A stretch of 64,000 bases of DNA, taken from contig NIVC01004011.1 in the NCBI GenBank assembly GCA_002269645.1, positions 756 through 64,755 on the forward strand. Direction: 5' to 3'. The stretch's first letter is position 1. Every line of letters starts with the position of its first letter. A model generated the notes under the pieces. The model saw nothing but the letters and a program-made list of their open reading frames with translations. It made no database searches and was not told the DNA's origin. Below, in pieces: positions 1 to 64,000 of this stretch. The translations under genes and the position numbers were made by a program. The stretch comes from Macrostomum lignano. Lineage: Eukaryota.

Positions 1-239
1 TAAAAGCAATCGAAGTAGCTTTCCCAGAGTCCAGACACTGATCAATTCAGCTTTTGGGACAGAGTGGTTCAAACTTTCCATTTTCGACAAGACTGTTGGT
101 CCGTGTGCAGTGTTGTTTGACACTTTTACCCTTTGCCTCACTCACGCCTAAACTACCTTTCCTGGATGTCAATCATTTAGGGGTTGTCGCCATGGATCTC
201 GAGGGGGGGGGGTACTTGCTATTTGAGAGAGAGCGTACT

Positions 240-843
240 AGCTACATGTATCTACATGTATGGGATTCTTTCTATCCAGGGATGCTTGCTATCTGCAGGA
301 TGCTTGCTATCTGGGGGATGCTTGCTATCTGGGGATGCTTGCTATCTGGGGGATGCTTGCTATCTGCAGAATGCTTGCTATCTGGGGGATGCTCGCTATC
401 TGCAGGATGCTTGCTATCTGGGGGATGCTCGCTATCTGCAGGATGCTTGCTATCTGGGGGATGCTCGCTATCTGCAGGATGCTTGCTATCTGGGGATGAT
501 TGCTATGTGGGGGGATGCTTGCTATTTGGGGGGTGCTTGCTATCTGGGATGATTGCTATGTGGGGGTGCTTGCTACCTGGGGAGATGCTTGCTTTCCTGG
601 GGATGTTTTCTATTTAAGGGAAAGTCTGTTATCTTTGTAAAAACTTTTTTGTCGTCTTTGTAAATTTTAGAAAAAAAGATATTCATAGGAAGCATCTTTG
701 TCCATGAAAATTTTACTCGAATAAGGTGATTTATAAAACTGAAGAAGGAATTGGTTCTTAAGAAAATTGTCTTTTTAATGGATTTGCATGAATAATTTTC
801 GCTCCCTGCTTCGGGCGCCCCGAATGGGGCACTGGATTGCTAG
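240..843 (+). mobile_element. Non-autonomous Helitron-like element with internal ~17-bp minisatellite (GATGCTTGCTATCTGGGG); 5' end not defined
   Basis: GCCCC-GAAT-GGGGC hairpin at 817-830, then CTAG at 840-843 and a T (Helitron 3' signature). A diverged inverted copy of both array and unique tail lies at 31857-33008. Confidence 0.55.
278..600. repeat. Minisatellite, ~16-18 bp unit
   Basis: Direct inspection. It explains the repetitive ORFs 54-617, 184-552 and 260-499. Confidence 0.95.
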
Positions 844-3682
844 TCTACAAAACTAAATTACTACATGTAAAATACTTTGAGAATTGGTTACTAGCCCTCA
901 TTTTGGCGCCGCTGGCATTTATTGTGGCGCAGAAAGCACTATATTTTGGCGCCCCGAAGCAAAATTATTGATTTCCATAACGGATCACAGGGTGGAGCGA
1001 GGGGACAAAGCACTGGCATGTCCGACCATAGCTTTTACAGGTTGCCTGCGTCACGACTCGCAACTGCATTAAGTACATATATAATATGCATTTGTAGTGA
1101 CCAATTGCGACCACCAACCTACTTGGGTTCAGAAACCGTTCAATAAGGGTTTACGAGCTTTCGGCGAACAACTGAGACGAGTCCTTGCATGGTCACATGA
1201 TCATCTGGATCTGATGGTGTGAGACGAACCTCTGAAAGCATCCCAAGAGACCAAATGCGCATTGAGAAAAGCCATCAGGAGCTACCTGAAATGTTAGAAA
1301 TTTGCTAAGTTAAAAGGCCAACGAAGGCATCTTAGATTCACTGCAAAACCTAATTTAAAAAATTACATTCTATGCGCAGTTTACTACTTACGAGTAAAGA
1401 TAGTCGTGTGCACGTGTAAATTTTTACTTTACCTAAAGTTGACAGCTAAAATATGTTACTTTACTACTGGGCTCGTTCTTGGCCCCACCACATGCAATTA
1501 CTGTGCGCGAGTCATCACAATGGCGTCGCACCTCTCGGATGCAGACCGCGCCTCAACCTGGCTAAAAGTCTTCAAAGCTCTTGCTCGCTCGAAGAAGTGG
1601 AAAGATTCAGAATCCTCTAAAACGATTACTGATAACTTTCCGACCTTGTGTGGACTGGACACACTTGAGAAGCTAACTCATATTGTTGCATCGCCGAGCT
1701 GTATCACTCACCGGCTGATATAGCTGCTGTTACTGGCCATAAGGACAGCCGCTCCGTCGTGCGGTATCCGAAGAATTCTAAGCGGGCTTATTGCAAGACG
1801 GTAGAGATGTCCAAGAGCTTGGTACAATATATGGGTGAGCGCAGCGAGATTCCAGGTGAGTCAGAGAGAAGCGCTAAAGAGGGGCGGTTCGTCATAGAGT
1901 CTGAGCAAGTCAATCTAAAGGAAGGATCAGAAGAAAAGCGAGTGAAGAACGGTGGACAATTCTATTTTTCAAGCTGCTCGGTGCACTTTCATTAATTTCT
2001 TCTTGTTATCCTAGAAAGACTATTACGGCTATTGAATTAATTAATATCGAAGACCTTTATTCGTGTGTGTTGACCGATTATTTTTTACTGATCGTTGATT
2101 GTTATAATGATGTTAACATAATCAATAACTGACATAACCTATAAAATAAAAGGTCAGTAATTTGCTATTTCTTTTTCTAATACTGTTGCTATTATTGTTT
2201 GTAATCGTACGTAAAAACTTTTCCGTGCAATATACCAATATTGACGGGCTGCAGAGGGCAGAAACCAGCTATAACGCCGAAGCGCGTAGCGCCGTGTTAG
2301 CTCGTTTCTGACTGATGCGGCCCATCCATATTAGTGTTATAGTTATCGGGCGTGAAACCGCGTATCACGAACCGTTGAGACTGTCTATGGTAAAATCCCA
2401 TTTACTCCAATGCATTCGGTTGGTTTCACGGCCCGCTGAAAATGTCTATGGCAAAGTTAAAAGAAAGCAGGGTCAAGGGAGCCCCCACATTTGCACACCA
2501 GCACTCTAGACAAAGAAAGAAAGAACGAAATCTAAAAACTTGTCTATGGCCAAAACTCCTTATCTAACGAATTGAAAAAAGTAACTGATACTAAGCATTA
2601 TTTAGCGGTATTAAGCTTTACTTTGAAAATCTACAAGTTTTAGAAGCTTTAACTAGATACTTAAATGCATACGAGGTTTTTTACTTATGGAAGTCGGCCA
2701 TAGATTGTTGCAGCGGGTGGGATGCCGTGCGTTTCTCCCCGTTTCAACACGCCTAGACTAACTATAAAAATGCCATTCTTATTTGATCCAGCGTGCAAGA
2801 ATGCTTTGGAAGTCGCCATATGCGTGCAGAAATGCAAGTGTCTATGGTAAAAGCACCTTGAATTTACATGTGCACTCCATGCAGGAATGTCAATCGTGCA
2901 AGAATGTAATGCGCAATGTTTCTATATTTAGCATATCAGCCATAGACTACAAGCATAATCTTCTTTCCATCGTGCAAGAATTTTCAGACTAGCTCGCGCA
3001 TGTTCTGTCTATGGTTCAAGTCTAACTCCACACCCCCAGCTCCACCCTTGTCTACTTTAGCACACATGTTGGATCAAATAAGAATGGGAATCAAGCACTT
3101 TGACTTGTGCGTCTATGGCAAAAATCCTCGTGCGCTACGCACTCGTGTTTCAGCCATTGACGCACTCGTCAGCGTGCTAGATTCCTCCATTGCTGCACGG
3201 CATTGATGCACGGGCCATAGACAAACAATGGGATCCTTGACGTTCACTCATGCGTGAAGGACATCGTGCAACTCGTGACTTTGCAGGATACTTCATAGTC
3301 TTACATCCTGGATGCATATTATTCTGAGTAGCGGAATATTCCAAAGAAAATGACAAGGTGAATATTTAGCTTGCCGATGGTTTTCTGCCAATATAATTAG
3401 AGAAACTCTTAGGTGAAACTCTTTGCTTAGACGAGGCGAGTAGCTTCAATTCTTTAAACGATAAATAAGGCGGTAGAATTCAATATTCCATGTTGGCTAT
3501 TGTGACTCGATAAACGTCAAGAGTAATTAAAAAAGAAACAAGCGGAAACTAAGTAAAACAAAGAGTTGCGTAAGCAAAGTGCATGTGCAGTCTTAAAACT
3601 TATGTACTGTCTGACGCTTCTAAAATTCTTAATTTTTACTGTCTGATTTCCTCGTAGGATTCAAGAAGCCATTTATGTCGCT

Positions 3683-4387
3683 TCAATACACCTTGACAAA
3701 CTTGGCCCAGCTCGGGTCGGTCTCGATGGCGTCGCCGACGCTTGAGTCAGCGAAGTCCAGCATGCGGCAGGCGCCGCTGGCCCGGTTGAACAGGACAGCC
3801 CGGCACTCCCAGCGCTGCACGCAGAGCCACAGGCAGTAAAGCTCCGAGCTCACCGAGGCGTCAGTGTAGCAGTAGACAGGACTGATGTTGCCCAGCCTCA
3901 GGAACTCCGCTCGCTCCAGGTATTTGCTGTTCGGGGTCGCTATCGGCTGGCAGACAAATTTTTTGTCCTGATTCGGGGGTCTGTCTACCAAGCCCGCTTT
4001 GCTGACCCCTACAAAGTCATCGTCTTCCGAAAGGCGGTTCGGCAAGCCAGACTTCCAGTTGCTGTCATCCAAAGTCGGAAACAGCGAGCCGTTGGCGAAT
4101 CTCCAGCCGGTGCGAGACCTGCTCGCCTCAACCAGGAGGTCCGTCACTCCGATGAAGTAATAATCAATCCAGTGATTGACAGCTCGGATGGCAGTCAGGT
4201 CCATCAGCAGCTCTCCGCCGATGCCCAGGCACAGTCTGGCTGCGTCGCACCAGCTGGAAACGCTGGGGTTGTCGCCGATGTAGACGCAGCTGCCCAGCCT
4301 GTCGATGAACGGAGCGACGCAGGCGGCAGAGACGATGGCTGCCAGCCCCGCAAACAGCGTCAGCTTGAGCAGCTGCTTCGGTAGCAT
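3683..4387 (-). CDS. Secreted C-type lectin domain + PAN/apple domain protein, single exon, 234 aa
   Basis: Signal peptide MLPKQLLKLTLFAGLAAIVSA. CTLD pattern (SCVYIG..SWCDAARLC..GGEL..FIGVTD..WRFANGS..NW..FVCQ). C-terminal PAN-type cysteine pattern CLWLC..WECRAVLFN..GACRM. Confidence 0.8.
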   Translation of the reverse strand: MLPKQLLKLTLFAGLAAIVSAACVAPFIDRLGSCVYIGDNPSVSSWCDAARLCLGIGGELLMDLTAIRAVNHWIDYYFIGVTDLLVEASRSRTGWRFANGSLFPTLDDSNWKSGLPNRLSEDDDFVGVSKAGLVDRPPNQDKKFVCQPIATPNSKYLERAEFLRLGNISPVYCYTDASVSSELYCLWLCVQRWECRAVLFNRASGACRMLDFADSSVGDAIETDPSWAKFVKVY

Positions 4388-4904
4388 CAGCGAGTCTCAA
4401 GTCGGTCAATTTGGAGCGGCGTAACTTGTGAGCAATTTGAAATTTGCTTGGTTGCCAACTAGTGGTTTAATTTCTCGTCCGTACGCTTGCATTTATAGAC
4501 AGCTGCAGCCAATGGCTTGTAGCCAACCAACCATCCAGTGCAGCAGCGTCGACTTCAGGGGTTGAATTGTGAAACAAGAAAGACGTAAAGAAACTGAAGA
4601 ATTTTCCCTCAGGCGTCGATCATCAGCTAAACAACTGGTTTGCTTATATAGATAAAACAGCATTTGACAATAAAATATCTGGTAACTTTCTCAGTCGGTT
4701 TTAATTGATTGGCACTTAATAACATAATGAAACAATTGAAGGAATAATTTTTTTCGCAAATAGAGAGAGTTAAAGTCAATCAATCGATCTCGAACAGCCT
4801 TTGTCTTCTTGCTTTTGTCCCGATCAAGTCTACTGAGAGTCGTGTCAACATTGCCGAGTTGAAACCAGCTCCACTTAGTCTTACAAGACAGAAGCTTTTC
4901 TGCT

Positions 4905-5590
4905 TGCTTTGCTGAACCAACCAAAGTGGTTTACCAGACTCTATTCAGCCTTTTGTGTCAGACTGGTTCAAACTTGACATTTTCGACAGGACTTATCAGT
5001 CTGTTAGCAGTTTTGTGACCTAGCTTTAGCTAGGGCGTCGTCATGGATTTTATTGTGGGGGGGGGGTAAAGCCAAGAGTTGTTCTATATGACTAGAAATT
5101 CAGCTGTTTGAGACGCAGCTGAGGCCTGCAGCTGACAGATAGCCGCCTTGCCCACATGATACTGCACCCTGACTTTTTCCTCGTACGTAAAGCGATTTTA
5201 AACTGCTGCGGAAGCTGACTGACGCTTTTGATGAAGCACTGGAGGGAGCCTTGCATGATCATCAAGGAGCTAGGGATCTTATGGTGCGTAGGGATCAAGC
5301 CTAAAAGGATCAAGAATATTTTGGACAATCTTCACTAACTTTTGTACCGATCTTGTCAGTCTACACCACTGCTATTAGTTTGAGAGGATGAGGCGATGTG
5401 CCTTTTAATTAATAAATAATTATCTATTAAATATTAGCTGAGTTACAAGGCTAAAGAAGGCATCTTAAATTCGCTATCAAAGCCTAATTTCTATAATTAA
5501 ATTCTATGCGCAGTTTACTACTTATGAGTAGAACTGGTGGAGTGCAGTGTAATCTACGAGCGTTTGGTCACAGCTAAATTACGTGGGTAT
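4905..5590 (+). repeat. Diverged dispersed repeat; homologous segments at ~1-215 and ~1150-1450
   Basis: Shared blocks such as TGGTTCAAACTT..CATTTTCGACA, GTCG(C/T)CATGGAT..G-run, GAAGGCATCTTA and ATTCTATGCGCAGTTTACTACTTA. Confidence 0.65.
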
Positions 5591-6215
5591 ATTGACCGAA
5601 GATCTGAGCTGTGCATTTGCGTCCATATGGTATGAAAGCGTTAATTCTTTAGCCCTTTACTCAAACCATTTCACACTCATACCAGTCATTCTTCTTTTTG
5701 TACACGATCTGATACTGTCGTCTCCTGAGCAGAAAGCTGGAATGAAGTTGAGTCCAATTTTATGCGATAGAGAATTACACTCATAAATACCCTGCCGCGC
5801 TGCCAATGCTTATCTGTGGCAAAGAAAAATAATTCTTTTTCTACAAAGCAAAGTACATTTCTCTTCGTCTATAGAGCACATTATTAAAGTTAGAGGGACT
5901 GAAGTTAGAGAAAATACCCTGAGACCGTAGTTCATTATTTCGTTCCACAGTATAAAAGTCTTTCTTGAAGTTTTTAACATACACGTTAGGCGTGAGCATT
6001 GGGAAAGATCAGGATTTTATGATTTTATGATAAGCGGTTAAAAAAGTGGTATTAACAACCAACGCTACTGATGTTGAAGTGGTGCTCCACCAAATGTTTT
6101 ATAGTTAGACAGCTAAAGCACTGACGTTTTAGTGAATAAATTCCGAAAATTAGGAATCGATAAGCTTTAATAGTGCCGGTCAACTCTGCTGTCAAAATCT
6201 TCAGAAACTAGGACA

Positions 6216-8109
6216 CTAGCTATCTGAACCACTGGCCTTAACCAGCATTTCAATCTTCAGCTGTAGCCAATCGGGCACATCATCAAGCACTCTTGTGATT
6301 CGCCTGCGCAACAGTCGCAGCAGCTGCAGATCATCTCCGCAGATCGATGCAGCCACCACCAGTTCCTGTTGGTCCGCATCCGTTCTCATTGCAACATCCC
6401 GGACCCACTGCTGCCCTACGGCATCAGTTTTGCCAGCCAATTCAAAGTGAATGGCCTGCAGCAGGGCATCGAAGTTCATGTAATAAAAGTTGGCATAGTT
6501 CTCCAGCGTCAGAGGAAACAGATTGTCGACATAATTGGTTAAAAATGAGAAGCTCAGTTTCTCGTAGAATAGAAAACAGTATTGCCAAGCGGAGTCTCGG
6601 CTCGTCAGGTGTTGCCAAACAAAGTCGGTCGTTGCTTCACTCGCCGAAGCCCCAGAGGGCCAGTCGATGCCTCTACTCACACCGATTGCTCTGCAGTCTC
6701 TCACAACTTGAGTAGCAGCCTCTCGATCGCCTGACCTGATGAGGGCCATAGCTCGGAGCGACTCTCTAGTCGATCTAGCGCAGTCTGGCAGCTTGTCAAT
6801 CAGTTCATCAAGGTATTCTTGCGCCTCCGAGTTGTAGTATTCATCAGAGAGGCAAACCAAAGCCGCTTTGACGACATCGTAGATCTCGTGAAACTCACAC
6901 TCGACAGTCTCAGATTCTTCAGATGCTTCTGAAGAGCTTTCCAATAGACTGGGAAGCACGAGGAACGGATGGAAGTGAAATCGGCCCGAGTCAGTGACGG
7001 GTTGCAGATTGTCAATGAACTGCACAAGAAGCTGAGGCAGATTCGACATGGTGTCTCTCAGAGCATCGGCTGCGGCATTCAAGGATTCGCCAACCTTCTC
7101 GGATGAGCTGATGTCAACGCCTCGCAGGTACACTGAACCATCGCTCAGAAAGAAGTGGTCCATGATTCGACCGTCAGTACTGTCCAATTGGTGGGCGCTC
7201 TCAACACAGTCAATTAGCATTTGCAGTGAGCGTCTTGTGAGAGTCACGAGGTTCGTCTGATCCCATTCTTCCGGTGGTGTCTCCTCCACCATTCGAAATG
7301 TAAGCGTCTTGGCGTGATAAGACTTAAAGCCATTGTGACGGACGGCCTTTTTTAATAGCCACTTGAGAATGACAAACAATTGGCCCTGCAGAGTACTGAG
7401 ACTCCGCAGTAGCCGTTTCTCCAGGAAGCTGGTGCTTACACGGAGCTGCTCCCCCGCCTTTCCGGGAGGAGCTGCGTGCACCACGTGACAAGGTGACGAA
7501 TCCGAAGTTAGGTCCTGCTGGAGCAACTTCAGCACGGGCTCAGCGATGTTAGACTTGAAGACTCGGTCTTTGTGCAGCGGCGCGATAGGCGGATAGCAAC
7601 ACAGAAGGCGGGCGAGGACTTCGTCGAAAGCTGGTCTTAGCGTGGAGCCGAGCCACGCGGTCGATGGACTCGACGCTGCAATTTTTTCAGGCCAATGAGC
7701 GCTATTCATGAAAATTAAACGGGCTAGCAACAAATCGTTAATTTTAGGACTAAATGCTGTCTTACCGAATCCAGGGCTCAAAACGTGGCCGTTTTTATAT
7801 TCCACAGTCTGCACGGCGCCGCACTCGCACAGACCTGTTGGATGCAGCAGCGGTCCTTGCACCAACTGCATCATGTCAATATCTGACTCGGTGTCAGTTT
7901 TACCGTTTAGAGTTTTCAGACTGTTGCCCCAGCCTTCGGAGAAGCTGCCTACCACGAAGTATCCGTCGTGAGTCTGCCTTCTGCGTAGAATGTCTTGCAG
8001 AACGTCAGCCACAGCGCTCTGCAATGCGGCTCTGGAGTCTACGAACCCAGATTGAGAGAGCGCAGAGTGCAGCTGTTGGCTCAGTTCTGAGTCGCAAGTT
8101 GCCGGTCTT
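6216..8109 (-). CDS. Exon 2: Mab-21/cGAS-like nucleotidyltransferase (cGLR) with helical C-terminus; spliced product ~1145 aa
   Basis: VVGSFSEG and SDIDMM (GS plus DxD motifs). Mab-21 C-lobe (RVSTSFLEKRLL, KSYHAKTL, WDQTNL, MDHFFL). Acceptor TTCGTCTTTCAG|A keeps the frame with the ankyrin exon. Confidence 0.85.
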
Positions 8110-8174
8110 CTGAAAGACGAACGAAGCAATATCGAGTTCACAATAAATATTAAATCATGGGCAAGCACGCTAAC

Positions 8175-9718
8175 CTTTGTGCGATTGAGCCGTTATCGGC
8201 TGGCAAAGAATCGCCAATACTAAGCGCTAGCTGGAGCAAATTGACCACGCGGCTGTTGCCGAATTCCTGAGCACATCGTAGAGCAGTTTGGATCGAGTCC
8301 AGCTTGCACTGGAGAATGGACTCACGGACTAGCAACTCAGCCACTTCGTAGCGGCCGTTTTGCGATGCAATGTAGAGAGGCGTCTTGCCTGTCTTAGCTT
8401 GAACATTGATGTCAGCTAGCGCTTTAATAAGTAATTCGACAGTCTTCAGGTGGCCACGGCACGATGCGATGTAGACAGGCGTGCGACCATCGGCTTGCTG
8501 ATGATTGACATCGACTCGAGCTCTAAGCAGCGATTCGAGCACTCCGGGATGGCCTTGCTGCGACGCGATGTACAGCGGCGACTCGCCACCGAATTTTCTA
8601 ATCGCGACATCGGCCTGGGCTTTAAGTAGCGAGTTCACAATCTTATGGTGCCCCCCATTTGAGGCTACGTAGAGAGGCGCTCGGCCACTTTGTTGCTGGA
8701 GATCAACGTTGGCTTGCGCTTTGATGAGCAGGTCAACCACCGATTGATGGCCCTCTAGCGATGCGATATAGAGAGGCGTCTCGCCCGAGTTCCGTTGAAT
8801 ATCAATGCTGGCTTGCGCTTGTAGAAGTGAATTAACAACTTTTGCATGGCCGTTGCTCGCTGCAATGTAGAGCGGCGAGTATCCATCCTCATCTTTAAAG
8901 TTGATATCCACCAGAGTCTGCACAAGAAAGTCTACCACTTTGTGATGCCCGTTATGAGAAGCAGCGTACAGAGGCGAGGTTCCGTCATCTGCAAGAATAT
9001 TAACGTCGGCTTGCGCTTCGATGAGTAAACGAACAACCTTGTGGTGACCGTTTTGCGATGCGATGTATACGGATGAGCAGCCGTCTTGTAGTTCTTGTAG
9101 ATTGACGTCAGCTCCTGCTTTGAGTAGCAAATCGACAACCTCGTAGTGGTCGTTCTGTGATGCAATATAGAGTGGCGATTCGCCTGTGTTCCTTGGAAGG
9201 TTGACATCGGCTCGGGCATCGATGAGTGAGCTCACCACACGGAGGTGTCCTTCCTGAGATGCTATGTAGAGAGGGGAGCAGCCAAGGACCGGCTCGCGAG
9301 CATTGACATCGGCCTGCGCTTTGATAAGCGACTTGACCACCTTGTCATGTCCGTTTAGACACGCTATGTAGAGAGGGGAGCAGCCATTTCCTTCCAGAAG
9401 ATTGACATCGGCTCCAGCTTCGATAAGTGAATCGACAATCTCGTGATGGCCTTGATGCGATGCGAGGCAAATCGCACTATCGCCTGCCTGATTTTGCCTA
9501 TTGATTTCTACTTTGGCTTGAATTAGCAGCAAAACAATGCCCTTGCTTCCGTAGTAGGAGGCCACCATTGCTGGGGTTGCTTTAGCAGACAACGCATCGA
9601 AATCGATGACATCCTCGGCAAGACTTCTCTTGGTGGCTAAAATTCCCTGGAACGCTTTGGTATCGTCGCCTTGAATGGCCGCTAGCAGCTGTTCGTCAGT
9701 GGGCGCAAGGGAGCTCAT
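8175..9718 (-). CDS. Exon 1 of ankyrin-repeat/cGAS-like receptor gene (~13-14 ankyrin repeats)
   Basis: Repeated (S/T)PLYIASxxGHxxVVxxLIxAxADVN. Donor CAAAG|GTTAGC; intron 8174-8110 (65 nt, phase 2). Confidence 0.9.
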
Positions 9719-11299
9719 GAATAAAAATTCTCTCTAGAGTGAACAATATTCTTTACACGAACTTTCAAGAAGTTTTTAGAAGGCTTCTATTTTGCATAGC
9801 CTTTAATTATAGCAACTCTGGCTTTCTCGTAGGGCGATTTTCATTGGCGCTTAATTACCAAGTTCTTTAACAATGCAATAATATAAGGTTTCGTCCTGAC
9901 GTGCAAAATAATGCTATGCTACTCTCAGTAACTTCTAACGCTTCAAGATTGAGTCTTCGAAAAGAAGTATTGATAAATGTATTATGCATACAAACAAATA
10001 CAGACCATCAGAGCATGACAAGTTTCATAGTGCGGTGATGGCAACACCAAAGTTTCACTAAAGCAATTGGATCTTATAAGATTTTTTTCCGGTCAAATAG
10101 CGAAATAGCAAACTCGAGTGCAAATCAAGGACGACTCTCCTTGAGTAAGTCTTCTCCTTGCTCGCGTACATGCGTACATATCAGTCGCTGCTTGTCCCCA
10201 GCGTATATCCTGGCTTGTGTGGCAGTCATTTTTCCTCAAGAACATTAAAAATGTGAGGGGTGAGGAGGGATTGGGAAGAGCTGAGGGCAAAGATTGGATT
10301 AATTGAAGGGCTTCCGCCCGGTGTTCATTGTTTTCTCAAGCATTTTTTTAAATATCCAAATGGTTGGTTAGGTGATAGATGCTGGTCGAAAGACACTGCA
10401 TGCTCACTGGGTCTGGGGCAAAGGGTGGCGACTTTTCGATGTTGCTGAGTATAACTGTTGAGTTGGCTTTGTTGGATTTAGAAGCGCTCCAACTGGCTAA
10501 TTCATATCAGATACTTGATTTTATGCACTTACGAGCCCGTAAGATAGCTATGGAGTTGGATAGTATGCTACTTGACCAGAAAATCTATAATACACCTTTT
10601 CACTTTCAGTTTTAAAAAATACCTGCAACAAATATTAATTTTCAGGCATCCGATTCTGACAATTTTTGGTTGTGACAGCTTCGGGTTTCAACCAAGTTGC
10701 GACTGAGAATCGACATTTTGCATACACTTTCGACAAAAAGTCAAACAGTTCTAACAACTGCCAACTTATTCAGTCAAGTGAAGTACACTTGAATAGTCAT
10801 TTTTGGACACTCCAATATGAGCAGCCCGAGATTATATTACCTGAACAGATGGTTAAGATGTTCTTTAACTCTGGCTAACCCAGACTTGGCTGAGGGCTTT
10901 AACGATCGAAGAGTAAGGTTTTAACTCTCTTTACAGAAAATTTGTAAAAGAACAAAATATAAATGCTCAATTGAGCAAAGGTCAAATATATTAATTATTG
11001 AAAAAGACTGCAGCAACACAGGACCTAGCATGGCGTGAGAACGACTGCCTCAGTTTGCTTCCCTGAAAGGTGAAATTATGCAAAATGACATGAATAAATG
11101 CTTCGTTGCGTGACAAAGAATCGTCGAAAAATATGAAAAAGTAAAAAAAAACTCTAAAAAAACAGGAAAAGGCATTGCAGAAATACGAAATTTCTGTCGG
11201 ATATGATAAAAAACACAATAAAATATTTTTGGGCACTTTTAGCGCTTGAGGCTACAATATTCATTGAATTTAACGTATTTTAATGAGACTTCATGACTG

Positions 11300-12098
11300 T
11301 CAGCACTGGGGTTCAGTGAGTTGTTAATCAAGGGCCGTCTGCACTGGGGTTCAGTGAGGTGTCAATCAAGGGCTGTCTGCACTGGGGTTCTGTGAGGTGT
11401 CAATCAAGGGCTGTCTGCACTGGGGTTCAGTGAGATGTCAATCTAGGGCTGTCTGCAATGGGGTTCAGTGAGGTGCCTGCACTGAGGTTTCAGTGAGGTG
11501 TCTGCATTAGGGTTCAGTGAGGTGCCTGCACTGGGGTCCCAGTTAGGTGTCTGCACTGGGGTTTCAGTGAGGTGCCTGCATTAGGGTTCAGTGAGGTGTC
11601 TGCACTGGGGTTTCAGTGAGGTGTCTGCATTCGGGTTCAGTGAGGTGTCTGCACTGGGGTTCAGTGAGGTGCCTGCACTAGGGTTTCAGTGAGGTGTCTG
11701 CATTAGGGTTCAGTGAGGTGCCTGCACTGGGGTTCAGTGAGGTGCCTGCACTGGGGTTTCAGTGAGGTGTCTGCATTAGGGTTCAGTGAGGTGTCTGCAC
11801 TGAGGTTCAGTGAGGTGTCTACACTGGGGTTTCAGTGAGGTGCCTGCACTGGGGTTCAGTGAGGTGTCTACACTGGGGTTCAGTGAGGTGTCTACACTGG
11901 GGTTTCAGTGAGGTGTCTGCACTGGGGTTCAGTGAGGTGGCTGCACTGGGGTTCAGTGGTGTCTGCACTGGGGTTCAGTGAGGTGTCTGCACTGGGGTTC
12001 AGTGAGGTGTCTGCACTGGGGTTCAGTGAGGTGTCTGCACTGGGGTTCAGTGAGGTGTCTGCACTGGGGTTCAGTGAGGTGTCTGCATTAGGGTTCTG
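11300..12098. repeat. Minisatellite, ~24-25 bp (GTGTCTGCACTGGGGTTCAGTGAG)
   Basis: Direct inspection. Confidence 0.95.
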
Positions 12099-12780
12099 AA
12101 GGTGTTTTGAGGGTTCTGAGGTGTCTGAATTAGCTTTTTGGTACTTTCTGAATTTGGGCTTAAAAGTGTATCAATGACTCTGTATTGCGTATCGAGAGCC
12201 AGGATAACTGTAAGACAAATAAATATACAGTCTCTTAATCAGCTTTCCAATCCGATCCATTGTTATTAGACAAATTTATTGAAGTCATGGCAAATCCCCC
12301 ATTAACCAGTCACAAACAACAAAAGTTAGTAAGCATTAAAATATGAAAACTATAACGGAGGCAGCTCTTGCCTAGACTAAGCTACAAAAGACTTATTAAA
12401 TTTGTTGGAAATAAAATAATTGTTTTTGGCTTCGACGACCCTAAAACAATGTAAGATGTTAAAATCAGTATTGAAGTGCATCAGGCTGCTGAATTATATA
12501 CATAAAATGTGAAAAAGCTTGTAAAAGAACAATATAGGTAGTCGAGTGCATATAGAGTCACGCATCGCATATGATTTCTTAACAATGACAGACTAGTAGT
12601 CAGTGGAAAAGCAAGGCGTGCATAATTATAGGTATTACACCTGCTGATCCAAATACACCGTTGAGTGTTTTCCTATTCCGAAAATACTGCCTGCAGGTGA
12701 TTAAAGAGCTCAACAGCTGTACACTTCCTAGAGTCGAACACGAAGCATCTTATTGCTGCGTAAATACGAGTCCACTTAGA

Positions 12781-13797
12781 TCCCTACTTTTTGATCCCTA
12801 TTCACTCACTATGATCCTTACTCTGTCACTATGATCCCTACTCACTCACTATGATCCCTACTCACTCACTATGATCCCTACTCTGTCACTATGATCCCTA
12901 CTCACTCACTATGATCCCTACTCACTCACTATGATCCCTACTCACTCACTATGATCCCTACTCTGTCACTATGATCCCTACTCACTCACTATGATCCCTA
13001 CTCTGTCACTATGATCCCTACTCACTCACTATGATCCCTACTCACTCACTATGATCCCTACTCTGTCACTATGATCCCTACTCACTCACTATGATCCCTA
13101 CTCACTCACTATGATCCCTACTCTGTCACTATGATCCCTACTCTGTCACTATGATCCCTACTCACTCACTATGATCCCTACTCACTCACTATGATCCCTA
13201 CTCTGTCACTATGATCCCTACTCTGTCACTATGATCCCTACTCACTCACTATGATCCCTACTCACTCACTATGATCCCTACTCACTCACTATGATCCCTA
13301 CTCACTCACTATGATCCCCTACTCATTCAATATGATCCCTACTCACTCACTATGATCCCCTACTCACTCACTATGATCCCCTACTCATTCACTATGATCC
13401 CTACTCACTCACTATGATCCCTACTCACTCACTATGATCCCCTACTCATTCAATATGATCCCTACTCACTCACTATGATCCCCTACTCACTCACTATGAT
13501 CCCCTACTCATTCACTATGATCCCTACTCACTCACTATGATCCCTACTCACTCACTATGATCCCTATTCACTCACTATGATCCTTACTCTGTCACTATGA
13601 TCCCTACTCACTCACTATGATCCCTATTCACTCACTATGATCCTTACTCTGTCACTATGATCCCTACTCACTCACTATGATCCCTACTCACTCACTATGA
13701 TCCCCTACTCATTCAATATGATCCCTACTCACCCACTATGATCCCTACTCACCCACTATGATCCCTACTCACTCACTATGATCCCTTAAACCTTACT
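12781..13797. repeat. Minisatellite, 20 bp (ATGATCCCTACTCACTCACT / ..CTCTGTCACT)
   Basis: Direct inspection; ends ~30 bp from the oxidoreductase stop codon. Confidence 0.95.
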
Positions 13798-13824
13798 ATG
13801 ACCCCCAGATTAACCAGGATCCCA

Positions 13825-14646
13825 TCACTCTCCATCCCCAGTCCCGTCCTTGGCGCCATCGGCAGTGCCCAGCCTTGGCCGAAACGGTTCAGCGTCCATA
13901 AACGAACAGGCTCCATCCAACAGCAGGTCGGCCAGCATGAGGCCAGTGGCCGGGCCGTTCAATATGCCCCAGCAGCTGTGCCCGGCGCCTACGAATCCGT
14001 TAGCCAGGCCAGGCAGTTGGCCAATCATAGGCAGTCCAGTGCGCGACACGGGCAGGTAGCAGGCCTGCCCGGCAACCACAGAATCGGCCGACAGTCGATC
14101 CGACACAGACTCGGCAAATTTTGCTAGCCGACGCAGCTTGTTAGAGTCGGCAACTACGTCGGCAGTTGACGCCGGCAGCGGGGCATCGTCTGCCAGGCCG
14201 CAGATGTAGATGGTGCCGTCTGGCCTGGGATAGAGCTCGGGCGACTCCCCGCCCTCCTGCTCGGTGTACAGAGCGTGCGGACTAAGCTGTCCGGCCGGGG
14301 CAGACAGTACAACCGAATGGGCCCGATGCCCGAACACGGCGTCGGAGCCTCCGGCAAGATTTAGCCAATTGCCCAGAGCTGTGGAAGTCCACGGGCCCAT
14401 GGCGAATACGATTTTAGCTGAGCGGCAGTCTATTGTAGTTGTAGCAGCAGCAGTGTCGGTTTTATCGGTTGATGACGAAGCAGTTGTCGCAGTTGAAACG
14501 GCTGCATCGGCGACGTCCTCCACTGTCAGGCTGACAATGCGACCGTCTGCTACCTGAGCACCGGTGACTCGGGCGCGGCGGACCCGGCTGCCGGCCAGAG
14601 CGGCGGCTCGGGCGACCAGGCCGGTGGTCAGTTTGTACGGGTGCAC
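13825..14646 (-). CDS. Exon 2 of FAD-dependent oxidoreductase (DAO/glycine oxidase family, TDA3/YurR-like)
   Basis: VHPYKLT..L, IVFAMGPWT, YPRPDGTIYICG, QACYLP, GHSCWGILNGPATG. Acceptor CCCAACCAG|GTG. Confidence 0.88.
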   Translation of the reverse strand: MHPYKLTTGLVARAAALAGSRVRRARVTGAQVADGRIVSLTVEDVADAAVSTATTASSSTDKTDTAAATTTIDCRSAKIVFAMGPWTSTALGNWLNLAGGSDAVFGHRAHSVVLSAPAGQLSPHALYTEQEGGESPELYPRPDGTIYICGLADDAPLPASTADVVADSNKLRRLAKFAESVSDRLSADSVVAGQACYLPVSRTGLPMIGQLPGLANGFVGAGHSCWGILNGPATGLMLADLLLDGACSFMDAEPFRPRLGTADGAKDGTGDGE

Positions 14647-14689
14647 CTGGTTGGGATGGGGGAGAGCGTAGAGTAAGATGTAGAGTAAA

Positions 14690-15000
14690 TGGAAGGGTGA
14701 GATGTAGAGTGGACAGTGGGTGAGATGCAGTGTGTACAGTAGAGTGAGATGTAGAGAGTGGAATAGTAGGGTGAGATGTAGAGTGGATAGTAGGGTGCGA
14801 TGTAGGGTGGATAGAAGGGTGAGATATAGGGTAGATAATAGGGCGAGATGTAAGGTGGATAGTAGGTGGATAGTAGGGTGGATAGTAGGGTGAGATGTAG
14901 GGTGGATAGTAGGGTGAGATGTAGGGTGGATAGTAGGGTGAGATGTAGGGTGGATAGTAGGGTGAGATGTAGAGTGGATAGAGGGTGAGATATATAGTGT
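14690..15000. repeat. Intronic minisatellite, 24 bp (GTGAGATGTAGGGTGGATAGTAGG)
   Basis: Direct inspection. Confidence 0.9.
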
Positions 15001-15719
15001 ATGAAAGAATGAGATAGACAGCAATACAGAGTCTACAAGCTTGCAGACATTTGAACAGTGCTCACTAAAAGAAAGGAACTCAGAGAGAAGTTTCTTTCCC
15101 AACAGGCAGGGATGAACATGTACAGAGCGGACAGTGTTCGAATAATCTATGCAGAGGATTAGACCAGAAAGCAGGAGCGCAGCAAAGCTGATTGATTTTT
15201 ATCCTCTTACAATCCGGAAAAATCCCCCAACCCTAGCTCTCGAAGTCCTTCCCCGTGCTGCCATCCCATCTCCCTGCCCTAGCCGCATTTCCCTACTCGA
15301 AACTTCGAGCAGAATCGATGGGGCGGCACAGACTATCGAAAGATACATCAACGGAGGAAAAATTGGATGGGAGCTTACACTGCTGGCCTAGACTCAAAGG
15401 AATTAGGTCGATGGAGGAGATGGACGGCTTAAGCAAGCGATGTGTTGGGTTAGAAACTTTTTTATTAGCTGCTCAGATCGGCCAGACAGTTGGCTACAAA
15501 AACAACTGAAATTTCTCTCTAAGGATGGAATCCGCAAGCTGCCTGCACCGAATTTTAACATGCTTTGCTTTAAAGAAATTCACACAGACTGAAGTAGGCT
15601 AAGACCGCATCAATTAGACAAATTAGTTGAAAGTTATTTACTTCCTGAAAATTTCAACCATTTGCAAATACGTAGACCAGATTGTTCATTAAATAGTTTC
15701 AGAGACAGACCACAGGCAG

Positions 15720-16925
15720 ATAAGACACAAAGACCAGGGATAGATGAAGACACAAAGACCAGAGACAAGTCAAGACACAAAGACCAGAGACAAGTCAAGA
15801 CACAAAGATGAAGACACAAAGACCAGAGACAAATCAAGACACAAAGACCAGAGACAAATCAAAACACAAAGACCAAAGACAAGACAAATCAAGACACAAA
15901 GACCAGAGACAAGACAAATCAAGACACAAAGACCAGGGACAAGACAAATCAAAACACAAAGACCAGAGACAAGACAAATCAAGACACATAGACCAGGGAC
16001 AAGACAAATCAAAACACAAAGACCAGAGACAAGACAAATCAAGACACAAAGACCAGGGACAAGACAAATCAAAACACAAAGACCAGAGACAAGACAAATC
16101 AAGACACAAAGACCAGAGACAAGACAAATCAAGACACAAAGACCAGGGACAAGACAAATCAAAACACAAAGACCAGAGACAAGACAAATCAAGACACAAA
16201 GACCAGGGACAAGACAAATCAAAACACAAAGACCAGAGACAAGACAAATCAAGACACAAAGACCAGAGACAAGACAAATCAAGACACAAAGACCAGGGAC
16301 AAGACAAATCAAAACACAAAGACCAGGGACAAGACAAATCAAAACACAAAGACCAGAGACAAGACAAATCAAGACACAAAGACCAGGGACAAGACAAATC
16401 AAGACACAAAGACCAGAGACAAGACAAATCAAAACACAAAGACCAGAGACAAGACAAATCAAGACACAAAGACCAGGGACAAGACAAATCAAGACACAAA
16501 GACCAGAGACAAGACAAATCAAAACACAAAGACCAGAGACAAGACAAATCAAGACACAAAGACCAGGGACAAGACAAATCAAAACACAAAGACCAGAGAC
16601 AAGACAAATCAAGACACAAAGACCAGGGACAAGACAAATCAAAACACAAAGACCAGGGACAAGACAAATCAAAACACAAAGACCAGAGACAAGACAAATC
16701 AAGACACAAAGACCAGAGACAAGACAAATCAAGACACAAAGACCAGGGACAAGACAAATCAAGACACAAAGACAGGGACAAGACAAATCAAAACACAAAG
16801 ACCAGAGACAAGACAAATCAAGACACAAAGACCAGGGACAAGACAAATCAAAACACAAAGACCAGAGACAAGACAAATCAAGACACAAAGACCAGGGACA
16901 AGACAAATCAAGACACAAAGACCAC
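15720..16925. repeat. Intronic minisatellite, 30 bp (AAGACACAAAGACCAGAGACAAGACAAATC)
   Basis: Direct inspection. It explains the four 315-434 aa repetitive ORFs. Confidence 0.97.
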
Positions 16926-16959
16926 ACAGATGGAGCCAAAAGCTAGAAAAGTGCCGCAC

Positions 16960-17382
16960 CTGGGCGGTATTGTTGGGATCTCCCAGCCTGCAGGCCCTAG
17001 TAACCTCGGCCGTGACCCAGTCCGGACAGCCGGTAATGGGTCGGCCGCATCGAGGCTGCCCGCCAACCCGCAGCCGCAGCGACAGAGTGTCCAAGCGTCG
17101 ATAATCCAATGACTGGCCAAGTTCGCTTTCCAATTCCGAGTGCAAGCGGAAGCTCTCCCAGGCCAGCTGGGCAAGGGGCCCGCCGGCTCCGCCGCCGCAC
17201 CAGTCCCGAGCCAGAAACCCGCCAGCCTTGCCGCTGGCGCCGCTAGCAACTCCGACGCTCTCCAGCAGTAGGCTCCGTACGCCTCGCTTAGCCAGATAAT
17301 AGGCCGTCGATGAGCCAATTATTCCGCCGCCGACAATGATCACTGGCGGCGTGTCGTTGCCGCTGTCGCCACTATCAGCCAT
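16960..17382 (-). CDS. Exon 1 of FAD-dependent oxidoreductase; spliced product ~414 aa
   Basis: Rossmann motif IIVGGGIIGSS and ASGASGKAGGFLA. Donor GCCCAG|GTGCGG, phase 0; intron 16959-14647. Confidence 0.88.
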
Positions 17383-17584
17383 GGCTAAACAGCAGGAATG
17401 ATTGACAAGTGTTCATATTATTATAGTTTGCTAATTCTAATTAAGCTATTATCATATGTACTACTAGCACTATATGTAACGGTAAAAGAAGTGAGACTGC
17501 AGAACACCTGTTAACAATATTATGATAAAAGATTCAATTGGCAGCCAAATAATTGTATTTATTATTATACCTTTATTAAGTTCA

Positions 17585-18360
17585 GACAGACACAAAGACC
17601 ACAGACAGGTCAAGACACAAAGACCAGACAGGTCAAGACACAAGGACCAAAAGACCACAGATAGGTCAAGACACAAAGACCACAGACAGGTCAAGACACA
17701 AAGACCACAGACAGATCAAGACACAAAGACCAGACAGGTCAAGACACAAGGACCAAAAGACCACAGATAGGTCAAGACACAAAGACCACAGACAGGTCAA
17801 GACACAAAGACCAGACAGGTCAAGACACAAGGACCAAAAGACCACAGATAGGTCAAGACACAAAGACCACAGACAGATCAAGACACAAAGACCAGACAGG
17901 TCAAGACACAAGGACCAAAAGACCACAGATAGGTCAAGACACAAAGACCACAGACAGGTCAAGACACAAAGACCAGACAGGTCAAGACACAAGGACCAAA
18001 AGACCACAGATAGGTCAAGACACAAAGACCACAGACAGGTCAAGACACAAAGACCACAGACAGATCAAGACACAAAGACCAGAGGCAGGTCAAGACACAA
18101 AGACCATAGACAGATCAAGACACAAAGACCACAGACAGGTCAAGACACAAAGACCACAGACAGATCAAGACACAAAGACCACAGATAGGTCAAGACACAA
18201 AGACCACAGACAGGTCAAGACACAAAGACCACAGACAGATCAAGACACAAAGACCAGAGGCAGGTCAAGACACAAAGACCAGAGGCAGGTCAAGACACAA
18301 AGACCATAGACATAGGTCAAGACACAAAGACCATAGACATAGGTCAAGACACAAAGACCA
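17585..18360. repeat. Minisatellite, ~24 bp with higher-order structure (GACACAAAGACCACAGACAGGTCAA)
   Basis: Direct inspection. Confidence 0.95.
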
Positions 18361-18557
18361 ACTCTGATAATATTATTAAAACAAGTTAGTTAGCCACATA
18401 GCAAAAACTGAATAATTAGACAGACACCCTGTGTTGCTTTAATAAAGAAACATACAAACTGGGATTCAGCTTATATAGTCCTACTCAAAAGCTAGTATTG
18501 TTGTCAGTTAATAACGGGTTTATGTTCCAACAGTGAAGCAGGGTTATTATAAGCCAA

Positions 18558-19009
18558 TCACTCGGTATAGTGCTTGACCAGCTTGGCCACCGACCAGTCG
18601 CTCTGCAGGAAATGCGGACCGGACACCTGAGCCGGCTTAGCAACTGGCACATTAGCCAATTGGTACTGGTTGTAGGCCCGGCAGTCTCGGTAATACAGCA
18701 CCCGAAGGCAAGCTTCTAAAGCGCTAGTGGCGGTCTCCTCAGTCAGGCCGGCGTAACCGCCAGCGGCATCCAAGGCTTCGCGGAGCAGCCCGAGGCACAG
18801 GTGGCTGCCGAATCCGGTTGCTAAGCAGTCTTCTTTAAACGCTACGCCTAGCATGTTCACGTAGCCTAGAAAAGGCTGCCCAGCCTCTGTCCCGGCCACT
18901 ATATAAGTGTTCCACAGCGGGTTGATCCTGCTTCGCCGATTGTACATCACCCGGGTTAGCCAGCTGTGCAGCGAGGCGGGCGAATAAGCGATGCCGTGCT
19001 CGTGAATCT
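18558..19009 (-). CDS. PSMB4: Proteasome subunit beta type-4 (beta7), exon 2
   Basis: YSPASLHSWLTRVMYNRRSRINPLWN, FLGYVNMLG, ATGFGSHL, CLRVLYYRDCRA. Acceptor GTTCCGCGCAG|AG. Confidence 0.93.
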
Positions 19010-19129
19010 CTGCGCGGAACAGGGGGGGGGTACTAAGATTGAGCAGGTATGGGATTGGATGCTGTCCGCTCTGCAACCTGTATATGCTGAATGCAGCCAC
19101 TTAGCAAATAGAAGAACTTGCCTCAGCTT

Positions 19130-19510
19130 CCCTGCATCCGCCGGTGCCCTAAAATCCTTACCTCCTCTGCATATCCTAACTTCCGCTGCATCCGCCCCCT
19201 GTCCCTACTTCCGCTGCATCCGCCCCCTGTCTCTACTTCCGCTGCATCCGCCCCCTGTCCTTACCTCCGCTGCATCCGCCCCCTGTCCCTACTTCCGCTG
19301 CATCCGCCCCCAGTCCCTACTTCCGCTGCATCCGCTCCTGTCCCTACTTCCGCTGCGTCCACCCCCTGTCCCTACTTCCGCTGCATCCACCCCCTGTCCC
19401 TCCTTCCGCTGCATCCGCTCCTGTCCCTACTTCCGCTGCATCCGCCCCCTGTCCTTACCTCCGCTGCATCCGCCCCCAGTCCCTGCCCCCGCTGCATCCG
19501 CTCCCAGTCC
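19130..19510. repeat. Intronic minisatellite, ~28 bp (CTTCCGCTGCATCCGCCCCCTGTCCCTA)
   Basis: Direct inspection. Confidence 0.9.
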
Positions 19511-20087
19511 CTGCCTCCTCACATTTCCAGTTCCTACATCCGCGCTCTCTTTCTCATATTTCATGTCTTCGCTCCGTCCCTCAATTTCCCGGCCCTAAGT
19601 GACTCTCAGACACACGATAGCCTCTTCTTCGCCATCTTGTTCCATTACTCTGCCGCTTTCCGCGCAAGAGGATTACAGAATGGATTTATAGAATAATGCG
19701 TGGGCTAGTAAATTGCCACGTGCAGTGATGCTAAAGTAACTTAGTTTCTCGAGGAAAATGAACCAGACCAGAGCCAGATAGCAAGAGAATCAGCTAAGTG
19801 CACGAGTTCAGAATCTTACCAAATTAGCTGACGAGAGAGAATTCGCTAATCTCATCTGTCGTCTCTAGGGAATTTCAAGATTGAATGCCGGGTAGATGAT
19901 AGGGTCCGGAGAGATTTCCCAAATGGGAATTCTATAAAGCTTAATGGTAGTAGCACATTAGCACATTTTTGCCGCTTAGTAGAGTGGGCAGCAATGAAAT
20001 CGTAGGGTTCAAGTAGGTCAGCCGACCCCCCCCCCCCGTAGCAGGCCTAGGCGAGTATTGCTTCAGCCACTTTCGAGTATTGAGTGC

Positions 20088-20292
20088 CGAGCACTCTAAC
20101 CCAGGAGTGACCGAGTGCCGAGCACTCTAAACCAGGTGTGACCGACTGCCGAGCAGTCTAACCCAGGTGTGACCGACTGCCGAGCAGTCTAACCCAGGTG
20201 TGACCGACTGCCGAGCAGTCTAACCCAGGTGTGACCGAGTACCGAACACTCTAACCCATGAGTGACCGAGTGCCGAGTACTCTAACCCAGGA
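20088..20292. repeat. Intronic minisatellite, 31 bp (GTGACCGACTGCCGAGCAGTCTAACCCAGGT)
   Basis: Direct inspection. Confidence 0.9.
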
Positions 20293-20984
20293 GAATAATT
20301 GTTGATTGTAGTTGCTTGTTAAATACGATCGTCATTACTTGATTATAAACGAGTACCACTGACCTCGTCTGTCATCACACGACTCCCCGATGCACCCTAA
20401 ATGAAGCAGAAAAGTTTGACTACGCTACGCTTACAGAAACTTCTGCAGCTTCAGAGTTCAGGCTGGCTGAATTGTACTTTTTTTCAATTCTCGCTCAATG
20501 CTTAAATGCTTGCTCAGGGTAAGAGGGGGCATGCAGATGATTTTACGGGCTTGGGTAATTTTCGTCTGTGCTTGCTTCAGTACATAGCAGCGAGAAGGCT
20601 TGCGGGCAGATCACATGAGAATGATTATAAATGGCAGAGCATCATTCCTGCTCTAGCTTCATCAGCTCTACTATATCTCTTCCCTCGTTCATTCGAAGCT
20701 AGCCTCTTTAGCTCAGATGCCTGAAGTCCGCACTGCCGAGTCGCGTCTCTTAGCAACAAAAATAATTGCTATTTTAAGGGATCAATCCAAAGCCTTTTTT
20801 GACTCTTTAGCCAGAGCCTATAGCACATACGTATAAATAAAGGATTCTTTAACAATCGGAAACTGTCAAAAAAGTAACGCAACACCTGAGCTATTTTTAG
20901 TGTCAAGCTTGCGTCATCAACCGCATAGCAGAGCTTCTCTGTCTTTCCCGGGGTTTTCACGCATAGACTCCTGTACTAATAAGG

Positions 20985-21690
20985 CAGGGGACTGTAGAGG
21001 GGGAAGAGAGGACTGTAGAAGGTGAAAGGGGACTGCAGCGGGGAAGATGGGACTGAAGCGGGGAAAAGGGGACTGCAGCGAGAAAGAGGGGACTGCAGCG
21101 GGGAAGAGGGGACTGCAGCGGGGAAGAGGGGACTGCAGCGGGGAAGAGGGGACTGAAGCGGGGAAAAGGGGACTGCAGCGAGAAAGAGGGGACTGCAGCG
21201 GGGAAGAGGGGACTGCAGCGGGGAAGAGGGGACTGCAGCGGGGAAGAGGGGACTGCAGCGGGGAAGAGGGGACTGCAGCGGGGAAGAGGGGACTGCAGAT
21301 AGGAAGAGGGGACTGCAGATAAGGAGAGGGGACTGCAGAAGGTGAGAGGGGACTGTAGCTGGTGGGAGGGGACTGTAGCTGGTGGGAGGGGACTGCAGAG
21401 GGCAAGAGGGGACTGCAGATAGGGAGAGGGGACTGCAGCTGGTGGGAGGGGACTGCAGCTGGTGGAAGGGGACTGCAGCTGGGGGAGGGGACTGCAGAGG
21501 GGAAGAGGGGACTGCAGAAGGTGAGAGGGGAGTGCAGCTGGTGGAAGGGGACTGCAGCTGGGGGAGGGGACTGCAGAGGGGAAGAGGGGACTGCAGATAA
21601 GGAGAGGGGACTGCAGAAGGTGAGAGGGGACTGTAGCTGGTGGGAGGGGACTGCAGCTGGTGGGAGTAGACTGCAGAGGGGAAGAGAGGA
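20985..21690. repeat. Intronic minisatellite, 20 bp (GGGACTGCAGCGGGGAAGAG)
   Basis: Direct inspection. Confidence 0.93.
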
Positions 21691-22459
21691 AGCGTCTGAC
21701 ATCAATTTGGGATTCGTGCATGAAAATAAGCTAAGGGTTCATCGGTGCCATTCTCGCCAATGAGAGCCATCCTGACAGAGACTGTACATGTCTGACAGTT
21801 AGAAAGTCAGGGCTGCTGTACACACGTGTGAGCTTGCGTAGGTATCCGTGTGCATGCTCAAAGGTCAGCGAAATGCGGGGAAACAGTCGCTAAAGTGCTC
21901 AAAGCAGCTTCCTTCCTGCAATCTATAAACTAATTAACTAATAGAGGGATGACGGCAACTTGACCCACTCGCTCACTCGACTAATTAGCAAACTAGCATC
22001 AAAATATCAAAGCAAAAAAATCAATGCACTGCTTTCCCTGGATGGATGCATTAAACAACACTGTTTACAAAAGAAGATAAAAGCAGCTGACTGCATAGAG
22101 ACAAACATTGTAAGAAAAACAAGATAATAAAAGTTGTATAGATGGCTAGTCTGTCTCATTTAGCCGAGAAAAGGATCAAAGCAAGAATTAGTCTTTGTTG
22201 ATGCGAGAATATTTGTGGGCTACTGATAATTGATGATGAGGACTGAACACGGTTAGCCAAAAAAAGTTGTGACATTGTTACACCTTTCGATGCGCGCAAG
22301 GCTTTGAAATATGACCTCGCGGCGAGCCGTACGGTGACAGGGTAATTACAGATAGTAAATGATTTACTACTCAATACTATATAGGCTATAGCGCGTACTA
22401 CAGTGTTTTGCTACCTGCATAAGGCAGCTCAAGGATTTAATGAGCTACTTTCTAGCCTA

Positions 22460-23408
22460 GTATCAATCAGGTAGACTCTACTCCCTACTCTATCATAAAT
22501 CAGGTAGACTCTACTCCCTAACCTATCATAAATCAGGTAGACTCTACTCCCTAACCAGTCATCAATCAGGTAGACTCTACTCCCTACTCTACTATCAATC
22601 AGGTAGACTCTACTCCCTACTCTACTATCAATCAGGTAGACTCTACTCCTTACTCTACTGTCAATCAGGTAGACTCTACTCTCTACTCTACTATCAAACA
22701 GGTAGACTCTACTCCCTACTCTACTATCAAACAGGTAGACTCTACTCCCTACTCTACTATCAAACAGGTAGACTCTACTCCCTACTCTACTATCAAACAG
22801 GTAGACTCTACTCCCTACTCTACTATCAAACAGGTAGACTCTACTCCCTACTCTACTATCAAACAGGTAGACTCTACTCCCTACTCTACTATCAAACAGG
22901 TAGACTCTACTCCTTACTCTACTATCAAACAGGTAGACTCTACTCCCTACTCTACTATCAAACAGGTAGACTCTACTCCCTACTCTACTATCAAACAGGT
23001 AGACTCTACTCCCTACTCTACTATCAAACAGGTAGACTCTACTCCCTACTCTACTATCAATCAGGTAGACTCTACTCCTTACTCTACTATCAATCAGGTA
23101 GACTCTACTCCCTACTCTACTATCAATCAGGTAGACTCTACTCCCTACTCTACTATCAAACAGGTAGACTCTACTCCCTACTCTACTATCAATCAGGTAG
23201 ACTCTACTCCTTACTCTACTATCAATCAGGTAGACTCTACTCCCTACTCTACTATCAAACAGGTAGACTCTACTCCCTACTCTACTATCAATCAGGTAGA
23301 CTCTACTCCTTACTCTACTATCAATCAGGTAGACTCTACTCCCTACTCTACTATCAATCAGGTAGACTCTACTCCCTACTCTACTATCAATCAGGTAGAC
23401 TTTACTCC
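22460..23408. repeat. Intronic minisatellite, 33 bp (ACTCTACTCCCTACTCTACTATCAAACAGGTAG)
   Basis: Direct inspection. Confidence 0.95.
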
Positions 23409-23478
23409 TTCATCGCACAAAGGTCAGTCTCCAACCCCTACCAAATAGAGCGCAGACAGGAAGGCCCAAGCCACTCAC

Positions 23479-23794
23479 CCTCATCAATAGCGTGATTCTC
23501 CACCACAGTATTGAGAAACTGCATATCTGCCAGGTCGCCGCTAGCCGCAGCCACAGTGGCATCGTTGACCCGCAGCACGCGAGGAATGGAACGAAACTTA
23601 GCCAGCGATCCGTAGGAGCCTAGCGTGTCGGCAACCATGATCACGCCAGCATTATACTTGATAGCTAGCACGCTAGCACCAGTAGTTATCGGTTGCAAAG
23701 TACGCTGCCGACCCGGATTCGAGTCCCAGCTAGTTTCCATGGCAACTCCGGCGTTACCGTTGTTGGCCGGTTTAGTATAGAAACTAGCGGACAT
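23479..23794 (-). CDS. PSMB4: Proteasome subunit beta type-4 (beta7), exon 1; spliced product ~255 aa
   Basis: TLQPITTGASVLAIKYNAGVIMVADTLGSYGSLAKFR and ASGDLADMQ. Donor GAGG|GTGAGT, phase 1; intron 23478-19010. Confidence 0.93.
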
Positions 23795-26254
23795 TGCGCT
23801 GCTAAACTGTAAAGAGAATAAAAAATGGGAATATATATAGCTTCCTGAAAGCTTTGCCCTAATAAACTGACTTAGCTGGCTGCATATCTCCTTCCTAGTT
23901 GTAAATAACCCGATTTCCTGAGAGCTACTTTCAAGACTGATTGGGGAATTTTATTAGCACTAAAATTGACTATGAGAGGGAAAGAGAGAGAACTAAATAC
24001 ACTGCTGAGTGTAGATAGAACGATACTTGGGCTCATGCCTATACATATATATGCACTGGGTTATATAGATTTTGACTAAACAAGTTTTAGCCAATAGTAG
24101 ACAGTGGCTTTAAAAACTGATGATTGGGCAAGTCAGAGAGAGTAGCCCAGAGAGATCTAAAACCCTTAGAAGCTGGGGTATGCTAGGCTACAGCTACTAG
24201 AATAACCAACTACTCGTAGTTGTCACTCGCAAAAATGCGCTTATCTACTTTTTTCGGTAGCGAAATTTGCGATAGAGCTTGTGGCTTTCTGCAAGCGAAC
24301 CCATTAAATAAGCATCTTAATCCTGTTTAGCCGACTCCAGACTGCCTCAGACTTTAAAAACTAAAAAAAATTAATGTTTTAAAAATCTATAAATTAAGGA
24401 GAAAATGGGGGGCACCCCAGCCCTAAGCCAGGCCGATAAACAGTTTGGCATTCCTCCTGCCTATTTGTGTCTGACTTTGACCTCTCTCCCTACTGCTCTC
24501 TCATTGGCTGAGCTAGATTGGGCCTGCCCCCTAGGCTGAGTTTCGACCGTCTGACTTTGACCTCTCTCCTTACTGCTCTCTCATTGGCTGAGCTAGACTG
24601 GGTATGTCTCCCCCGAACCACACCAAGCTGAGTTAGTTTTGTCCGTCTTGCGTTCACTTGTGTACATTGAGTTAAAAGCTTGCTGCTCATTCTTTATATG
24701 CTGTTTTGAGGGCAGAAACCCTGAGGAAGGAAAGAAAATCTTAGCTGCCTATTCATGCAGAAGTCGGCGTATAGGTTTACAATTTACACAACAGATAAAC
24801 GAATCTCTGTGTTGTATTATTAGACATAAGAAAGCAATCATCATAGCCTGTTCTATTCATTTTGTGAACATTGTGAACTTCAAGTATCTAATTTAGCTAA
24901 CGAAATAGGAAGGCTGGGCAGAGATCTCGTCAAAGGAAACAGTTGAAAATTGAAGCAGACCAGTTGCGCATGGTAGCTATATATAAGGTTAAGCTGGATA
25001 GGAAATGCCTGCATCCAAGGAAGCCAGGCGTATAGCAGGCAAGATGAATAAGTAAATTGAGCCAAGAAGCGGAGAGATGGAGAAGAGGGAGAAAAAAGTT
25101 AAGAGCGGCGGAGAGGGAGCAGCTGCACGGAAAGAGGGAACATATTTCTCTGCTGCTTCTGTTTGCCATGAGAGTGCTCAGAGCAGACCATGAGCTCAGG
25201 TCGTGGGAATTCTACATAATGAAGACGGGAGATGAAAAGCAATCCCTGGGCACTGCTTCCGTTTATGCAAAGCTTTATTCTGCCAAATTATTCTCATTTC
25301 TTTAAGCTTAAAGGATTTGATACTAAGACTAGGCCTAGGTCAGGGGACAGGTTGGCCTTCTATCCATACTGTGTTAGAAGTTTTCGCTTGTGAAAATCCC
25401 TGCTTTTTGTAAAAAACGCCCCAGTAAAATACTGGGTCGCTAAAACAAGGTCGAACTTTCCATAATCAAAATTTGTTTTAGTCGTGAGCTAGATGAAGCA
25501 GCTAAAAACACTTTCGACAATGTGCAATTTCGAGCTCATCAAGTTACGAGCTTTTGACATACCCCCTTTCAATCAATATAGAAAATACTATATTTACAGA
25601 CGAACGAGACGAACAATAAGTATAGCATTGAATTAGCTTTAACAGAGACAATATTAGAGAAAAGTACACTAGGAGATCGAGACATCAAGAGAGAGAGACT
25701 GCGTTAGAAAAGCAGCCATTTTGTTTAAATAGATAAATTGACGAACTAGTTTGGTTTATTGACCAAGGCGATTTCTTCTAGTTATCTAGAACTAAGGAAA
25801 TAAATTATTCATTGGGCTTAGGCAAATAAACGAAAAGCTTTAGCTTTTACAACATAGATTTATGCCAGGGGTCAAGCAGGAGCACCATAAAGAGCCAATA
25901 CATACTGCTATTAAAGCTGAAACCAAAATCAGCAATCTTCCGGCTTCAACTAAAATTAGACCCACTATAAAATTCTCTGTGGCACGTTCATAAACCAGCC
26001 AGTTGTACATTTCACTGCTAGAACAAGACAAGCTCTAAAAGCACGCGACACAAACTTTTGTCTATGGTTGAAAAGTAGGAAACAGAGGATTTGGTATTTC
26101 GGCTTCAGCTTTAAAATAACAATGCCGGCTCTAGATGCAACTACTACTACTATTATGGTTGCTACTGTATAATATCGTTTTTGTCAGTCTTTTTGTCAAT
26201 TTAAGTATTGCCAGTCTAAAGGAGACCCTTAAATAAGCAGAGCGACCAGTGGCC

Positions 26255-26430
26255 CAGGCTCGATTCCTAGTGCAGTCACATTAATTTTTTGGCTTGGCTC
26301 CTAAATAACGACATTGAAGGCCAACCCCCAAGGCACAGTGAGGTGTACATGCCTAACGATAAATAAAGTTCGCTGTACACTCCTGTGTGTGAGTGTGTGC
26401 CTTTGCGTATGACTGCGTACGTATCCGCGC
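26255..26430 (+). mobile_element. SINE-like dispersed repeat; second copy ~33260-33430, partial tail copy ~30810-30870
   Basis: B-box-like GGCTCGATTCC followed by the shared core GGCCAACCCCCA(A/G)GGCACA..TGTACATGCCTAACGATAAATAAAGTT. Confidence 0.55.
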
Positions 26431-27659
26431 GCCTGTGTGCCTGCTCAGGGGAGTCGGCGGAATGGGCAGCAATGCCTCTCGCCGGTTGTGTGACAATGTC
26501 GCTTGAAGTGCGCTTGAAGTCGCTTGAAATACTATATAGAATCGAATTTCTTGGAAAAATAAGCGAACGGAACAAAGTAGATAAATATAAAAATTAAAAA
26601 AGAAGATTGGCAAAAAAACTGGTCTTACAAATTGGGTGCTTTTTTGAGCGCTTCCCAAAACCAGATTGCTTTGGCTGGGACTTCTTGAGTAGTCTAAAAA
26701 TAGCCTCAACACAGTAATTAATCAATAGAGTTTCCAACGAGCTGTCAGTATGCTGACAGGCAGCTAACCTAGAAGATGAACGCTTCTAAGCCTAGTTCTG
26801 ATTAAAATTATAACAAAAATAAAGAATAAGAGGAAAGACAAGCATAAGTATCCCGAATGAAACATTTGGAAAGTATATTTTAATTAATTAACCCACTGCA
26901 ATTCTGCATGATTAACAGATTTTTATACACGAAATCCAATTAGAATTGAGGTATTTAATAATGTAAGCACAAAATTCACTGTTATAACATGCCTTAGAGG
27001 TGGTAGGAGAACTACTGAACCAAGTAATTGAAATTGTCAAAGTCAATCATTACCAAATAAATTGTTCAGTTGATGAAAATAGCAACAAAACAAAAAAAGA
27101 ATAACAATGTGCGTGCTTTCGATTGAAATCAGATTATTTGGTCGCGGAGAGACGAACTGCAAGTAACAAAACAGAAAAGCTATCGAGTATTTCAACTACT
27201 TTAGAAAGTTCATAGGCCTGTTGCAGGCGTAGCTACATTAATTAGTTAATAGTACACGCAGATTTGACGATAAAGTACATAATAGCGATTAAAAATAGTT
27301 TTTTTAAAATGCACAGATAACCGGTTTTAGCCAGAGAATAAATGGTGGCATTAAATGCACGTAATTTGTATTTAAAGTGTTTATATACAGTATGAAAGAG
27401 TAAAAAATTTGAGCTGAATAGCACCAAGACAAAATTATAATAACAACAGTTGAAGGAAAATTACTAACATAGGCGGGAATACTGCAGTCAATCATGTAAT
27501 TGCAACATTAAATAAGTAGAGAGGATATACTTAACTTAGTCAGGGGGGCGATAATTTAGACAGTCAGAGTCAATGATTGAAGATAAATCAAATCCCGTTG
27601 TTTTTCATATTCAGAGGCGAATATTGAAGACAGAAAGAGGCCATTATTGAGGAGAGTCA

Positions 27660-28200
27660 GAGGTGATTATTGAGAATGGTCAGGGATGATTATTGAGAAT
27701 AGTCAGGGGTGATTATTGAGAATAGTCAGGGATGATTATTGAGAATAGTCAGGGATGATTATTGAGAATAGTCAGGGGTGATTATTGAGAATAGTCAGGG
27801 ATGATTATTGAGAATAGTCAGGGATGATTATTGAGAATAGTCAGGATCGATTATTGAGAATATTTAGGGGTGATTATTGAGAATAGTCAGGATCGATTAT
27901 TGAGAATATTCAGGATCGATAATTGAGAATAGTCAGGATCGATAATTGAGAATAGTCAGGATCGATTATTGAGAATAGTCGGGATCGATTATTGAGAATA
28001 GTCAAAGGCGATTATTGAGAATAGTCAAAGGCGATTATTGGGAATAGCCAAAGGCGATTATTGAGAATAGTCAAAGGCGATTTTTGAGAGTAGTCAAAGG
28101 CGATTATTGAGAGTAGTCAGGATCTTTTATTAAGAATAGTCAAAGGCGATTATTGAGAGTAGTCAAAGGCGATTATTGAGAATAGTCAAAGGCGATTATT
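27660..28200. repeat. Minisatellite, ~22-23 bp (GATTATTGAGAATAGTCAGG)
   Basis: Direct inspection. Confidence 0.92.
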
Positions 28201-28317
28201 ACGACTATAGACATAGTCATATTCAACGCGATGTAATTATAAAGAAAATAATAAATAGATTAGAAAGTCTGACGATAATAACTAAACGAATTCAATTACC
28301 ATTGCATTGCAGAAACC

Positions 28318-29380
28318 TTAGACAGAGCCGGTAGCAGACTCCCGTTTACTACCTCTAGCAGTCGGTGTGGGAACTTTACTAGCAGTTGAAGAGGCTGCAA
28401 CAATCGGTCTATCGGATTCCGGATCGAACTCTTTTGAATTCACTCGCAGAGTAGAACAATACAGGGGCGATAGCATAGCAGATTGCGGAGGCTTGCGACT
28501 GCCAGACACGGCTGTAACAGCCGCCGTAGGCTTCTTGACAGCGCCGGTGTGACTACCTGAAGTCGTTCTAGCCGGTGGCAGAGGCGGCTTAAACACTGGA
28601 GCCGATTTTTTAGTCGGCGAACCGCCCAACTGTGGTCGATTTTCGTCGGTAGCGGCGTTCGACACCCGCCGTTTAGTATTATTATCAACTCGATCAAAGT
28701 TGCCAGCCGGCAGCACGGTGGTGCTATCGAGTTTTTGAAAATTGCAACCTATTTTTATGTCGATACAATTAGACGATGATGATATGTCGGCTACGCCGAC
28801 GCTTGTAGCATTGCTAAAAGCGGCTAGGGATGCTTGCTGCTGCTGCTGCTGCTGCTGCTGGTAGCGAGTCTTATGCGGCTGTACAGCAATGCTGGCTCCG
28901 GTGCTGTTTAACTGCAAATCCCGATGATCGACAATGGCGGCTGCTCCGGCAGCTGAACGAGTTCGAATTGGTCGGTTGTGCTCCGCGGCACCAGCTGATT
29001 GAGCTGGGGCTGCTAGCAAGCGAGAAGGCGGACTCAAACCGATGCCAAGCCGATTGCAAGCGCTGCTACTCTCGTTGCTTATGTCTACCAGAGATCCCGT
29101 AGTTGAGGAGTCTTCCTGATCGGCCAGAGTGGAATCCTCATCATCATCATCGCTGTTGTCGGCTGATTTTGAACGCCTGGACGAACGCCTTAGACGATAA
29201 TGATTTGCTGACTGACGTCGCGACTGTTGCGGCGGCTGTTTCGGCGAGACGGCGATGGCCACGGCTGGTTGGGTGCGACGTCGCTTAGGCTGCGACGGAT
29301 TCTTACGGGCCGCCGCGGTGCCGGCGTCTCTGCTGGTCATGGCGGACAGAGAGGAGTCCGACGCTTCGCGATTGCGCCGT
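28318..29380 (-). CDS. Exon 2 of an unknown low-complexity (Ser/Ala/Gln-rich) protein, probably nuclear
   Basis: Acceptor CTCTCCAG|A joins exon 1 in frame to give GIRKRRNREASD. GC-rich coding-like composition; no recognisable domain. Further exons are possible. Confidence 0.6.
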
Positions 29381-29407
29381 CTGGAGAGATTGGAGAGAGG
29401 GCTTGCT

Positions 29408-30292
29408 AGATTTTGGGAGATATTTGGATTAATGATTGTTGGGATTAGGGATATTTGGATTAATGATTGTTGGGATTAGGGATATTTGGATTAATGATTG
29501 TTGGGATTAGGGATATGTGGATCAGCGAATGTTGGGATTAGGGATATTTGGATTAGCGAATGTTGGGATTAGGGATATTTGGATTAATGATTGTTGGGAT
29601 TAGGGATATGTGGATCAGCGAATGTTGGGATTAGGGATATTTGGATTAGCGAATGTTGGGATTAGGGATATTTGGATTAGCGAATGTTGGGATTAGGGAT
29701 ATTTGGATTAGCGAATATTGGGATTAGGGATATTTGGATTAGCGAATGTTGGGATTAGGGATATTTAGATCAGCGAATATTGGAATTAGGGATATTTGGA
29801 TTAGCGAATGTTGGCATTAGGGATATTTGGATTAGCGAATGTTGGGATTAGGGATATTTGGATTAGCGAATGTTGGGATTAGGGATATTTGGATTAGCGA
29901 ATATTGGGATTAGGGATATTTGGATTAGCGAATGTTGGGATTAGGGATATTTGGATTAGCGAATATTGGGATTAGGGATATTTGGATTAGCGAATGTTGG
30001 CATTAGGGATATTTGGATTAGCGAATATTGGGATTAGGGATATTTGGATTAGCGAATGTTGGGATTAGGGATATTTGGATTAGCGAATATTGGGATTAGG
30101 GATATTTGGATTAGCGAATATTGGGATTAGGGATATTTGGATTAGCGAATATTGGGATTAGGGATATTTGGATTAGCGAATATTGGGATTAGGGATATTT
30201 GGATTAGCGAATGTTGGCATTAGGGATATTTGGATTAGCGAATGTTGGGATTAGGGATATTTGGATTAGCGAATACTGGGATTAGGGATATT
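29408..30292. repeat. Intronic minisatellite, 31 bp (GGGATATTTGGATTAGCGAATGTTGGGATTA)
   Basis: Direct inspection; fills ~90% of the intron. Confidence 0.95.
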
Positions 30293-30351
30293 TAGTCTAA
30301 CAAAATAATACAAGATCATTAAGCACTACTGATATATGTAATAGTTCTTAC

Positions 30352-30695
30352 TTGCGAATACCCGGTACAAAACCGACGGCATCAGTAGCGTCCTCCTCGT
30401 TGTCATGGTGACAAGCCGTAGTAGAATCGCGCAGAATGCGAATCTGCTGAGCCTGGTGCTTAGTAACCGAGCGCTCATGACTGAGCAGAGCGGCAAGTCG
30501 AGAGTTGCTGCGAGTGAGACGATCGATCTCGGCGTCCCGCTGAGCAGCCAAGCCGTCTCTAAGACGATCGACAGCTTGATCAACAAATCGATGCAGATCA
30601 ATTCGAAGCTGGTCAACTACTGCTGAGGAAGCAGTAGAAACAACAGATGAAGCTGTCGAAGATTGATGCTGAGGCTGCTGGTGTTGCTGGGACAT
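30352..30695 (-). CDS. Exon 1 of the same unknown protein (N-terminal coiled coil)
   Basis: Heptad-like segment RLRDGLAAQRDAEIDRLTRSNSRLAALL. Donor CGCAA|GTAAGA, phase 2. Confidence 0.6.
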
Positions 30696-31856
30696 TGCTT
30701 AGAGACTGGTTTATTTGCTGCAATGTTAGAACGGAAAACAATATTATCTTGGTCACCTAGAGATTAGAGAACTACAAATGCACAAAGTGTGTGTCTGAGA
30801 ATGGGAAAACCGCTGTACTGTACACCCTGTGTGAGTGCCTGTCTGCGTACGTATTTTCGTGCTGCGCCAATATGGAGGGTAAAGGGCTGGAGTAACTATG
30901 TACTTTAATATAGAACAGAATGCCTCGGCGCCTGATTAACTTGATGAAAACAGTTCCTAGGCTAAGAAGCGTCAAGAGTCACTTGCGTCACTTAGAAGTG
31001 ACTCTAGACGACTTTAAAATGACGAGATTCCAGTCGTTAATGACTCTATATATAATGACTCTGAGACCGTAGAGTCATATCTGAGGCGTTCTAGAGTTGC
31101 TGTAGAATCACTGAGTATTCTTAACAACTCTATTTATTCTACTTGAGTTAGTAGAAAGCTAACCACTTTTGGACGACTCGTAACTCAACAATCGCCTCTC
31201 CGTCGCATTGCAGTCGTCTGAGTCGTTAAAAAGTCACGAGTCGCCCCAGGGTCGCTAGAATCACTAGTGAGTTATTCGCTATGGCTATTTAGCGATGGTC
31301 ATATAGTCGCCATAACAGGCACATGCAGTCCCCAATAAGAATTATTAATGAATATAAATTTCCCAAAGCCTCCAGCAGTTAGATACACAAGACTGGCAAG
31401 TTTTTAATATCATATAGTCGATATAGACAAGGAAGTGATGCTTATCCTAGATAAGAAAACGAATATATAGTATAGTCTGCGGATCACGCAACCTGCCTGT
31501 GCCCAGTGCAATATTTATAGCCAGATAGATCTCCAGCGATAGTTCCTCGTTTCAAATAAAATTTGATTAGTAAAAAAGATGAGATAAGCTTTGCATATTG
31601 CATATGGCTGTAGAATTTTTTTCGTGTTCCTACGATTTTTTATACCGAACTTATACTGTTCATCAGAGCTAAGGCAGCTGCTGTGCCACGATTTTGCGGG
31701 ACGCAAGGCCCATTGAATCGTCAATGTGTACCAGCAGTTTTAGTCTATGGCATTTACTATTAAGCGTTAAAAAATATAAATTTAATAAAATTAACAGCAT
31801 ACTAGACCACAGAAGGAATGGAGAGTGAGCCATCTAGTGTTTATAGAATCTGTGTA

Positions 31857-33008
31857 CTAGAATAGCAATCTAGTGCGGCCCCTCTTCGGGGCGCCCAATA
31901 AGCAAGGAGCAAAAATAGTTTCTGGAAAACTATTAAAAAGCACATTTTCTTAAAAACAAATTCCTTCTTCACTTTTGAAAATCACCTTATTCGTGTAAAA
32001 TTGTCACGGACAAAGTTGTTTGCTATAAATCACTTTTTCTCTAAAATTAACAAACAGACAACAAAATATAGCTCCCCCTAAATAGAAAATATTCCCAAGA
32101 CAGCAAGCACCCCCTCCAAAAGTAAGCAACCGCAGATAGCAAGCATCCCCCAGATAGCAAGCATCCCCTAGATAGCAAGCACCCCCCAGATAGTAAGCAC
32201 CCCGGGCCCCCAGATAGCAAGTATCCCCTAGATAGCAAGCACCCCCCAGATAGTAAGCACCCCGGGCCCCCAGATAGCAAGTATCCCCTAGATAGCAAGC
32301 ACCCCCCAGATAGTAAGCACCCCGGGCCCCCAGATAGCAAGCATCCCCTAGATAGCAAGCACCCCCCAGATAGTAAGCACCCCGGGCCCCCAGATAGCAA
32401 GTATCCCCCAGATAGCAAGCATCCCCCAGATAGCAAGCATCTGCAGATAGCAAGCATCCCGTAGATAACAAGCATCTGCAGATAGCAAGCATCCCCCAGA
32501 TAGCAAGCATCACCCCAGATAGCAAGCATCCCCCACACAGCAAGCATCCCCCACACAGCAAGCATCCCCCACACAGCAAGCATCCCCCTGATAGCAAGCA
32601 TCTGCAGATAGCAAGCATCCCCCAGATAGCAAGCATCCCCCCGATAGCAAGCATCCCCCAGATAGCAAGCATCTGCAGATAGCAAGCATCCCCCAGATAG
32701 CAAGCATCCCCCCGATAGCAAGCATCCCCCAGATAGCAAGCATCCCCAGATAGCAAGCATCTGCAGATAGCAAGCATCCCCCAGATAGCAAGCATCCCCC
32801 AGATAGCAAGCATCTGCAGATAGCAAGCATCCCCCAGATAGCAAGCATCTGCAGATAGCAAGCATCCCCCAGATAGCAAGCATCCCCCAGATAGCAAGCA
32901 TCCCCCAGATAGCAAGCATCTGCAGATAGCAAGCATCCCCCAGATAGCAAGCATCCCCAAGATAGCAAGCATGTGCAGATAGCAAGCATCACCCCAGATA
33001 GCAAGCAT
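31857..33008 (-). mobile_element. Second, inverted copy of the Helitron-like minisatellite-bearing element
   Basis: Its reverse complement matches 600-843, including hairpin GCCCC-GAAGA-GGGGC (31878-31892) and terminal CTAG. Array spans 32100-33008. Confidence 0.55.
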
Positions 33009-36000
33009 CAGAAAAGTTTCTTGCTGGCGGTGATGATTCATTTGTTAACAGGCAAGAGAAAAATCAGAGGTAACCATGCAAAAATACTAAGAACAAGTTA
33101 ACAACTTTTATATCTGTATTTAAAGTGGCGATAGCACATGACAACAAGAAACTACCAAATGTTACTCACGCTAGTCCACAAAATACTTGGTTAGTAAAAA
33201 GACGAAGATAACTTATTCAGTTCGTAAAAAACTAATAGATTGGTTTGGTGAATTCATTGTGCCAGAGGCCCAGACTCGACTACAAGTAGGGTTGTCACAT
33301 CAATTCGGGGCTAAATTGGAATCTCGGCTTGGCTCTGCTTGTGCAATGAGCGCATTTGAGGGCCAACCCCCAGGGCACACTGAAGTGTACATGCCTAACG
33401 ATAAATAAAGTTACGGCCACTGTACACAGCTTGGACACAGGACAGCAAACCTGTTGTGTGACAAGTTCGCTTCAAGTGCGCCAGGGTGCACACAGCCCCG
33501 TCTCTAATAAAAAAAGTATCTCTGCATAATCATCAATACTCATGTGCTTTTATTCTATAACCTTAAGAATTACGTCTCATAGGTCACGCGGTGATGTTCA
33601 TTTTGTATCTTTATAACTTTGTTTCTCTATATGCTGCAGCTAATGTTTCATATAATAACTCATATGCACTAACATTGGTGCTGCACAGTATAAATAAAGA
33701 AGCCAAGCTACTGCTTTGAAATCCTGCATTATGGCAAGAGAAAAAACCCTGAATGACAAACATCATTGATCATAAGTATTTATCTGGAATCAAGAAATCT
33801 AAATTAGCTCGCCATATAGCATTAGATGTTTTTCTAGATCAGCAAAAACAACTGCTTGACTGATTTCTGGAATCTTTTAATAGCAATGACAGCATGCATC
33901 AGCAAGCAGGATTAATTAGTTGGCTGTTCAATTATAAATATGTCCGATTGTATCAGCGTTGCTACTGATAGTAGGCTGTGCAACATTCGAACTGTGCAAC
34001 ATTGCCACTTAATGCTAAGTAAGTCTTAATGAAGAGATTTGCCCAATCAAAACAGTTTGATAGAAAATGCATAGTTTTCTTGTAGGTTTTTATTTCTAAA
34101 TATACATATGTAAGCTATTAATTCAATGCATATTGCTTTGTCCTAAATCTTTTTATTAAGACTTACTAAGCATTGAGGGGCAATTTAGACAAAACCTGCC
34201 AAAATCAAAACAGAATCAAAAGCATTATAGCAAACATTGACAGAAAAAGCTCTGCAGGCAAATCTTGGTGGAAATCTCATGTGTACAAATATCAGTGGGC
34301 AATTCTTATGGACCAACTAATGAGTTTTTTTGAGGCTACTAAATGCAGGTGTATGCCTATGCCTATTCATATACTATGCATATATCTATACACTTGTATG
34401 CCTATTGCACCTACTAGAATAGAAAATAATGCATCTTTTAATTGTGATAATGCTGCTTGAAGTGCACTAGGATACACTTTGCCCCTGCTTCTAATGAAAG
34501 AAATACAAGTGTATATTAGTACACACTGCCTCTATCCAAAATGTATAGCTTGTATTTAGCTACATTTACTTTGCTTTCAAGAATTAACATATTATTCTTT
34601 GTTAATATAAAACACTTTAATCTAATACATTGACTAAATAATTTTATTTCTTGAAATTAACTTTGAAGGTTGACCAGATTGAAAGATATATATAAAAAAT
34701 TAAAAAGAAATATTGATCTTTTTAATATGAAATTGGACTTTTATTTATTTAATGGATTTCTCTAGTAACTTCTTAGATAAAATTCCAGGGTTCAACTTTG
34801 GGACTCAACTTCCATAGCTTCTTTTCCAATAGGAAAGTTGGATTTGTTACTTTATATAGGCCTATTAATAGTAAAACCTTTAAAATAAGCCTTTGCCAAA
34901 ACAGACTAGGCATTCTTTCATTATACAATTCCTACTATTTTACTATTTTGTTATACAATCCCTGTGCAGTTAGGCTATGTATTGCCATTGATTTGTTATA
35001 CATTCCCCATTAAAAAGTGAAGGTGAAATCAGTTTTAAGTTTATTGTACCACTTAAAATCATAGATATTGCAAAAGTATATTCATAAGAGGCCATACTAC
35101 ATATTCACTTTCATAATATGATCCCTTAAATATTAAATTCATTTGAAAATTGTATTGGAAGGAAGGATTTGAGAATAAAAATGAGGGGCTTTTGTTTTGC
35201 AATCATTCCAATGTTAGTTTTATATTTTATAGATTGTATTATCAAGGGTGATACAGTTGATTTGAACTAGTACATTCATTAGAATTGTGTAAATTGTATA
35301 TTCATAGTTAAAGCTACATACTACCCTCTCTTACTATCATTATAGAATCCCTTTAATGCTAATGAATACAGAATACATTAAATGGGTTAAATAACAAAAG
35401 TGAAAGAGGAGAGTAAAAAAGAAAGAAAAATAGGAGGTTTGAATTATTAAATAAAACAAATTGAGTAAGTTTTACTTTGCTGATTTTATCGCTGCAATTG
35501 TGGAAATTCAATACCTGCTATCTTTTTATAATACAATCCACACAATACAAAATTGCTATTGAAATGATTGAACAACAAACCTTCCCTTCTCACTTTTGTT
35601 ATCCAATCTTCCAACTTCATATAAAATGAATTTACCATTTGAGAGTGCATATTAAAAAAGTGAATATATTGTATGGCTTTTTGTTAAAGTGTACCAATAC
35701 ACTTTTGCAATATTCATGATTTTCACAACAATATTATAAAGTGAAAATTGGTGTTGGCTTGCCTTTCTTACAGGGGATTGTATAACAAAACATTGCAAAA
35801 AAGTGGATTGCCCCATTGGAAAAAGGTTACAAATTGTGTATCCCAAATCTGCTATATTTTTGGGAATATTTTGTGCCACACCACAGATTAAGGAAAAAAA
35901 TTGATGCTATACGCTGTGCAACCTAGAATCATAGAAAATTCATACTAGGCTTGAATTACTAGGAAGAAAAAGCCCAAAAGCTACAATTAGTCATTAACTT

Positions 36001-36939
36001 GTACTTGACAACTCATTTCTAGGCCCTTCATACTAGTTTAATATTGTTTGTTATGCTTCTATTTATAGTTTGAACTTACTTATGATAAGTTTTTGGTAAT
36101 GCTGCTTAAGATTTTAATTTATTTTTGTAATTCTATAATTTTTTCTTTTCTTAGTTTTTTGTACCTAAAAGCATACATGTATAAGAGAAGAAAGAAATAT
36201 CTTTTCACTTTTCTGTTTGCCATTTGTATCAGTTGTTAGAAAAATTAAATTGTGTGAAAATATTTAAACACATATTTTATAACATATATAAACTGTGTAT
36301 ATCCCACACTTTTGGGACATATTCTTTTGTTCATTTGTTCCTGTGCCACACTTTTGGGACACATTTTAGGGGATTAAATAATAAAAGAATGCTAGACTAC
36401 TATATATTAAAATGTTACATATAAATGATTTTGAAAGAAATTCAAAATAGATAATGTACAAGTCTATAAATATTCCATAGTCCATGTTCACGATCATATT
36501 ATAAAGTTATTTATTTTCCAAAAGTCATCAAAAATATTCTCAATTATAGGCCACACAAAAAGCCTATGCTAGGCAAAATGCTCTAGTGCACTAGGTATGC
36601 CAGAAACAGTAATGAGTCTAAAATTAAAATTCAGGTAAAGTTGCTTGCTTGGCAAGTACAATAAATAAGAAGGCAAAAATCAACATTAATTTTATTTTAT
36701 TGAACGATGCGCTTTGCACGATACTATGTAACTTCAGGTTTTTTTTTGAGCGCAAGAAACGAGTGAGATTGGTAGTAAATAAATACAAAATTTTGGGGTG
36801 TAAATTCAATTAATATTTGAAATATATGTTTGTTGGTCCAAAAGTTGAGAAAGTCCAGGGATGGAATGATAGCGATATGGTTTGAATTATATAATGTACA
36901 TCTAGTGTCCCCACCCTCAGAACACACAGAGAACATTTC

Positions 36940-37170
36940 CTGCAACAGTGTTGGAATTGAGTGCTAAGGTTGGGGGAATGTGCTCTAATGTACAGCACTT
37001 CAAGTATCTGGAGTTTGGAGTCAAATGAGCATTGATCAATGACTTTAAAGTGCTTTTCAGGTTTGCAGTTGGAGCAACTATTAGACTCTAAGAGATGGTT
37101 TTGGATAGCCAACAGTTTCAGCCAGTGCTCCTTTATTCTAGTATGCAGGCTGAAATCATTCTTCAATTTT
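36940..37170 (-). pseudogene. Penelope-like element GIY-YIG endonuclease C-terminal remnant
   Basis: TRIKEH..AIQNHL..FKVIDQC..LQILEVLYIRAHSPNLSTQ matches the typical PLE endonuclease tail. Confidence 0.65.
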
Positions 37171-37249
37171 CTATTATTTGGAAGAGAAGCCCCCCCTACC
37201 CCTAGATACCCAGATCTGAAGTGCAGCAGAACATGCTGACTACCCTGCC

Positions 37250-40200
37250 TACATCTCCAAACATGCTGAAAGACTAGAAGCCCACAAAACAGTAGAGAAA
37301 AAGTTGGAGAAAGCAGTTGAGAAGAGACAGACTGTTGCAGAAATTAACAAACTTCCCCCAGAATCCCCATAGGTTGCCTTGCTCTAATTAACAACCCCCC
37401 AGTTAAATAGCGAAAAATCTCATAAGTTCTATCAAAAGAAAAGATCTGCATTTAGAGTCTTAATGTAATTATCAGATGTAGTATTTAAGGTCCAGAAAGA
37501 AGGAGAATTAGTAGGAAAGGAAATGCTTGTGCACTGAGATAATCTTACTCCAGTCCCAAATTCAGCTGCAGAACTAATCCCTAAGGAAGGCCAGAGAGAC
37601 ATGCCTGCTCCTGCTTCCACCCTTGCTTCTAAGACTAACCCTACTTCTGCTCTTGCCCCTGCTTTCATTCCTGCCTCTACTAAGCCTAAGACAACCTCCA
37701 ATTAAAGAAGGCCATTCCTGCCAGAAATCCCCAAAACCAATTTTGCCCATCCCTGTTAAATCCAATGAATCATCCAATGAAGAAGAAATTAATTGGCGAT
37801 GCCAACTAAGAGAAGAGGACAATGAATAAATAGGAGAAGAATGGAATAAAGCCAAGACAGAGGGAGAAAATGAAGGAATAGTTGATGAGTCAGAAAACAA
37901 AGCCCAGAACAAAGAGACCTCTCAATCCCTACCTCTCCTCTCCTGCCTTGTAAGATCTTGAGCCTGCACACTCTCACCCCTATAATTTAAGATACCAACC
38001 CCAAACTAAACACATCAATGCAATTGCCATCTAGACAGACTACTGACAGCCCTCAATCTATTATGTAAACTGGAATTTTAGCCTTCTTACCTTTCCGTTG
38101 CCATCCCCTATTGCATAACAGACCCCAAAATTTGAACAAATATAGCCCTTGACAAAGCCATAGCAAATGTATAAAGAACCCCTCAAAGTATCGATTGTGA
38201 AAGAAATGGGAACACAAAAAAGGCAGAAAGTGGGATAAGTCACAAAAAGTAGGAAACCTCAAAGAATAGGAATATTGAGACAATAATAAGTAGACACTTC
38301 AACTGAGATTGCATAATCAAAAAATTTATGCTTCCCATTGTTATTTGCTTATTGCAAAAACAGTCCTAAATTATTTTGCATTATTCCTGATGTCTATTGA
38401 AGCTAACAATTTAAAAAGACTGCAAGATGAGTTGAGTCTAAGTGCCAGTGAAAGAGAAATAGATAGTGATATCAATAATAAGCTACCAGCCCCTGAATAC
38501 CAGAAGACCTGGCTCAATCTGCCTAGAGTGAAATCTTGACCATCCTCTATAGTCATGCATCCCGAGTGCCCTCCTCCCTCTTTGGTGTCTTCCAATTGAA
38601 TTCTGCTAATGAGGCAATAAGCCAATGCCCCGATCACTGTCTCCCCCACCATAGCACAATGTCAGCCTAAAGGTAGCAAACCTACTATTGCACTACCTAC
38701 TGTTGAAATACCCAAACCAAACACTAAATGCCACCTTGGACAACACCAACTCACAGCCTCGCCACCCCACAACCCAGATCACTAGCCAAGGTCTCTTATC
38801 AGATAGCCACTATCACTCCCCCTGGTCATGCCACTATCTAACTACAACATGAAACAGCAGCATCAAGCTATTATGAGACCATTGGCAAAGCAAGAATCCT
38901 TGACAAACAAAGTCCCACCTCTGATGCAAGGAGCATCTGAGTCAAACCTACTTTAGGACATTGGTGGCAAGTATAGCTAGCTCATCGCAGAGATAGCAGA
39001 ACAAAGCTGCAGCAAGTATTACCACCTAATTACCAATATTCAGCTTTACCTAGTGCATAGCTGGGCTAATCAAGCCAATGTCTACACTGAGACTCAGTGG
39101 TTAGGCCTAGAATGTGGCTGGCCTAATGCTGATTGGTTTCCAATAGAAATGATCTAGTATCTGTAAAATTGACTCTAGGTTTAATTTTTAACAGTTGCTA
39201 ACTTTACTACTATTATGCTGCATAATAGAAAATATTCACTTATGAAATTATATTCATATCTTTCAATAAGAAAGGTCAGTTGTATACTTGTATCAGTGCT
39301 ATTTTCTTTTCTCTTTTTGTAGTATATGAAATCTATCTTTTATTTTGTTCACTAAATTCTTGCATGCCCTAAAACATATTTACAGCCTTATTTGCCTATT
39401 TGCCTAGTTGCCTCATTATTTAATTCCTCATTTTAACATATAGTTACTATCTTCATTATTATTTTAGATGTTCTTAAAATAAATCAGTTTTTGCTGAGTA
39501 AACCATTTTAGTACTATATGTTTGCTACTACTTTTTTTATTATAAAACTTTGTTTAAAATAGTCTACCATATTGACTAAAATTCATTTATATACAAGTTT
39601 TTTAAGTTCCAAGAAATTCCCAAATATTCCTCCCAAATTCCTATAACAAATTGGTGTCAGCAAAAGAATAGAAATTATAATCCCCTGATCCCTATTACAA
39701 CTTGGTGATTAATGGTAGGATCAACTATATATTAAACACCCTTACAACAAGAGCAAAGAGTGAAAAGGTTGGACTGCCCAGATAAAAAGGGAATTCCCTA
39801 GGAATAAATAGGCTGTTACAGTCAAAATATCAGATGTATTGTTAAAAGTTGGGAGAGACAATATGAAAGCCAGAAACCCCATTGGTCATTAGTAATGTCA
39901 TTTTGGACTGTGTTGTTAGCAATTATTAGGCTCATTCCATATAAGCACGGTCGTGACATGACAGACTATTTTTACTTATAAAATGAAATATAATAATAGT
40001 GTAGTAGGGCATTATTTTAGAAACGGAATTTTGCAGGTTTAAATATGCTTTTACCCTACTATCAGTAGTTTCAACCCGGGGAAATAATTAGAGCGGGGTT
40101 AAGTGGATAAAATCGGGGTTCCTTTAGAAATACAGAGCAGTTGGGCTCTTGGGAAAGAAAGCCGCCTTCGTTGGAGTGTCTTCTCCTGTTTAACTTAGAG

Positions 40201-40480
40201 AATTCACGAAGAAGTGGTAAGGAAAGGGAAATATAAAAGGGATAGGTTTGCACAGAGGAGTCTTGCCTCTAAAATATTGGGAGTCTTGCCCAAAACGCAC
40301 AACGGGAATAAAACTAGGGAATTAATGTAACACAAATAACCTTTTGTACGCATTCTCTTTATTATTAAATATTTCCAACTGATAACTATAATCTTTGGTG
40401 TCCTGACTCACTTCTTTAATCTAAGGTACTAGAATTAGGGAAAGCAGGAAACCTGGTGGCAGCGAACTACCAAACATTTA
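37250..40480 (+). mobile_element. Highly decayed Gypsy-like LTR retrotransposon remnants
   Basis: tRNA(Leu)-type PBS motifs TGGTGTCAG at 39652-39660 (after ..ATAACA) and TGGTGGCAGCG at 40454-40464. Stop-ridden gag-like purine-rich stretches; CpG nearly absent. Boundaries approximate. Confidence 0.4.
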
Positions 40481-42682
40481 AACAGTACCGCAGATAATAA
40501 TCCTTAGCAAATAATCCTTAGCAAATAAAACCAGTAGCCTAAACCGCGAGGTACACGCCCATTCCAATAGAATATACTAAATCAATATTTAAATGAAAGA
40601 TAATTTTGTCAAGAATATTTTTATAGAGTTTCATGTAGATATCATCATTAGTATAGATGCTATTAAACCTTGAATGGCACTTATGGTTGTAACAACAGGA
40701 TTTTTGACATATAGAAACTAAAAGGTAAAGTCTTATAACATTTTTTATTTTTGATATTTTGCAATACATTTTTTAAAATTTGACTAACAACATCTTCAGT
40801 AATCATACTCTTTTTGTAGAATATATAAACTCAAAAGGCAACAAAGATACAAAAGAAAAGGCAGCCTTATGGTCGTAACATTATGGTCGTAACATATTTT
40901 TTTCTGTCAATTCAGTAACTTTGAGGTACCAATATATTAAAAATATAATAGATTATTTGGTCACCAATACTTTTATCTGATGATGCAAGTACTATACTTT
41001 TATCTATAGTTTGTTTCAACCTTCCAAAGCTTTCTATTTGTTTTTAAAAGGTACACAAACTTAATGATGTCTTTTGCTTAGAAAAATGTCCAAATTTTTA
41101 CAAAAATGACTTTTTGCCACTTGATAACATACTAATCCAACATTTTATCATTTAATTATTCTTAGATTGTAGATATTACACATAAAAAAAATTGGTAAAA
41201 AAAATTGGCTGATAAGGCAATGGCAAGCAAAAATATTGACTTTTTTTCTATTTTCCAAAAATGTTCATCTTATATGGAATGAGCCATTAGTTAGCAGCAT
41301 CTTGTTGCTTAGGCACTGAAGCTAGGCATACTACAGGGTAATTTGTACTAACGATAGCCCATATATGTTTTAATAATGAATTATTAGTACCTAGATACTA
41401 GAGATATAGATAGTAGGACATACATAATAGCTATATTGCGGAAGGTTTTCTATGTACGCTGGACACACTTTTATTGAATTTTCAATTATACGCCAACAGA
41501 TTTTAAATGTACGCCAACTTAAAAATGGTAAAAAAATCAACAAATATTTAAACTTAAATTTAAACTATAAAAAATTTATAACAACATGACAATTGTCATG
41601 ACAATTCTGTTAATTAAAATGATTGGTAAATGAGAAAATAGTAGCAGAAAAAAAGGTTTTTGAAATAACTTAACACAGAAAAAGCACGAAAAAATTCTTT
41701 ATATTAATTTCTATGCCAGTTGCCATACACCACACTCTATACCACACTATACATAGCCAAGAAATGTATGCTGGTATACGCCACGGAAATCAAGTGTATG
41801 TTGGAATTTTCTGGCATACACCCCACCATCTGCAAAATGGCATAATAGTAAAGGAAGACCACTTAAATGTCTAAATATTGAAAGTTAGATAAGGAAGCAA
41901 AAGGTCTACTGCAAATTGATAACATCGGTAGGCCTAGGATATTTTAAGGTAGGGCCATTAGACCTACTACAATATTTATATAAATATAATAATGCATAGA
42001 CCACATAGTTGATTTCTAATATAATATAAATGCATACAATATGTGAGGATAAAAGCATCTAAGGCCAAGCGGGCAATTTCCTAGGCCTAGTTTTGTACAT
42101 TTACGTGGCATAGTTGTGCTAAAGTGACGTGGCATATTATGTAGTCTATGGCTTATGTAGTTTATAGCAGTGTTGGGTACTTCCATTACCAATTAACTTG
42201 TAAATGGTAATGCAAGTTACTTTTTCGTAAAGCGTTCCTTACGAAAGTTACTTTCCTATTTTGGTAACAGAGTAACAGTAAGTTACTCAAATTTCGGAAG
42301 TCCGTTACAGTTACTTTGCAACAATCGCAATATTTAAATTTAAAACTGATATGCTTAGCTATTACGCCAGTTGTCAAATTTTTAGCATTTTTCATTCCTA
42401 AATTCAAAACTAAGTGAATAATATCATATGGTATTACGCTGTAATTAATAAAGAAATACTTGAAACATGTTTTTACTTTGTTATTTTCGGTAAAATATTT
42501 TTGCTATTTGTTTTTAAGTTAATAAAAATATTTTGTTTAGTTTTTAGAAACAAACAACCAAAGAAAGAAATTCATCTGTAGTCTCCACAAATCCATTCAG
42601 TGATCGACATAGCGAAGAATTTTAATTGGAGGGGGGGCGGGTTGGCCTGGCTGGCCATGCCTCATGCCATTGCTACTTTTAG

Positions 42683-42843
42683 CACCGCAGGCACTCATTT
42701 TAGCGCCGCAGGCACTCATTTTAGTGCCGCAGGCACTCATTTAGCACCGCAGGCACTCATTTTAGTGCCGCAGGCACTCATTTTAGTGCCACAGGCACTC
42801 ATTTTAGCACCGCAGGCACTCATTTAAGCGCCGCAGGCACTCA
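42683..42843. repeat. Minisatellite, 21 bp (CGCAGGCACTCATTTTAGCAC), inside the hAT element
   Basis: Direct inspection. Confidence 0.9.
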
Positions 42844-43139
42844 ATCGCCTCATGGTTTTTGGTACCCGCCACGCCCAACCCTACCCCCCCCCCTTTGGTG
42901 GGGTGTCTTGCAGGTGGGGTGAAGTTGCTGCCCCAACGATTGTTAAGGCGGCCTCCCTGGCTATACCACTAAAGTCCACTGGCACTGCACTGCACTGCAC
43001 AATAATTTAATATTAATGATAATAATTGAAAATAAATAAAGACTAGTAAAGCAGACTATAGAGTGGAGTAAAGCCAATGTATTATCAAGGACAACTGAAG
43101 TTACGTTAAGTTGTCCTTGTGTATTATAACTTATAATGT

Positions 43140-43800
43140 TATTAAAAATTAAATTGCGTTTTGCCTTTAACGTTTCTGACCTTCAGCTTCTCTTCTTTTT
43201 ACGGAAAGGGCCTAAAGTGATAAAAATTTAATATAGTTACTGAAATTAATGTTGTTGTATTCTTTCTTCTGGCTTTCGCAATCATTTGTATTGTGGTAGG
43301 GCTATTTCCTCTGTCTAGAAATCCCAGCCGCTGACACCAAGTTGTTCCAGGGGTAACTTCTGTCCCTACAAATGATTTCACCGCTGTTACCAAGTTGTGA
43401 CAGGCCTTCAAAATCCCTGCTATCGAATTTATACTGCTGATACTAAATTCTGCCTTTAGTATTTCTAACTCTTTCTTAGAATCTCATGTACTTTCTGGGT
43501 AGCGTTTTTAGTAGCGTTTCTGGTAGCATTCTTATGTATTATTCTGGTAGCGTCTTATGCATTAGTCTGGTAGCGTTCTTAGTATATGGCCTGAGCGGTC
43601 TTACTGGTATATGTACTTTCTCTCTCCAGTCTGGGCGTTACCGAGATTAGAGGGTCACAGCGATTACTCTTAGTACTCTCTCTGCATGAATTCCCAATTC
43701 TGACTTTCAATACCTTTTAAAATGAGCAAAGATCTGAGAATGTTTATCGAACACGTTTTGAGCTTATAGCTAACGAACGAGTTAATTTTCCTACCTCCAA
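43140..43800 (-). mobile_element. Gypsy LTR end + primer-binding site remnant nested in the hAT element
   Basis: Minus strand ..GGAACAAC-TTGGTGTCAGCGGCTGGGAT (PBS at 43321-43339). Boundaries approximate. Confidence 0.5.
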
Positions 43801-45437
43801 CTTCGCTCCTATTTATACCATCTCGACTGTGTATATTTATAACAAACGTAGAATATTAAGAATATTTTGCAAATTAAAACAAAACATAGTTTTCGCGTGA
43901 TTTTAGAAATAAGGTTTCCTAGAAGATAGTAACCGCTTCTACAGTATTGTTCCAGCACATTTGCAATGTTAAAAAAGCAGAAAATTTTGTTTATAACATA
44001 GGTAATGGAAGTAAGTAATGGAAGTAACTTAAAAGTTACCGGGTTTTTGTTCAAAGTTACTAGGCTAACTTAAGTTACTTTTTAAAAAGTGGTAACTTAA
44101 GTTACAGTAACGCAAGTTACTTTTTTTGAGTAACTTGCCCAACACTGGTTTATAGTCTATGGAATAAAGGTCTGAGGGTAATAAGAGCAAAGGCAAGGGT
44201 GAAAGGAAGGAATTAGCTGCAAATATTGAAGCTACGAATATTGAAACTCAAAACATAGCTGGTAGACCCTACTACAACACAAGGCCTACTATAGCATTTA
44301 ATACCCTTTAATACCATTTAAGAAACAAACTATTGACATTATAAACTTTTATTGATGTTTAACCATAAAAGTTCTTAACTTGTTCTGTTGCCCATTTGTT
44401 TCTATGCCATGTAAATGCACAATTTCAAACAGAAAATAATTAAACCTGCAAAACTAGGAAATTGCCGGCCAAGGGCAACTAGGAAAGTGTCTATAGGTGG
44501 TCTAGGTCTATCACATAGGTCCTTTCCCTTGCTTCGTTCAGTTGTAATTTATTTCAATACAAGTCTACATTTCCTAAGATAAGAAATATAGTCCAGAGTC
44601 CTAGTTAGGATAGGCTAGGTGCACAGTAAGAGAACAGACCTAGATAAAGGCCCTAATACCTGTTAGCTGTTTGTGTTCAGGCCGCAAATATCTATTAAAA
44701 GCTAAAAAGATTCTAGAAATTAGAATGATAATTGCCTACATGTAGATTCGTAAGACTAAGACACAATTCGCTTTATTCTTGGAAACTGGTGGGTGCAGTT
44801 GTAGTGAGCTGTATTCCTTGTACATGGCAGTAAGTAGTAGTAGTAATAGTAAGTAAGTTTGGCTCAGGCAAAAAGCCCGTTTGGCCAATATAAGTCGATG
44901 ATTGTTTAAAAGGCTGGATACCTTTGTTGATGACACGATCGATCAAAACTTTACATGCAAATTTCAAATTTTCAGTAATAATAAGACAGTCATAGTTACT
45001 CTTGCCATTTACCTAAAGTTGCGTTAATTTTACTTTAGAGTTTTTTACATGTAAGTCTCATTTTTGGCTAAAAACTATATCACATTTTTGTTGAAACTAG
45101 GTCGCATGGCTGACTGAATTTTGGAAGCTGCACATGTATGAAGGCATTGATGTACATAACTTTGCCCAAATGGTTTTTATTGACATTAAACTGCCATTAT
45201 AATTTATATAACACGAATTCGTCTGCTAGCCAATAAGATTAGAGGAAGAAAAGGAGGGAAAGGGTGATGGAAACCTGCTTTAATCTTCTTTTAATGAATG
45301 ATTTTCTCGCTGTATATAGTATAGGCTATATGTGTAGTGTAACAGTGTTATATAGTACATAAATATTCAGAATATGTAATACAATATGGTAACTGCACGA
45401 CTCGTGACTCGATCTCCTGATCTACAGTTAAAAATGG

Positions 45438-45813
45438 GTCTCCCTAAAACACGCCCCACACCGCCCTGCAGCGCTACACATTAAAACAAATTGGACTATA
45501 ACTGAAGACAGCTCAAAATGCGTTTTCTGTTAAGCTTCAAAGTTTTTATTAAATTTAGTTTTTACTATGAAATATAAAATTCGGTGAATAATGAATGATA
45601 TTAATAATAATTATTAATAAAAACATAATTATTATAATTTAATAATGCAAACAAGAATATAAAAAATAATAATTATAATTATAATTATAATTAAAGATAT
45701 TTATTTCATTACTCTTACAACGAATAGTTTTCTTTGCAATCAAATACTGCATTGACAAAAAATGTTATAATGTGTAGCGGTTCAGGGTGGTGCGATGCGT
45801 TTTTTAGGGAGAC
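45438..45813. mobile_element. Old MITE with ~46-bp diverged terminal inverted repeats
   Basis: GTCTCCCTAAAA..CGCTACACATTA (45438-45483) versus its inverse (45768-45813), around an AT-rich core. Confidence 0.6.
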
Positions 45814-46166
45814 ATGTTAAAAACGAGTACTTATTGTATTTCCTAAATTGCTAAAAATATGGTGTACCTAAAAATTAGGTACTGAGCTATTTCTGAAGTA
45901 CATGATTAGTTCGCGTATTTTTTACATTAGACTTTTTTATTTCAACGCACTGAGAATATTACGTTTTAATTTGTTATACAGCTGGATGACTCTTAATTTT
46001 AACATATTTAACAAGAGCCTGGTAAAATGTGCGGATTTTGAACGCTTTGAGCTCTAATCCCCACTATTTTTGCCAAAAAACCTAATTTTGAAGTCATACT
46101 CGAACAAAAACTTTTTGATGGTTTGAATAGAGGTTTAAAAATGGAGTAATTCAAGTGAAAATAAGA

Positions 46167-46395
46167 GTGTGAGAGGGTGAGTCAGAGAGTGGTGAGAGGG
46201 TGAGTGAGAGAGTGGCGAGAGGGTGAGAGGGTGAGTGGTGTGAGGGTGAGAGGGTGAGTAAGAGAGTGGCGAGAGGATGAGTGAGAGAGTGGCGAGAGGG
46301 TGAGAGGGTGAGTGGTGAGAGGGTGAGTAAGAGAGTGGCGAGAGGGTGAATGAGAGAGTGGCGAGAGGGTGAGTCAGAGAGTGGTGAGAGGGAGA
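46167..46395. repeat. GA-rich minisatellite (GAGAGGGTGAGTGAGAGAGTGGC-like)
   Basis: Direct inspection. Confidence 0.85.
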
Positions 46396-47370
46396 GTTCA
46401 TAAGATTAAGAATGTCTCCAAATTTGCAGGTTTAATTTATTGCCCAAGCTATCTATCGCAAGAAAAATCTGTTAGTGCGTAGCATGGGCTCCAAGATTAT
46501 ACATGTAGTAACATTAATAAAGTTGTCCAAGTGTGTAGCAATTAGCTGGCAATATAGAGAACAAATCATGTGTTGTGCATTGATAGCGGGGGGGGTGCAT
46601 TGTGTTGCTAAGCCGCTGCTATATGCATGGTTAGTCGAGACCAGTCGAGGAATTTACTAAGCCTTGAAGTTCTAGCAATGCTGTATGACGCAATTTGGTA
46701 TGTGCAAAGATGCATGGGACTAAACTTGCAGAATAAGAACGAATCAATTATATAATAGAATAGAATAATAGAATAGAATTCTTATAGAATGAGTACCAAC
46801 CACCAATTCCAATCCATTTGTAAACAATCAATTGCTTCACTTATAAATTTCACTCACCAGTTTTAGCACGTCAGTAACACTAACACAAAACCTTATTGTT
46901 CTCCACGTTGTGTTAGTTTGTTTTGTTTAACTGTTTCGTATTTAGCTTTTATACGAGCTATAGAAGAGAACAAAATGACATCACGAACTTATTATGCACC
47001 ACACATGTTATTTACGAGCATGCTGTAATTGCAATATATTTAACCTAAATCGTAATTACGTGAAAGACAAAGCCTTCCACTGCAATATGTATATCAAATG
47101 CCTTAACCTATAGGCTAGGTGATAATAAATCATACACGATGCAAATACATACACATACAGTACGCACGCCTGCTTTCATTACTTTTATAATTAGTTCAAG
47201 ATAAAAAATGGGAATCCCAAAAAAGTTATAATGGGATAGAAGCTGATAAAAGCTAAAGTGAATAAGTGAATCGATGAAATAGGTGAATGAATAAATGAAT
47301 GAATGTGTGTAAGCTAGGGACTGGTTAGAGAACCGAGATGTTCGCAAAGTGTTCAGCAAATTCAGGAAAA

Positions 47371-47850
47371 TCACGCAGTAGACAATTTGGTGAACTTGGC
47401 TATGAGCTGGGTGCAAATAATCAGAAGGCGCAGGACGTCAGCTTCTTCGCGAGCGCTGCTCTCGAACTCACGCCAGGCAGATTGAAGCTTCTCCTCTCGT
47501 CGCCTGTAAACTGGCCTCACTCGCCGTGCGACACCGACTGAAGCTTGCAGCTGTTGAGCTTGCAGGACTGCCAATGTCGATTGCTGCGCCAGAAGGTCTG
47601 CCAAAGCGTACAAATTCAGGTTGCCTTTCCTGGCTCGTCGATTGAGGGCCAGGTGCCAGCCCTCGACTGAATTGTTTGTGCGCTCCCTCTGCCTGTAGAC
47701 AGATAGTTTGTCCAGACTCCAGATACTGCTTGACAGCCATGTCTGCTCCACGTAGCGACACAGCCGCACTAATGCCTCGGAGTTTGCTGAATCCACCAGA
47801 GTTCCGAATGCAGTATAGATATGCGGCGCTGGCAGGTAGATGAGAGCCAC
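47371..47850 (-). pseudogene. MULE (Mutator-like) transposase C-terminal fragment, 5'-truncated
   Basis: YVEQTWL..W..SVY..RTNNSVEGWHLALN motif. No upstream part; the break coincides with CCCAGTGAAAA plus CCACGTGG repeats, possibly the end of another element. Confidence 0.75.
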
Positions 47851-48783
47851 CCAGTGAAAAATGATTTATGGATTCCACGTGGGTTCCACGTGGCCATGTG
47901 GAATTTAAATGTTTCTTTAATTTTTGCAAATTAATGACTTAAAGATGACATAATGGTATGCAAAGTATTTTTTATGCATTATTTTTTTATTTTTACTGTC
48001 CTAATGTTGATGTGGATTTTACAAGGAATTCAAGAGAAATAAGCGTATATTGATTCAACATGGAATCCACTTCGATAAAAAACTGTGATACACCACATTC
48101 AGACGTTTTTATGAAATTACTATAATAAATTATTATATTTATATGCTTTTAAGTAAAAATTAATATCTGAAAGCTAAATTATAATCGGACAATAAGACAC
48201 TGTTTGTTAAAATAGACAAAATAGAAGTAAACAATAAAAAACGTTTCGTGCTTTTTAAAATGAAATTAATTTTATTTTATATTTGTCAATGTCTTGGTTC
48301 AAGGCCTTGAAACATAAATTGCCTTGTTTATGGCTATTTAAGCACCTTAAAAATTTTAGTAGACCTAGCCTATAGGCAATAACTTATAAGGCCATGGCCT
48401 CCATGGGATTAGAAATTAGATAAATCAGTATTTTATCATAGATAGGCCTAATACTTTTGGTAAAATCCATGACCATGATAAATTTATTTAGGCCTATCCA
48501 ATTTCTAGGAATCCCATGGCCATGTCCATAGATTGGCTACTCATTTTTTAACTTAAATAGGCCTTTAGAAGTTCATAATTTCCTCTTAGTCCTACCTATC
48601 TATTTATATGTATGCTTATTAGGCCTATTTTAAGCTAGGCCTATAACTATCAATTTAGCCTAAAATTTAGGTCCTTCTATTTTAATTAAGGTTAGGACTA
48701 GCTTGACTTTGTGAATTGTGACTAGTCAATCTAGTTAGTCTGTTAAAAATCTATTAATTTATGATTTTCTTCAAAAAAGCCTG

Positions 48784-49054
48784 AGTAGTATAGAAAAAGA
48801 CGCTTCTAGACCCAGAGCACTTTTTTAATGACCGTTTTAAGGGTCTAGAGGGGGGACACGGGGGGTAAATAAAAAAACACATCTAAACACCCTTAACACA
48901 TCTAAACACCCATAATCACCCACAACCCCCCTTAATACCAAAAAAGCAATATAACCCACCCCCAACACCCCCCTCGCGTCCCCCCTCTTAAGACCTTACA
49001 AACGGCCATTAAAATAAGGTCTGATCTGTAAGCGTCTTTTTCTATACTACTACT
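48784..49054. repeat. Polinton terminus forming an internal long inverted repeat
   Basis: Perfect 22-bp IR AGTAGTATAGAAAAAGACGCTT (48784-48805) / AAGCGTCTTTTTCTATACTACT (49030-49051), extended inward by an imperfect arm of ~60 bp. Confidence 0.85.
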
Positions 49055-49108
49055 CTATAACCCCTTGCCCGCGCCGCAGGCGCGAAGGGTCTTTTTCTGT
49101 TACTAAAA

Positions 49109-49423
49109 ATGACCCGAGTTTACACCTTTTCTGTTAGTGATACTTTTGAGACTGTTGCTAAAAATGCAGAGATAATAAAACAACATATTTTGAATGGAAT
49201 AATTGATGAAGTTTATTTAAAATATGACGACAAGCACGACCTAAAACTTTATCCATTAGAGCTAGATGAGATGTATGATTTAGAACAAGAGGGTGAGTTA
49301 ATATTTCAACTTGGAGATTATTTAAATTCGGATGATTGGGAGGTTAGATCAACAGATTCCGAATCAACAAATAGTTCATATGAAACCAGTGATTCAGAGA
49401 ATGAAAGTGAAATATTTATGTGA
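49109..49423 (+). CDS. Polinton hypothetical acidic protein, 104 aa
   Basis: Intact ORF with the element-typical TAAAAATG start. Confidence 0.6.
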   Translation: MTRVYTFSVSDTFETVAKNAEIIKQHILNGIIDEVYLKYDDKHDLKLYPLELDEMYDLEQEGELIFQLGDYLNSDDWEVRSTDSESTNSSYETSDSENESEIFM

Positions 49424-49439
49424 AAAAAATATTTAAAAA

Positions 49440-49664
49440 ATGAACTATTATTCTATAACAGAAACGACATTTATTGTGAAAAATATATATAAAAAAATGA
49501 AGGTAAACTATTCCTACATCGGAAATGTTCCAATTAATGAACTTAATGAAAATTTAAGTTTGATAACAGTTGAACAAATGTCAATAATAATATTAGTAAC
49601 AATTATAGTAATAATATTGTTTTTGTTTGTAATAAAAAATTTACTACCATGTTGTCTTAAGTAA
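49440..49664 (+). CDS. Polinton small protein with C-terminal transmembrane helix
   Basis: IIILVTIIVIILFLFVI hydrophobic stretch; TAAAAAATG start. Confidence 0.55.
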   Translation: MNYYSITETTFIVKNIYKKMKVNYSYIGNVPINELNENLSLITVEQMSIIILVTIIVIILFLFVIKNLLPCCLK

Positions 49665-49674
49665 CTGTTTGAAC

Positions 49675-50823
49675 TTAGTTCGCAGACATTATCTGGTTCT
49701 CATAAAAAGAACCCAATATTTCTTCACCATCCTTATCAGCAATTATATAGGTTGTAGGATTTGTATTTAAAACTTTACTGATGGTAAATTTCTCACTTAT
49801 TTTCCAATATCCTTTTCTTCCCTTTTCAAACTTATCTTTCCATTTATAGATATAAACAGAATCACCAACCTTAAAACCTTTAGTTTTCTTTTTTTCAAAA
49901 TCTCCAAAAGTAACCCTAACATTTTCAGGATTGTTATAAGCTTGTTGAGGAGTCATCTTTATCGCCGAATGATATGAATTGTTATAATCTTTCACTACGT
50001 CTGGTAATATTTTTACCCACTTTTGGTTACCATTAAGACTAAACTGAAACCATAATTTCTTACCTAAAGTTCGATTAAATCTTTCTATTAATGCGTTTTT
50101 ACTCTCTCCATAAATAGAATAAATTTTATTAATATACTCCCCATTCGCGTCTTTTTTCCTTTCTTTTCCTTTTTCAAAATGATACAATTTATACATGTGA
50201 GGATTGTAAAATTCTTTTCCTTCGTCAACACACAACCTTTCACTTTTTTCTCCAAGACTTCTAAAAGCAGCAGCAACCTCCTCTCCCTTTTTGGATTTTA
50301 AAGGAACAGCCCACGCGTATCGAGTAAAACCATCTAATATGGTTAAGATATATTTATATCCTCTTTCGTTCGGCATCGACATTAAATCAGCATACCAAAT
50401 TTCATTCTTTTTGAAGTTCATGATTTTTCTATAAAATTTAGGTTTTCGATATTCTTTATGAAGAATCTTTGCCTCATCAGAACTTAACCCGCCGCCACTT
50501 AACAACAAACACTCAACACAATTATTTCCATGTTGATTATAATTAATTCCCAAACCAAATTTAACTTTAGACTGCAAGATCTTTTTAACCATCCACCTAG
50601 TTAATTTTTGACCTACCGATAATCCCTGCAAGTTATCTAATCCTTGAATCATTTTTTGATCGGCTTCATGTTTTAATCTTAATGCTTCCTCGGGCGGGTT
50701 CTTGTCAGCATCTCTATATGCTAAGTCGTGATAGTATGCTAACCAATCAATCCCATTTATTGGAATTGAATCAGATTTTGGAGTATTGTCAGGATTTAAT
50801 CTCAAATCTAAGCGAGTGCCGGG
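49675..50823 (-). CDS. int: Exon 2 of PLA2-like domain + retroviral-type (rve) integrase fusion; spliced product 435 aa
   Basis: PGTRLDLRLNPD..IDWLAYYHDLAY..ADQKM (parvoviral-type PLA2 HD motif), then the DDE integrase WYADL, VDEGKEF, IERFNRTL. Confidence 0.9.
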   Translation of the reverse strand, partial: PGTRLDLRLNPDNTPKSDSIPINGIDWLAYYHDLAYRDADKNPPEEALRLKHEADQKMIQGLDNLQGLSVGQKLTRWMVKKILQSKVKFGLGINYNQHGNNCVECLLLSGGGLSSDEAKILHKEYRKPKFYRKIMNFKKNEIWYADLMSMPNERGYKYILTILDGFTRYAWAVPLKSKKGEEVAAAFRSLGEKSERLCVDEGKEFYNPHMYKLYHFEKGKERKKDANGEYINKIYSIYGESKNALIERFNRTLGKKLWFQFSLNGNQKWVKILPDVVKDYNNSYHSAIKMTPQQAYNNPENVRVTFGDFEKKKTKGFKVGDSVYIYKWKDKFEKGRKGYWKISEKFTISKVLNTNPTTYIIADKDGEEILGSFYENQIMSAN

Positions 50824-51126
50824 TAGTTTACCCTCAATCTTTCGAAAGAGGCTGGAGCACACCTTAAGCGGCGATAATTACCGCCCATCTCCGTCTGCTC
50901 TCTGAACCTTCTCCTTATATTTAAAATACTTAGGAGCTTGGCTGCGCATTGCCACCATGTCTTCAAGCTTGTTACCTTTGGGAAGAGGAGTTACCTCTGT
51001 TCCTTCAAAAGATTTCTCAATTGAAGTGGTACTTGAAGCTGTATGACGGGTTTCACGCAATTTGGAGACATCGCCACTAATAGTGACTAGCAGTAGCTTT
51101 GCTTCTACCACTCAGGCCACGGGATA
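50824..51126 (-). ncRNA. Group I self-splicing intron (IC1-like), 303 nt, no internal ORF
   Basis: P1 CAGGU/GCCUG with U.G at the 5' splice site; P3 UGUCUCC/GGAGAUG; P4 UGCG/CGCA within AAAUUGCG and GCAGCCAAG; P5abc with A-rich bulge and GAAA loop; P6a CUCCU/AGGAG; P7 G(A)GAGCA/UGCUCC; P8 and P9 hairpins. Removal restores MNFTG|PGTRL. Confidence 0.92.
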
Positions 51127-51285
51127 ACCTGTGAAGTTCATTGATGGCAGGTGTAGCTCACCCGTATACCTCCCAGTAGTAAATATTGGTGGTAAGCTTG
51201 TTAATCCTTTTTGTAAGTCTAAAAATCCTCCTTCAAATACTAATTGGTCGAACCTTCGGTTCGCATGCGTCGCATGATTGCTCAT
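51127..51285 (-). CDS. Exon 1 of the PLA2-like/integrase gene (53 codons)
   Basis: TAAAAATG start. MSNH..EGGFLDLQKGL..GELHLPSMNFTG matches the N-terminal half of the Polinton PLA2-like domain. Confidence 0.88.
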
Positions 51286-51835
51286 TTTTAATAGCCTTAA
51301 AAATACATGATAGCACCAATTGTTTTGCAAACTCTTCAATGGTTGGTTGTTTAACTTTTTTATAGTTATTATCTACGCTAGTTAAGTATCTTTTATTTGT
51401 CCAATGTTCAGACTTTTTCATCTGATCTTCATCTTTGTAACTAAACGAAGAAGCGGAAATGAAATGATCAATATCTAAATTTCCAGTATAATCTTTTGAA
51501 ACATAATATTTTCTTGTGAAATTTAACCAATCAAAAAAGAATTCTTTTGTGCAATCAAGATATGAGATATAGTCCTTGTCATTAAAATTTTTCAACGCCC
51601 AATTTATTCTATTTCTAATTAAAACAATATGTTTGTAATTATCATCATTGTGATACTTGTTTTTTCTATATTCATTAAATTTATCTTTATTGTTTTTCAT
51701 CCAAATAGTAGATGAGGTATTATGACAAGATCGACAATCATTTCTAAATTTTTTTGAATCATTTCTCCAAAAATAAAATTCTTTCGTCATTGGTTTTTCT
51801 TGTTTACACTTAATACAAATCTTTTTAGGTTCCAT
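51233..51835 (-). CDS. Free-standing HNH endonuclease (NCLDV-type) with N-terminal zinc finger
   Basis: CIKC..CRSC zinc motif. IDHFISASSF..EHWTNKRYL..DNNYK resembles the IDHIxPxxxF..HYTNLQPL..DNxxK consensus of large DNA virus HNH nucleases. Confidence 0.72.
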   Translation of the reverse strand: MEPKKICIKCKQEKPMTKEFYFWRNDSKKFRNDCRSCHNTSSTIWMKNNKDKFNEYRKNKYHNDDNYKHIVLIRNRINWALKNFNDKDYISYLDCTKEFFFDWLNFTRKYYVSKDYTGNLDIDHFISASSFSYKDEDQMKKSEHWTNKRYLTSVDNNYKKVKQPTIEEFAKQLVLSCIFKAIKNEQSCDACEPKVRPISI

Positions 51836-51862
51836 TTTATAAAAAATAAATTTAACAATTAA

Positions 51863-52534
51863 TTAAACTCCAGTATGTCCAGCAGCTTTCGCAGCAGCTA
51901 AAACAAGTTTTCGCGGTGTTTTAAATCCTTCTCCAACAGCTGGTTTGTTATTTATAGAATTAACAATCCTTTTATACAAGCTGGTATTTTTAGCAGCTCT
52001 TACTCCCAACTCATCATAAAAAATTTTTGCACTTACTAATTCATCCCTAGTATATAATTCAGGGTTAAATTTTACCCTAGGGTTCATAACAATATTATAT
52101 GCTCCGCCCAATTCTCTATATAGTTCATTTCGATTTTTATCAACTCCACCAATTCGATAATTATTATTACCTAAATCTGTCACAGCAATACTAGTTGGTG
52201 CAGCTCTCGGATATTCATCAACTCCACCCCTTTCTGCAGCCCTAATCTCTGCAACTCTCAATTGAGCTTGATCAACATCATAAGCTGGCGGCTCATCCAA
52301 AATTTCATCCTCTTTTGGCTCCGTATTTTTAGCAATTTTTTCCAGAAGATCTTTATCTGTTTTTTCTAGTTCACTAATTTTCCCAGTAATAGGATTAACA
52401 AAAGGAGCAGCAAATCTTTCACCAGCTAATTGTATTCCTAACTTTCTTTTTTGTAAATTTCTAACAAAATCAGAATATCTTTGCTTCTCTTTATAAATCG
52501 CTAACTCTCCATCAACGTCCATAAATTGACTCAT
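51863..52534 (-). CDS. Conserved Polinton virion/core-type protein
   Basis: C-terminal GEG..LVLAAAKAAGHTGV resembles the LLxxxxAGNTG tail of a conserved Polinton ORF. Confidence 0.6.
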   Translation of the reverse strand: MSQFMDVDGELAIYKEKQRYSDFVRNLQKRKLGIQLAGERFAAPFVNPITGKISELEKTDKDLLEKIAKNTEPKEDEILDEPPAYDVDQAQLRVAEIRAAERGGVDEYPRAAPTSIAVTDLGNNNYRIGGVDKNRNELYRELGGAYNIVMNPRVKFNPELYTRDELVSAKIFYDELGVRAAKNTSLYKRIVNSINNKPAVGEGFKTPRKLVLAAAKAAGHTGV

Positions 52535-52568
52535 TTTTTAACATAAAAAACTTTTTTAACTTAAAAAA

Positions 52569-54038
52569 ATGGCTGAAACAAAAACTATGTGGAGTGATAA
52601 ATTTCATTTCAAAAAGCACCGACAGTATATTAATGAGGTCAGAGCAAGAGATTTAAATTATACCCTACCAACAAGTGATAATTCAAATAACTTTACTACT
52701 GGAACGGTAACTTTTGACATCGGCGCAACCAACACTATATTGGATATGAAAAATGCGTTTTTCCGCGTTAGATGGTTGTATACTAGAAATGATGGAACTG
52801 CTCTTGCAGCCGGAGATATCGCAGATCGATCCGGAATAATAATAGAAAATGATTGGTTTTATAAATGTTTTTCCCAAGCTCAACTAACTGTTAATGGTGC
52901 TGAGGTTGAGACATCATCAAACCCCGCAGAGATTAATGGAGTTTTAAAACATTTAAATTATACTTATTTATCAAAACAAGTTGGTGATAATGTTGGGTGG
53001 ATGCCGGATAAAGGTAACGGTCAAGCAGTAGTTTTCCCTAATGTACAAAACGCAGCCGGTGCAGATACTGCAGCGCTAATTGTTTACCTTAATACAAACA
53101 TAGTTCCAGTTGTAACCACTATGACTAATACAAAAGATATTAATACTGGTTTTATAGATCGTCAGAAAAATTCCCAGTCGCGGTTTTAACCACAGCAACA
53201 GCATATGAGCAGGACTTTTCAATCTTCCCGCTATTTGGGTTCTTCTCACCAAATCGGGTATGGAAAGGATTAAAATTTGGGATACAGTTGCAAATATCTG
53301 GTGGATATCAGCCTAGGATACTTTATGGAACCTCAATTTCAACCGATATAGCAGTTCGTATAGATTCAATTCAATTAGTCGTACCAACTATTGAGGTAAC
53401 AGCCCCACTTTTAAAACACATCGATAATCAGTTAACGCATGATCAGGAAATATTTTATTTGAATCGTAGACACTTTATGCGAACCATTAATAACAATCAG
53501 GATTCATTCCAGTGGCAAATACTGACATCAAAACGTCGGGTGAGATATATTTTTGTTTGGTTTAAATAACAAACAGAAGGAGTAAAAGAGCAAATGGGGA
53601 TTTATATTGGCTTCAATCCGGTGCCATAGCAGAACAAGCAGCCACCGCAACAGACAATGCGGCTGCAGCTATTAACGAGTTTAATGTTCAGAATATCCGC
53701 CTGCAGGTTGATGATCAATATTATCCGGTTAAAGACCCCTAAATTTAAATATAGCAAATAATAATGTTAATGATTTTATAAAATATTATCAAGATTATGC
53801 TAAAAATGAAGCGTATGCCGTCCCTCAGTACACACCCACAGAGTTTCTAAACATTCATCCAGTGGTTGTTTATGATCTAACGGCACAGAAAGAAAACGTA
53901 GCCAATATTGGACTTAATTATATGTTAGAGATTAATAAAACTGGTAATCAGGCACTTGACGCCCACGTATTGTTTCTAGAGGAATATATGTCAATTGCTA
54001 AAGCTGATGGCACGATTGTTCGGGACGCCCCGCTGTAA
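52569..54038 (+). CDS. Major capsid protein (double jelly-roll), with ~3-4 frameshifts in this sequence
   Basis: Segments join across 1-bp shifts: FSQAQLTVNGAEVE..; FPLFGFF..VWKGLKFGIQL; LNRRHF..RYIFVWF; NIRLQVDDQYYP; FLNIHPVVVYDLTAQKE..TAA at 54036-54038. Confidence 0.85.
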
Positions 54039-54087
54039 GCGGCGCAGGTCTCCGACCGTCGCGCCTATTTAAATTATTTCTTTAAAA

Positions 54088-54888
54088 ATGGTAAAGGCAA
54101 AACACGATAAGATATTTCCAAATGATCCTTTTCTTTGTTTAGTAATTGGTGGGTCGGGTAAAGGAAAAACACACTTTGTTTATGACCTGTTAACAACCGA
54201 TGGAATGCTATACTATAATAATTTAATAATTTATACTAACAAACCTAGAATAAAATATTATGAATTTCTTAAACATGGATTAAAAAACAAATTAAAAAAA
54301 GATGTCTTGTTTAGAATGTTAAGAGCATATGAGCAATATGAGGATGATGACGAACCGCGATTTAATCTAGCAGACATTGAGGATTTATGTAAAACAATGG
54401 CACAACAGCCAGAAAACATCACCGATCGCCCCGAAGGGTCGCGGACTTCGTCCGATCGAGCCCCAACTGTTAGAGTATCAACCCGATTAGCCTATGATCA
54501 AATTCCAAAACATGATAAAACACTAATTATTTTTGATGATTGTATTAATGACGGTGATCAAGAATTGCAAAAGGAAATTTTTGTTAGTGGTAGAGGAGAT
54601 GGAATTGGAGCTTTTTATCTAACACAGTCCTTTAGAGAATTAGAATCGATTATAAAAAAGAATGCAAGTTGTTGTGTAATGTTTGATTTAGATAACTATG
54701 ATCTACAAAATATTCACGCTAGATTTAATCCCGGGTTGGATGCAAAACCATTTAAAAGTATGTGTAAAAAAATTTGGGATGATAGCCAATACAAACATAT
54801 TTATATCAATCCGAGGTTAGAAAGGAAACATAGAATTTTAACAAATTTGATAAAAGAAGATAATGAGGAAGAAGAGGATCGTGCATAG
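54088..54888 (+). CDS. A32/FtsK-like DNA packaging ATPase
   Basis: Walker A GGSGKGKT, Walker B LIIFDD, FYLTQS motif. Confidence 0.92.
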   Translation: MVKAKHDKIFPNDPFLCLVIGGSGKGKTHFVYDLLTTDGMLYYNNLIIYTNKPRIKYYEFLKHGLKNKLKKDVLFRMLRAYEQYEDDDEPRFNLADIEDLCKTMAQQPENITDRPEGSRTSSDRAPTVRVSTRLAYDQIPKHDKTLIIFDDCINDGDQELQKEIFVSGRGDGIGAFYLTQSFRELESIIKKNASCCVMFDLDNYDLQNIHARFNPGLDAKPFKSMCKKIWDDSQYKHIYINPRLERKHRILTNLIKEDNEEEEDRA

Positions 54889-54927
54889 CACGCGTACCTT
54901 CGGTACGATTAATTTCCCACTATAAAA

Positions 54928-55713
54928 ATGACTACAAATTTAGATACTATAAAACAATTGGTAGATCGAACTAATTCAAAATTTAGTACAACATTACAGT
55001 TTATAATGACAACCAGCGAGCAACGGATTCAATTGCGCGATCCATTACAACTTGATCAAAGCCTAAGTTATCAAATAGGTTTAATACTATTTTCGGTTTT
55101 CAACATGCCTCAATTAATTAATGCAACAAATAATCAATTTAGATATTCTAAAGATTCCGGAGCCAATTGGACAACATTTAGCGTTAACCCAGGAGCGTAT
55201 AGCTATACTGATTTGAATGCTTATATAGAAGGAGAATTAACATCTAACGGCGATTGGGTAGCAGGAGCAATTGTTATAGGTGTTGATTTACCGTCTGGCA
55301 GATTCACACTATCACTAGGATCCGGATATCAGGTTGATTTCACAATTGCAAATTCACTCAGAACCATACTTGGATTTAATTCCCGAATAGTTACCACATC
55401 AAGCACCGGTGATACAGTTGGAAATATTGAGGGTGGAGTTAATACAATTAATATAACAACCGACATTTCAAACGGTGGTTATATAACAGACGATAACGGA
55501 GTTTTGGTTCAACGTGGAATTATTTATTCAATCCCATTTCTTGCTGTTCCAATTGGAGAGAAAATGATTGTATCACCTCAAACCCCAATATATTACCCAT
55601 TAAATCAATATAATGTTCAATCAATTTATATTAGGATTGTAGATGAAAGCGATAGATTAATAAGTTTTGGTGGGCAGTCAATAACAATAATTTTACGTAT
55701 AAAACAGGTTTAG
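54928..55713 (+). CDS. Minor capsid protein (penton)
   Basis: Typical Polinton penton: PLQLD..YQIGL, INITTDIS, IIYSIP..VPIGEKMIVSP..IYYPL..SIYIRIVDE..ISFGGQ. Confidence 0.85.
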   Translation: MTTNLDTIKQLVDRTNSKFSTTLQFIMTTSEQRIQLRDPLQLDQSLSYQIGLILFSVFNMPQLINATNNQFRYSKDSGANWTTFSVNPGAYSYTDLNAYIEGELTSNGDWVAGAIVIGVDLPSGRFTLSLGSGYQVDFTIANSLRTILGFNSRIVTTSSTGDTVGNIEGGVNTINITTDISNGGYITDDNGVLVQRGIIYSIPFLAVPIGEKMIVSPQTPIYYPLNQYNVQSIYIRIVDESDRLISFGGQSITIILRIKQV

Positions 55714-55757
55714 CCGAACCAAAGGTTCGAGGACTTTGTCCGTTTCCTATAGTAAAA

Positions 55758-55937
55758 ATGGGTAATAATAATAATAATTTAATAAAAAAACAATCAGAAA
55801 AAGTTAAAAAAGCTGAAGATAATTACGAACTAGAACTAGCAAAATTAAGGCAGTTACAAGCTGATAAAATAAGAAAGGAATTGTTAAAACCCACACCTAC
55901 GAAACTAACTAAAACCAAGAGTTTTTCAGGAACATAA
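55758..55937 (+). CDS. Small basic 59-aa protein (MGNNNNN..) below the ORF-track cutoff
   Basis: TAAAAATG start; its stop abuts the protease start (TAAAATG). Confidence 0.55.
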   Translation: MGNNNNNLIKKQSEKVKKAEDNYELELAKLRQLQADKIRKELLKPTPTKLTKTKSFSGT

Positions 55938-55938
55938 A

Positions 55939-56406
55939 ATGACCATGACGTGGGATGATTTTAAACAAAGATATGGAACGGACACAACAAGCAATATCGA
56001 ATTAACAAATTGGGCGAGGCAGTTAAAAATAAAACCATTCAGATGTGTTATGCGAGATGAGATCAAAGACTTACCACAATATGGATGTTTCATTGTTAAT
56101 ATTGAAACAACAAAAGAAAATGGTGTTCATTGGTCAGCAGTTTATTCAAAACCAAAACTTGTTTATTTTTTTGATTCATACGCGCTTCCTCCGTTACAGG
56201 AAATAAAAGATAAATTTAATCATACTAAAAATCGTTTATGTGGAGATCATCACGAACAATTTCAAACCTTTGATAAAAGTTATTGCGGGCAAGCGGCGTT
56301 GTATTTTTTATATAAAATTAATAACTCGAAGGAAACCCCCGAAGTATTTAAGAATATCATGCAAAGCATGCGTGCCGATGGCACGATTTTAGACTCTATA
56401 AAATAG
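55939..56406 (+). CDS. Adenain-like cysteine maturation protease
   Basis: GVHWSAV, YFFDSYALPP, Q..SYCGQAALYFL (His/Asp/Gln/Cys). Confidence 0.92.
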   Translation: MTMTWDDFKQRYGTDTTSNIELTNWARQLKIKPFRCVMRDEIKDLPQYGCFIVNIETTKENGVHWSAVYSKPKLVYFFDSYALPPLQEIKDKFNHTKNRLCGDHHEQFQTFDKSYCGQAALYFLYKINNSKETPEVFKNIMQSMRADGTILDSIK

Positions 56407-56416
56407 ACAGTAAAAA

Positions 56417-58460
56417 ATGTTATTTTCTGGAACACCCTCATGGAACGGAACAACAAGTAGTGGTGGTGGTGGCACATCTGGTGGAATAAGTGTTACCTTT
56501 GGAGATAATCGATATATTAATGAAGATGAAGGTTATAAAAAAAGTGAAGTTGATACTAAACTAAATTTAAAAAGAAATGTTGCAGATTCCTATACTAAAA
56601 CTCAAATAGATGATTCACTAAATCTGAAACGGAACGTAGCCGATTCCTATACCAAAACCGAAGTTGATAATTCATTAAATTTAAAACGCAATACAGCCGA
56701 TTCTATACCAAAACCGAAGTTGATAATTCATTAAATTTAAAACGCAATACAGCCGATTCTTATACCAAAACGAAGTTGATAATTCATTAAATTTGAAACG
56801 GAACGTAGCCGATTCTTATACCAAAACCGAAGTTGATAATGGATTAAATTTAAAAAGAGATGTAACTGATTCTTATTCTCGAACTGATTCTGATTCACGT
56901 TATGTTCAAACCACCGCAACCGGAAACCTAGATATGAGCAACAACCGAATTATAAATGTTTCAATTACAACTAGTGATTCAGTGGTTGATAAGAACTATG
57001 TCGATAATCAAGTTGCCACTCGTAGTGGTAATATTAATATGAATAATTTTAAATTAACAAATTTATTATTTGGAACAGAGAACGCAGACTCGATAACTCT
57101 AGGCCAAGTAAATGAGCGAGCGAGCTAATGCAACCGATATTTTTACCACGCCGCTTACATCAAATACTTCAAATCCTGATGTTGTTCTTACAGCATCTGA
57201 AAATGGCAACACAGCTTTTCGAGTTGGAGATGGAAGCCTTGCGACACAATGGTCACCAAATACCGGAACCACAACCAATATGGAAATTCAATTTGAATTT
57301 TTAGGTTATAATAGAAGAATATTTGAATTAAGAATTACAGGCAGTGAAACAATTGAGATACCCTCGGGGTGGTCGGTTCGCGCAAAAAATGTTGCTACCG
57401 ATTCATGGACGACATTAACTACGTCGGGATCACCAGTTCAAGCAACATCATTTGCTCTATCTAATTTAACGACTAATTTTTGGAAATATTATAGCGTATT
57501 CTTCCCAACTGGTGGTACCGGTACACAACCTATCGAGGTTCGTCAAATACAATTATTTGAACACCGTGTTGAAATTCAAGATCTTAATTGGCCAACTCAA
57601 ATACTTTCTGCAGTTCCGCGAGCGTACGTAGATCAGCTAGCTACTCCAACATCAAATGGTAGAATGTCTGGAAGCGATAAAAATAAATTGGATGGAATAC
57701 CTGCTATTGATGCGGCCTTGTTCGAACCAGTAATTTGCAATTGGTCTGGATATCAAAATCCAACAACCGCCGGAGATATATATCCAGTCGGTTCTTTAAT
57801 TGGTGACGCTTCTTATATCGATTATCAAAACGGCGCTAGAATTACTCGTGAAACTTCTGGAGTAAGTGGTGCTTTACAATTCAATTTCACACATTTTCAA
57901 AATATATCTGCGTCTTTCTTTTTCCGAGTTGCTAATGCTACAGGAGATGGTGCAGATGCGGTTTGGTTTTATGCATACTGTCACCAACGTCCAACATCGG
58001 AATTTGGATCTGGATTATCAACCGACGCCGGATTGATAGTTTTGCTAGTGAGTGGCATGATAGGTTTGGAGTTGTTTGGAGTAATAAAAAATCAGACGGA
58101 TCTACGGTTCGTAACGATGTTAGTAGTGATGCGGATCAAACTGTAGCCTATGCTAATATTGATAACGGCGATTGGCATTTATTTGAAGTTAATATTTTAA
58201 ATCAAAGGGTTTGGTACCGATTACAGTCATACAATGTTGCTGGTGATTCTTTTACCCTCATTGGACAGAACGTTTTCACATATGATAGTGGAACTTGGGG
58301 AACTTTAGATAAATCTGGAACCCTTATGGGTTTTGGTGCTCGAACTGGAGGATCGGATGCTGCACATTTTATTCGTGGTGCAGTTGTATGTGGTAGTACG
58401 TCGTTTGGTTATGTTTTTCCCTCTACTGCTTATTTGGAAAAACCTCCTACTCAAATATAA
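56417..58460 (+). CDS. Putative fibre/receptor-binding protein, split by frameshifts
   Basis: 16-aa shaft repeats RNVADSYTKTEVDNSLNLK; adhesin-stalk-like NLDMSNNRIINV and INMNNFKLTNL..DSITLGQV; F5/8 (discoidin)-like and legume-lectin-like beta domains. Confidence 0.65.
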
Positions 58461-58491
58461 AATATTTATATATAAAATATTTCTATATAAA

Positions 58492-58994
58492 ATGGCTTTT
58501 AGTAGAACTCCATCGATGCGGCAAAATAATGTTATTATTCCTATTCCTAAACAAGAATCAAATATAAAAACATTCAAATCTCATACCAAATTTTTATTTA
58601 GTACTGTAAATGTTCAGGATAATAAGAAGCTTCAAGAATTAATTAAGTTATTAAAAAATCATATTATACTTCAAGAGTTTTGGAAAATAGGATTTAAATG
58701 GGAGAAAAAAGAAAGAATCACTCCAATACAATACCTATTAAGCTCGGGCAAATCCCAAAGAGCGTGGGGAATTCATTTTGGTGCTATTAAAAATAGACGA
58801 GAATGTCGGTATCTGAAGCAGATAAATGGGAACGCGACCGGTTCAACCAACGTAAAGGTCAGATGTTAAGTAATGTTGATCGTATTAACTATGATTATGA
58901 TTTATATGCTAAAAAAGTAAGAAGAGTTTCAAACCATATAAGAAATATGGATTTTTCAATATTGGATTTGGAAGCTTATCAATGTTATGTGTAA
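58492..58994 (+). CDS. Polinton hypothetical protein (one frameshift)
   Basis: TAAAATG start at 58492; continues into ORF 58803-58994. Confidence 0.45.
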
Positions 58995-59458
58995 TCGTTT
59001 TAGGTATTTTACAATCTATTCCAACTCTTAATTTATCTCAATTATTTTTAGGTATTTCAATTGGCTCAATATCAGGTTTTGAATTGATCAGGAACTTATC
59101 AATACTTTTAGCAATTAAATTATATCTTAAAAAAAGAAAGGAAAAATATAAATCTTTAAGAGATGTTGCAAAACAATATAAAAATCAATTATATTTATAT
59201 GTGCAAAAAATATTGGATGACGGAGAGATAACGATTCATGAATTATCAACCGCGGTTGAATTATATGAAAAATATTTAAAAGATAGAAATAGAATTTTAG
59301 ATGTTGAAACTTTTACCGATATGGAATTAAAAGAGTTGAGACTCGATAAACCCAAAGCTCCACCGATAGAAACATTAGGCATTTACGAACCTGAAACTAT
59401 TGCTACTGGGGCACAAAGCCCGCGGTCAGGAAGTGCGGTAGAACTTCAGGTTGTTTAG
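58982..59458 (+). CDS. Polinton membrane protein (hydrophobic N-terminus + coiled coil)
   Basis: KILDDGEITIHEL..YEKY resembles the KALxDGxISxEEF motif of a conserved Polinton membrane-associated ORF. Confidence 0.55.
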   Translation: MLCVIVLGILQSIPTLNLSQLFLGISIGSISGFELIRNLSILLAIKLYLKKRKEKYKSLRDVAKQYKNQLYLYVQKILDDGEITIHELSTAVELYEKYLKDRNRILDVETFTDMELKELRLDKPKAPPIETLGIYEPETIATGAQSPRSGSAVELQVV

Positions 59459-59935
59459 TTTTTCTAATGCATATGTTATATATTCTTCCCAAAGTGGTAA
59501 CTCTCTTCTGATCCTAGGTTTAAATTTTTTATCAATACATAAAAATTCCAATGACTTTTTCAATAACATTTCGTTAGGTATGTTACCTATCCTTATAAAC
59601 TTTGTATTCTCTCGAATAAGAAAATTGAAATAATATCCAACTAAAATTAAAATCCTTTCGGAGTCTTTCGAACTTAATCCCTTTCCTTTATTTAAATGGA
59701 AAAAGTTATTATATAAATAAACATTATTTCCGGAATTAAAATTGGATCAGAAATGTCTCTTGTAAGATTTCTTAAAATTGTGTTTTTAAAATAGTAATAT
59801 GAGTTTTCAATCTTTTTTTTTTTCAAATTGATATATTTTAGAACATGAATAACACATATGATATATATCTCCGTTTGCTGTTTGCCCTCTGTGCATAGTC
59901 ACATTACATTTATTACAAACATAAATGTCTTTCAT
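59430..59935 (-). CDS. Frameshifted ORF with N-terminal zinc ribbon (CNKC..CYSC)
   Basis: Manual translation from ATG 59935; open after correcting shifts near 59815 (A-run) and 59715. Confidence 0.45.
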
Positions 59936-59961
59936 TTTTTTGTTATTTTTTTAGATTAAAA

Positions 59962-60279
59962 ATGGAGAGCTGGTTCAAAACCGATTCTAATGTGATTAAT
60001 TATCTCACACCCAATATGTTGGAGAATAAAGAATATAATATTATATGTTTGAGACAGGTTAAATTTATTGGGCTTCAATCAATATTTTTACAATTAGATG
60101 GGCAAAAAATTTTATGTCTAAGCGGAGATGATGTTAAAAATTTTCCTGTTTTAGTTATTAATAAACCTAAAGCGTTTGTTATGAAATACAGCAACGAGGG
60201 TGGATTGCAATTTAAACTAAAACAAACAAATAATAAAAAGAGTGATAGGACTGTAAAATTGGCGGCTGTTTGGGGATGA
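59962..60279 (+). CDS. Polinton hypothetical protein, 105 aa
   Basis: Intact ORF with TAAAAATG start. Confidence 0.55.
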   Translation: MESWFKTDSNVINYLTPNMLENKEYNIICLRQVKFIGLQSIFLQLDGQKILCLSGDDVKNFPVLVINKPKAFVMKYSNEGGLQFKLKQTNNKKSDRTVKLAAVWG

Positions 60280-60409
60280 CGATAAGTTTAAATTTTTTAT
60301 AAGAAAATGGATACGATAAAAATCCTTATCACTAAAGAGCGTGAACTTAATGATATTAATAAAAAATAAATATAATTATATCTCAGAAATATCATGAGTA
60401 TGGGACGAT

Positions 60410-60640
60410 ATGTTTCCCATCCGATATGAGATAGATAAAAGAAAACGTTTTTTAAGACAAGATATTGTTTATGCTGAAATAGTAATTGAAATTGAAATAG
60501 ATAGATTGGTTAGAAAAATAAAAAAACTTAGGAAAAAAATAAAGGATTGTTTAAGTTACCCTGATGACTGCGAGGAAAATTGGCTTCAATATTATATGAA
60601 ATCGAAATGGATATTATGCTTAAACAATTACATGCTTTAG
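60410..60640 (+). CDS. Polinton small hypothetical protein
   Basis: Basic coiled-coil-like ORF, convergent with PolB. Confidence 0.4.
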   Translation: MFPIRYEIDKRKRFLRQDIVYAEIVIEIEIDRLVRKIKKLRKKIKDCLSYPDDCEENWLQYYMKSKWILCLNNYML

Positions 60641-60657
60641 TTTTTTTATCGCGGATT

Positions 60658-63600
60658 TTATCCGATAAGTAATTTTTCTGTTAATCTCTTCCAGTTATTC
60701 AAGACTTTTTCCTTATTTAATTTTTTAAGTTCTTTTGGAAATGTTGAATAATAATTATCTATATCTTTTTCATATTCTAGAAATGTATTATATTCACAAT
60801 CACATTCGGATTCACAATCACAATCGTAATAATAATTATTTATTGCCGCTTTGTATTCATTATATTTACTTATTATATCTTCTTTTTGTTTTTTATCTTT
60901 TATCATATTTTTTATCTCTTCTTTTAAACCATATGGATATGTTTTAATTTTATCATCTAAATATCTTTTATCATCAAATGGACTTAATGTTTTTTTATCT
61001 GTCTCGATGACAAACATCTGATGCTTATCTGAATTTAATCGATATTGTGGAGCATGATAATTTTCAATTGTATTAAGGTAATCTAAAAGTACGTTTTTAT
61101 AATCATCAAATGTTATCTTTTTTACTGCTGCTCTTGATACCCCTTTTATTTTTTTTACCTCTCCCTCCTGTCCTAAAACCTTAAATGCATAGCATTTTGA
61201 TCTTATTGCTATAAACTCGGTTATGATTTTGCTATTTAATTCATCTTTCATTTTAAGTACAACTTTTTTATTTTGATCTGATTTTAAAGGATGGTTATCC
61301 GGATAGTCGGAGGTATCCATGTATCCTTAATTTTTTCCATATCTTTATAGACATCGAACCTTTGGTTCGTGGGCTTTGCCCGATCTCTGTTTCAACCTTA
61401 AATACCAAACTGTCGGTGTCTGCATATATTGGATAGTTATCTGGCCATGTTTTATTTATAACATCATAATAGTATTCATACATTACCAGCTTTGCATAAT
61501 CTAAAACAACCATTCCAATAAATATTGGTTTAAGAAATTTTGTTGTTTTATTTCTCATATGAATACCCATAAAGTTATCATCAAATTTTATAAAGTCTTT
61601 AAAGTTAGGTTTTGAGAAATATTTCTTTGCTTTATCAATATCCTTTTCTAAATGGAATTGGGTTCTATCTCTAATATTTTCAACCGTTTTTCCATAAAAA
61701 GCATTATTCATTAATTTCCAATAATCTTTCTCAAAATTTGTTTTTGACATCTGTCTCTGATTTGAATTAAAGTCAATATATTTAGCTAACCAATCTTCCT
61801 CAATAAACGATATTGTTCGATGTACTTTAGACACTTTTAATCCCTGCTTTTCATAAAATTGTAGAAGCTTATAATGCACTACATAGTTTTTCTTATCATG
61901 TAAATTTAATATTAATTTTTTTGTTGCTAGATGTTTTGCATTATCTACTTTAAGATAATCTTTTTGTGTTTGTGATAAATCATCTTCATTAACTGAACAA
62001 TGCTCTGGAGCTAAAGGATATTTATATGTTTTTGCTTTTGCTTCCCGAGTATATTGCAAATCCACTTCTACGATACAGCCCCTTCCTTCGGGAATATTTT
62101 TGTAATAATCGGGGTCATCTTCCCATTGGAAATCAGCTATTGGTAATTTTTGTTTCATACAACCACCGTATAAATTGTTTGCATCTAGATATAATACATA
62201 TGATGATTTTTCTTTTTTATTATAATTTGGAAGATATTATTATTTACTTTAGTATATCTATCTCCTAGTACACCCGAGAATCCGCCGCGAATTCCTCTCT
62301 CAATCATTAACAACATATCATGATCAGTTAGTAAATCAATCTTAACATCTGTATGTTTCAAACCACAAGCCCATGTTAATCCGGTGCACTGAAACAATAT
62401 GCGGGATCAATTTTAAAATTCTCATATGTATGATTCCTAAAGTTTTCAAATGCATCAGCTAATAGGAGAACATCTGCTTTAAGATATAGATTATGATAAT
62501 CTTTAAATGTTTTACAATTAAAGTATTTCCATACTTTTTGAGCGTGTTCATAATCCGATTCACTTATGTTTGTTTGTGATAATGTTGAATAAAACTTTTC
62601 AATTGGGGTAATTCGGTATGAAAAAATACGTCTTCAGATGTTACATATTCATATGGATAGATGCCCTTACGAGTTAATAGCATTAGTTCTTCCTCGGATA
62701 GTTTTTCTTTTTTGAAACGATTCAATAGTATTGGAAAGTTTTTCTTTACTATTTCTAAATCCCATGGTTTTGGAACTAATGATGAAACAACATTTGCTAA
62801 AGATGTTGATAAGAATCTCAAGGAATCTAGAAAAACTAGATGGGAGTATTTCTTACCATATGTTATTGATATGTAATTTTCTGATGTTTTAGGTAATATA
62901 TTTATTTCATATTCATCCTTTCCTAAATGAAGCAATTCTCGAACTAAGAAATGAAAATCATATCCGGAACCATTATGAAAAAATACTGGTATTTCCTTAC
63001 ATCCTTTTCCTTCTTTTGCATTACATGATCTACATGCTGCCCCTCGATAATTTCCTGTTAGATGACAATGTTCTCGTATCTTATTATTCTTACTTAAATG
63101 TCTTTTGCACATAAAACAATTTGTTGCATTTTTATAATTGTCTCTATCCTTATTTGTCATATTAATATTTTTTGATAATTTATCATATTGATTTTGAATA
63201 TATTCAAATACATTTACTAATGATTCTGCCATGTGCTTAGCTGCATCATTACCGTGGTAAGTAATCATCCTTGATTTAAATATATGATCAGCTACAGAGT
63301 GTACATATATACAATAACTATTCGAAACTGTGTTGTAATTTTTTTGTGCATTCACGTCATCATGATACCGTCTGTGATTCTTTTAAGGAACATTTGTTGC
63401 TTCAAAATCAGCATATATTACTATTGGTTTTTTAACTGCCATATAATGTTGTTGTTGGAACTTTAGGGTTGCATCTTCAGATGCTGGCATTATAGCATTA
63501 GTAAATTTTGTGATCTAAACAAAATCGTTGGTGGTTTTTAAGAGCTGTTTCATCCTTTTTAAATGTAAAACAATTTCTACATAGTGGATATCTATTTCTA

Positions 63601-64000
63601 TTTCTCTTAAAAAAGAACTAATATCTTTTATGTATATATAATGTGTTTCATTTTCGCGCTGCATGTACAAAGATCGATTTGATCTGGTGCTGTATATCAG
63701 TTGCTGGCTTAACAAGATAACATTTTCTTATACCATTCTGGATCGACTGCTGAATTTCTTCTAGATCTTTTGGTTCTTCATTGTAAAAACATTAATATTT
63801 AAACCATTCATTTTTTCAATCTTATATATATCATCTATTGCTACTGGGTATGGATATGTTTTTCATTATTTTTCATCCTCATATTGTCTATAATTATATA
63901 TTTTATTAATGTGTGATTCTACTTGATTGTGATATTTATGAATTAATAAACACCATAATAAACATTTATTATCTTTATTGTCTGGATTTATAATCATAGG
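60658..64000 (-). CDS. polB: Protein-primed family B DNA polymerase (pPolB); 5' part beyond the window, multiple frameshifts
   Basis: Endonuclease-VII-like REHCHLTGNYRGAAC..CN; exonuclease FFHNGSGYDFHF; RGGFSGV; YLDANNLYG; KLMNNAFYGKT; YADTDS; SPFDDKRY. Confidence 0.95.

What the first reader, a model, noticed from the sequence alone, without database searches (positions are those of the whole stretch)
50824..50925. Non-canonical catalytic core: compensated P7 (GAGCA/UGCUC) and apparent omega-A
The near-invariant P7 GACUA/UAGUC is replaced by GAGCA/UGCUC. Both changes are compensatory, the G264-C311-equivalent guanosine-binding pair is intact, and J8/7 reads AAGGUG instead of AAGAUA. This argues for a selected, functional variant and would let sequence-motif searches miss it. 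The reading frame and P10 place the 3' splice site at ..GGUAAACUA|CCCGGC, so the last intron base is A, not the canonical omega-G. A natural omega-A intron is known (Coxiella 23S intron Cbu.L1917) but is very rare. Caveat: this element has many 1-bp indels, so a dropped terminal G could be an assembly error or decay.
Basis: partly seen in the sequence, partly recalled or inferred. Interest (0 to 1): 0.72.

Follow-up and report, generated by a model that had tools for sequence, protein, structure and literature searches.

The report
Group I intron with variant core
A real self-splicing (group I) intron interrupts the phospholipase-integrase gene of a virus-like Maverick/Polinton element in a flatworm-like genome; its odd catalytic helix is a compensated trait shared with relatives, but its unusual last base (A instead of G) occurs only in this copy and probably impairs splicing.

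Summary
Window 51126..50824 (minus strand, 303 nt, no ORF) is a Tetrahymena-like group I intron. It scores 59.8 bits against Rfam RF00028 (threshold 50), every helix P1-P10 is intact, and 26 pairs show compensatory changes across relatives.

It splits the Ca-loop codons (NFTG|PGT) of a PLA2-like/rve-integrase gene in a Polinton/Maverick-like element beside Macrostomum-like host genes.

- **P7 variant.** P7 is G(A)GAGCA/UGCUCC with J8/7 AAGGUG, and the G-C guanosine-binding pair is kept. The same variant occurs in same-site introns L071 and L072 and in viral contig L068-series locus L168. L011 carries the intermediate GAGUA/UACUC, and L073, L075 and L001 carry canonical GACUA/UAGUC. In 118 introns of this class, the last J8/7 base is A with C-G at 266:309 (99/99) and G with G at 266 (19/19). 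This fits a switch of the known A306-C266-G309 base triple. The variant is selected, not decay, and it is not what hides the intron from Rfam.

- **Omega-A.** The position is pinned by reading frame, P10 and a covarying P9.0. All six relatives have G, with no indel. Omega-A is therefore a private G-to-A substitution, not a family trait and not a dropped G. No change in the G-binding pocket accompanies it. It most likely impairs exon ligation; a tolerated variant or a base-call error cannot be excluded.

The parts
50824..51126 (-). Group I intron, 303 nt, ORF-less, Tetrahymena-like architecture (P1, P2, P2.1, P3-P9, P5abc-type extension).
   Evidence: Rfam RF00028 59.8 bits, E 6.6e-15. All helices canonical. 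Covariation across 7 sequences.
51127..51285 (-). Exon 1 of the PLA2-like/integrase gene (53 codons, ATG 51285-51283, ends ..AAC UUC ACA GGU = NFTG). The last U (51127) forms the G.U wobble of P1.
   Evidence: Alignment with intron-less homologues P0001, P0003-P0009. P1 pairing.
49675..50823 (-). Exon 2: rest of the PLA2-like domain (PGTRLD...HDLAY) plus the rve integrase, open to the stop codon.
   Evidence: Homologues.
51113..51131 (-). P1 hairpin. Exon CAGGU plus intron UAU pairs with the internal guide GUGGCCUG. The guide bases at 51122-51118 can instead pair with exon 2 (50823-50819) as P10.
   Evidence: Rfam alignment. P10 covaries with L071 (G-C to U-A), read.
50896..50902 (-). P7 5' strand G(A)GAGCA. 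50902 is equivalent to position 262, 50901 to the bulged A263, 50900 to G264 (guanosine-binding), and 50898/50897 are the two changed bases (C266 to G, U267 to C).
   Evidence: P7 100% paired; two pairs change on both sides.
50860..50865 (-). J8/7 AAGGUG. The last base (50860, equivalent to A306) is G.
   Evidence: this base is G in 19/19 introns with G at 266 and A in 99/99 with C at 266. The Tetrahymena triple A306-C266-G309 is described in PMC10020454.
50854..50859 (-). P7 3' strand UGCUCC. 50855 is equivalent to C311.
50870..50885 (-). P8, a short GC-rich hairpin (GGCGG/UCGCC). It is about 15 nt shorter than in the relatives but perfectly paired.
50825..50853 (-). P9.0 (AG 50853-50852 with CU 50826-50825) enclosing P9 (50851-50832), a hairpin with a GAAA tetraloop.
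   Evidence: P9.0 covaries across relatives: AG/CU, GA/UC, AU/AU, AC/GU.
50824..50824 (-). Omega position, the last intron base: A here, G in all six homologous introns.
   Evidence: aligned column..
51233..51835 (-). Free-standing HNH endonuclease ORF (200 aa) between the upstream gene and exon 1. It is a likely homing endonuclease partner of the intron.
   Evidence: PHROG endonuclease VII/HNH hits. 35% identity, E 2e-34, to the ORF inside the same-site intron of L075. Absent from the intron-less relative L002.

Best explanation
**What it is.** This is a genuine IC1-like (Tetrahymena-type) group I ribozyme intron. It is inserted between the Gly and Pro codons of the Ca-binding loop (..FTG|PGT..) of a PLA2-like/rve-integrase gene. 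The gene belongs to a Polinton/Maverick-like element lying next to Macrostomum-like flatworm genes.

**The P7 variant.** The unusual P7 is a coordinated, selected re-wiring of one layer of the guanosine-binding 'base-triple sandwich'. The triple A306-C266-G309 has become G-G-C, and the neighbouring U267-A308 pair has become C-G. The G264-C311 pair that reads the guanosine is untouched, as are the bulged A and the A265-U310 layer. The ribozyme should therefore still bind G and carry out the first splicing step normally (inferred).

**The omega-A.** The last intron base is held at the active site by P9.0 (CU/AG) and P10. In this copy it is A because of a single G-to-A substitution that no relative shares. 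The binding pocket still specifies G, so the second step (exon ligation) is expected to be much slower or to fail (inferred from established ribozyme biochemistry). This copy would then make little or no spliced PLA2-integrase mRNA.

**Mobility.** The neighbouring free-standing HNH gene is homologous to an intron-encoded one in a relative. It probably drives, or once drove, homing of the intron into intron-less alleles (inferred).
For: **Intron identity**
- Rfam scores 59.8 bits, above the gathering score of 50.
- All 82 proposed pairs are canonical in the window.
- 26 pairs have compensatory changes, and 0 of 500 shuffles reach the observed values.

**Junction**
- Intron-less homologues read NFTGPGT across it.
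- The PLA2 Pfam hit is restored only after splicing.

**P7 as a lineage trait**
- L071 and L072 share GAGCA/UGCUC.
- L011 has GAGUA/UACUC.
- L073, L075 and L001 have the canonical form.
- L168 carries the same variant in an unrelated context.

**Triple switch**
- Position 306 tracks position 266 without exception in 118 introns.
- The triple itself is seen in cryo-EM structures (PMC10020454).

**Omega**
- G in six of six relatives, which represent four lineages, and A only in the window, with no indel in the aligned tail.
- P9.0 covaries and abuts omega in every member.
- The core around the G site is identical to that of L072, so there is no compensating change.

**Context**
- Pfam hits to rve, Pox_A32 and DNA_pol_B_2.
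- Major capsid protein (MCP) homologues.
- Host genes 95% identical to Macrostomum lignano proteins.
- HNH homology E 2e-34.
Against: - No reads, transcripts or second genomic copy could be examined, so splicing competence is inferred, not shown.
- The rest of the intron shows no decay at all. Every helix is intact, and lineage-specific changes in P3, P4 and P8 preserve pairing.
- The 435-codon host ORF keeps all family-invariant residues.
- The element's frameshifts look like assembly artefacts.
- The element may therefore be young and under recent selection, which makes a random hit on exactly this base a priori unlikely. That leaves room for a tolerated omega-A.
- A natural omega-A intron that still splices is on record in Coxiella 23S rRNA (title cited; the paper itself was not readable here).
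Confidence: 0.55

Rival explanations
1. Omega-A is a real, tolerated feature of a still-functional intron. Tethering of the 3' splice site by P9.0 and P10 lets A occupy the G site well enough for slow but sufficient exon ligation. This might throttle integrase/PLA2 expression, as reported for the Coxiella 23S intron that lacks omega-G.
For: - The intron is otherwise pristine, and lineage-specific changes preserve pairing.
- The host ORF is intact, with all invariant residues.
- The neighbouring HNH ORF is intact.
- The element's frameshifts are homopolymer shortfalls typical of assembly error, so the copy may be young and active.
- There is a precedent for a natural intron without omega-G (reference title seen).
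Against: - None of six relatives has A, including L071 and L072, which are 79-85% identical in the core.
- No accompanying change occurs in the G-binding pair or its neighbours.
- From my own knowledge of the Tetrahymena literature, changing omega-G to A strongly inhibits exon ligation unless G264-C311 is changed as well.
Confidence: 0.25
2. Omega-A is an assembly or base-calling error. The true genome has G at 50824 and the intron is fully canonical at its 3' end.
For: - The locus clearly has consensus errors or lesions: three 1-base homopolymer shortfalls in the major capsid protein (MCP) gene.
- The polymerase gene is split into six or more colinear ORFs.
- All relatives have G.
Against: - The errors seen are all homopolymer deletions.
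- 50824 is not in a homopolymer, and the difference is a substitution in a stretch that aligns without gaps to L071/L072.
- Substitution errors are much rarer than indels in long-read consensus sequences (general knowledge).
Confidence: 0.17
3. The whole element, variant P7 included, is a dead relic. The P7 changes are decay and the ribozyme core is inactive.
For: - The element is integrated in host DNA.
- Several of its genes are frameshifted as assembled.
- Default Rfam scans miss the intron.
Against: - The P7 variant is shared by independent metagenomic relatives. It is fully compensated and is accompanied by the matching J8/7 change in 19/19 cases.
- All helices are intact.
- Rfam scores the intron above threshold when its filters are relaxed.
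Confidence: 0.03

Closest known systems
Tetrahymena thermophila LSU rRNA intron (subgroup IC1) and Rfam family RF00028 (Intron_gpI)
   Same: - The same helix set, with a P5abc-type extension, P2 and P2.1.
- The conserved strings AAAUUGCG (J3/4-P4), GCAGCCAAG (P4-P6), GUUCAGAGA (J6/7-P7) and UAAG..U (J8/7).
- A bulged A in P7, a G-C guanosine-binding pair, P9.0 next to omega, and a GAAA L9 loop.
- A Rfam score above the gathering threshold.
   Different: - It sits in a protein-coding gene of a virus-like element, not in rDNA.
- Position 262:312 is G-C (a trait of this whole viral class) instead of C-G.
- Positions 266:309 and 267:308 are swapped to G-C and C-G, with G at 306.
- Omega is A.
- The subgroup assignment rests on my recollection of the Tetrahymena sequence and on Rfam, not on a formal subgroup classifier.
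Same-class introns in giant-virus and phage contigs (IMG/VR), e.g. those in the RNA polymerase NADFDGDEMN motif
   Same: - They share the P4-P6-P7 core strings.
- 15 of them carry the half-way variant GAGUA/UA(C/U)UC with J8/7 AAGGUG.
- They target codons of a catalytic motif.
   Different: - Different host genes and insertion sites.
- Only L168 has the full GAGCA/UGCUC variant.
- Their omega bases were not determined here.
Coxiella burnetii 23S rRNA intron lacking omega-G (Raghavan et al. 2007, J Bacteriol 189:6572; title seen)
   Same: A natural group I intron whose last base is not G.
   Different: There the non-G omega is reported as a feature of the species' intron. Here relatives at the same site all have G, so the A is private to one copy, and its splicing has not been tested. 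Details of the Coxiella case are from memory, because the paper could not be opened.
Free-standing homing endonuclease plus ORF-less intron ('collaborative homing'; Bonocora & Shub 2009, cited)
   Same: An ORF-less intron sits about 110 nt downstream of a free-standing HNH gene. A homologue of that gene lies inside the same-site intron in another element. Intron-less and HNH-less alleles exist.
   Different: Described in phages, whereas here it occurs in a eukaryotic Polinton/Maverick-like element. The endonuclease target was not tested.
Group I introns reported in polinton-like viruses of protists (PMC12220804)
   Same: RF00028-type introns inside PLV genomes.
   Different: Those lie in a short gene upstream of the major capsid protein (MCP) gene in cryptophyte, Paulinella and Desmodesmus PLVs. 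This one lies in the PLA2-integrase gene of an element integrated in an animal-like genome. The default Rfam scan I ran on 64 kb missed it.

Membership tests
Group I intron (Rfam RF00028) | Covariance-model score at or above the curated gathering score. | tested here: met
   59.8 bits against 50, E 6.6e-15, full model 1-253. It was missed in the 64-kb and 4-kb scans because of the speed filters.
Group I intron (Rfam RF00028) | P1 formed by the 5' exon and an internal guide, with U.G wobble at the 5' splice site. | tested here: met
   CAGGU/GCCUG with U(51127).G. The U.G pair is conserved in 4/4 full-length relatives (helix 1).
Group I intron (Rfam RF00028) | Conserved core P3-P8 including the P3/P7 pseudoknot, supported by covariation. 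| tested here: met
   P3, P4, P5a, P6, P6a and P7 are 100% paired across sequences. 26 pairs change on both sides. Slid controls pair at 35-53% against 88%.
Group I intron (Rfam RF00028) | G-C guanosine-binding pair in P7 next to a bulged nucleotide. | tested here: met
   G50900-C50855 with bulged A50901. Invariant in 6/6 sequences (helix 14).
Group I intron (Rfam RF00028) | Terminal guanosine (omega-G) at the 3' splice site. | tested here: not met
   A at 50824. G in L001, L011, L071, L072, L073 and L075. This is a near-universal feature rather than a formal criterion, so the failure concerns this copy's activity, not its ancestry.
Group I intron (Rfam RF00028) | P9.0 and P10 define the 3' splice site. 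| tested here: met
   P9.0 is AG/CU, adjacent to omega, and covaries in relatives. P10 pairs 4 of 5, with one covarying pair against L071.
Group I intron (Rfam RF00028) | Self-splicing activity. | not testable with these tools
   Needs in vitro transcription and splicing, or RNA data.
Subgroup IC1 (Tetrahymena-like) | P5abc-type extension, P2/P2.1, L9 GNRA loop, and no P7.1/7.2. | tested here: inconclusive
   The helices P5a, P5b, P5c, P2, P2.1 and the GAAA L9 loop are present. No subgroup classifier or reference alignment was available, so the assignment relies on remembered similarity to the Tetrahymena intron.
Natural omega-A introns (Coxiella type) | Non-G omega conserved among copies or relatives of the intron. 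| tested here: not met
   Six of six relatives have G. No other copy from the same genome could be found.
Natural omega-A introns (Coxiella type) | Demonstrated splicing despite the non-G omega. | not testable with these tools
   No RNA or biochemical data.
Mobile intron with homing endonuclease | Endonuclease gene within or beside the intron, with intron-plus and intron-minus alleles of the same site. | tested here: met
   An HNH ORF is adjacent. It is homologous to the intronic ORF of L075. L002 and dozens of metagenome loci lack the intron, and six loci carry it.
Mobile intron with homing endonuclease | The endonuclease cleaves the intron-less target site. | not testable with these tools
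   Needs a biochemical assay.
Polinton/Maverick-like element | Protein-primed PolB, rve integrase, A32-type packaging ATPase and jelly-roll capsid protein in one element. | tested here: met
   Pfam hits to DNA_pol_B_2, rve and Pox_A32. The capsid-gene homologue P0162 is colinear. Relatives L073 and L075 carry a DJR capsid domain. The window's capsid fold and the element's terminal repeats were not examined.

The most novel reading that the evidence does not exclude
A naturally omega-A group I intron that still splices, in a protein-coding gene of a Maverick/Polinton-like virus resident in an animal (flatworm) nuclear genome. Its re-wired guanosine-pocket layer (a G-G-C triple) would make it a natural experiment on how strictly the G site reads the 3' terminal base. 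Its slow second step might act as a brake on integrase/PLA2 expression.
Probability: 0.2. Interest if true: 0.75.

Novelty: new member of a known kind. Interest (0 to 1): 0.45.

Why it matters
- **A natural test of a structural feature.** The P7/J8-7 result is a clean natural confirmation that the fourth layer of the guanosine-binding base-triple sandwich (A306-C266-G309 in Tetrahymena) evolves as a unit. It supplies an alternative triple (G with G-C) that could be tested structurally.
- **A new intron family.** The intron family itself seems undescribed. It is a homing-type group I intron at the catalytic Ca-loop codons of the PLA2-integrase gene of Polinton/Maverick-like elements. Different endonuclease genes sit inside or beside it in different members, and one member lies in animal-like nuclear DNA. 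A review abstract seen here (PMC3679873) states that all known nuclear group I introns lie in rRNA genes.
- **A practical point for genome scans.** Default Rfam scans of long sequences missed this intron and a canonical relative, although both score above threshold.
- **The omega-A.** Until reads or RNA are examined, it is best treated as a private lesion that probably silences this copy's integrase.

Tried and rejected
I first assumed the 5' exon was the 223-aa upstream ORF and that the HNH ORF lay inside the intron. My first protein search therefore used a wrong chimeric query. Homologues showed that the true exon 1 is 51285-51127 and that the intron has no ORF.
- **Alternative 3' splice sites at nearby G residues.** All give stops or frameshifts, or destroy the conserved FTGPG loop (worked out).
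- **Spliceosomal intron.** The boundaries are UA...UA, not GU...AG.
- **Dropped terminal G.** Rejected by the gap-free alignment with L071/L072.
- **Other copies in the window.** None found.
- **Other copies of the element elsewhere.** Exact-protein look-ups of the HNH and ATPase ORFs found nothing on record. IMG/VR has almost none of these elements, and a P9-specific DNA pattern gave only a chance hit, L193.
- **L074.** This copy has a deletion across the site and is uninformative.
- **Counting independent switches.** Clustering the 118 introns at 80% identity merged most of them into one cluster. The 19/19 and 99/99 counts are therefore not phylogenetically independent. I can only say that the G-type occurs in at least three insertion contexts.
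- **Papers not available.** The Coxiella papers could not be opened.

Full report
**1. What is at the coordinates**

The feature lies on the minus strand. Read 5' to 3', the sequence from 50925 to 50824 runs through these elements in order:
- the 3' strand of P6 and J6/7 (..AAGGUUCA);
- the P7 5' strand G(A)GAGCA (50902-50896);
- the P3 3' strand GGAGAU (50892-50887);
- a short P8 hairpin (50885-50870);
- J8/7 AAGGUG (50865-50860);
- the P7 3' strand UGCUCC (50859-50854);
- P9.0 and P9 (50853-50825);
- the last base, A (50824), followed by CCCGGC.

**2. Gene and splice sites**

My first query wrongly joined the 223-aa upstream ORF to the downstream ORF. The homologues it returned corrected this. 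They read ..GGDIQK..LP..KY.GE.HLPGHNFTGPGTRLDLRLNPDN.. without interruption.

The first part of that sequence is encoded at 51285-51127 in the window (..LDLQKGLTSLPPIFTTGRYTGELHLPSMNFTG). The second part starts at 50823 (PGTRLDLRLNPDNTPKSD..). This gives:
- exon 1 = 51285..51127;
- intron = 51126..50824 (303 nt, no ORF);
- exon 2 = 50823..49675.

The spliced 435-aa product aligns end to end with its homologues. It hits Pfam PF08398 (PLA2-like) at 28.6 bits across the junction, plus rve. The unspliced ORF reaches only 16.2 bits, below the 23.9 cut-off.

The intron therefore splits the Gly|Pro codons of the Ca-binding loop of a PLA2-like domain fused to a retroviral-type integrase.

**3. Is it a group I intron?**

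Rfam found nothing in the 64-kb scan or in a 4-kb scan at E up to 10. When only 50790-51160 was given, RF00028 matched 51136..50833 over the full model at 59.8 bits (gathering score 50, E 6.6e-15).

A hand-built structure has 82 pairs, all canonical in the window. It comprises P1, P2, P2.1, P3, P4, P5, P5a/b/c, P6, P6a, P7, P8, P9.0 and P9 with a GAAA loop. The MFE fold recovers most of it.

The 5' splice site has the U.G wobble (U51127 with the G of GCCUG). P10 can form between intron CCGUG (51122-51118) and exon 2 CCCGG, pairing 4 of 5.

**4. Relatives**

A second protein search with the spliced product returned proteins that begin MCSSLFRKIEGELPGT... These are gene calls that start inside a homologous intron. 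Fetching their contigs and others gave six introns at exactly the same codon junction:

| Locus | Extent | ORF in intron | P7 | Omega |
|---|---|---|---|---|
| L071 | full | PD-(D/E)XK-like (weak Eco47II hit), in the P2.1 loop | GAGCA/UGCUC | G |
| L072 | 3' part | not seen | GAGCA/UGCUC | G |
| L073 | full | none | canonical | G |
| L075 | full | HNH, in the P2.1 loop | canonical | G |
| L011 | 3' part | not seen | GAGUA/UACUC | G |
| L001 | last 53 nt | not seen | canonical (3' strand only) | G |

L002 and dozens of metagenome loci have no intron at this site.

On the seven-sequence alignment A2 I found:
- 88.3% of pair cells are standard, against 35-53% when partners are slid;
- 26 pairs change on both sides;
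- no shuffle in 500 reaches the observed values.

RNAalifold independently finds P6, P7 and P8. The intron core is 79% identical between the window and L071, although the host proteins are only 59% identical.

**5. The P7 variant**

Within this one insertion-site family, all three states occur: GACUA/UAGUC, GAGUA/UACUC and GAGCA/UGCUC. P7 is always fully paired (helix 14: two pairs with changes on both sides, 100% paired).

To see how unusual the variant is, I scanned IMG/VR for the flanking core strings GCAGCCAA..AAGGTTCAGAGA. That pattern does not constrain the next bases. Among 118 distinct introns (including the family and the window), the P7 forms were:
- GACUA/UAGUC: 94;
- GAGUA/UA(C/U)UC: 15;
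- GACUU/AAGUC: 4;
- GAGCA/UGCUC: 4 (window, L071, L072 and the unrelated viral contig L168);
- GAUCA/UGAUC: 1.

'Near-invariant' therefore overstates the case. The full variant is rare, and a half-way form is common.

The last J8/7 base was A in all 99 introns with C at the 266-equivalent and G in all 19 with G there. Cryo-EM work on the Tetrahymena ribozyme describes the G-binding site as four stacked triples: A263-C262-G312, omegaG-G264-C311, A261-A265-U310 and A306-C266-G309 (PMC10020454).

The variant is therefore a concerted replacement of the fourth layer (A with C-G becomes G with G-C), plus a swap of the next pair. The guanosine-reading layer is untouched.

One caveat applies. The 118 sequences are related, so these counts are not independent events. 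The G-type is nevertheless seen in at least three contexts: the PLA2 site, the giant-virus RNA polymerase site and L168.

The variant does not explain the Rfam misses:
- L071, which has the variant, was found in a 12-kb scan at 65.3 bits.
- L073, which has a canonical P7, was missed in that scan and was found at 64.6 bits only when scanned alone.

**6. Omega**

Three independent lines place the 3' splice site between 50824 and 50823.

- **Reading frame.** The frame and the conserved NFTG|PGT junction fit only this site.
- **P10.** It covaries: the window G7-C(+3) pair corresponds to U6-A(+3) in L071.
- **P9.0.** The two bases just before omega pair with the two bases just after P7. These are AG/CU in the window, L071 and L072; GA/UC in L011; AU/AU in L073 and L075; and AC/GU in L001.

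In every relative the base after P9.0 is G. In the window it is A.

The tail aligns without gaps (GAGGGAGAACUG| in L071/L072 against GAGGGUAAACUA| in the window). The difference is therefore a G-to-A substitution, not a lost G.

Nearby G residues cannot serve as alternative 3' splice sites without creating stops or destroying the FTGPG loop.

The P7 and J8/7 strands that form the G site (G(A)GAGCA, AAGGUG, UGCUCC) are the same in the window and in L072, which has omega-G. No compensating change exists. From the Tetrahymena literature as I recall it (Michel et al. 1989; Been and Perrotta 1991; Price and Cech 1988), omega-A with a G-C binding pair strongly inhibits exon ligation but leaves the first step intact.

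**7. Decay, error or tolerated variant?**

The element as assembled has many frame breaks.

- **Major capsid protein (MCP) gene (52569-54038).** It is colinear with a 486-aa homologue but needs three frame changes. Each is a one-base shortfall in a homopolymer: A5, A3 and C4.
- **Polymerase gene.** It is split into at least six colinear ORFs.
- **Host genes.** The flanking genes are 95% identical to Macrostomum lignano proteins.

The pattern of indels is what long-read consensus errors look like. Several things are intact:
- the integrase ORF, with all family-invariant residues;
- the HNH ORF;
- every intron helix.

The copy may therefore be young. That cuts both ways. A substitution at a non-homopolymer base is unlikely to be an assembly error. 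A random decay hit on exactly this base is also a priori unlikely, and so is a functional omega-A lineage.

My estimates:
- real private substitution that impairs splicing: about 0.55;
- real and tolerated: about 0.25;
- base-call error: about 0.17.

**8. Wider anatomy**

The HNH ORF (51835..51233) sits between the stop of the upstream gene (51863) and exon 1. The intron-less relative L002 has only 6 nt there. The ORF is 35% identical (E 2e-34) to the ORF inside the L075 intron.

The family thus shows an ORF-less intron, an intron with an HNH gene, an intron with a different nuclease gene, and an ORF-less intron with a free-standing HNH gene next to it. This resembles the phage cases discussed as steps in the origin of mobile introns (Bonocora and Shub 2009, cited).

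The surrounding element has PolB, A32-type ATPase, capsid and integrase genes. It is of the Polinton/Maverick kind.

Literature searches found:
- group I introns reported in protist polinton-like viruses from Rfam scans (PMC12220804);
- nothing about this gene or about animal-resident elements.

**9. Verdict**

The 'selected compensated P7' reading is supported and extended to a base-triple switch. Omega-A is real in the sequence but private to this copy, and it is most simply a lesion.

The intron is a new member, and an apparently undescribed insertion-site family, of a well-known kind.

Noticed in passing
window 51233-51835 (-): A free-standing HNH endonuclease ORF lies just upstream of exon 1. 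It is homologous (35% identity, E 2e-34) to the HNH ORF inside the same-site intron of L075. L071 carries a different, PD-(D/E)XK-like ORF in the same P2.1 loop, and L073 carries none.
   Followed up: partly
window 52569-54038 (+): The major capsid gene is colinear with the 486-aa homologue P0162 but needs three frame changes. Each is a one-base shortfall in a homopolymer (A5 near 53165, A3 near 53563, C4 near 53737). This looks like long-read assembly error rather than decay.
   Followed up: yes
window 60658-63997 (-): The protein-primed DNA polymerase B gene is broken into at least six colinear ORFs. Its N-terminal part contains an Endonuclease_7 (HNH-like) insert (PF02945). The gene runs off the end of the window.
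   Followed up: partly
window 6216-9718 (-): The host flank encodes ankyrin-repeat and Mab-21-domain proteins that are 95% identical to a Macrostomum lignano protein, with many 45-60% paralogues in that species. The window therefore comes from that flatworm or a very close relative.
   Followed up: yes
window 1-64000; L073: Rfam cmscan at default or 4-kb scope misses this intron and the canonical-P7 relative L073. Both score about 60-65 bits (threshold 50) when a stretch of about 380 nt is scanned alone. This is a filter false negative worth knowing about for genome scans.
   Followed up: yes
L079, L085, L087, L096, L122, L131, L137, L139, L159, L166 and others (IMG/VR): Same-class group I introns sit in or beside the NADFDGDEMN catalytic motif of RNA polymerase genes in giant-virus-like contigs. 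These carry the P7 variant GAGUA/UA(C/U)UC with J8/7 AAGGUG.
   Followed up: partly
L168:4330-4480 (IMG/VR): An unrelated viral contig with several group I introns carries one with exactly the window's P7 and J8/7 (GAGCA, AAGGUG, UGCUC). Its host gene was not identified.
   Followed up: no
L074:1240-1330: In this relative the region from ..LPGFIW to GTRLD.. is deleted, removing the intron site and the Ca-loop. It appears to be a degraded copy.
   Followed up: no
window 12790-13810, 15700-16930, 22440-23410, 29420-30290, 32150-33010: Long tandem-repeat arrays with about 90-96% self-similarity lie in the host part of the window.
   Followed up: no
window 48784-48836 and 49001-49051: A short inverted repeat (85% over about 54 nt) lies near where the AT-rich element begins. 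It may mark the element's end or a terminal repeat.
   Followed up: no
window 51240-51275 (-): A GC-rich palindromic stretch (..CAUGCGACGCAUGCGAACCGAAGGUUCG..) lies at the overlap of the HNH ORF's 3' end and the start of exon 1. It may be a terminator or regulatory hairpin.
   Followed up: no
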